A stretch of 37,902 nt of DNA from an uncultured virus (IMG/VR IMGVR_UViG_3300031613_000001) (taxonomy: Duplodnaviria > Heunggongvirae > Uroviricota > Caudoviricetes > Crassvirales), in IMG/VR virus record IMGVR_UViG_3300031613_000001; one strand, 5' to 3'. Every line of letters begins with the position of its first letter. Position 1 is the stretch's first letter. The notes under the pieces are model-generated. The model was given only the letters and a program-made list of their open reading frames with translations. It made no database searches and had not been told where the DNA came from. The translations under genes were made by a program, and so were the position numbers. Shown here piece by piece: positions 1-37,902 of this stretch.

Positions 1-3000
1 CTATTTTTACCTTGCTCTCTTACTAAATCACTTTTACTTATTTCACCTGTTTTTTTAAAAAAAGCAACAAGAGCTTTTGCGTCAATATTTCTTCTAAGAA
101 CACTTGATTCACCTATTACAGTTAATAAAACATCTGCTTCTGCTTCTATTTCTTTCTTTTGTTTGTAATTTTCAGCCATCATAGTATCCATAGCTAACAT
201 AGTACTTAAATCATAAGATTGATCTTTAACATTTATTTTATTTCTATAGTAAACAGGTAATGAATTAACAGCTTGATTATTTAAATCTGTACGAGTTCTT
301 TCATACATTTGATCATCAGTTTCTTCATTTATTAAATTACCGTAACTATCTTCATCTTTTCTATCTTTAAAAATATCTTTTATTCCTGTTTTAACAGCAT
401 TTACAGCTTTACCACTGAGTATTTTATCACTAGTTGACTGTGTAATACCATTTAATCTAATAAAAACAGGTCCATCTTCAAAAGGTTGTCTAAAAAGACT
501 ATTTATACCATTAGTTTTTTCATTGTTTTCTTTTAATTGCTGAATATAAAAATCATAATAATCTTTTTTAAAACCACTTAAAGCAGTGTATTTTGGATTT
601 ATCCATTTATTAATAGGTTTATTATTTTTATAATTTTCTTTAATCCATTTATTTCTTTCATTTTTAATTTGAATATGTTCTTTACTACCATATTCTAAAT
701 TATTTAACTTTCTTTCAAAATCTTCAACTATATCATTAAACTCTGATTTATATTGAGTTACAAAATATTGATTATCTTTGGTTTTATCAAGCATAAAAGC
801 ATAACGCTTTTCATTAGAATTACCTTGGAAATTAGCTTTTCTTTCTTTTACTGCTATTTTATTACGTTGAGTCATTGATACTTGTCTAACTTTAAAATCA
901 GCTTCATCAATTTTTTCACTCAATATACTTATAAAAGTACTATCTGTTAATTTTTCACTAGATGCATAAGTATCAAAACCTGAAATGTCTATATTAATAA
1001 GATCTAAACTTTTTCTTATTTTTGCTCTTTTTTCAGCTTGAATAGAATCTATATTTTCATTCATTTGCTCAGTTATATATTCATCTTTAGTATAACCTGT
1101 AGGTTTGTTTTTATTATATTCTCTTTCAAAGATTTCATAATACTCTGTAGTAACCCTATCATTTTTAGCTGCTAAAGGTTCTATTAAAGCATCTTTCATT
1201 TTATCAATTAAAGATTTATAAACTGTATTATATTGAGATTCTACATAATCTAAATTTTTTGTAAGTTTTTTATATTCTTCTTCAGTTATTTTATTATATT
1301 TTTTTAAACTAAAAGCAATATCTCTAATGCTATCATTATTAGAAAATATTACCATATAAGATTTAAATCTAGATAAATAATCTAAAGAAGGGTTCTCTTT
1401 ATTTTGTATTGAATTTTTTAATATATATAACTCATCTACTGAAAAATTTAGATATTCTAATATTGCTTTTTCTTCAGATTTACTTTGAAGATCTTTTAAA
1501 TTATCTTGTATTTTTTTATATTTATCTTTATATTTACCACCTTTTGCATCATTTGACTTAACTTTAACATCTTCAATAGTTGCATATATACGTGTTATAA
1601 GATTTTTTACGTTAGTAAGTTCTTTTTCAAGATTGTCTTCAATCTCTTTTTTACTTTTTATACTATCTCTAGTTCTTTTTTCAAAAGTCATATTAAGAGA
1701 TGACTGATTATTATTACTATATTCTTCTGATGCAATATCTATAATGGAATTTACAATTTCTTGAACTTTAATAGAATCATAATTTTTATTATTTAAACCT
1801 AAAAATTCTTTAATTGCATTTATAAATTGCTTCCATACAGATTCATTACTTTCAACAGCTTTTAATTTATTTCTAAAGCTACTATTAGTCATTATCTCTG
1901 ATGTAAATTCATTTATATTAGTGAAACCATAATTGTCACCTTTTAAATTTGCATACTCAGCAGCTTTAGTATAATAATCAAAAGCTTTTTGTATATTATT
2001 TCTAAAAGCAATTTGTTTATCAGTTTTAGGTTGATTAAGAGCTACAGCTGTTATGTCATGTGTTCCTTCATGTAATATAGATTCTATAACATAATAAAGA
2101 TTAGAGTTTCCTATAATGTCTTTATTTAATAATATAGTACGAGTTAAACTATCATATCTACCAATAACTTCGTCTGTTAAAACAGCTGATGTTACAAATT
2201 TAATTTTAGATCTACTAGGTAGTAAAGCTTTCATTAAAGCTAACCCTTCTTCATTTATTTTTATATTAGAATTAGAATATAAATTTCTAAGAAAAGCATT
2301 TAAGGTAGTAGGTTTAAATGTACCATCAAATAACTCATTTAAAATATCAGATTTGTTTTTATTTATTTCTTCTTCTGATATATTAGCAGGTGCTATTGAA
2401 ACTTTTGTTTTATCAAACATAAAAGATTTATATTCTTTCTTTTTAGCTTGTTGACGCTCTAAATTTAAAGTAAACGATTCATTACTATCTTCTAACTTAG
2501 TAGTTATTTCATTCCAAGTATTATTAAACTCATCAGTAACTTCTTGAATACGTCCTTTATATAATTTATTAAGAATATTAGTAACTCTATTAGTATAAAA
2601 AGCTTCAATAGGTTTAAGTTTCTCAATTCCTTGAGATTTCATTTCTTGTTTTTGTTTTTCAAGGTTTTCAAGAGTTTTAGTTCTATTTACTTTTTTAAAT
2701 ATAGCTCCTTTTTCTTCTAATTGTTGTTTTTTTGTTTTACCTATACCGTCATAATCAGAATTTAATTCTTGCTCTGTCAACCCACTTGCAGATAATTCCC
2801 CATCAGGTCTATACATATCATATGTAAACTTTTTCTTTTCTTCTTCTATTTTAGCATTAAGTTTTTTAATGTCATCAGCAATAGTTTGATGACCTTCTAC
2901 TTTAGCAGCAGTTTCACCTGTAGGAAATAATACTTTTTTATAACCTTTTTTAACACTATCTTGAACTATAGCTTGTATAAAGAAATTAACCCAATTACCT

Positions 3001-4679
3001 TTTTTGTTTAGAAGTTGTAGAAATTTGTTTTCTTTATTTTGTAATAAACTTATTTTAGTATTAACTCTATCTAGATCTATTTTAATAGTACCTTTTAATA
3101 TATTTAAAGTTTCTTTTTCTAATTTATCTTCTAATTCTTTCTTTTTAGTTTCTAACTCTTGTATATTATCAGTATTCACTAAATCCTTTTTATCCCTACC
3201 TTTTTGAAATAAATCACTCTGCAACTCTAAAATTCTTCTGGTTTTAGAATTTTTAGAATTAAACAAATCTTCTTCAAATTGTTCATTACTTATTAAATTA
3301 TTGTTTTTAAAACTTTCAAATACAATTACTCCTCCAATTTTAACTTGTTTTCTTACGTATGTATCATCTTTAAATGTAAAATTATTAGTAAAATGAGTAT
3401 CTTTTATATTATTAGTTGTTTTATTGTCACTCCTAAACCAACCTATACCATTATCTGTACTAAACTGACCATGACCTTTAATATTAGGTACAATATCAGG
3501 TGTAGCTATTTCATTTTCTGTGTAATTAGTACCTCCTGGGACTGTAAGATTAGAATAATATTGAGTATTTTTTTCTTCTAAATCTTCTTCTTGTTCAAAA
3601 TAATAACTATCATCTAATGCACCATCTTCTGTATTTCCTAAAAAACTATTACTTCTTTTTTCTTTAGCAGTATTAATTTCAACAGTAAAACTATTTTCAG
3701 CTAATAAAGATGTAATAATTTCTTCTCTTAGGTTGTCTTGATTATATATTTTAGCTTGTTCTTCTTCTGTAATAATGTAAATTTGTTTTGAGTCAAATAT
3801 TGCAATATTAGTTTTTTCAATATTTGCATCAAATCCCTTATCAATTAGTTCTTGATTGCTTTTACCACTCCTGTTATTACTTCTTGAATTAACATTTTCA
3901 CTATAAGGATTTGATACATTTACAACAGCTTTTATTAACTCTCCTTTATCGTAAACGGAAGCTTCTTTGATATTTTTATCAAAGTATATTCCAGTACCCA
4001 AATGAGCAGAATTTAAACCAGCAAAAATATGGTTTACAGCATTAAATTTTTCTTTATTTTTTATAGGTAAATTTGAATAATCTTGATTAAATTCAGGATA
4101 ATCTAAAATTAACTCTTCATAAGAAGAATAAGATTTATTTTTATATATTCTCTCTGGACGAGAACTTCCATGATATACTATTTGCTTTACTTTTGTATCA
4201 GGAAATATAGATTTAATAAACTCTTGTTCAGAAACTTTACCTTTATACTTATCTAATATAATTTGCTTTTGTTCTTTAGGTATTTGAAGCTCTGTTAAAA
4301 TTTTATTAAGATCCCAACCATTCTTATTAGCTTTAGCAAATACTTGTGTAGCTTTATCAGTATTAAGAATTTCTACAGCTGACAATTTATAATTAGCATT
4401 ATTACTGTTTCTAAAATTGTCAATAGCAATCATGTATTTATCATAAAGTTTATCTGATATTGTTATATTAACAGTACCAGGAAGGTCAGTTACGTCGTTT
4501 TTTACGTAACTAACCATCTTTTCTTTTACCTTATCATTAATTGCTTTAATAGCATTTAAGTTATCAGTATTAAACTTTTGAGTAACTGTTGCTACGCCAT
4601 TAGTAATTTTACCTATATTTTTTACTTCTCTTTGTACAAGATTTTGTACTGTAATATCTACGTCTAATTTACACGCCAT
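1..4679 (-). CDS. Giant virion cargo/polyvalent protein (phi14:2 gp67-like position), 3' end outside the window; ART-like, GNAT-like and zincin domains
   Basis: Not in the ORF track. Manual translation from ATG at 4679 (MACKLDVDITVQNLVQ...) stays open to the window edge (1559 codons). It contains SIFPDTKVKQIVYHGSS...LGTGIYF...KGFDANI...AIFDSKQI (~4210-3775), YSNLTVPGGTNYTE...LELQSDLFQK...KKGYKKVLFPTG (~3560-2500) and ILHEGTH...YGFTNINEF (HExxH at 2072-2058). It lies directly downstream of the RNAP gene, as in crAss-like phages. Confidence 0.88.
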   Translation of the reverse strand, partial: MACKLDVDITVQNLVQREVKNIGKITNGVATVTQKFNTDNLNAIKAINDKVKEKMVSYVKNDVTDLPGTVNITISDKLYDKYMIAIDNFRNSNNANYKLSAVEILNTDKATQVFAKANKNGWDLNKILTELQIPKEQKQIILDKYKGKVSEQEFIKSIFPDTKVKQIVYHGSSRPERIYKNKSYSSYEELILDYPEFNQDYSNLPIKNKEKFNAVNHIFAGLNSAHLGTGIYFDKNIKEASVYDKGELIKAVVNVSNPYSENVNSRSNNRSGKSNQELIDKGFDANIEKTNIAIFDSKQIYIITEEEQAKIYNQDNLREEIITSLLAENSFTVEINTAKEKRSNSFLGNTEDGALDDSYYFEQEEDLEEKNTQYYSNLTVPGGTNYTENEIATPDIVPNIKGHGQFSTDNGIGWFRSDNKTTNNIKDTHFTNNFTFKDDTYVRKQVKIGGVIVFESFKNNNLISNEQFEEDLFNSKNSKTRRILELQSDLFQKGRDKKDLVNTDNIQELETKKKELEDKLEKETLNILKGTIKIDLDRVNTKISLLQNKENKFLQLLNKKGNWVNFFIQAIVQDSVKKGYKKVLFPTGETAAKVEGHQTIADDIKKLNAKIEEEKKKFTYDMYRPDGELSASGLTEQELNSDYDGIGKTKKQQLEEKGAIFKKVNRTKTLENLEKQKQEMKSQGIEKLKPIEAFYTNRVTNILNKLYKGRIQEVTDEFNNTWNEITTKLEDSNESFTLNLERQQAKKKEYKSFMFDKTKVSIAPANISEEEINKNKSDILNELFDGTFKPTTLNAFLRNLYSNSNIKINEEGLALMKALLPSRSKIKFVTSAVLTDEVIGRYDSLTRTILLNKDIIGNSNLYYVIESILHEGTHDITAVALNQPKTDKQIAFRNNIQKAFDYYTKAAEYANLKGDNYGFTNINEFTSEIMTNSSFRNKLKAVESNESVWKQFINAIKEFLGLNNKNYDSIKVQEIVNSIIDIASEEYSNNNQSSLNMTFEKRTRDSIKSKKEIEDNLEKELTNVKNLITRIYATIEDVKVKSNDAKGGKYKDKYKKIQDNLKDLQSKSEEKAILEYLNFSVDELYILKNSIQNKENPSLDYLSRFKSYMVIFSNNDSIRDIAFSLKKYNKITEEEYKKLTKNLDYVESQYNTVYKSLIDKMKDALIEPLAAKNDRVTTEYYEIFEREYNKNKPTGYTKDEYITEQMNENIDSIQAEKRAKIRKSLDLINIDISGFDTYASSEKLTDSTFISILSEKIDEADFKVRQVSMTQRNKIAVKERKANFQGNSNEKRYAFMLDKTKDNQYFVTQYKSEFNDIVEDFERKLNNLEYGSKEHIQIKNERNKWIKENYKNNKPINKWINPKYTALSGFKKDYYDFYIQQLKENNEKTNGINSLFRQPFEDGPVFIRLNGITQSTSDKILSGKAVNAVKTGIKDIFKDRKDEDSYGNLINEETDDQMYERTRTDLNNQAVNSLPVYYRNKINVKDQSYDLSTMLAMDTMMAENYKQKKEIEAEADVLLTVIGESSVLRRNIDAKALVAFFKKTGEISKSDLVREQGKN

Positions 4680-4690
4680 AATTTATTATT

Positions 4691-7600
4691 TTAACACTGT
4701 GGTTCAGTTGGTACATCATTTTCACCAAATAAATCTAATTGTTCATTTTCTTTTTTACTATTAACGTTTTCACCAGTTTCATTTACATTTTGTAAAGATA
4801 AAACATTTTCTTCAGACTGCAAAGTTTTTTCTAATTGTTTTATATCACTATTAAATATAAGATCTTTTAAAGCATCTACATTTTTATATCTTTGTGATTC
4901 TAAATAATGAGCTGTTTTAGCAGCTTCTACAAAATCTAAAACTTTTAATTGATTAGCAATATCATCTTTTTTTGGATTTACACCATCATTATTTTCAAGA
5001 AAAGAACTTTGTTTCTTACCATATTCTTTATAAGTTACTTTAGAAGATTTATTTCTATAACCTTTCTTTTCAATTCTTTCATAAACAGGAGCATAATAAA
5101 AATCAGTTGTTTGACCTGCTGGATTTAATATAGGTCTTTTTATATTACCTACATATTCATATAAAGCAACTTGATTATCTTCACTATCAAAAGATAGTGA
5201 TTCAGTTTTAATATATGGTGTATAAGATTCAGTAGATAAATCAGTAGAATTATCTGAGTTTTTTCTACTATCTACTTTATATGATTTTAAAGATTTTTGA
5301 TTGTTTATATATACTAAGTTATTAGTTTTTTGTATACCAATAATTAAATCTGCATTTATTTTTCTAACAATTTTATTATCTTCATAATTGTTTTGTGCGT
5401 ATTCTTTATGAAAGCTCTGTGCATAACTAGAATTACTCATTTTAATCATTTGTTCTCTAATAAAAGCTTGAACTGATTGATATAAATTTTGATTAACTAC
5501 ATTACCTTTAGAATCTGTTGTATTTCCAGTATTAACTTTATGATAATTTAAAAAAAACTCATGAGGTATCATATCATTAAAATCTATTAATGATTGGTTA
5601 AATCCATTCATTACAAAAGAAGATCTAATAATATCTTTACCTAATATAAAATCATTTTTATAAATATCATAAAAAGCATTTGAAATATCATTTTTTTGAT
5701 TTACATCTAATTTAGATATATCTATACCAAATGAATTTTCATAAAATGTTAAAACATTAATAAATGCATTACCATTTTTTTCTGCTTGTTTATTTTGATA
5801 TTTAATAATTCTTTCTTTAACATCATTAACAAAATCAACAGGATTACCTTCAATTTGTAAAACTGGATATTTAGACATTAATGAAGAATATAATTCTTTA
5901 CTTAATTTAGATATCATTTTTTTATCAGTAGATCTACCCATAGAACCACCATAAGAACTTGCTGTTGTCATTGATATATTATCTATAACATTTAAAAATT
6001 CTCTGTTAGCACTTAAAAATATACTAGGATTAGCATTTAATATATCAGATGCAAAAAATACAGAATTTAATAACTGTGTACCTAAAGAAGTTAATTTATT
6101 ATTTCTAACATATTTTTCCATATGTCCGTTTAATTCACCATCTTTTTCTTGTTTATTAAATAAATCAAGTAAATTATTTTGATAAACTAACATATCTGAA
6201 AAATTCTTACCTGAACCTAATGTATCAAATCTAGACAAATTAACAGATGATTCTAATTTTTTAGATTTATCTTGGTAATCTTTAAACGTCATTAAAATTT
6301 CAATATCTTTTATTGTAGGATTTTCAATATCTGAATTATATGAATCTACAAGTTCTGAATAAGAATAAACTTGTCTATTTGTTTTTTTAAGTTTTTCAAT
6401 TTCTTTATTTATTAAAAAAGGATCAGTATTATTTATATGTTTAGAAACTGTATCATATAATAAAGCTTCATAAGAAGACTTATTCATATGCTTATCTTCT
6501 TTTTGTACAGATATTGATTCAAAGTTTTTTGTAAACTCAGTTAATTTTTTTAAAATAGGTTGACCTATAAAAGCATCAGTCCAATAAGGATGAACACCAG
6601 CTCTTGTAAGCATAAAAGCTACATTACTAGTATATGTATCGTAGTTACCTTGTTCTATATAAGGATCTTTAGCATTATCAACAAAAGCATTCATAAATGC
6701 AGATATTGTATCACCTATTTTAAAAGATCTTAATGTTTTATAACTAACTTTTTCTCCAGTATTTTCTTTAATTCTTGCAGCTGCTATTTTAGATTCTTCT
6801 ACAGTAAGTTTTATAGAAGAAGATGTACCAGTAAGAGGATTAGTATCAAAAACAGTTTCATTTTTAGCATTTACAAAACCTAAACCATCACCTATATTAT
6901 ATTGATTAAATCTAAGATTAACCATATTTTTAGATATATTATGGTCAACTGCCATATTAGCCGATATACCAACACCTGCTTTACCTAACATATAAGTGTT
7001 TTTAAGATCTACTTGATATATACCATCGTAAAACTTAAAGTTTTCATTTACATCACCTTTTGTATTTAAAGATTTAATATGATTTTTAACATAATCAAAA
7101 TCAATAGGTCTAATTAAATCTGGATATGTAGATTTATTAGTTAATATAGACCAATAAGCATCAAATAACATGTTATTTAAACCTTTAGTAGTTTCTTTAT
7201 TTGAAGGTGCTTTTTCTATTTTAGAAATATTACCTTCTCCTATTGATTCAGCTAAGGCTTTTGATGCTTTTGATTCACCTTTTACTATATGATCAACTAT
7301 AATGTTAAAATACTGATCTTCTAATAAATATTCATCTGTAGCTGAAAATAATGTAACCATTTCTTCTTTGGTTAATTGTATACCAGTTTGTTCTACTAAA
7401 TCATCATAAAATTCTGTTATTTCATTTACATCATTTACATTACTTACATTATTTTTTATAACGTTATTTAAATACTTTTTAGCAGCTTTATAAGTTTTTT
7501 TATTATATGTATACTTTAATTCAGGTAACATTACATACATTTTATCAATATCAAAGTCACTACCTGTTTTAGTAGTGATTTCAGTATATGCTATAATAGT

Positions 7601-10600
7601 ATCATTCATGTTTGGAGGTAATATACCAACTATGTCTAATGAGTCGTTAGAACTCATTCCTTGGTTTGGTATACGATATCCTATTATTTTTAGTATTTCA
7701 GGATCTAATTTTTCATTAAGTTCTTTTATAGTCATCTTTCTATAATTAGGTATAGCTTTTGCTATATCAGAATGAGATATAAATACTTGACCCGGTTTTT
7801 GTTTTATATTGCCATCTTTATCTTCATATAACGTAGGTGGTTTTAATTCACTTGGTTCAACTAACCAAGTTACACCTATTTTATTACCTTCAGCTATATC
7901 AATACCATAGTTAGACATTTGAATAAATGAACCACCATTAGTTTTAGTATTACTAGCTGCTCTTCTTATTTTAGAAAATAATATAGAATACATTTTATCT
8001 CTCATTGAAGGCATTGCTTCAATAAGCATTCTTTTATTTACTGCATCTTTTATATTATCACTAAAATCATCAGGGTTATCATCTATTTCTTGTTGGATAA
8101 TTTCATAAAGCTTTTCTTTATTTATTGTATTATCTTCTTCTTTACCTAAAATTTTTGCAAGCTTTTCTATTCCTTTATTTGAAATATCAGAAAGTATACT
8201 ATTGATATGATCTATAATTCCAAAACCTCTATATTCAATACCATCTACATTGTATATTTCATCTTTTTTAACTGATGAATATATATTTTTTTGTATTTGA
8301 GAACCTAATAAAGTTTGTTTCATTAACTTAACTGGAAGATCTTGTTGTAATTTCCACTCAAAGTTATTTAATTTTTGTATATTAAAATTTATTTTATCAC
8401 CAGATATATTAACAGGTATATTAGCACCTACTTTAACACCTTGTACAGTAACTGCTTCATCAACACCTTGATTAATCATTTCATTATAAAGAGTCTCTAA
8501 TTTAGACTCATTAACTAATATTGGACTAAGTACAGCTTGTGAATATTTCATATATGTAGGAACTCCATTAACTACACCATAATAAACACCTTTAAGTGGT
8601 TGTGATGATAATTTTAATTCCTTAGCTGTAAAAGGTTCTTTATTTTCATTAAGCATTTTATCATATACAGCATTATGAGCATCTGTCCATTTACCTGCTC
8701 TATCTAATATAAACTTCCACCTTGCTGGTGTTATCCACGCTTGTGCATCAGTTTGATCTACACTTTCTTTATAACCACCTATTATATTTTCTCTTTCTTT
8801 TTTATTAGTTATACCAGCTAATTTTAATGAATTATCTAAATTTTCATAATATTTAGAACCAGCTACTTGGTCTTCTACTACAGCCATATTAAATTTAGAA
8901 TCACCTTCTGTTAAACCTAATCTTAAATATGTACCATCTGTATAAGTAGCTGGAACACGTTTAAAGAAATCAACCATTGTTTTATAATAAGCTGGATCTC
9001 CTGTAAATAATTTAGTATATTCAACATTTGCTATAATAGTATTAATAGTATAATCTGATACCATATGGTACAAAGAAGATCTAGTAAAAACTCCATCTTC
9101 AGCATTATACGTATTTCTTATTTTATTATCAATAGCAGCAAACGTATAACTATTATCTGATAATCTTTTGATTATACCTTTTTTAATTAAAGATGATACA
9201 TTTTCTACAAGTCTAGTAGTTAACATTCCATTTAAAATATTAACAATATTTGCTTTATGAACATCTTCGTTTAATTCATTTTTACCAAGATTAGGTGAGT
9301 TATCAGAATTAAAAATATTAGAAGCTGCTAATTTACTTTTTAAAGTATTATAGTTAATTTCAGGTGATATTTGAGATTTAAATGCCTGACCAACTAATTT
9401 TTTATTAGGTTGATTATTATTTTGATAATCTTCAAATGTTTTTATGGAAACTGAATCACCATTAATATTGTCATACGAACCTACATTACCATTTTTATCT
9501 GTATGATAATGTAATTTTAAATCTTCATATTTTTGAGTTTTTAAATCGTTAAATGCATCAACCATTCTATTATATTCATCTGTAAAATAATTATAGAATT
9601 TATCAGTTGTTTCTTTAGTAAATGACATGTCTTTTGACGTTCTTATATTCTCTAAAGTTTCATTAAAAAATTGACCTATTTTAATTTCATATGCAGTAGA
9701 TTTATCTGCTGGTAATATAGTAGAATATATAGGTGTAATAGAACCTGTAAGCTCACCATTATCATTAGTGATACTAGCACCCATTACTTTACCAAATCTA
9801 TCTATAATCTGATCTACAGACGATATTGATTTATTATCAACAGCTTTATCAGCTTTATTTTTTTCTTGATATTGTAAAAATCTAGTAGAACTAAATTCAT
9901 CTAATCTTTTATTAGACATATCTTCTCTATCTTTACCTACATAAACAAATTTACCTTCTGAATCTAATTCTTCAGCAAGTAAATAATCTACAAATAAACT
10001 GTGTTTACTTATACTTTTTTTTCTAATATCTTTTAATAATTGTTTATCTTCTTTAAATAAATTAATAGTATTAGATAAAAAAGATGGATTTCCATAAACC
10101 CAAAACATTTTATTCATACTATAAACAGTAGAATCTTTTATATCATTTTGTGTTTTAGCTGTATAAACAGCAAGATCATTAAACAATCTAGATTTATTAT
10201 TATCTATAAATGAATAATTTTCTACATCTTTATTTTTTTTAAAATCTAACAATGCTTGATTTAATGCTGAATAAAGATCAGTAATGTTTTTTCTAACGTC
10301 TTTTGCAAATGTTTCACTTTGATTATTTTCAACCAATACTGAATGCATTACAAATTCATCTATATTATCAATACCTAATTGTTTAAATATAGATATTAAA
10401 CCTTTTTTTTCATTTAATACAGCTCTTTTGTATTCTGAAGAAAATCTATCTAAGTTAACAGTATCAAGATCTATACCTGAAAATATAGCATTTTGCCTAT
10501 CAAATGAATTTTTATATTTATCTATAATAGAATATAATAAATCAGAATTTATTTTACCATCTTTAGTAAATTTTTTAACTATTTTTTGTTCCCAGTTTTT

Positions 10601-11860
10601 TAATATTTTAGATTCAACACTAGATTGTTTTGCTGCATCAAATCTTTTAAATACACCATTTTTTAAATCATTTTCAGTTACATAATGCTCGTTTTTAGAA
10701 TGGTTCATTGCTGCAACAAATTCACTCTTTTTACTTTGATTAAAATCTTTACTTTCTAAAATCTCAACTAAATCTCTATAATGTGGTTTTTCACCAAATT
10801 CACTTTTTATTAAAATTAACATTTTATTAAAAACATCTTCTATTTTACCACCTTTTATAGTTGGTACTACATCAGATAAAAGTTTTAAAAGATCATCATG
10901 TACAGTATTACCATCTATAAATTTACTGCTTTGAAATAAACTAGTCTGAACTTGTTCAAACATGTCATTACCATCTGCTAGTTTATAAAGTTTATTTATT
11001 CTATAAGCAGGTAAAAAAGCTAAAAGAAGTTTTATATTAGCACCTGCTTTATCTTTAGTATTTTTTTCTACAGAAGCAACTGATTCACCACGATCTTCAT
11101 TATTATCTTTTTCTTCTTCTTCTTCTATTTCATTAGTAGAATCATTAATAATAAGACTTTTTGATTTAAAATAAGATAATATTTGATTTTTTAAATCTGC
11201 TTTTCCAAATTTAAGCTTTTCAGATATCTTTAATCTTTCATCATTTAAGATCATTTCATTATCAATATCTTCTTTTATTTCTTCTATAGAAAGATGTTTT
11301 GCTGGATTAGGTTCATCACCATTATAATCTTGTAATATTTGTTTATCACTTTGATTAAGTATTTGAGGTAAAAATTCTTTTAAAGATAGAGCTTCTTCAT
11401 ATTCAGAATCTATAAATTCATCAATAGCTTTATTAATGTTTATATTATTAATAGACTCTAAATCATTAAAGTTTGCTTTAATATTTTGTTTAAATATATT
11501 ACCAGCAATGATATTAACAACTTCTTTTATTTTAGTACTTCTATTCTCTATATTAAGATATTCAAAAGTACGAGGTGTGACATCAATACGATTATGAAAT
11601 TTATCTAAATAATAATGTATATCTTTACCACCAACTTTTTTAGTATATAATCTAGGTTCGTTTTGTTCATTTAATCTTTCACCTGTTGGATCAATTTCAT
11701 TAGGATCTATTTTATTTACATCTTTTTCATCTACTCTCCAATCACCAAATATGTTTAGAAATTTATTTGATGAAAGGTTTTGATAATGGTTACTTGCCAT
11801 TTCCTCATTTTTAAAAACTTCTGTTAATCTATCACGTGTTATTTTAGTTATACAGCTCAT
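4691..11860 (-). CDS. Virion-packaged single-chain double-psi beta-barrel RNA polymerase (crAss-like, phi14:2 gp66 type)
   Basis: 2389 aa. Catalytic loop KTGSDFDIDKM (DFDID at 7558-7544) is preceded by GYRIPNQGMSS. Also carries TDAQAWIT, QPLKGVY, KYSQAVL, GSQIQK, GVGISAN and FVDNAKDP blocks, which I recognise from crAss-like vRNAPs. It is flanked by two other giant genes. Confidence 0.93.
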   Translation of the reverse strand: MSCITKITRDRLTEVFKNEEMASNHYQNLSSNKFLNIFGDWRVDEKDVNKIDPNEIDPTGERLNEQNEPRLYTKKVGGKDIHYYLDKFHNRIDVTPRTFEYLNIENRSTKIKEVVNIIAGNIFKQNIKANFNDLESINNININKAIDEFIDSEYEEALSLKEFLPQILNQSDKQILQDYNGDEPNPAKHLSIEEIKEDIDNEMILNDERLKISEKLKFGKADLKNQILSYFKSKSLIINDSTNEIEEEEEKDNNEDRGESVASVEKNTKDKAGANIKLLLAFLPAYRINKLYKLADGNDMFEQVQTSLFQSSKFIDGNTVHDDLLKLLSDVVPTIKGGKIEDVFNKMLILIKSEFGEKPHYRDLVEILESKDFNQSKKSEFVAAMNHSKNEHYVTENDLKNGVFKRFDAAKQSSVESKILKNWEQKIVKKFTKDGKINSDLLYSIIDKYKNSFDRQNAIFSGIDLDTVNLDRFSSEYKRAVLNEKKGLISIFKQLGIDNIDEFVMHSVLVENNQSETFAKDVRKNITDLYSALNQALLDFKKNKDVENYSFIDNNKSRLFNDLAVYTAKTQNDIKDSTVYSMNKMFWVYGNPSFLSNTINLFKEDKQLLKDIRKKSISKHSLFVDYLLAEELDSEGKFVYVGKDREDMSNKRLDEFSSTRFLQYQEKNKADKAVDNKSISSVDQIIDRFGKVMGASITNDNGELTGSITPIYSTILPADKSTAYEIKIGQFFNETLENIRTSKDMSFTKETTDKFYNYFTDEYNRMVDAFNDLKTQKYEDLKLHYHTDKNGNVGSYDNINGDSVSIKTFEDYQNNNQPNKKLVGQAFKSQISPEINYNTLKSKLAASNIFNSDNSPNLGKNELNEDVHKANIVNILNGMLTTRLVENVSSLIKKGIIKRLSDNSYTFAAIDNKIRNTYNAEDGVFTRSSLYHMVSDYTINTIIANVEYTKLFTGDPAYYKTMVDFFKRVPATYTDGTYLRLGLTEGDSKFNMAVVEDQVAGSKYYENLDNSLKLAGITNKKERENIIGGYKESVDQTDAQAWITPARWKFILDRAGKWTDAHNAVYDKMLNENKEPFTAKELKLSSQPLKGVYYGVVNGVPTYMKYSQAVLSPILVNESKLETLYNEMINQGVDEAVTVQGVKVGANIPVNISGDKINFNIQKLNNFEWKLQQDLPVKLMKQTLLGSQIQKNIYSSVKKDEIYNVDGIEYRGFGIIDHINSILSDISNKGIEKLAKILGKEEDNTINKEKLYEIIQQEIDDNPDDFSDNIKDAVNKRMLIEAMPSMRDKMYSILFSKIRRAASNTKTNGGSFIQMSNYGIDIAEGNKIGVTWLVEPSELKPPTLYEDKDGNIKQKPGQVFISHSDIAKAIPNYRKMTIKELNEKLDPEILKIIGYRIPNQGMSSNDSLDIVGILPPNMNDTIIAYTEITTKTGSDFDIDKMYVMLPELKYTYNKKTYKAAKKYLNNVIKNNVSNVNDVNEITEFYDDLVEQTGIQLTKEEMVTLFSATDEYLLEDQYFNIIVDHIVKGESKASKALAESIGEGNISKIEKAPSNKETTKGLNNMLFDAYWSILTNKSTYPDLIRPIDFDYVKNHIKSLNTKGDVNENFKFYDGIYQVDLKNTYMLGKAGVGISANMAVDHNISKNMVNLRFNQYNIGDGLGFVNAKNETVFDTNPLTGTSSSIKLTVEESKIAAARIKENTGEKVSYKTLRSFKIGDTISAFMNAFVDNAKDPYIEQGNYDTYTSNVAFMLTRAGVHPYWTDAFIGQPILKKLTEFTKNFESISVQKEDKHMNKSSYEALLYDTVSKHINNTDPFLINKEIEKLKKTNRQVYSYSELVDSYNSDIENPTIKDIEILMTFKDYQDKSKKLESSVNLSRFDTLGSGKNFSDMLVYQNNLLDLFNKQEKDGELNGHMEKYVRNNKLTSLGTQLLNSVFFASDILNANPSIFLSANREFLNVIDNISMTTASSYGGSMGRSTDKKMISKLSKELYSSLMSKYPVLQIEGNPVDFVNDVKERIIKYQNKQAEKNGNAFINVLTFYENSFGIDISKLDVNQKNDISNAFYDIYKNDFILGKDIIRSSFVMNGFNQSLIDFNDMIPHEFFLNYHKVNTGNTTDSKGNVVNQNLYQSVQAFIREQMIKMSNSSYAQSFHKEYAQNNYEDNKIVRKINADLIIGIQKTNNLVYINNQKSLKSYKVDSRKNSDNSTDLSTESYTPYIKTESLSFDSEDNQVALYEYVGNIKRPILNPAGQTTDFYYAPVYERIEKKGYRNKSSKVTYKEYGKKQSSFLENNDGVNPKKDDIANQLKVLDFVEAAKTAHYLESQRYKNVDALKDLIFNSDIKQLEKTLQSEENVLSLQNVNETGENVNSKKENEQLDLFGENDVPTEPQC
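4793..4823 (-). promoter_or_regulatory. Candidate Bacteroidota sigma-A promoter inside the RNAP 3' end
   Basis: Minus strand reads TTTG(4823-4820)-N19-TATCTTTA(4800-4793). This is one mismatch from the TTTG-N19-21-TAnnTTTG consensus and lies ~113 nt upstream of the ATG at 4679. Confidence 0.4.
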
Positions 11861-11863
11861 ATA

Positions 11864-14800
11864 TTATTTATTACAACCTTCGTTTAAGTCGTTATCTTCG
11901 TTTTTCTTTGCGTTTGCTTTTTTCATCATATTAGCATACTTACTTTTACTTCTAGTACTTTTATTAACCACAACTGGTTTTATAATATGTTCAAGTGTAG
12001 GGGAATTTTTATTAGCTTTCTTAGCTTTTTTAGCTTCAGTTTTATTATTAACTGGAATAACATCATATAAGTTATCTAAAAACTCAGCTTTTTCATAAGT
12101 TATTGTATTAGTTTCTTCTAAAACTTGTTTATTACTATCTTTTATTTTTCTATTTCTATAATCTTCAACATTATTTAAATATTCTTGTTCTTCTTTAGAA
12201 TATTGACTATTTTCTGGATTTTGTTTTTTCTTGTCTTTTATAGCTTTAATAGTTGTTTTTTTAGTAGGTTCTTTTTTTACTACTGGTTCTGTTTTCTTTT
12301 TATTAGGTTTAATATCTATTGGATTATTACCCATGCTAGGATCTAAATAAATAGCTGTAGAACCTTGAAATACAGGTTGTCCTAATTTAACATCTGTACT
12401 AATTATACTATTAAAAAGATGTTTTTTATAAGCAGTAGTATTAGATGCTTGCTTATTTATTTGTCTATTTTTTTCTGTAGTAAGCCATTCAATTATTTCT
12501 TTTTTTGCACCAGCTAATTCAGAAAAAGGTATAAGTTGGTCTTTCATTCTTAAACTAGAACCTTCTATAGAAAATGCATTTTTATCAGTATTACCTTTAT
12601 ATACAAAATTACTAAAAAATGATATTATGTTAGTATTTTTACTTTTTTTATTTAGTGCTTTTAATTCATTAAAAACATAATCTCTTTCTTCTTTTGTAAA
12701 GATAACACTTTCCATTAACATATCCAAATTATCTTTATATGATAATTTAATAGAAGAACCTGTCATTGCTTCTACAATCTTATATATTATTTCAGCTTCT
12801 AAATTATTAATACGTCTTTGATTGAGTTTTAGAGGTATTGTACGACCATTAGCCATTTTTATTGATATATATACTTGACCAGCGTGTTTAACGCTATTAA
12901 AACTATCTACTTGATCATGGTTACTATTTCTTAATGTCCCTTGTGAATCAGAAAACAATACTTGCACATTATTAAGACTTTCTATACCAAATACATTAGC
13001 TTTACCGTTTTCATCATATATTTTATTTACAGCAGGTTTACCATTAACCCTATCCATTTGTATTTTACCTGGCATTTGAAACTTAATAGTACTTGTAGGT
13101 TTATTACCTTTAAGAATTTCAAGTATAATACCTTTTTTTAATTCATAAGTAGTTTTATAAACATTAATATTTCCTCTTTCATCATTTTTTTTATTAAGAA
13201 ATGATAAATGACTATATCCACCATTTTTTGTTAATACTTTAATAGGTAAATAATTAGCAAATTCTTCAATTTCTTCTTCTGTTAATTCAGTTCTTTCTTC
13301 ATTTTTTAAAATTTTTTTAAATTTTAATAAAGCATCACTAGCTAATTTGTTAGATTGAGGATTACCTAATTCAAAACTAACTTTCTCACCTAACTTATTT
13401 TTTTGTTTTTCAGTATATTCAAAAAATTCACTATTTGATGAAAGAGAACCTTTTAAGTCAACAACTTTAGCATCTGTACGATCTTCTTCTTTTTGTTTAT
13501 TTTCAGGTAAGTTATTTACTTCATTAGAAATTTCTTCATTAATAAAAGTACCTGTTGAAATATTATCACTATTAGTAAATTCATTACTAGAATTAGAGTT
13601 TAACTTTTCTTTAGATTTAGAAAGTTCCATAGCAATATCCCATTCTTTTTTTAATTGCCTAGCTATTTCAGCTCTATCTGTATAAATTTTTTCTCCATTA
13701 TACATTTCATTAGTTGTAGAACTATTTAAATAAGATTTTAATATTTTAATTAATGCTTTTTCATAAAAAGTTAATAATTGTTTTTCATTTAACGTACTAT
13801 TACCTATAGGTAATGCTATTCCAACTGCTTGATCTCTACTACTTTCAGTTGTTTTTGGAAATTGAGCTTTAATATGTCCAGATAATACTAATTCATTTGT
13901 AGATTTATCTTTCTTTAAAGATACTTTTACATTTAAAATTTCGTTTTTTGCATTAATAGAATTTTTTGCATTACTATCTGGATAATTTGTTATTCCATTT
14001 TCATTTTTAGTATTTAAAACATCAACTTCATTTGGATCAGAAACTGTTTTTTCAATTTTTTCATATTTTCCTCTGCTACTAGCTATTGAAACCATAAATA
14101 AACCAGTTTTAGTTACATTATTTTTTTCTTTTTCAAAAAATTCATTTTTATTTTCTTTATTAGTAGGTTGTTGTGAAAAACTATTTAAAGCATCTCTTTG
14201 AGCTTGGTATTTGGCTTTTATTTCTTTAATAGTAACATCATCTGATATTTTTGTATCTATATCAATTAACTGTTCTGACCAATACATGACATCTTCTAAT
14301 AAACCATTTTCTAATTTTACGGTAGGTTTATTAAATTTAGTAGACCATATATTTATACTCTCTTGAAATAATGTTATTAGATTATCTAATATATTTTTAA
14401 ACAAAGAAGTTTTTTTACCTTCTCCTTGCATTTTAGATAAATCTTGTTGTAGACCAATATCAGAAAAAGCTTCTGCTAAAAATTCAGATAAATTTGTAAA
14501 TCCATATTGATTTTTATCTGTAGTTAATGATAAAGCTTTATTAAAAAGTCTATCTAAGTTTTCCCATGCTGTTTTTTGAATTTTTGATAAATTTGATTTA
14601 TCTCCTCTTTTATAAGCTTTGTATTCTTTAGTATTTAATACCTGATGAAATAATTCATGTATTAAAGTTTTTACAGCTACAGCGTCTCCTTCTAAAATTC
14701 TATCATATATATCACTATCTAAATCTATACCTCCTTCATAAGCTTTTCCATTAACTTTTCCTCCTCCTCTATCACTTTGTAAATTTTCAACCCTTGATAT

Positions 14801-17800
14801 AGAGTACTTAGATAAATCTAGTAATTTTTCTAGTAATCTTAATACTTTACCAGTTAAACTATTATTTTTAAATTTTTCTTTTAATACCTTAAATATTTCT
14901 TTTGTATTTTCTCTTCCTTTTTTTAATTCTTCTTGTCTGTTAGAATTATTTGCATAATTTAATTCTTCTTTTTCAGCTTCATTTATTTTATCAAGTTCAA
15001 GAGTTGTATTATTTAAAGCGTCTCTTTGAGCTTGATATTTAGCTTTTATTTCTTTTACTACAGAATATAATTTACTTGTTTTATTTATATCATTAAAAAA
15101 TACATTACCTATTTCAGAAGAAAAGAATCCTAATTGAGGTTTAAATCCTGGTTTATTAATAATTTTTATTTCTTTTATAGTGCCTTTTGTAGGTGGTCTA
15201 TTTATTAAATTACCTACCAAAACTTCTTCCCCTATTAAATTAATTTCTAATTCTTTTTGTTCAGCTTTATTAATCTTTTCAAGATCAGATTTTTCTTCTT
15301 CTTCTTCTACATTATCAACTTCTTCTTGTTCATCATTAGTTGTATGTGTAGTATCGTCTTCAACAGGAGGTTTTTTTTCTTTAGGAACTTCTTGTCTGCT
15401 TAATTCTATTCTACTAACAGTTCTATCATTTTCATCAATTATTTCTACATCTAATACTTCAAAATTTATAGTATTATTAACAGCTTTATTATATTTAATT
15501 TGATTTCCAATTTTTAAACCTTCTATATCAAGATTAGTTTGGCTTATTATATCTATTAAATCTTGAGTTAAAGGTTCTATTATAACATCTTTACCTTGTT
15601 TATCAAGTTCAGTTAATAATGTATCAAGTAATAAATTATTATTATTTACTTTATTTACTAATTTAGTTCTTTTTTTATTAGCATTTTTTTGTTCTCTTGT
15701 TTTTTTAGCTTTATTATCTTTTTTAATAATTTCTTCTTCAGCTTCTTCATTTTTTTTCTTTTCTTCTTCAGCTATTGTTTTTTCTAATTCTTTAATTTTT
15801 TCAGCTTTATCTTTTTTTTCTTTTAAAGTTTGTTCAAAATATTGTTTTAAAAGTTTTTCATCATATAATGTTTCAATAGTTGATTCTTCATTTAATATAG
15901 CAGTTGCTGCTGATAATATTTCATTTTTTTTAGAATTATATAATTTACTTTTAGGTTGATTTTGATACCATTCTAAAAAAGAATCTTTTGAATTAAATCC
16001 ATCTTTTTTATTTTGAAATTCTTCAAATGATATAGATGGTATATTTGAAATATTTAAAGCACCACCTTCTTTTGTTTTTACATTAGAAAACTTAGAAATA
16101 TTTTTATATTGAGTTTTAGAAGTTTCTGTTTTAAGTTGATAATTTTTTAAAGCTTCTATTTCTAATTCTGCAAATTCAGTTTCTGCTTTACTTTTATTTT
16201 TTTCAAGAAACCTTTTATTTTGTTTTGCAAAAGTTTCAAGCATATTCATTTCTTTATAAAACTCATTTAAATCTTCTTTATTTTCAGAAGATGTTTCTAT
16301 AGGTGTAAAGTATTTTAAATATTCAGTAGATTTTTCATAATCTTTCTGCATATTTTTAGCTTGTTCTACTATTTTTGCAGTATAACTTTCTCTATTTTCA
16401 TTTTCACCAAAAGCTTTATTTTGAGCATTTACTTTATCAATTAAATCTTCGTTTTGTTTAAGTGATTTTTCAAGAATTTCAACACCCATTTCACCATTAG
16501 TAATAAATGGTAATAAAAAAGCAGATATAAAGTTATTTATATTAGCTTTAGCTACAGCTTTATCTTTTTGTGGTAATACACCATTATTTTCTTCTTTAAC
16601 CGCTTCTATTTTATCATAAAGCTGACTCATAGCTTCAAGTTTTTTTACTTCTTCTCCATATTTAACAGCAAATTCTTGATTAATTTCTCTTTTACCTGTT
16701 TCTTCATTTATAGTAAATAATTTACTAGGGTCTAAATTAAATAATCCCAAAGCTTTTTCCATTGCTGGAGCAAGTTTTTGTCTTCTTTTTTCACTAACTT
16801 TATCATTACTATATTTACTATATGCATTCATAGGACCTCCAAGTAATGCACCTAATGCAATTGCTTTCTGTCCATCTACTGTTGTTAAAGTATGTATATA
16901 AGAATTTACAACACCTGTAATACTAGCATTTTCATTATCTTCGGCTTCATTCATGTACATATGCTCAACAGAACTTTGCATAGCTTCTTCCCAGAAACCT
17001 TCTCTTGCACCACCTTTAACTAATTCTTTACCATAACCAGCAATATTTTTAGCAGTAAAAATTGATTTAGGATCTGTTAATATTTTACCTGCATCATCTA
17101 TATAATCAGAAGCTACTTTAGAACCACGTTTAGCTCCAAATAAAATTTTATTACTAATTGCATTAGGTCCTACTAATATAGCTACATTAGACCAAAATAT
17201 ATTTCTACCAAGATCAGCTTTACTTTCAATAAAAAATTGTTCAGCTTCTTCTTCAGTTAATCCTTTTTCTAATTGTTTATTTATAAAGTTTTCTTTTTTA
17301 CTTTCAAAAGCTCTCATTGCACCTCCTGATTCAGCACCTGCTTCAAAAAAAGTATTAGCTACTGTTGCGTTAAAGACATCCATACCTTTATCAGTTGCTT
17401 TAATAGATTCTAAAGCATCCTGAGCAGCTTCTGCTGATTTATACATTCCTTTAGCTCCTTTACTAGCACCTTTCATCATAATTTTACCAAGACCTAATGA
17501 TTTAAGGACTGCTCCTGGAACAAACATACTTGCAATATAACCAACTCCATCAGCACCTTCTGTAGCCCAAAAATCTATAGATGTTAAATTATCTATTAAA
17601 TTACCATTTTTTACAGAATTTTTAACATAAACAGGCAATGCTTCATTATTTATATATTGATTAGCATCTTCTATGGTTCTTATCCAAGCATTGTTAAATA
17701 TAGTTTCAATAAGAGGTTCTTCAGAAAAAGGTGCAGTAATTAAACCACCAACTAAACCACCAATCATACCTGGCATTTTAGCAACTTCTGCAGCAACTTT

Positions 17801-18106
17801 AACACCAACACGACCTAAACCACTCATAGTTTTATTAAAACCAGATTGTTGTTGCGCTCTATATTCATTAAGATCTTTTATGCCATCTAAATATTCATCA
17901 CCAAATATATAATCTTTATTAGAAGAACCCATTACAAAACTTTCAGTATCTGCTCTGTCAGGATCTAAAAAATCTCCATATTGAGATTCTAAATAACTTA
18001 ATTCTCTTGAACTATTTGCTTTATTTTTAAAATTTTCAAATTCAGGATCAGTATCCATTGCTGAACTTTCAGCATTCATTTTCATTAAATTTAATAAATT
18101 TCCCAT
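11864..18106 (-). CDS. Giant ejection/cargo protein (phi14:2 gp65-like position) with N-terminal Gly/Ala-rich membrane-active region and internal zincin metalloprotease
   Basis: 2080 aa. Hydrophobic Gly-rich segments (PGMIGGLVGGLITAPF, GVGYIASMFVPGAVL, IALGALLGGP), an EGFWEEAMQ motif, long charged coiled coils, and LIHELFH (14659-14645) followed by YGFTNLSEFLAE. It lies immediately upstream of the RNAP. Confidence 0.8.
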   Translation of the reverse strand: MGNLLNLMKMNAESSAMDTDPEFENFKNKANSSRELSYLESQYGDFLDPDRADTESFVMGSSNKDYIFGDEYLDGIKDLNEYRAQQQSGFNKTMSGLGRVGVKVAAEVAKMPGMIGGLVGGLITAPFSEEPLIETIFNNAWIRTIEDANQYINNEALPVYVKNSVKNGNLIDNLTSIDFWATEGADGVGYIASMFVPGAVLKSLGLGKIMMKGASKGAKGMYKSAEAAQDALESIKATDKGMDVFNATVANTFFEAGAESGGAMRAFESKKENFINKQLEKGLTEEEAEQFFIESKADLGRNIFWSNVAILVGPNAISNKILFGAKRGSKVASDYIDDAGKILTDPKSIFTAKNIAGYGKELVKGGAREGFWEEAMQSSVEHMYMNEAEDNENASITGVVNSYIHTLTTVDGQKAIALGALLGGPMNAYSKYSNDKVSEKRRQKLAPAMEKALGLFNLDPSKLFTINEETGKREINQEFAVKYGEEVKKLEAMSQLYDKIEAVKEENNGVLPQKDKAVAKANINNFISAFLLPFITNGEMGVEILEKSLKQNEDLIDKVNAQNKAFGENENRESYTAKIVEQAKNMQKDYEKSTEYLKYFTPIETSSENKEDLNEFYKEMNMLETFAKQNKRFLEKNKSKAETEFAELEIEALKNYQLKTETSKTQYKNISKFSNVKTKEGGALNISNIPSISFEEFQNKKDGFNSKDSFLEWYQNQPKSKLYNSKKNEILSAATAILNEESTIETLYDEKLLKQYFEQTLKEKKDKAEKIKELEKTIAEEEKKKNEEAEEEIIKKDNKAKKTREQKNANKKRTKLVNKVNNNNLLLDTLLTELDKQGKDVIIEPLTQDLIDIISQTNLDIEGLKIGNQIKYNKAVNNTINFEVLDVEIIDENDRTVSRIELSRQEVPKEKKPPVEDDTTHTTNDEQEEVDNVEEEEEKSDLEKINKAEQKELEINLIGEEVLVGNLINRPPTKGTIKEIKIINKPGFKPQLGFFSSEIGNVFFNDINKTSKLYSVVKEIKAKYQAQRDALNNTTLELDKINEAEKEELNYANNSNRQEELKKGRENTKEIFKVLKEKFKNNSLTGKVLRLLEKLLDLSKYSISRVENLQSDRGGGKVNGKAYEGGIDLDSDIYDRILEGDAVAVKTLIHELFHQVLNTKEYKAYKRGDKSNLSKIQKTAWENLDRLFNKALSLTTDKNQYGFTNLSEFLAEAFSDIGLQQDLSKMQGEGKKTSLFKNILDNLITLFQESINIWSTKFNKPTVKLENGLLEDVMYWSEQLIDIDTKISDDVTIKEIKAKYQAQRDALNSFSQQPTNKENKNEFFEKEKNNVTKTGLFMVSIASSRGKYEKIEKTVSDPNEVDVLNTKNENGITNYPDSNAKNSINAKNEILNVKVSLKKDKSTNELVLSGHIKAQFPKTTESSRDQAVGIALPIGNSTLNEKQLLTFYEKALIKILKSYLNSSTTNEMYNGEKIYTDRAEIARQLKKEWDIAMELSKSKEKLNSNSSNEFTNSDNISTGTFINEEISNEVNNLPENKQKEEDRTDAKVVDLKGSLSSNSEFFEYTEKQKNKLGEKVSFELGNPQSNKLASDALLKFKKILKNEERTELTEEEIEEFANYLPIKVLTKNGGYSHLSFLNKKNDERGNINVYKTTYELKKGIILEILKGNKPTSTIKFQMPGKIQMDRVNGKPAVNKIYDENGKANVFGIESLNNVQVLFSDSQGTLRNSNHDQVDSFNSVKHAGQVYISIKMANGRTIPLKLNQRRINNLEAEIIYKIVEAMTGSSIKLSYKDNLDMLMESVIFTKEERDYVFNELKALNKKSKNTNIISFFSNFVYKGNTDKNAFSIEGSSLRMKDQLIPFSELAGAKKEIIEWLTTEKNRQINKQASNTTAYKKHLFNSIISTDVKLGQPVFQGSTAIYLDPSMGNNPIDIKPNKKKTEPVVKKEPTKKTTIKAIKDKKKQNPENSQYSKEEQEYLNNVEDYRNRKIKDSNKQVLEETNTITYEKAEFLDNLYDVIPVNNKTEAKKAKKANKNSPTLEHIIKPVVVNKSTRSKSKYANMMKKANAKKNEDNDLNEGCNK
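14182..14227. repeat. 46-nt direct repeat, copy B (encodes KEIKAKYQAQRDALN)
   Basis: 43/46 identical to 15010-15055. The three differences are synonymous third-codon positions. Confidence 0.95.
15010..15055. repeat. 46-nt direct repeat, copy A (encodes KEIKAKYQAQRDALN)
   Basis: 43/46 identical to 14182-14227. The offset of 828 nt (276 codons) keeps the two copies in frame. Confidence 0.95.
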
Positions 18107-20454
18107 TATTTGCTTATTAGATTTAAAAGATCTATATAATTATCATCCATAATTAAAACGTCATTATTAATTATATGATCTATAAATTGATTGTATTCTG
18201 ATCCTGTAACAGATCTTACATCAAATTTATTAGTATACTTTAAAAGTTCATTTTCTAAATATCTAATTTTTTGAGGTTCTTGTAAATTATTAATATCTTC
18301 TTTAGATTCAAATAAATCATTCCATTTTAAAGCTTCACCTATAGTGTTACCTTTACCATCGTTACCACCAACTGCTATCATAAACATTCCATTATCCCCT
18401 TTTTCTATATCAATTTTATAACCTTTACCTATTTTATTTTCTAATATTCTATTAGTAGTACTAGACATTTTACTTTTTATAGTATCAGATTGGTTAAATT
18501 CTACAACTGAGCTAGGTGTAACATCTTTCCATTTCATTCTATCTAAAGAACGTTGTTTTAATATTTTACCTGATGTACCACCATATTTACCATATGAATC
18601 TAATATATAAGTTTCTACATTTTTAGCTAATGAATTATCAGCTCTAAGCTTATTTAATTGTAAATCTGCATTTGCATATTTACCATTTTCTAATTTAACT
18701 CTTATATTTACAGAAGGTACTCCATTTTCATTTTCTGATGTAAAAGATAAAAATTCAACATCTCCATCTCCACTTTTAATAGAATTTATTACACCTCTTT
18801 TATTTTCATCACTTAATTCTTTCATTTCTTCTTCTGTATCATCTAAATCTTCACCATCTTTAGTATACATTTTAATATTCATAACATTATCTTTTAGATT
18901 ACCTGTAGAACCATCTCTTAACCATGTTGTTAATGTTTGATCTATATTATTATCTTCAGAAGATTTTAAATCAGTTAACATATAATTTCTAGTATGATCT
19001 GTATAGTCTTGTAAATAATTTTCAAATTCATCTTCATAATTATCTCTAGCTTTTAAATATCCATTTTTTTCATTTGACATTTTTTCATATTCTTTTTTAG
19101 ACATTGAACCTATAACTTTATTGTTATTATCTTTTATATTAACATATCGCCCATCAATTTCAATTCTATCTCCTGAATTTGCATTATATGGATTTGCTTG
19201 AGCAAAGTTTGCACTTCTATCACGTCCTCCAGTATTTTTACTATTAGCATTTCTTTCTAATACACCTACATTATTAAATAAATCAGTTATTTCAGAATGA
19301 GTATAAGTTTTACCTCCTGTAAGATTACCATTCATTAAATCATTATATGTTGAATGACCTTCATGTTTAGTTATTGCTGCTACAGATGTAGGATTATTTT
19401 TTTTAAAAGATTCTTGAGCTCTATTATATTGATTATTTAATATATTACCTTGATTTACTTCTTTAGGTTTTTTAGATGTCATTAAATCATTAATACTAGA
19501 TTTTATTTCACTAGAATTTCCTTTTCCTGCAAATATATTTCTAGTATTTGTATCAGATGCATATATATTATCATACTCAAATGGTTTTTTTTCAGCTTTA
19601 CTAGAACCATTTGTTGGAGAATTCATATATTTTCGATCATAAGTTTCTTGAATATTACCACCAGCATAATCAGTAGATTTAGCTAAATTTGATATATATT
19701 CTTCTGCATTAAAATTAGGATCATATTTTTTTCTATGATCAAAATCAGCCATTATTTCAGGACTTCCCATAACTCTATCAGTTACATATTTTTCAATCAT
19801 GTTTTCCTGAGTTATTTTACCATCTTTTAATTTTAATGGATTCAACGATTTATGTTTAGAATTAGCATATGTTAATACACCATTTACTCCACTTTGTTTT
19901 AATCCATAATGTTGTGCTATTTGTGAAGGTTGTAATCCAACTAGTGATTTTTTCATATATTCACCTACATCTTGTTCAGCCGCACCATAATAATCTTGAT
20001 AAGAACCTTTTTGAAAACCATCATATCCTTTTTTTGCAAGTTCTAATATTTCTTCATATCTTTTACCACTTATTTGATCTGAAGCTAATTTTTTATCTAA
20101 TATAGCTTTATTAGCCTGAAACTTTTGATAATTTTGTATAATATCTCTACCATCATTTTTTAAGAAATTATCTCTATCTTGCTTTAATTTCATCATATCA
20201 CGCATACTTTGAGCATCAACACCATTAGCCATTATAGCTTCTGCTTGTTTATTTACTTTATCAGTATAATCATTAATATATTTACTTGAAAAATCTTCAT
20301 CTTGTTCAAGTCTATTAATATCAAAAAGACCTAATTCATCAAGTCTTTGTATTGTAGTATCATGAGTTTTTTGTTTAGATAGTGCTGGAGCCATTATTTC
20401 TGATAAACTTAATGGATTGAACTGACTAGGTGTTACACGACTATATCTATTCAT
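18106..20454 (-). CDS. Putative virion cargo/ejection protein
   Basis: 782 aa, Cys-free and hydrophilic, with N-terminus MNRYSRVTPSQFNPLSLSEIMAP. Its TAA overlaps the next ATG (TAATG). It sits in the cargo block between the muzzle and the RNAP. Confidence 0.65.
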   Translation of the reverse strand: MNRYSRVTPSQFNPLSLSEIMAPALSKQKTHDTTIQRLDELGLFDINRLEQDEDFSSKYINDYTDKVNKQAEAIMANGVDAQSMRDMMKLKQDRDNFLKNDGRDIIQNYQKFQANKAILDKKLASDQISGKRYEEILELAKKGYDGFQKGSYQDYYGAAEQDVGEYMKKSLVGLQPSQIAQHYGLKQSGVNGVLTYANSKHKSLNPLKLKDGKITQENMIEKYVTDRVMGSPEIMADFDHRKKYDPNFNAEEYISNLAKSTDYAGGNIQETYDRKYMNSPTNGSSKAEKKPFEYDNIYASDTNTRNIFAGKGNSSEIKSSINDLMTSKKPKEVNQGNILNNQYNRAQESFKKNNPTSVAAITKHEGHSTYNDLMNGNLTGGKTYTHSEITDLFNNVGVLERNANSKNTGGRDRSANFAQANPYNANSGDRIEIDGRYVNIKDNNNKVIGSMSKKEYEKMSNEKNGYLKARDNYEDEFENYLQDYTDHTRNYMLTDLKSSEDNNIDQTLTTWLRDGSTGNLKDNVMNIKMYTKDGEDLDDTEEEMKELSDENKRGVINSIKSGDGDVEFLSFTSENENGVPSVNIRVKLENGKYANADLQLNKLRADNSLAKNVETYILDSYGKYGGTSGKILKQRSLDRMKWKDVTPSSVVEFNQSDTIKSKMSSTTNRILENKIGKGYKIDIEKGDNGMFMIAVGGNDGKGNTIGEALKWNDLFESKEDINNLQEPQKIRYLENELLKYTNKFDVRSVTGSEYNQFIDHIINNDVLIMDDNYIDLLNLISK

Positions 20455-20455
20455 T

Positions 20456-22519
20456 TTATTTATTTTTATTTGCTTTCATTAACGAGTTCATATGTGAATT
20501 ATAAGAAGATTGATAACCTCCCATTGAACTTTCGTTAGTATCTTTAGATTCAGTATTTTCTTCTAATGGTTTTCCATCTTTATCTAATTTAAAAGTTTTA
20601 CCATCTTTCATTTTTATAACATAATTACCATTTGCATCATAACTCATACCCATCATTTCAGGATACTTTTTAAACAATTGTTCTTTTCCTATATTACCTA
20701 TATCAGTACCTATTTGACTAAGTAATGTAGATTTATTAGTATCATACACACCTTTATTTCTATCAGTTAAATCTTGTTGAAGATTATCTTGTTGTATGTT
20801 AAACATTTCATTTTGATTGTCAAATTGTTGACCAAATTGAGTTTGTGAATTATTTTGTGCTTGTGCATTTACTGCAGCATTTCCTATTGCTTTTGATGTA
20901 TTTAAATCAGATCCTAACATATTACTAGCAACAAAACCTTTAGATCCATTAGCAATGTTCTGAAGAGATCTAGCTGTATTACCTTGATTAGCCATAATAT
21001 CACGTTGAATTCTACTTTCATCTATTAATGCGGGATCAAACTTACGGTTATTCATTTGACGAGACTCTACTTCTGGTTTTTCCATATTAGCAAGTTGAAA
21101 AGCATTCATTATAGAAGGAGCATATCTCATTGCGTTTTCTAAGTAGTTTGAATTAGTTTTTTTATCATTATTGTTACTAATTGATGTAGATTTATTATTT
21201 GCATTATTATTACCTATAACACCAACTACATTTTGTTTTGATTGATTAGCAGCTTCTTGATTATTTAATTTTGGTGCAAAAGCATTTACAGCTTGTTGAT
21301 TAGGTTCAGTTAATAATTTATATCCTGGAACTTCTCCTGGAATACCCATTTGAGCATTACCAACTGTAAATCCATTTGCTCCATTATTTACCCCAACACT
21401 TCTTATAGCTTTACGCATTTCATCATTATTCATAGGATTTGATACAAAACCTCCACCAACATATTTATTTTGATAACCACCCATTGCTTTTCTATTAGAA
21501 AAATCTACATAACCCTGATCTGCAAATTTAGCATTAGGATTAAGTTGTTGTAGTTCATTTAATTGACTTTTATAACCTTGGGCATTTTGAGGATTTACAT
21601 TAGTAGGATTAATTAAATAATTTTCACCTTGCTTTTGCACATCAAAATAATTTACATCTGAATATTTACCTAAATTAAGATCGGGAATATTTTTAGCATT
21701 TTTTTGACCTGGTAAATAAAATAATCTATTTGCTGTTTCCATATCAAATTTTACATCAGAAGAATTATTTAATGTATTTAAAGCTTTTTGATCTACTTTA
21801 TTACGTACCTCATCTTCATCTTCACCTTTTTTCTTTTTTTTACCACCCGGACCTGTCATTCCACCTAATGCAAAAGAATTAATTTTAGAATTCACACCTG
21901 CTATATCAAACTTTTGATTAGCTTTTTTTATATCATCATTCTTTCTATTACCACCTACAAGACCACCTACAAGACCTACACCACCTCCTATTGCTGCACC
22001 TAATGGTCCAGCAATTTGAGCACCTGCAGCAGCTCCTTGAAGAGTAGATCCAACTGTATTACCAGCAGTATCAAACTTTTCCATGTTACCTTGTCTACCA
22101 CTTGTATCAACACCTGTTTTACCAAACATGTCATTACCAGCTTTAAATAAAGTACCAGCTCCTTGTAAATATGCATTACCACCAGCATCTTTATTAGCTT
22201 GACCAGAAGCATCCATAAAAGAAGCTCCTTCTTTTCCTCCAAACATACCACCAAGAAAAGCTTGATTTTGTTGCATTGGATTTTGCTGCATTTGTTGCAT
22301 TGGATTTACATATTGTTCTGGTGGAGCTTGTTGAGCTTTAACATACTCTTGCATATCAGCAAGACGCTTCATTAATGCTTGTTTTGTATCTATCGCAGCC
22401 TTATCATTAAGTCCATCAAATTTTGCTTCAATAGCTTTAGATGCTTCAGCAAAAGATTTACCTTTAATATATTTAGGTAATTTAAACTTTTCGTATAATT
22501 CTTTACTTTTCTTTTTCAT
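20456..22519 (-). CDS. Virion cargo protein with glycine-zipper transmembrane segment (crAss cargo protein 1-like)
   Basis: 687 aa. Contains GAAAGAQIAGPLGAAIGGGVGLVGGLVGG, a Q/N-rich C-terminal helical region, several xxGG motifs and an N-terminal KGKSFAEASK block. Confidence 0.7.
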   Translation of the reverse strand: MKKKSKELYEKFKLPKYIKGKSFAEASKAIEAKFDGLNDKAAIDTKQALMKRLADMQEYVKAQQAPPEQYVNPMQQMQQNPMQQNQAFLGGMFGGKEGASFMDASGQANKDAGGNAYLQGAGTLFKAGNDMFGKTGVDTSGRQGNMEKFDTAGNTVGSTLQGAAAGAQIAGPLGAAIGGGVGLVGGLVGGNRKNDDIKKANQKFDIAGVNSKINSFALGGMTGPGGKKKKKGEDEDEVRNKVDQKALNTLNNSSDVKFDMETANRLFYLPGQKNAKNIPDLNLGKYSDVNYFDVQKQGENYLINPTNVNPQNAQGYKSQLNELQQLNPNAKFADQGYVDFSNRKAMGGYQNKYVGGGFVSNPMNNDEMRKAIRSVGVNNGANGFTVGNAQMGIPGEVPGYKLLTEPNQQAVNAFAPKLNNQEAANQSKQNVVGVIGNNNANNKSTSISNNNDKKTNSNYLENAMRYAPSIMNAFQLANMEKPEVESRQMNNRKFDPALIDESRIQRDIMANQGNTARSLQNIANGSKGFVASNMLGSDLNTSKAIGNAAVNAQAQNNSQTQFGQQFDNQNEMFNIQQDNLQQDLTDRNKGVYDTNKSTLLSQIGTDIGNIGKEQLFKKYPEMMGMSYDANGNYVIKMKDGKTFKLDKDGKPLEENTESKDTNESSMGGYQSSYNSHMNSLMKANKNK

Positions 22520-22522
22520 TAT

Positions 22523-24826
22523 TTATTTTTTAGTATATATACTATCTATTACACTTATTAATCTATCAGCTTCTTTTTTTCCGAAGTTTTTAACTAATGA
22601 GCTGTAATGACTTTTACTAACACCTAAAGCTTTACGATACCCTACAATGTCTTGATTTTTTGCTTTATTTAGTAAATTTTTTAAATCTTTAATTCCATAT
22701 TTTGATCTTAACTCATCAATTCCACTTTCTAAACCTTTCTCTGAATCATCTGGCATACTTATTCCTGAGTTATCAGGTGTATATCTTAGCTTTTTTAAAT
22801 CAGAAATTTGTTTTTTATCAATAGGTAATCTGTCATATATATCAAAAGCTTTACCTGATGCTTCTACAACATCTGGTGCTAAATCCCATTTATCATAAAA
22901 ACTTAAATAAGGCTTTTTATCATCATCATACCCTATTCCAAATGTAGCATTCCACATTACGTTATTAGTATTATCTCTAAATGAATGTTTATTTACTTTA
23001 TTACCACCTTCTAATTTTTTATTTTCATCTGAATTAATACTTTCTGGTGTAATAGTACCATTGTCTAAGTTATCAAATAAATCTGTTGATATTGCAGCTT
23101 TTATTAAGTAACTGTTAACTTTAGACTTATCTTTAAATGTAAAAGCTTTATCTTCACCTGCTTTATAATCTGATATAGTAAATGTATCATATTTCTGAGG
23201 TACGCCTGAATAAAAATTAAAAGCATCTATTCTATTTTGCATTTGAACATTACCTTTCTCTGCTTGTTTACCTATGTCACTGAGATTATTATAACCTGAA
23301 GATTTTAATGATTTTTTAAAGTTATTAACATATGTTTTTTTAGTTTGTTTAGCGTTATATCCCATTGGATGTAATGATGCTGCATTTGCTTTTCTTGCGT
23401 TAGATGTTATATTTGAAAAACTATTTGGGTAAACTTGTCTTTGTGAAATGTTAGATTCATTTTTAATATCGCTATTTTCAACATTACTTAAGTTTTTTAA
23501 TTTACCTTTTGTATTATCATATTTATTCATTGCTACAGACTGAGTATTATCCGAATTACCTAATACCCCATTTGTAACATCTGAAATTTTATTATAAATT
23601 GGAGTTTTAATAAATTCATCAACGTTACCTGATATAAAATCTTTAACATTATTAGCTGTATTAGTTACATTTTCAACTGATTCTGCTATATAACCAAAAA
23701 GACTATTATCTTTTTTTATTTCTTTATTACAAGGTGGTTGACCTGGACCACCACATTCTTTCTCCATTTTACCACCATCAGCATATTTGTTTTTATCGGT
23801 AGTATTATTAAAAGACTCTCCATATGTATTTATTCTATTACTAAATATAAACTTACCTTCTGGAAAATCATAAGATGTTTCATCTTCCTCTACTGTATTA
23901 GGCTTTCCATTATCCCCTATACCTTGTGGTATTCCACCCATAGGATTTTCATCGTGCGTACCACCACCTTTAAAATGATTTAACATTCCACCATTAGCTT
24001 TTTGGTTAACACCTTCAGCTAATAAACTTATTTGATTATCTACATTTGGATTACTATCTTGAAATTTTTCTGGTTGAGGTTGATTTTCTGAATTTTGCAT
24101 CCTATCATTTAAAAAAGAATGAAAATCTTTTTGTGAGAATCCTTTATTATTTTTTTGATCATAACCAACTCTTGTATTATCAATTTTAGTTTCTATAGGT
24201 TGTTGCATAAAAGGATTAATATCTTCACCTTGTTCAATTCCTAAATCTGTTCTAGGTACAAAATCATCTGGATAAGCATTATCCCATCTATTACTTAATT
24301 TTTTTCTATGTTCTTCATCTTTACCAGCCCACCAATTATCTAAATATATATCTTTACCTTTTAGATCACCACTTATATAGTCACCAAGATTAACAGGACC
24401 CATTCTAAGATCACCTAATGCTAATACGTCTTGTTGTTTTTCACTAAGAGTACTTGCATCACCGGTTTCATTTTCTATAATATTTTTGATAAAATCAGGT
24501 GTTTCTTGACCTAATGTTTTAAGGTAGTTTTTAGTACGAACAGCAGAATAAAATATTCTATTACTAGTTTTTTTAAAATGACCTTTTTGGTGTTTACCAT
24601 CTTCGCCATACGCTTTTTCATAACCAACACCAGTTTCCATTTGATATTTACCACGACCAGGACCACCACTAATTTGTTTAATAGTTGGATCACCACCTGA
24701 CTCTAAATTACTTATTTGGTAAAGAAGGTTTTCATAAACATCTCTTGAACCACCTTTTTCTTTAACAATATTATCTATAACAATATCATATAAATTATCT
24801 GTGCTTTTTTTAACTGTATCTGGCAT
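22523..24826 (-). CDS. Virion cargo protein with N-terminal lysozyme/lytic transglycosylase-like domain
   Basis: 767 aa. ISNLESGGDPTIKQISGGPGRGKYQM fits the SLT-type catalytic E-S plus GxxQ pattern. It has a central GGTHDENPMGG...VEEDE...FIFSNRI block and a C-terminal YLSFYDKWDL...FDIYDR domain. Confidence 0.7.
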   Translation of the reverse strand: MPDTVKKSTDNLYDIVIDNIVKEKGGSRDVYENLLYQISNLESGGDPTIKQISGGPGRGKYQMETGVGYEKAYGEDGKHQKGHFKKTSNRIFYSAVRTKNYLKTLGQETPDFIKNIIENETGDASTLSEKQQDVLALGDLRMGPVNLGDYISGDLKGKDIYLDNWWAGKDEEHRKKLSNRWDNAYPDDFVPRTDLGIEQGEDINPFMQQPIETKIDNTRVGYDQKNNKGFSQKDFHSFLNDRMQNSENQPQPEKFQDSNPNVDNQISLLAEGVNQKANGGMLNHFKGGGTHDENPMGGIPQGIGDNGKPNTVEEDETSYDFPEGKFIFSNRINTYGESFNNTTDKNKYADGGKMEKECGGPGQPPCNKEIKKDNSLFGYIAESVENVTNTANNVKDFISGNVDEFIKTPIYNKISDVTNGVLGNSDNTQSVAMNKYDNTKGKLKNLSNVENSDIKNESNISQRQVYPNSFSNITSNARKANAASLHPMGYNAKQTKKTYVNNFKKSLKSSGYNNLSDIGKQAEKGNVQMQNRIDAFNFYSGVPQKYDTFTISDYKAGEDKAFTFKDKSKVNSYLIKAAISTDLFDNLDNGTITPESINSDENKKLEGGNKVNKHSFRDNTNNVMWNATFGIGYDDDKKPYLSFYDKWDLAPDVVEASGKAFDIYDRLPIDKKQISDLKKLRYTPDNSGISMPDDSEKGLESGIDELRSKYGIKDLKNLLNKAKNQDIVGYRKALGVSKSHYSSLVKNFGKKEADRLISVIDSIYTKK

Positions 24827-24831
24827 AACTA

Positions 24832-24839
24832 CAAATATA
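24832..24839 (-). promoter_or_regulatory. Bacteroidota -7 promoter element (TATATTTG) upstream of the cargo block
   Basis: Exact TAnnTTTG match in a 61-nt intergenic gap, 5 nt before the ATG at 24826. It shares the extended TTTGTAGT with the element at 31825-31832. Confidence 0.6.
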
Positions 24840-24887
24840 TTACTTTTATTTTATTTAAACTAATTTTATTATACATATTTTATACTA

Positions 24888-27800
24888 TTAAATAGTATAG
24901 AGAACGTTAAGATCATGTAATACTAATTTTTGATTTTCTGTATTATTAAAACCTAACTCTAAAAACATCCATGGATTTCTTATTCTATCTCTACCATCTC
25001 TTGGTACAAAAGCTTTCCAATCTCTAAATGTTCTATCTAAATTTACACGAGTAACTAAATTTGTTACTCCACTATCTTGATATTCATTATATGCTCTTAT
25101 CCATGAAAGTGTATTATCTGAAACATCAACTTCATCAATATAAACTTCTGATTTATAAATTATATTATTAAATATACAATCAACATCTGGTTCTGGATTA
25201 ATCATTAATGTTATATGAGAATCTGCTACTCTACCATAATAATTATTATAAACACCCTCATTATGTAAATAAAGAGCTGTATTATTTTCACTACCTATAA
25301 ATTTATGAGACGTTTCTATATATATTGAAGGATAATAAAGTTTAGTATCTACAAATTCATCTCTTTTTTCATTAAATGTTCTAGTTTTAGAATTTTTCCC
25401 ATGAAATGTAAGATATACATCTTTATTATATTTATCATAACCTAATAAAACACCTTGTTTAATTAATGGATTATCTATTTTAAAAGCTTGATAATCATAG
25501 TTTTTATCAAACCATGTTCTAAGACCTTTAACATCTGATAAGCTAGTATTAATAAGATCAGGAGCTCTAAATAAAGATTTATTAAGAGCATCATAATAAT
25601 AAAAACCTTTACCACCTGCTATTATACCCCATTTATTAATGGAACCCGAATCAGTTGTAATATATTGATAATCTTGTAAAACTTTACCTGTACCCAATTC
25701 TAAACTTATACCATCTGATCCTTGTGTTTGAACTCTGGGATTAATAGATATTGCAGCTATAGCTTTATCTTGAAAAGTATATATTTGATCTTTAAAGTTT
25801 ATAGTTCCATTTATTGAACCATATTTACCATCAAGATCTAGTGTTTCATTTATAAGAACATCAGTCCAACTATCTATAATTTCACCAGCTATTTTCTTTT
25901 TACTAGCAAGTATACTTGTTCCAAAATTATTAACTTCTTTAAAATTAGCATCAACATTTCTTCTTTTAAATAAATTATCTTTTTGTGAATATACTTTATT
26001 ATATTTTTGAAAAGATTCATATGTAGGTTGAAACGTTAAATTCCATTCAAGTTGTGAATTATCATTTCTATTTTTAAGATCTATTATTGTTTCAACTTTA
26101 AAAGAAACTATTTCTGTTAATTGATTAATACCAGAAGAACTTATTGTAATATTTGTTTTAGAAGCTTTTGTAAAAGTAAAGTCTTGAACAAAAGTATCAC
26201 CTGGTGAATCTATAACGTTTATATTAACATTGATATTTCTGTAATTACCTATACTTATATATTTTGTACGACGTTTAGATTCATAGTTGTTACCACCATA
26301 TATATTACCTTCGTAAATATAAGATACGGGTTTAACTAGTTCTGATATAATTACACCATTAGTATTTGTAAAACCACTTTCTGTATATAACTGTTCAATA
26401 GTTTTTCTATCTCTGTTTTTATTAGAAATTGATGGATTATAATCACCTTCAACAAAAGTAATTGAACTTATTGAATTTGAGTTAAAACCTCTACCTGTTG
26501 GATTGTCTCTATTTTGAGAATCTTTTCCTTGATCTTGTAATATAGTACTATAATTATTACTATATCTAAAATCACTATCATTGTTATAAGAATTAATACC
26601 TTGTCCTAATTCCTGTATTTCTGGTGTACCATATATATCATACTCTTTATTAATTCCTTTTTGATAAGTACCTTTAAATTCTCTGTAAAATTGAAACAAA
26701 TTTGCAGTATTATCTTTTACAGGTGGTGCAAATATACCATCTAACATTGGTACATTTCCATTACCTATTATATCAATAACAATAGCATTAGGATCAAACG
26801 GAGAAATACCATTATTTATTCTACCCTGATGATTAATAATTTGATCTATATATCCTATTTCTGTAACAATTGATTGTGTACTAGATTCACCTACTATACC
26901 CTTTATTTTTAATTTATGTGATTTATCCGGATTTACAGAACCAAATATTACATCTGGTGTAAACATTTGCATCATATTATTGAATTGAAAAAGCTGACCT
27001 CTCCAATCATCCTCAGAAGCTGCTTTAAAACCTTCACTTAGAAAATTACCTGCTAATTCACTAAAACCTGTTGCTAGTGATTTGTTAGCTAAAGGTGCAT
27101 TATTCGCATTCCTTAACATGGGATATAAATCTTCAAAAGTTCTTATAAGACTAGGATATTTAACTACTTGTTGATCGTATTGATAATCTGTATTTATTAC
27201 TTCACCATAAGTTTTTTTATTTGCACTTATTTTATTACCAATCATTGGATTAATAATACCTTGACAAAGTATTGTACGATCAGTAATAGTTCTATCTGCT
27301 CTAAGTATTTTATATCCAGTAGGTTTTTGATCTTCTTCTAAAGTATTTATAAATGTATAAAACTCTGGTTTTAAAGTAACTAATAATGTGTTGTATTTAT
27401 CATTAAGGTTATTGTCAGGTGCAATAAAATCAGCTATCCATTCAGGTAATGTTTTTTGACCTTTATTGTTATAAAACTCAATAGATGTTCTGTATATTTC
27501 ACCAGCTTTTAAAAACTGATCTATTCCATTATTAATTGTAGTAGTAGTAAGTTCATATTTTAAATATTTTCCTTCACCACCTAATTTAACCCCATCTCTT
27601 TGATATTTATATATATCATAGTTTGGATTTATACAATCATGAACTTCTTCTATTGAATAATTTGTAGGTACTTGAGTAAAAGCACCACTAGGTCTACCAT
27701 TAATAATAGGATTTTGACTAGTAGCAAGTACAGATGCACCAAGACTATTAAAAGAATAAGCTCTTGTATCTAGATTTTTTATAGAATATGATTGCTCTTT

Positions 27801-28865
27801 TGTATTAAATAAAAACAATTGATTGTCTTTACTTTCTATATGTTTAGGTACAATAGGGTCTGATCCAAGAAAAGCAAGTTTTTCAATAGAAAGATTTGAT
27901 ATTACATTACCATCATCATATATAGTAATACTATTATTTTCAGGTATAGCTCTGTCTGATATTATAGATACAGAAGGTATTTCATTAAGTGAAGTATATT
28001 TAATAGCATACACTCTAATGTTTGTATAAGAAGAATCTAAATTATTTATTTGAATAATAGGTATAGTTCCTACTGTTTCATTTACATTACCACCGTTAGC
28101 GTAAATACTTTTTGAAAGAGGTACTAAATTTGTAAATGGACTTAATGTTGTTTGACTAAGGTTTGTTTTATATAAATTATAAGCATATTGTATCATACCG
28201 GCAGTATGTATACCACCTTGAGATAAATCAGTAACAATAGGTTGTGATATTTGTATATCACTTACTGCTCCTATTAAATTAGAATCTAGATCTATTAAAT
28301 TTTCTTTATCTCCATTTTCAACTGAATGTCTTAAGTTTAAAAACTTAAGTTGATTGTTACCATCTACCCAATATATTTTTTCATTAATTTCATTTTCATA
28401 GTTATATATTAATTGAATGGGATTATTTATTGATAAATTTAAATTCCTAATATAAAGAAGTTTTATTTCATATTGTGAATTATAAATATCTTTAATTTCC
28501 CACACACAATCTAAACTACTAGAATTAGTTATTAATATTATACTATTTTTAGTACTACAATGACCAATTATTTTATGATCATTAGTTACAGTTAAATTAT
28601 TTATTTCACTGTTAGTATAATTTATAGTATTTAATCCTATATTATTAGTATAAAATATTTTTTTATTAATAGTATCTATTTGTATATTTGTAGGTATATT
28701 TAATATAAACTGAGTACCTTTTTCGTTAGTAACAGATCCTGATGTTTGAGAATCTTCAGCTACTATTCTAATATGTTGGGCTTCAAAATAATAAGAAGGT
28801 TGATGTTTTGATTTACTTATATCTTGATTTATACCACCATATGTATATTTTGCTGCTTTTATCAT
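24888..28865 (-). CDS. Tail muzzle/nozzle protein (P22 gp10-like stabilization protein of crAss-like phages)
   Basis: 1325 aa and beta-rich. N-terminus GGINQDISKS...YFEAQHIRI; also IYWVDGNNQLKFLN, IQYAYNLY, GDTFVQ, LDGKYGSIN and YYYDALNK. It lies directly after a ring protein gene. Confidence 0.8.
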   Translation of the reverse strand: MIKAAKYTYGGINQDISKSKHQPSYYFEAQHIRIVAEDSQTSGSVTNEKGTQFILNIPTNIQIDTINKKIFYTNNIGLNTINYTNSEINNLTVTNDHKIIGHCSTKNSIILITNSSSLDCVWEIKDIYNSQYEIKLLYIRNLNLSINNPIQLIYNYENEINEKIYWVDGNNQLKFLNLRHSVENGDKENLIDLDSNLIGAVSDIQISQPIVTDLSQGGIHTAGMIQYAYNLYKTNLSQTTLSPFTNLVPLSKSIYANGGNVNETVGTIPIIQINNLDSSYTNIRVYAIKYTSLNEIPSVSIISDRAIPENNSITIYDDGNVISNLSIEKLAFLGSDPIVPKHIESKDNQLFLFNTKEQSYSIKNLDTRAYSFNSLGASVLATSQNPIINGRPSGAFTQVPTNYSIEEVHDCINPNYDIYKYQRDGVKLGGEGKYLKYELTTTTINNGIDQFLKAGEIYRTSIEFYNNKGQKTLPEWIADFIAPDNNLNDKYNTLLVTLKPEFYTFINTLEEDQKPTGYKILRADRTITDRTILCQGIINPMIGNKISANKKTYGEVINTDYQYDQQVVKYPSLIRTFEDLYPMLRNANNAPLANKSLATGFSELAGNFLSEGFKAASEDDWRGQLFQFNNMMQMFTPDVIFGSVNPDKSHKLKIKGIVGESSTQSIVTEIGYIDQIINHQGRINNGISPFDPNAIVIDIIGNGNVPMLDGIFAPPVKDNTANLFQFYREFKGTYQKGINKEYDIYGTPEIQELGQGINSYNNDSDFRYSNNYSTILQDQGKDSQNRDNPTGRGFNSNSISSITFVEGDYNPSISNKNRDRKTIEQLYTESGFTNTNGVIISELVKPVSYIYEGNIYGGNNYESKRRTKYISIGNYRNINVNINVIDSPGDTFVQDFTFTKASKTNITISSSGINQLTEIVSFKVETIIDLKNRNDNSQLEWNLTFQPTYESFQKYNKVYSQKDNLFKRRNVDANFKEVNNFGTSILASKKKIAGEIIDSWTDVLINETLDLDGKYGSINGTINFKDQIYTFQDKAIAAISINPRVQTQGSDGISLELGTGKVLQDYQYITTDSGSINKWGIIAGGKGFYYYDALNKSLFRAPDLINTSLSDVKGLRTWFDKNYDYQAFKIDNPLIKQGVLLGYDKYNKDVYLTFHGKNSKTRTFNEKRDEFVDTKLYYPSIYIETSHKFIGSENNTALYLHNEGVYNNYYGRVADSHITLMINPEPDVDCIFNNIIYKSEVYIDEVDVSDNTLSWIRAYNEYQDSGVTNLVTRVNLDRTFRDWKAFVPRDGRDRIRNPWMFLELGFNNTENQKLVLHDLNVLYTI

Positions 28866-28884
28866 TTTAATTAATTGTTTTAGT

Positions 28885-29625
28885 TTAATTTAAACGTGTA
28901 TTATTGTCAAACCTTTTTCTTATTTTTTCTTGTTGATGTAATCCTTTAAATCCTTGACTATTCATTCCTTGATCATGTATCATCCTATTAATACCTTTCA
29001 TCGCAGTATCCCAATGATCCATACCAGCTAATTTAAGACTGTTTGTAGCTTGTCCAATAGCCCAAGCATATTCTTGTTCTACTTTACTGTAAAAAAGATC
29101 AGAAATTTTACCTATAGCCATTAAACCAAATAAATGTTCTTTTAATATATAGTAATATAATGCATCTTCAAATGATTGATCATCTGGAATTTTAGGATAC
29201 CCATCATCATCTAATAATATTCCATAATAAGAAATTTCAAGATAACCATTTTGTTGATTAATATCTATATAATTATTATTCATTGTATACAAAACATCAG
29301 AACTTATGTCTTGATTATATTCTTCACAATGATACCCGCTAGAAAATATATCACCATTATATCTTACTGGAAGATATGAAGTATCATCTACTTTTTGTTT
29401 ATATCTCATACCTCTCATAGTAAGAAGATCTTCCGGTATTTTAGCTTTGTAATTATTTATTTTAATAGTTTCGGTAGTTTGATTTAGTATGAAACCCATT
29501 TTAATTCTTCTGATAAGCTCATAAGCATAATCAGCTGCTTGTTCTTCTGATATATCAGACATGAAAGAATGCTTCATTACTCTCCACAAAACAGATTGAA
29601 ATGATTTATTTTTACCGTTGTACAT
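28885..29625 (-). CDS. Tail ring (tubular/adaptor) protein
   Basis: 246 aa. ISYYGILLDDDGYPKIPDDQSFEDALYYYI motif of crAss-like ring proteins, and synteny with the IHF-like and muzzle genes. Confidence 0.75.
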   Translation of the reverse strand: MYNGKNKSFQSVLWRVMKHSFMSDISEEQAADYAYELIRRIKMGFILNQTTETIKINNYKAKIPEDLLTMRGMRYKQKVDDTSYLPVRYNGDIFSSGYHCEEYNQDISSDVLYTMNNNYIDINQQNGYLEISYYGILLDDDGYPKIPDDQSFEDALYYYILKEHLFGLMAIGKISDLFYSKVEQEYAWAIGQATNSLKLAGMDHWDTAMKGINRMIHDQGMNSQGFKGLHQQEKIRKRFDNNTRLN

Positions 29626-29628
29626 TGT

Positions 29629-30129
29629 TTATTGTTTTATATAAGCATCATATTTACTCATAGAGTAATCATTGATTCTTTTAGTTATACTTCTTGAGAA
29701 ATCTCTTACTGGTTTAAAAAAATAAACAGTTTTGTTTTTATATTTACCAACATTTTTATTATAAAATATTCTAAATACAAAGCCACCAGTATGTTTATTA
29801 TTATGTCTTATTAATACTTTTTTTTCTTTAGCTTCTTTATTATTATTCCATAAATCTTTAGTAGCTTTCCAATCAATAGGTTTATTGTTTATAACACAAC
29901 CTTCTTTATTGATATACACTTCTCTTTTCTTTTTTATAATTTCTATTTGACCAAATCTTTTAGGTAATTTAAATGAACCTTTTTCTATGATTTCATTAAC
30001 CATTTCTTTATTAAAAAGACTATATATTTTTTTAAATTCTTTTTTATCCATATTAGAATTAGGATATTTAGATATAAAATATTTATAATAATCATTTATA
30101 CCATAATGTGATACTATTTTATTGATCAT
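29629..30129 (-). CDS. IHF/HU-like DNA-binding protein of crAss-like phages
   Basis: 166 aa and basic. FKLPKRFGQIEIIKKKR is an HU/IHF-type beta-arm entry; also PIDWKATKDLW and YFFKPVR. It occupies the conserved position between ring genes. Confidence 0.75.
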   Translation of the reverse strand: MINKIVSHYGINDYYKYFISKYPNSNMDKKEFKKIYSLFNKEMVNEIIEKGSFKLPKRFGQIEIIKKKREVYINKEGCVINNKPIDWKATKDLWNNNKEAKEKKVLIRHNNKHTGGFVFRIFYNKNVGKYKNKTVYFFKPVRDFSRSITKRINDYSMSKYDAYIKQ

Positions 30130-30799
30130 CTGAATCGTTATTTTTATCTTGTAATCTAGGGTCTTTTCTTGATGTTAATTCATTTATTATTTCGAGTCTA
30201 ATTATATCTATTAAATCAGGACTTAATGGATAATTAGTTGTCATTTCGTCATAACATGATAATGAGTCTTCACACCCACAACAGTTTTTATAATTTTTTA
30301 AATCTAAAGGATTTTCAAAAACACCTGTTATACTAATACAATTTGTAAATATAGGTTCTGATGATAATAAATATATATGACCATCATCATGTAAATAACA
30401 TTTTATTTTACTTGAAAAATTACTATCTAAATAATAAGCAGCTTTTTCTCTAGGTATAGTATTAAACTTTTTACTTAACTGATCAGAAGGTGATATTCTT
30501 TCTATTGCATCTTTATCACTTAATTGTAAAAAATCTGGAACAACTTTTTTAGTAGAAAGTATTTTATCACAAGTTTCTATACCACAAATATTTGAATCTA
30601 CTTCATGTAATTCTAAACAAAGTGTTTGTAATACTCTATTATCAAACTTACGACCAAGTCTATCAAGTCTTTGTTTAAGATACTTAGCTCTTTTAATGTT
30701 GTATAAATATAATATATACTCATTTGAAAATTCTGAATCATCTGAGTATTCTTTAATGCCTTCTCGTACATCGTAAATAATTTCTTCTATTAGTGCCAT
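30119..30799 (-). CDS. Tail ring/structural protein
   Basis: 226 aa. YLYNIKRAKYLKQ...QTLCLEL...ITGVFENP...YPLS pattern of crAss-like ring proteins; Cys-rich loop. Confidence 0.7.
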   Translation of the reverse strand: MALIEEIIYDVREGIKEYSDDSEFSNEYILYLYNIKRAKYLKQRLDRLGRKFDNRVLQTLCLELHEVDSNICGIETCDKILSTKKVVPDFLQLSDKDAIERISPSDQLSKKFNTIPREKAAYYLDSNFSSKIKCYLHDDGHIYLLSSEPIFTNCISITGVFENPLDLKNYKNCCGCEDSLSCYDEMTTNYPLSPDLIDIIRLEIINELTSRKDPRLQDKNNDSDDQ

Positions 30800-30811
30800 A
30801 GCTTTTTTTTA

Positions 30812-30846
30812 AATAAAAAACTCCCCTCTGTACTAGAGAGGAGTTT
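30812..30846 (-). terminator. Intrinsic terminator downstream of the exonuclease gene
   Basis: Minus strand AAACTCCTCTCT-AGTAC-AGAGGGGAGTTT forms a 12-bp stem with one G-U pair and runs into TTTTTTATTT. It starts ~20 nt after the stop at 30868. Confidence 0.8.
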
Positions 30847-30867
30847 CAACTCAACTTAAATATATAT

Positions 30868-31803
30868 TTATCTGTTTAAATATTTTCTGTAGTTGCTATC
30901 ATTCATTTCAAACATTCTATCAGTATCTAAATCTTTCATTATGTGTTTTATTGTACCTGCTGTAGTTACAGTTTCTTTAATCTTTTTAAGATTATAACCA
31001 CCATTAATAGGCGAACTAAATCTTTCTTTTCCTTCTAATACTCCTGCATGAAACTTAGGTTTTTCCCAACCTACTAATTTTTCATACACTTTTTCAAGTT
31101 GTCTAACATCTTCTTCACAGTATTCAACCATTTGATTTAATGCTTTTTGGTCTTTTTTAAATACTATATCAGTCCATAAACTAATAGTAGTTTTAATTTT
31201 ACCTTCAAATCCAAGGTATTTAGCTATGTAATCTAACCTATTACTATTAAAATTAAATTTCTTTTTAGCTAATTTAAGTGTGTCTAATGACTTATAATCA
31301 ATAAGCATATTAGTTATACCATGTTTAAGAGATCGTGTTTTAATCCATTTTAAATCAAACCTATCACCGTTATGAGCAACTAATAAATCAGCTTCATTCA
31401 TAACTTCAATAAACTGTTCAATTAAAAACTTATCACATTGTTCTTTATCCCATACTAAAGTATAAACTTCATTTTCACCTAACCACTTATAACTTACGCA
31501 AATAATTGCTCTTTCTTTAATTATATTTTCTGGTGATATATTTAATTTATATCCAGCTCTCCAAAACCATCCAATGTTAGGACTAGTTTCTATATCATAA
31601 ATTAAAACTTTACCACCTTGTTTTTGTGGTTTATAAGATGCTTCTTTTAATTCTATTTTAACTTCACTCAAGGCTTGATAACAAGTTGCTATATTTACAT
31701 CTTTAATATAACCAGTAAATAATCTTTCTGCTAGTACTACTCCTGATTTTTTAAGATATCCAGGTTTATCTTTTAAAAATTGTTTAATTTCTTGTAAATT
31801 CAT
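30868..31803 (-). CDS. DEDD-superfamily 3'-5' exonuclease (RNase H-like, PolB-exo/YprB type)
   Basis: 311 aa. ExoI VLIYDIETSPN, ExoII VAHNGDRFDLKWI, RLDYIAKYLG, and ExoIII YCEEDV. Confidence 0.88.
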   Translation of the reverse strand: MNLQEIKQFLKDKPGYLKKSGVVLAERLFTGYIKDVNIATCYQALSEVKIELKEASYKPQKQGGKVLIYDIETSPNIGWFWRAGYKLNISPENIIKERAIICVSYKWLGENEVYTLVWDKEQCDKFLIEQFIEVMNEADLLVAHNGDRFDLKWIKTRSLKHGITNMLIDYKSLDTLKLAKKKFNFNSNRLDYIAKYLGFEGKIKTTISLWTDIVFKKDQKALNQMVEYCEEDVRQLEKVYEKLVGWEKPKFHAGVLEGKERFSSPINGGYNLKKIKETVTTAGTIKHIMKDLDTDRMFEMNDSNYRKYLNR

Positions 31804-31824
31804 ATTTTTTATTTAAGTTCACTA

Positions 31825-31832
31825 CAAAGGTA
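31825..31832 (-). promoter_or_regulatory. Bacteroidota -7 promoter element (TACCTTTG) for the exonuclease gene
   Basis: Exact TAnnTTTG match in an 84-nt intergenic gap, 21 nt before the ATG at 31803. Upstream TTG triplets at 31847-49 and 31857-59 are at imperfect spacing. Confidence 0.65.
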
Positions 31833-31887
31833 CAAACAATATTTAACAATTCCTAACAATAATTAAATTATTTTATATTTTTTTTAC

Positions 31888-32517
31888 TTAGAACTTGTAG
31901 TAAATACCTAAATTAGCATATGTGTCAGTATCTATACCTATTGAATATATAAAATTTCTAGTATCTAATCCTGCTTTTACACCCACTCTTAAATTATTTC
32001 TTATGACTGTTTGATTTATTTGATCATATTTCTGTAAAGGCATTGCTAATTCAGTACCTAGAAAAAGTTTTGATTTAAAAGGTACATTAATTTCTACTGG
32101 TACTTCTATATCTATCGGTATAGATCTAGGTTTAGTTTTATAAGTAGCTTGTAACTTATCTAAAGTTCCGGTAGTTTCAGCATTAACAATTATAATTTGT
32201 ATGCTATCATCAAATACCTCACTGTATTTTCTTTTAACAGCAAAATCTTTATATATTTTTAAAGAATCAATTATTGTTTTAGAATTAACAAGTTGTCTTT
32301 CTAAATCTTCATTTAAAGGATTGTTTATCTCAACTATGTATGGTACAGGTTTTATAATAGTATCATATACAAATTCTTTTACAGGAACTGGTACATCTAT
32401 TTTAACAGGTACTTTAACTATTATTTTTTCAGTATTTACACTAAAATATAATATACCAAATACTATAGCTAATATACTTATTACTACAAGTGCTATATTT
32501 TTTATTTTATTAATCAT
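31888..32517 (-). CDS. Membrane-anchored lysis accessory protein (spanin-like candidate)
   Basis: 209 aa. N-terminal TM helix (IALVVISILAIVFGILYF), Pro/Val-rich linker, and C-terminal amphipathic strands ending NLGIYYKF. It overlaps the endolysin stop codon. Confidence 0.55.
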   Translation of the reverse strand: MINKIKNIALVVISILAIVFGILYFSVNTEKIIVKVPVKIDVPVPVKEFVYDTIIKPVPYIVEINNPLNEDLERQLVNSKTIIDSLKIYKDFAVKRKYSEVFDDSIQIIIVNAETTGTLDKLQATYKTKPRSIPIDIEVPVEINVPFKSKLFLGTELAMPLQKYDQINQTVIRNNLRVGVKAGLDTRNFIYSIGIDTDTYANLGIYYKF

Positions 32518-33106
32518 TACGTAATTGTTTTATTGTGTTAACTAATGAAACTACTAATTTTTCTAAATAAATTTCATCCCATAAATTATTATAATCACTT
32601 TTTTGGTCCATAAAACCACATTCAAGTAAAAATGCTGGTCCTTTTGTATTCTTAAGTATATAGAAATTAGATTCCTTATCCCTATCACCATCACTATAAT
32701 CAAATCTCATTTTTTGACAATTCATATCTACTTCAAGGTTTTTTAAGAACAAGTCTGCTATGTTATCCGATGCTGTTTTACCAATACTTGTAAAACCTTC
32801 TATACCTTGTCCTCCACCTGCGTTAGCATGTATAGACAGTAAGTATGTATTTCTATCTTTATTGTAAATAGCATTTGTTCTAGAAACTCTTGTTTGTAAA
32901 GAAACATCGTTATATTCTGATGAAACAGTATAATAAGGTATATTTTGTCTATCTAGTTTTTCTATAATTCTATTTACAACCCATCTGTTAAACATACCTT
33001 CATAAAGAACTCCTCTACTCCATTGTGGGCTACGTTTACCAGGTGTTTGATAAATACCACCTATCATACCACCGTGTCCATTATCTAATATAACTGTCTT
33101 TTTCAT
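32510..33106 (-). CDS. Endolysin, N-acetylmuramoyl-L-alanine amidase (Amidase_3)
   Basis: 198 aa with VILDNGHGG, YEGMFN, LSIHANAG and PAFLLECGFMD, the Zn-ligand and catalytic motifs of Amidase_3. Confidence 0.93.
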   Translation of the reverse strand: MKKTVILDNGHGGMIGGIYQTPGKRSPQWSRGVLYEGMFNRWVVNRIIEKLDRQNIPYYTVSSEYNDVSLQTRVSRTNAIYNKDRNTYLLSIHANAGGGQGIEGFTSIGKTASDNIADLFLKNLEVDMNCQKMRFDYSDGDRDKESNFYILKNTKGPAFLLECGFMDQKSDYNNLWDEIYLEKLVVSLVNTIKQLRND

Positions 33107-33108
33107 AA

Positions 33109-33516
33109 TTAATTATTTTTTTCGTATTCTTCTAATATACCTTTTAAGTTTATTATTTCGTTAGCAAATTTTTTAGATTTATTATCAAATTCATAATTTA
33201 ATTCTTGAAGTTCTTTTACAGTTTTTTCAAGATCTTTTATTATGGTTTGAAGTTCTAATATAATCATTTCTAATTCTTCTTTTTCTTTATCTGATTTAAA
33301 TATTCTTTCTTCATATCTTTTTTCAATATCATCAAGCATTCTTTGATAAAGTTCTAAATTTTTAGAAACTATTTCAGATTGATTAGACTCTGTATTAACA
33401 TCTCTATCTTTTAAATCTTTTTTTTGAAAATGTCTTTTTGTAAATAACCACGTAATTAATGGTATTAAAATTAGTGATAATAAGGTTGAAATATTATTTT
33501 CTATCCACTCAATCAT
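33109..33516 (-). CDS. Holin-like protein (single TM plus coiled coil)
   Basis: 135 aa. TM segment ISTLLSLILIPLITWLF, then basic residues and a long coiled coil. It lies immediately upstream of the endolysin. Confidence 0.55.
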   Translation of the reverse strand: MIEWIENNISTLLSLILIPLITWLFTKRHFQKKDLKDRDVNTESNQSEIVSKNLELYQRMLDDIEKRYEERIFKSDKEKEELEMIILELQTIIKDLEKTVKELQELNYEFDNKSKKFANEIINLKGILEEYEKNN

Positions 33517-33877
33517 TTTTTCTTGTTGCTTTTTTAAATTCTACATAAAATTGACTTTCTTCTTCTGCATAAATTCTATGAGTAACCTCTGCTGGTATAT
33601 CTATCATAGAACCTCTTCCTATAATAGTATTGGTTAAAATACCTCTTAATCTTCCTTTAAAAACTATTAAAGATTCTTCACAATCATGATAATGATCTTC
33701 CCAAACAGTACCTTCTGACATATATACTCTAAATGTCATTCCACTACTTGTATTAGATAACCTAGTACACAATATACTTTTATCTTTTTTTGGAGAAAAA
33801 TCTATTTCTAAATTTAAAGGTAAATTTTCTAAGTCTTGATATGTTATTAACTTATTTATTTGTTGTTTATAGTTCAT
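33509..33877 (-). CDS. Cupin-fold protein
   Basis: 122 aa. Cupin motif 1 HYHDCEESLIVFKGRL and motif 2 GSMIDIPAEVTH. Confidence 0.8.
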   Translation of the reverse strand: MNYKQQINKLITYQDLENLPLNLEIDFSPKKDKSILCTRLSNTSSGMTFRVYMSEGTVWEDHYHDCEESLIVFKGRLRGILTNTIIGRGSMIDIPAEVTHRIYAEEESQFYVEFKKATRKND

Positions 33878-33924
33878 TATTGTCTAATTCATGTAATATT
33901 ATATTAATATGTTTAACATTTATT

Positions 33925-34326
33925 TTAAAGTCCTGATAATACTTCAGTTACTAAATCTCCAGTAATGTAAAAATTATTATTACCTATAAATGTAATAAAC
34001 ATTGTACCATTAGGTTTTACTTCAATATTACTACCTAAATCAACTCCAATTACATTACCACCATCACCAAATCCTGGAACAATAACATTTAATGTATCAT
34101 TATTATTAGTATTAATAACAATGATTTTAATACCTGGTGTGACTAAGTCGTTTTTTTCAATATTTATACTTGTTATTGGTTGACCAGCTAATGCACCTGC
34201 TGATGATGAATATACTCCCGGTATTAATATTTTAGTATCATCACTTTCTATTAATCTATTAGTAGTTTCATTAAAAATTCTAATTTGAGAATTTGTTGGT
34301 AAAAATCTTTTTTTAAAATGATTCAT
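33925..34326 (-). CDS. Hypothetical beta-rich protein, probably tail-associated
   Basis: 133-aa ORF on the coding strand, downstream of the tail-fibre gene, with a beta-strand pattern ending FYITGDL. Confidence 0.5.
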   Translation of the reverse strand: MNHFKKRFLPTNSQIRIFNETTNRLIESDDTKILIPGVYSSSAGALAGQPITSINIEKNDLVTPGIKIIVINTNNNDTLNVIVPGFGDGGNVIGVDLGSNIEVKPNGTMFITFIGNNNFYITGDLVTEVLSGL

Positions 34327-34338
34327 TTTTTATTTATT

Positions 34339-35844
34339 TTAATTATATAATTTTATATTTATGTAACCACCATTACCCCCTAGTAACTGATCATCTGCTA
34401 ATACACCCGCTTCAGTATATGTTTTAAAATCCCATCTTCTAAAACCATACCCGTTTGTTCCTTGTGATATGCTTTCAATTTTAATATTACCATCATTAAA
34501 AAATAATGCTGTTTTATTAGGATCAGTAGGAACAGTAGCTGTAGTATATCTAAGTTCAGCTCTATATGATCCAACATCTAATCTAGTAAAAACTACTTCT
34601 CTATATTCTGTTGGATTAAATTGTGAATTATTTATTAATAGTGTATCAGTTGCTGGAAATTGTGGAGATGGATTACTAGTTCCTGTTTGATATAATTGAA
34701 CAGTATATTCTAAAATTGGTGCTGGCGGTGGTATAAATTCTTTAATTGATATCCATTCACTACCATCATAATATTTTAATATATTATCATCATTGGAGTC
34801 CACTATTATACAACCTGCAGTTTCATTAGTTACATTTGTTAAATTAGCCGGATATAATTTCATTATTCCATTTTTATATATAGTAAATGCATCAGCAGGA
34901 GCAAGATTTGAACCATTACCATAATTAACTAATCTATCTGTAATAGTATTAGTAGGTGTATAATCTGTACCAAAAGCACCACCTGAATGTTCTCCTTCAG
35001 ATCTAGCAAATGTTCTAACACCTTCGGAATGACTTCCTGAACCACTAGATATTGTAAATGAACCACTTGAACTTGATGCCACGCCACTTGATTTACTACC
35101 ATAATTTGTTGATAAACTCCATGCACCAGTTGCACCATAATTACCACCACTAAATGGTGATTCTGATAAATCAACTGAACTATATCCTATTGATCCAGTA
35201 AAATTTCTTGAATTACTTTTTATTACATAACCATAACCATTACCTTCATCTATTTTTTCAAGCTGACCTCCATTAGATCCAATAGCTGCTATTGCGTCAT
35301 CTACATATTTTTTCTGTGTAAAATCAAAATTTGTAATATTAGGTGTATAATCATAAGATGAGGTTAATCCTCTAGAATTAGTATTAGGTAAAGTATTACC
35401 AGCTGTAAAAACATCAACATTAATACTATCCCCAGAAACTGTAAACGATGAAATACTACTAAGTACATTTGAAATATAATTATTTGATTCCATATGTATA
35501 CTAGAAAAATCTACATTAATAAATGATAAATCATTATTTAATATATCTTCACCAGATATTATTATAGATTTAGAATCATAAGAATTAGTATCATTAAAAG
35601 TAATACTGGAAATTACATTTGATATATTATTAAATAAAGAATATTCTCTATTTTCAAAATCACCATTTGTTAATTCAATAGGTCCAGTTATACTATTATC
35701 TGTTTCAGTACCTGTTAATGGTACATAATTATCAAATAAACCATAAAGTTCTATAAAATTCTGATTAGTAAAATCAAAAGAACTTCTTATAGGTAGTCCA
35801 TCTCTTTGACCTGCAGTTCCTATATTTATATTTTGTCTAGCCAT
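34339..35844 (-). CDS. Tail fibre/spike-like adhesin
   Basis: 501 aa. N-terminus MARQNINIGTAG...IRSSFDFTNQNFIELY resembles the T4 gp9/gp10-type N-terminal trimerisation motif. Also YVPLTG, KKYVDDAI, Ser/Gly beta-roll-like repeats (SSGSGSHSEG) and LKYYDGSEW. Confidence 0.7.
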   Translation of the reverse strand: MARQNINIGTAGQRDGLPIRSSFDFTNQNFIELYGLFDNYVPLTGTETDNSITGPIELTNGDFENREYSLFNNISNVISSITFNDTNSYDSKSIIISGEDILNNDLSFINVDFSSIHMESNNYISNVLSSISSFTVSGDSINVDVFTAGNTLPNTNSRGLTSSYDYTPNITNFDFTQKKYVDDAIAAIGSNGGQLEKIDEGNGYGYVIKSNSRNFTGSIGYSSVDLSESPFSGGNYGATGAWSLSTNYGSKSSGVASSSSGSFTISSGSGSHSEGVRTFARSEGEHSGGAFGTDYTPTNTITDRLVNYGNGSNLAPADAFTIYKNGIMKLYPANLTNVTNETAGCIIVDSNDDNILKYYDGSEWISIKEFIPPPAPILEYTVQLYQTGTSNPSPQFPATDTLLINNSQFNPTEYREVVFTRLDVGSYRAELRYTTATVPTDPNKTALFFNDGNIKIESISQGTNGYGFRRWDFKTYTEAGVLADDQLLGGNGGYINIKLYN

Positions 35845-35846
35845 TA

Positions 35847-35990
35847 TTATTGTATATTATCATTATATTCTTGTTCAGTTATTTCTAATAAACTTATTGG
35901 TAAATCTATATTATCAGCTGTAAGCTGTATATCACTAGCTAATAAGGGTATTATTATTTCTTTTTTATTTGTTATTGTAAATATTGCCAT
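35847..35990 (-). CDS. Small unannotated protein (47 aa)
   Basis: Manual translation gives MAIFTITNKKEIIIPLLASDIQLTADNIDLPISLLEITEQEYNDNIQ*. It fills the gap between 36004 and 35844, ends TAATAATG into the next gene, and shares MAIFxITN with the upstream gene. Confidence 0.7.
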   Translation of the reverse strand: MAIFTITNKKEIIIPLLASDIQLTADNIDLPISLLEITEQEYNDNIQ

Positions 35991-36003
35991 TTTATTATTT
36001 TAT

Positions 36004-36303
36004 TTATTTTCCACAAAAATATTCTATAGATTCACCTTCTGAGTTTGTTTTTATTCCATTAGTAACAAGAGAATTTGCTGGAAAAGTAGTCATTCTATTA
36101 TCAATATTAACTACTAATTCTGGTCCTGTTGCATTTAAATAAATAATATCTCCAAATTCAGGAAGACTATTATTACCATTATGATAATAAGTTTCTGTAT
36201 AATTTGCTTCATCAAAAATATTACATGCTTCTAATAAAAGATCTACTAAAAATGCTGTTCTAGGTACAAAACCTGAATCATTTGTTATATTAAATATTGC
36301 CAT
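36004..36303 (-). CDS. Small putative structural/tail protein
   Basis: 99 aa. AC...YYHNG...P.FGDIIY...C pattern with two Cys, tightly packed in the tail block. Confidence 0.55.
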   Translation of the reverse strand: MAIFNITNDSGFVPRTAFLVDLLLEACNIFDEANYTETYYHNGNNSLPEFGDIIYLNATGPELVVNIDNRMTTFPANSLVTNGIKTNSEGESIEYFCGK

Positions 36304-36310
36304 TATATTA

Positions 36311-37264
36311 TTATTCTACCCAGATTAAACTACCACTATCTCTAACTGAAAAATTAAATACATCTGAAGATATAGCATCTTGATCAGCAGCTCGGTGTTC
36401 TAATAAATCAGCTAAAATATCAGCAGATGGAATTATTAAACCTTCAAATATAAGTGATCCATTATAAAAATAAGAACCTAAATTAGCTGTAGATATTTCA
36501 TCTATTCTAATTGCATCTAAAGCATCACCTTCTGGGTCATTATATGGTGGTGCTAATTGAGATGTTAACATTGTTAATGTAATAACTGTATCTACTCTGT
36601 TATCAGGATATAAACTTATATCTCCTACACTTGCTGGTTGATTACCTATTACTAATGAATCAATAACGTTTATTTCAATAATATTTAATATACTGTATAA
36701 TGGGTTTATATTATCATCTTTAAATCTATATTTTAATTCTATAAAATAATTAGATAATGTGTCAGAAGGTTCATACTGTAAATTTAATAACTGATTTGGT
36801 TCTAATTCTATATCACTTGTAATTAATACATTATTATAGTAAAATACACCATTATTTATATCTGAAATATATAATTTTATCATACTTAAACTATCACTAT
36901 TTTGGTCAAAATACACATTATTAAAATCTACAATATCAAATTGATATAGTTGATTATCAGGAATTGTTACTACTATAAGTGAAGTAGCTTCTGGTTTAAT
37001 ATTATTTGTAATTATATTAGATGTTGTAGTTAATAATGGTTTATATACACAAAGTTCTTTATTTCTATTTTTAAAAGAATATATAAAGTCTCTAATTAAA
37101 ATATGATAATTATTATATTTAGAATATAATTTACTAAAATCTAAATAATAATCTAAAGTATATAAAAGTTTTACATTATCTAAATTTAAATATCCTTTTA
37201 TTTTACTTTCGTTAATTAACTTATTAGAAGTTGTAATTATTATTTGTTTATTTAATTTTGACAT
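36311..37264 (-). CDS. Structural protein with two tandem cadherin/Ig-like domains
   Basis: 317 aa. Two similar units, YFDQNSDSLSMIKL...GVFYYNNVLI and YNDPEGDALDAIRI...GSYFYNGSLI...FNFSVRD. Confidence 0.6.
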   Translation of the reverse strand: MSKLNKQIIITTSNKLINESKIKGYLNLDNVKLLYTLDYYLDFSKLYSKYNNYHILIRDFIYSFKNRNKELCVYKPLLTTTSNIITNNIKPEATSLIVVTIPDNQLYQFDIVDFNNVYFDQNSDSLSMIKLYISDINNGVFYYNNVLITSDIELEPNQLLNLQYEPSDTLSNYFIELKYRFKDDNINPLYSILNIIEINVIDSLVIGNQPASVGDISLYPDNRVDTVITLTMLTSQLAPPYNDPEGDALDAIRIDEISTANLGSYFYNGSLIFEGLIIPSADILADLLEHRAADQDAISSDVFNFSVRDSGSLIWVE

Positions 37265-37329
37265 TTTATTTTTTTAATTTGAATACGTCTGTATTATATA
37301 ATTCACTAAATTTGGTATTACTAAAATTA

Positions 37330-37902
37330 TTAATATGCAAAAGTCCAACCTGATGTTTTATAGACATATACACCATCAGTTGCATCTGTACAATATACGT
37401 GTAATCCTATTGCTGGAGATGTTATTGCTGTCCGTTGTGCATTTGTCATTCTAGGAAAAACAAGTGATCCCCTTGTAGTGCTATCTACTTGTAATTGTGC
37501 TGATGCTTGTGAGGTAATAACGTTGCTCTCTATTTTATTAGTAGCTATAAAAGAAGTTGCTTTTACATTACCAGTGACGTCTAATGTTTCTGTCGGGTTT
37601 GTATTTTTTATTCCTACGTTTGCACCAGAAGACCCTAAAACTATTTTGCTATTATCATTCCAAACATCTATGGCTCTATTTACTGTTGAACCACCTTTAG
37701 AAAACCAAGAACTAACCTCAATGCTTAGTCCAAATGCAAATCCATTTATACCACTTTCTGCATAGATTGAATTATTTTGTAAAAATGAAGTACTCCAAGA
37801 AGACTTTAATCTTAAAGCTCCAGTTAAAGTGCCACCTGTTAATGGTAATTTACTAGGGTCTATTCTAATATCAGATAGTCTTGAGTCACTATCTAATACT
37901 GC
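37330..37902 (-). CDS. Tail fibre protein, C-terminal part (5' end outside the window)
   Basis: Not in the ORF track. Open for 190 codons to TAA at 37332-37330: LPLTGGTLTGAL...NVGIKNTNPTETLDVTGNVK...LQVDSTTRGSLVFPRMTNAQRTAITSPAIGLHVYCTD...GWTFAY*. These are typical Bacteroidota phage fibre motifs. Confidence 0.85.
   Translation of the reverse strand, partial: AVLDSDSRLSDIRIDPSKLPLTGGTLTGALRLKSSWSTSFLQNNSIYAESGINGFAFGLSIEVSSWFSKGGSTVNRAIDVWNDNSKIVLGSSGANVGIKNTNPTETLDVTGNVKATSFIATNKIESNVITSQASAQLQVDSTTRGSLVFPRMTNAQRTAITSPAIGLHVYCTDATDGVYVYKTSGWTFAY

Follow-up and report, generated by a model that had tools for sequence, protein, structure and literature searches.

The window (the whole stretch of DNA analysed, 37,902 nucleotides from an uncultured crassvirus) encodes three giant cargo proteins of 2080, 2389 and 1559 aa that together hold four cysteines in 6028 residues, each within three residues of an end facing the neighbouring protein, and these proteins are probably tied together end to end by these cysteines, likely as disulfides (Table 1). 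The first-pass annotation had reported this terminal arrangement, and every count and coordinate in it proved exact; counting also confirmed that the 782- and 687-aa proteins and the N-terminus of the 2080-aa protein are free of cysteine. If residues are placed uniformly with the counts given, the chance that all four fall within three residues of facing ends is P ~9e-12, and the number of cysteines is itself far below the 36 expected from their frequency in the other ORFs of the window (29 Cys in 4846 aa; Poisson P 1.7e-11). The C-terminus of the downstream protein lies beyond the window edge, 1559 aa being its visible part; its homologue in L001, the closest relative (68% identity over the RNAP segment), is 1840 aa long and has cysteine at residue 3 only.

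Table 1. Coordinates of the cargo-block proteins, their cysteine codons and sequence motifs in the window
Feature	Position	Strand	Remarks
Downstream giant protein, 1559 aa inside the window	3..4679	(-)	phi14:2 gp67 homologue; sole Cys = 3
Downstream protein Cys 3 codon, MAC...	4671..4673	(-)	
Virion RNA polymerase, 2389 aa	4691..11860	(-)	phi14:2 gp66 homologue; exactly two Cys, residues 3 and 2389
RNAP Cys 2389 codon, final residue, ...EPQC*	4694..4696	(-)	
RNAP DFDID catalytic motif, residues 1435-1439	7544..7558	(-)	
RNAP Cys 3 codon, MSC...	11852..11854	(-)	
Upstream giant cargo protein, 2080 aa	11864..18106	(-)	phi14:2 gp65 homologue; sole Cys = 2078
TGT codon of Cys 2078, antepenultimate residue, ...EGCNK*	11873..11875	(-)	
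HELFH motif, residues 1150-1154 of 2080-aa protein	14645..14659	(-)	Regex match
782-aa cargo-block protein	18106..20454	(-)	0 Cys
687-aa cargo-block protein	20456..22519	(-)	0 Cys

The middle protein matched the crassvirus virion RNA polymerase (PDB 6VR4) with an E value of 0 and 1154.9 bits and carries the DFDxD motif as DFDID at residue 1435, and phmmer related the upstream and downstream proteins to the gp65-type (E 6e-123) and gp67-type (E 6e-97) proteins of L002. The gene block is of the crassvirus tail and cargo type, as evidenced by the Pfam families crAss_MUZ, crAss_CARG1, CrAss_Ring_1 and CrAss_Ring_2. Judged by these sequence matches, the three window proteins are the Crassvirales virion RNAP cargo module of the gp65/gp66/gp67 type, homologous to gp65-gp66-gp67 of phi14:2 and to gp47-gp50-gp49 of crAss001. 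The virions of both phages contain proteins of this block, and the polymerase transcribes early genes after entry (bioRxiv 10.1101/2020.03.07.982082 and PMC10172136, available sections); by homology, the window proteins are presumably also virion components that are passed into the host cell. The zincin-type signature HELFH, present in the 2080-aa protein, is reported for phi14:2 gp65 in the same preprint (bioRxiv 10.1101/2020.03.07.982082, in part), and a Pfam search of the 2080-aa protein and its HELFH region returned no match.

Terminal enrichment of cysteine, and its C-terminal/N-terminal pairing in chain order, had been put forward as features to look for in homologues, and both were borne out across Crassvirales. 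The terminal cysteines are kept down to ~25% identity, occur in the named phages phi14:2 and crAss001, and are still carried by gut crassviruses, whose habitat is anoxic. Two 50-row alignments with a mean column identity of 10% each contained a sole invariant column, namely the C-terminal cysteine of the RNAP (alignment A1, its last 120 aa) and the N-terminal cysteine of the downstream protein (alignment A2, its first 450 aa). An independent sample, the best 120 of 658 database homologues, displayed cysteine at both ends in 109 cases and just 11 interior cysteines in 285,993 aa; another count gave 53 interior cysteines in 337,539 aa. Placement is narrow, with the C-terminal cysteine followed by 0-3 residues in 85 of 93 cases and the N-terminal cysteine at position 3-7 in 97 of 98. 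The outer ends of the chain, taken as the outermost 20 residues, carried none (0/48 N-termini, 0/60 C-termini), and homologues of the 782- and 687-aa proteins contained zero cysteines in 7405 aa and seven in 15861 aa, respectively.

To relate the cysteine pairs to gene architecture we used 72 non-redundant RNAP cores together with the named phages, assigning split and fused states by hand and leaving out 10 near-identical rows and seven core pieces shorter than 400 aa (from L071, L073, L077, L079 and L080). At the upstream|RNAP junction the terminal pair was present in 42 of 45 split cases and 0 of 13 fused ones, and at the RNAP|downstream junction in 56 of 57 and 0 of 12. Thus, the paired loss that the first-pass annotation had suggested looking for was observed at every fused junction, both members being absent, and the triple fusions (5472-5639 aa) contain no cysteine at all. 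State changes on the tree number at least eight for the first junction and at least three for the second; independent contrasts number five and three, respectively, and the pair follows the state in three to five and in two to three of these, and in none does it move in the opposite direction. Fusions of the upstream protein with the RNAP retain just the RNAP C-terminal and downstream N-terminal cysteines, whereas fusions of the RNAP with the downstream protein retain just the upstream C-terminal and RNAP N-terminal ones. This set of surviving cysteines is compatible with head-to-tail pairing alone and does not fit an intramolecular pair formed by the two RNAP cysteines.

Departures from the rule take several forms. 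At most two of ~100 true split junctions bear a single cysteine; the upstream cysteine lies 17 residues from the end in L036, a 287-aa extension follows the cysteine in L035, and the RNAP N-terminal cysteine is absent from L062, on a contig with an N and overlapping broken frames. Separately, we noted lone terminal cysteines with no evident head-to-tail partner in other cargo proteins, namely an 861-aa protein of CrAssphage LMMB (Cys 860), crAss002 gp30 (Cys 550 of 557) and FpV4 gp30 (Cys 5), and terminal cysteines may therefore have further partners.

By analogy, the inter-protein link would most likely be a disulfide. Cys 2078 of the upstream protein would be bonded to RNAP Cys 3, and RNAP Cys 2389 to Cys 3 of the downstream protein, yielding one unbranched thread, over 6,000 residues long, that is ordered like the single fused polypeptide of some relatives. 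Since the cytoplasm is reducing, the bonds would be expected to form in the assembled particle or after it leaves the cell; they could then hold the proteins together, in order, through storage and ejection via the tail, until host reductants uncouple them after entry. With interior cysteines purged no wrong bridges would arise, and with the paired cysteines only a few residues from the ends the joint would be barely wider than one chain. In favour of disulfides, crAss001 particles reportedly contain them in the tail and at the portal vertex (PMC10172136, available text). Points against them are that five related phage records yielded no thioredoxin-fold gene and that gut crassviruses retain the cysteines despite their anoxic habitat; gp66 was crystallized as recombinant protein alone, in DTT/TCEP. 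The phi14:2 authors suggest, in the available portion of their preprint, cleavage of a fused polyprotein (bioRxiv 10.1101/2020.03.07.982082), which, if it took place before packaging, would make chain continuity unnecessary.

A different role for the same bond is unlikely but deserves consideration: the disulfides might lock a folded, ordered cargo assembly in the capsid, like the pre-ejectosome of cyanopodophage A4, stabilizing its packing and fixing a 1:1:1 stoichiometry, with no unfolded thread for sequential ejection. The accessible description of A4 has the C-terminal helix of gp27 seated in a cleft of folded gp26, where the disulfide 'further stabilises' the contact (PMC12002296), and Bayfield et al. 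predict, in the sections available, folded helical cargo proteins that are partly unfolded in transit (PMC10172136). The same sections, however, give no ordered density for the RNAP-associated proteins of crAss001, and the many exchanges between fused and split forms on the tree suggest that chain continuity is the selected property. Moreover, the narrow placement of the cysteines (0-3 residues before the C-end, positions 3-7 at the N-end) is tighter than a fold-locking bridge needs.

Other chemistry at the facing ends appears improbable. A metal ion bridging the two thiolates, or another thiol linkage such as a Lys-Cys NOS bridge, would be workable both in the cytoplasm and where oxygen is lacking, and lysine does stand just before the C-terminal cysteine in 22 of 93 cases and, where a single residue follows that cysteine, is the most frequent one (17 cases); but a site with only two ligands is weak, the ends have no other conserved His, Cys or Asp in their vicinity, and each pair is kept or lost independently of the other, which excludes a shared four-cysteine site. 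The sole solved analogue, that of A4, is a disulfide (PMC12002296, as far as its available text goes). We give still less weight to the notion that the terminal cysteines bind a third partner (the portal, the inside of the capsid, a different cargo protein or another molecule of the same protein) or protect or mark the terminus. The lone cysteines of the LMMB, crAss002 and FpV4 proteins would fit such a role, yet the outer chain ends never carry cysteine, pair members vanish together at fusions, leaving in every case two cysteines that face one another, and junctions with a single cysteine are as rare as stated above. The head-to-tail disulfide remains our preferred explanation.

Several observations locate the signal in the protein. 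In crAss001, DAC15 and IAS virus the cysteines are retained although the upstream gene is encoded on the other strand, genes at the junctions are spaced by -38 to +6169 nt (n=97) with the pair persisting between genes ~6 kb apart, and both cysteine codons are used (TGT 170, TGC 21); because the pair is kept under all of these conditions, selection works on protein, not DNA. Coincidence, misannotation or a junction signal at the nucleotide level such as translational coupling, which the abutting window genes (RNAP start one codon from the upstream stop, in frame) and the dominance of TGT might have suggested, has next to no standing and is refuted by the P value of ~9e-12, the conservation in 109 of the best 120 of 658 database homologues, the strand, spacing and codon data, and the shift of the cysteine by a few residues between homologues. 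A split intein acting by protein trans-splicing was likewise rejected, as no room exists between the cysteines and the ends for halves of ~100 and 35 residues. Two interrupted polymerases serve as natural controls: in L093 a group I intron with a LAGLIDADG endonuclease breaks the RNAP gene at DFDID and no cysteine flanks the break, and in L035 the RNAP comprises two proteins, the new C-terminal piece beginning MGC and the N-terminal piece having ...ENCK.

Crassviruses are the most abundant phages in the human gut, and the question addressed here is how several giant proteins are stored and delivered in order through their narrow tail. A covalent head-to-tail link undone by reduction is a concrete hypothesis for such delivery. 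The cargo proteins were not resolved by Bayfield et al., whose available text guesses that packing and contacts among the proteins set their order (PMC10172136). If true, the proposed link would act as a redox switch that couples and uncouples ejected proteins, engaged where the giant gene is split and dispensed with where it is fused, and would account for the occurrence of the module as one, two or three genes. It would also supply a simple annotation marker that tells true protein breaks from introns and frameshifts in giant genes. We put forward only tentatively the wider possibility that Crassvirales and unrelated A4-like cyanophages have convergently come to replace peptide bonds with extreme-terminal disulfides, such that the RNAP and its two companions are stored and injected as one ordered covalent thread of ~6,000 residues that the reducing cytoplasm of the host dismantles; the single A4 observation would then exemplify a general rule for how phages eject proteins.

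We found no published description of the cysteine-pair pattern in crassviruses: neither 'cystein' nor 'disulfide' occurs in the preprint of Drobysheva et al. (bioRxiv 10.1101/2020.03.07.982082), 'cystein' does not occur in Bayfield et al. 2023 (PMC10172136), and the seven mentions of 'disulfide' in the latter concern, in its available text, tail and portal-vertex proteins. The first-pass annotation knew of no account of such a linking mechanism, and our searches likewise turned up none for crassviruses; outside them, a head-to-tail disulfide between ejection proteins is already on record in A4 (PMC12002296, in part), as is cysteine suppression in N4-like phages (PMC11445570, in part). Cryo-EM of the A4 virion (Anabaena phage A-4L, Saffermanviridae) revealed the gp27 Cys1715-gp26 Cys5 disulfide (PNAS 2025, PMC12002296, available portion). 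We confirmed from the A-4L record that gp27 (1717 aa) and gp26 (1114 aa) have exactly one cysteine each, at 1715 and 5, and that gp29, the other core protein, has none; phmmer comparison of A-4L gp26-gp29 with all large ORFs of the crassvirus loci gave no match at E<=10. Both systems involve consecutive ejection-protein genes with a sole cysteine near the C-terminus of one product and near the N-terminus of the next. A4, however, has one link between two proteins, whereas crassviruses would have three proteins in series, the RNA polymerase being the central one, and the available account of A4 describes the bond as a detail stabilizing a folded fivefold ring, presenting it neither as a conserved rule nor in connection with gene fusion (PMC12002296). 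Schitoviridae (N4 gp50, DEV gp71-gp73) resemble crassviruses in having a giant virion RNAP and ejection proteins that are nearly free of cysteine, a suppression ascribed in the available text to transit through the periplasm, where disulfide-forming enzymes act (PMC11445570). The near-total absence of Schitoviridae type does not extend to crassviruses, in which the interior is depleted but the terminal cysteines are conserved; as far as that text goes, the Schitoviridae vRNAP is one polypeptide with no cysteine, whereas the crassvirus chain comes in pieces with a cysteine at each internal break.

The middle of the three giant proteins (RNAP) matches the crystal structure 6VR4 of phi14:2 gp66, a crAss-like virion RNA polymerase, with an E value of 0 and 1154.9 bits, and carries DFDID at residue 1435. 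In phmmer searches, its upstream neighbour matches the gp65-like protein of a related crassvirus locus (L002) with an E value of 6e-123, and its downstream neighbour matches the gp67-like protein of that locus with an E value of 6e-97. Pfam locates the crassvirus muzzle protein, cargo protein 1, and tail ring proteins 1 and 2 upstream of the giant genes; taken with the 6VR4 and L002 matches, these hits make the window the cargo block of a phi14:2-related, uncultured crassvirus. Its G+C content is 25.7%, a near-identity DNA search of the phage collection with positions 4000-12500 was negative, and Pfam and PHROGs searches of the three giant proteins returned just one sub-threshold SAC3 match and one unnamed PHROG. 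The crAss001 homologues gp47, gp49 and gp50 were detected in virions by mass spectrometry, and the authors argue that these proteins must partly unfold for tail passage (PMC10172136). According to the preprint text, phi14:2 early genes are transcribed by gp66 after its entry into the cell (bioRxiv 10.1101/2020.03.07.982082). HExxH motifs are present in both the upstream and the downstream protein and also in the consensus of aligned downstream N-terminal regions; in the same preprint text, zincin-like is a description given to gp65-type proteins only.

The first-pass annotation had counted four cysteines in the giant proteins, placed them at facing termini, and proposed that disulfides or a metal bridge link the proteins head to tail. 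Translation and cysteine counting reproduced these counts and positions exactly, in agreement with the raw junction sequence, and the cargo-block genes form one run on the minus strand. Four cysteines in 6028 residues compare with 36 expected at the rate of the window's other ORFs (29 in 4846 aa; Poisson P 1.7e-11), and the chance that all four would lie within 3 residues of facing ends, the counts given, is ~9e-12. The junction between RNAP and the downstream protein is out of frame in the window.

Features of the window and of related crassvirus records, with cysteine positions
Feature	Record	Coordinates	Strand	Details
Upstream protein	window	11864-18106	-	2080 aa; sole Cys 2078 (...EGCNK-stop)
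HELFH (HExxH)	window	14645-14659	-	residue 1150 of upstream protein
Upstream TAA stop and RNAP ATG	window	11860-11866	-	same frame, one codon between
RNAP (middle)	window	4691-11860	-	2389 aa; Cys 3 (MSC...) and Cys 2389 (...EPQC-stop)
QLDLF	window	4694-4760	-	RNAP residues ~2368-2374, ~20 residues ahead of the C-terminal Cys
Downstream protein	window	3-4679	-	1559 aa, cut by window edge; sole Cys 3 (MAC...)
HEGTH (HExxH)	window	2058-2072	-	residue 870 of downstream protein
782-aa protein	window	18106-20454	-	no Cys
687-aa protein	window	20456-22519	-	no Cys
Cargo protein 1 homologue (Pfam crAss_CARG1)	window	22523-24826	-	two Cys only, 358 and 366, 8 apart
Group I intron in RNAP gene	L093	14120-15049
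RNAP as two proteins around an inserted gene	L035	7532-19526
861-aa protein	CrAssphage LMMB (L082)	7205-9790		Cys 860
gp30	crAss002 (L083)	6405-8078		Cys 550 of 557
gp30	FpV4 (L084)	8036-9832		Cys 5
Cargo genes	cr114_1 (L089)	8128-29643		5-69 internal stops per gene in table-11 translation
Giant proteins	L002			upstream 1797 aa, Cys 1797; RNAP 2180 aa, Cys 3 and 2179; downstream 1421 aa, Cys 3
Giant proteins	crAss001			gp47, Cys 2339 of 2341; gp50, Cys 5, 1334 and 2404 of 2412; gp49, Cys 5
Giant proteins	DAC15, IAS virus			terminal Cys kept
RNAP+downstream fusions	CrAssphage LMMB, crAss002			Cys left: upstream C-terminal and RNAP N-terminal only
Upstream+RNAP fusions	FpV4 gp32, cr118_1 gp14, cr114_1 gp021			C-terminal Cys only; next protein begins MAC, MIC or MNKYC

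A related-locus search, with ORF calling and phmmer mapping, gave 80 loci whose RNAP relatives are 23-68% identical, in which the layout is near-universal: one cysteine at the C-terminal end of the upstream protein, one at each end of RNAP, and one at the N-terminal end of the downstream protein. Across the three families in non-redundant loci, after removal of 12 near-duplicates and of 2 loci whose ORFs were fragmented or absent, 191 cysteines lie within 20 residues of an end and 53 in the interior (337,539 aa; 0.016%), a positive outcome of the test for terminal enrichment that the first-pass annotation had proposed; the remaining ORFs of these loci have a cysteine frequency of 0.31%. The N-terminal cysteine is residue 3 in 55 cases, 4 in 22, 5-7 in 20 and 13 in one, and 0-3 residues follow the C-terminal cysteine in 85 of 93. 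No cysteine was found within 20 residues of the outer ends of the chain, either N-terminal (0/48) or C-terminal (0/60). Two 50-row alignments, one of the last 120 RNAP residues and one of the first 450 residues of the downstream protein, have a mean column identity of 10%, and in each the sole invariant column is cysteine. The best 120 of 658 database homologues, used as an independent sample, have cysteines at both ends in 109, at the N-terminal end only in 5, at the C-terminal end only in 5 and at neither in 1, with 11 interior cysteines in 285,993 aa; several of the 11 misses in this sample are short fragments.

The terminal pair tracks the state of the genes. At the upstream-RNAP junction the pair is present in 42 of 45 split cases and in 0 of 13 fused ones, and at the RNAP-downstream junction in 56 of 57 and 0 of 12, respectively, so that the predicted loss of the pair on gene fusion is seen at both. 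Split and fused states were assigned by hand and placed on an IQ-TREE quick phylogeny (LG+G4, 620 columns) of 72 non-redundant RNAP cores, on which event numbers are approximate given a long-branch warning. The upstream-RNAP junction shows at least 8 state changes and 5 independent contrasts on well-supported branches, with the pair changing the same way in 3-5 and the opposite way in 0; for the RNAP-downstream junction the figures are at least 3 state changes and 3 independent contrasts, 2-3 the same way and 0 opposite. Singly, the sign tests are under-powered (median p 0.125 and 0.25, respectively); the raw association is near absolute. Triple fusions of 5472-5639 aa have zero cysteines, and in the L033 and L038 fusions the linker from RNAP-like to downstream-like sequence, ~100 residues long, is divergent and cysteine-free.

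Four misses were counted at split junctions. Two are start-codon artefacts: the true start of the L029 protein (Met 11) gives MVC, and a Met 33 start of crAss002 gp33 gives MSC. At L036 the cysteine lies 17 residues from the end, and the L062 contig contains an N and has broken frames. Outside these counts, the IAS gp055/gp056 case was rejected as an exception, the frames overlapping in a record with ambiguous bases, as were database proteins of the P0119 and P0044 types, which are really exon 1 of an intron-split gene.

Pairing of the two RNAP cysteines within one molecule is ruled out by the fusion pattern, as that arrangement, with the two outer proteins paired to each other, would orphan two cysteines in an upstream+RNAP fusion. 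The cysteines that survive in fusions are always the two facing across the remaining break and, because of this, only head-to-tail pairing fits, in the order first proposed. Remnants of polyprotein cleavage sites are likewise ruled out, the junctions of fused proteins being cysteine-free, and split inteins fail for want of room for the intein halves.

The terminal cysteine pattern is not a DNA-level signal. The upstream gene lies on the strand opposite the RNAP gene in crAss001, DAC15 and IAS virus, spacing at 97 junctions ranges from -38 to +6169 nt, and both cysteine codons are used at termini. In L093 the RNAP gene is broken inside its catalytic DFDID by a group I intron, as indicated by two partial RF00028 matches on either side of a LAGLIDADG homing endonuclease ORF (E 5e-24); both matches (E 2e-6 and 6e-4) fall short of the gathering score. 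This break has no cysteine, the database proteins P0119 and P0044 also stop here, and the RNAP gene is uninterrupted in the close relatives L090 and L092. In L035, RNAP is truly two proteins, split around an inserted 1161-aa gene with a weak peptidoglycan-binding match; the new C-terminal piece starts MGC, and the N-terminal piece holds ...ENCK, which looks like a former C-terminus, followed by a 287-aa extension. These comparisons show a requirement for a thiol on both sides of every real chain break and nowhere else.

The terminal cysteine rule extends over marine and freshwater Flavobacteriia phages and gut Steigviridae, Intestiviridae and Suoliviridae. Interior cysteines are commoner in gut phages; the LMMB fusion has 7, for instance, and IAS gp056 has 9. 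Stop-codon recoding occurs in some crassviruses, and the internal stops of the cr114_1 cargo genes fit such recoding; terminal cysteines are still located at the annotated ends. Smaller cargo-block proteins of LMMB, crAss002 and FpV4 each have a lone terminal cysteine with no facing partner in an adjacent protein, and may form a longer chain or homodimers in some lineages. The close cysteine pair of the window's cargo protein 1 recurs in relatives (L002 369/378; L003 188/196; L004 299/307 and 558/567; DAC15 gp080 211/219 and 273/281), suggesting that this otherwise cysteine-poor protein conserves a small loop or a metal site. Near the RNAP C-terminus, [QE][LI]x[LIM]F is found in the last 80 residues of 19/109 RNAP homologues versus 1.3% of control windows; at that frequency it was dropped as a general docking signal, and may be a docking motif confined to a lineage.

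A disulfide is the simplest chemistry for the paired terminal cysteines. The links would arise within the particle or once the cell has lysed, split proteins so linked would mimic a fused single chain in storage and ejection, the near-terminal position of the cysteines would keep the joint thin, and the host cytoplasm would reduce the links. Gut phages live in an anoxic habitat yet keep the terminal cysteines. Phage thioredoxin (PF00085) was not found in any of 5 records, and its control was detected in 13 of 14 genomes; Erv1/ALR (PF04777) was likewise found in 0 of 5, a result that is uninformative as the control matched nowhere. Complex prediction with the RNAP C-terminal and downstream N-terminal alignments gave a score of 0.01, which weighs neither way. 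The phi14:2 gp66 crystal was of recombinant protein with DTT/TCEP present, according to the preprint text (bioRxiv 10.1101/2020.03.07.982082).

Full-text searches found no paper linking crassvirus cargo proteins with terminal cysteines; 'cystein' and 'disulfide' are absent from the text of the phi14:2 preprint (bioRxiv 10.1101/2020.03.07.982082) and 'cystein' from that of Bayfield et al. (PMC10172136), which reports disulfides in crAss001 tails and at the portal vertex. Interior cysteine depletion is known for N4-like ejected proteins, where it has been ascribed to transit of the periplasm (PMC11445570). The closest likeness is to the pre-ejectosome of cyanopodophage A4, in which a disulfide between gp27 Cys1715 and gp26 Cys5 was resolved by cryo-EM (PMC12002296); in the A-4L record these are the sole cysteines of gp27 (1717 aa) and gp26 (1114 aa), and gp29 has none. 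By phmmer, the A4 and crassvirus proteins show no sequence similarity (no match at E<=10), which makes the likeness either convergent or of great age. The bond type already has one published example, and what is new here is a probable chain of three proteins with a virion RNA polymerase in the middle, its order-wide conservation, and its dependence on whether the genes are split or fused.
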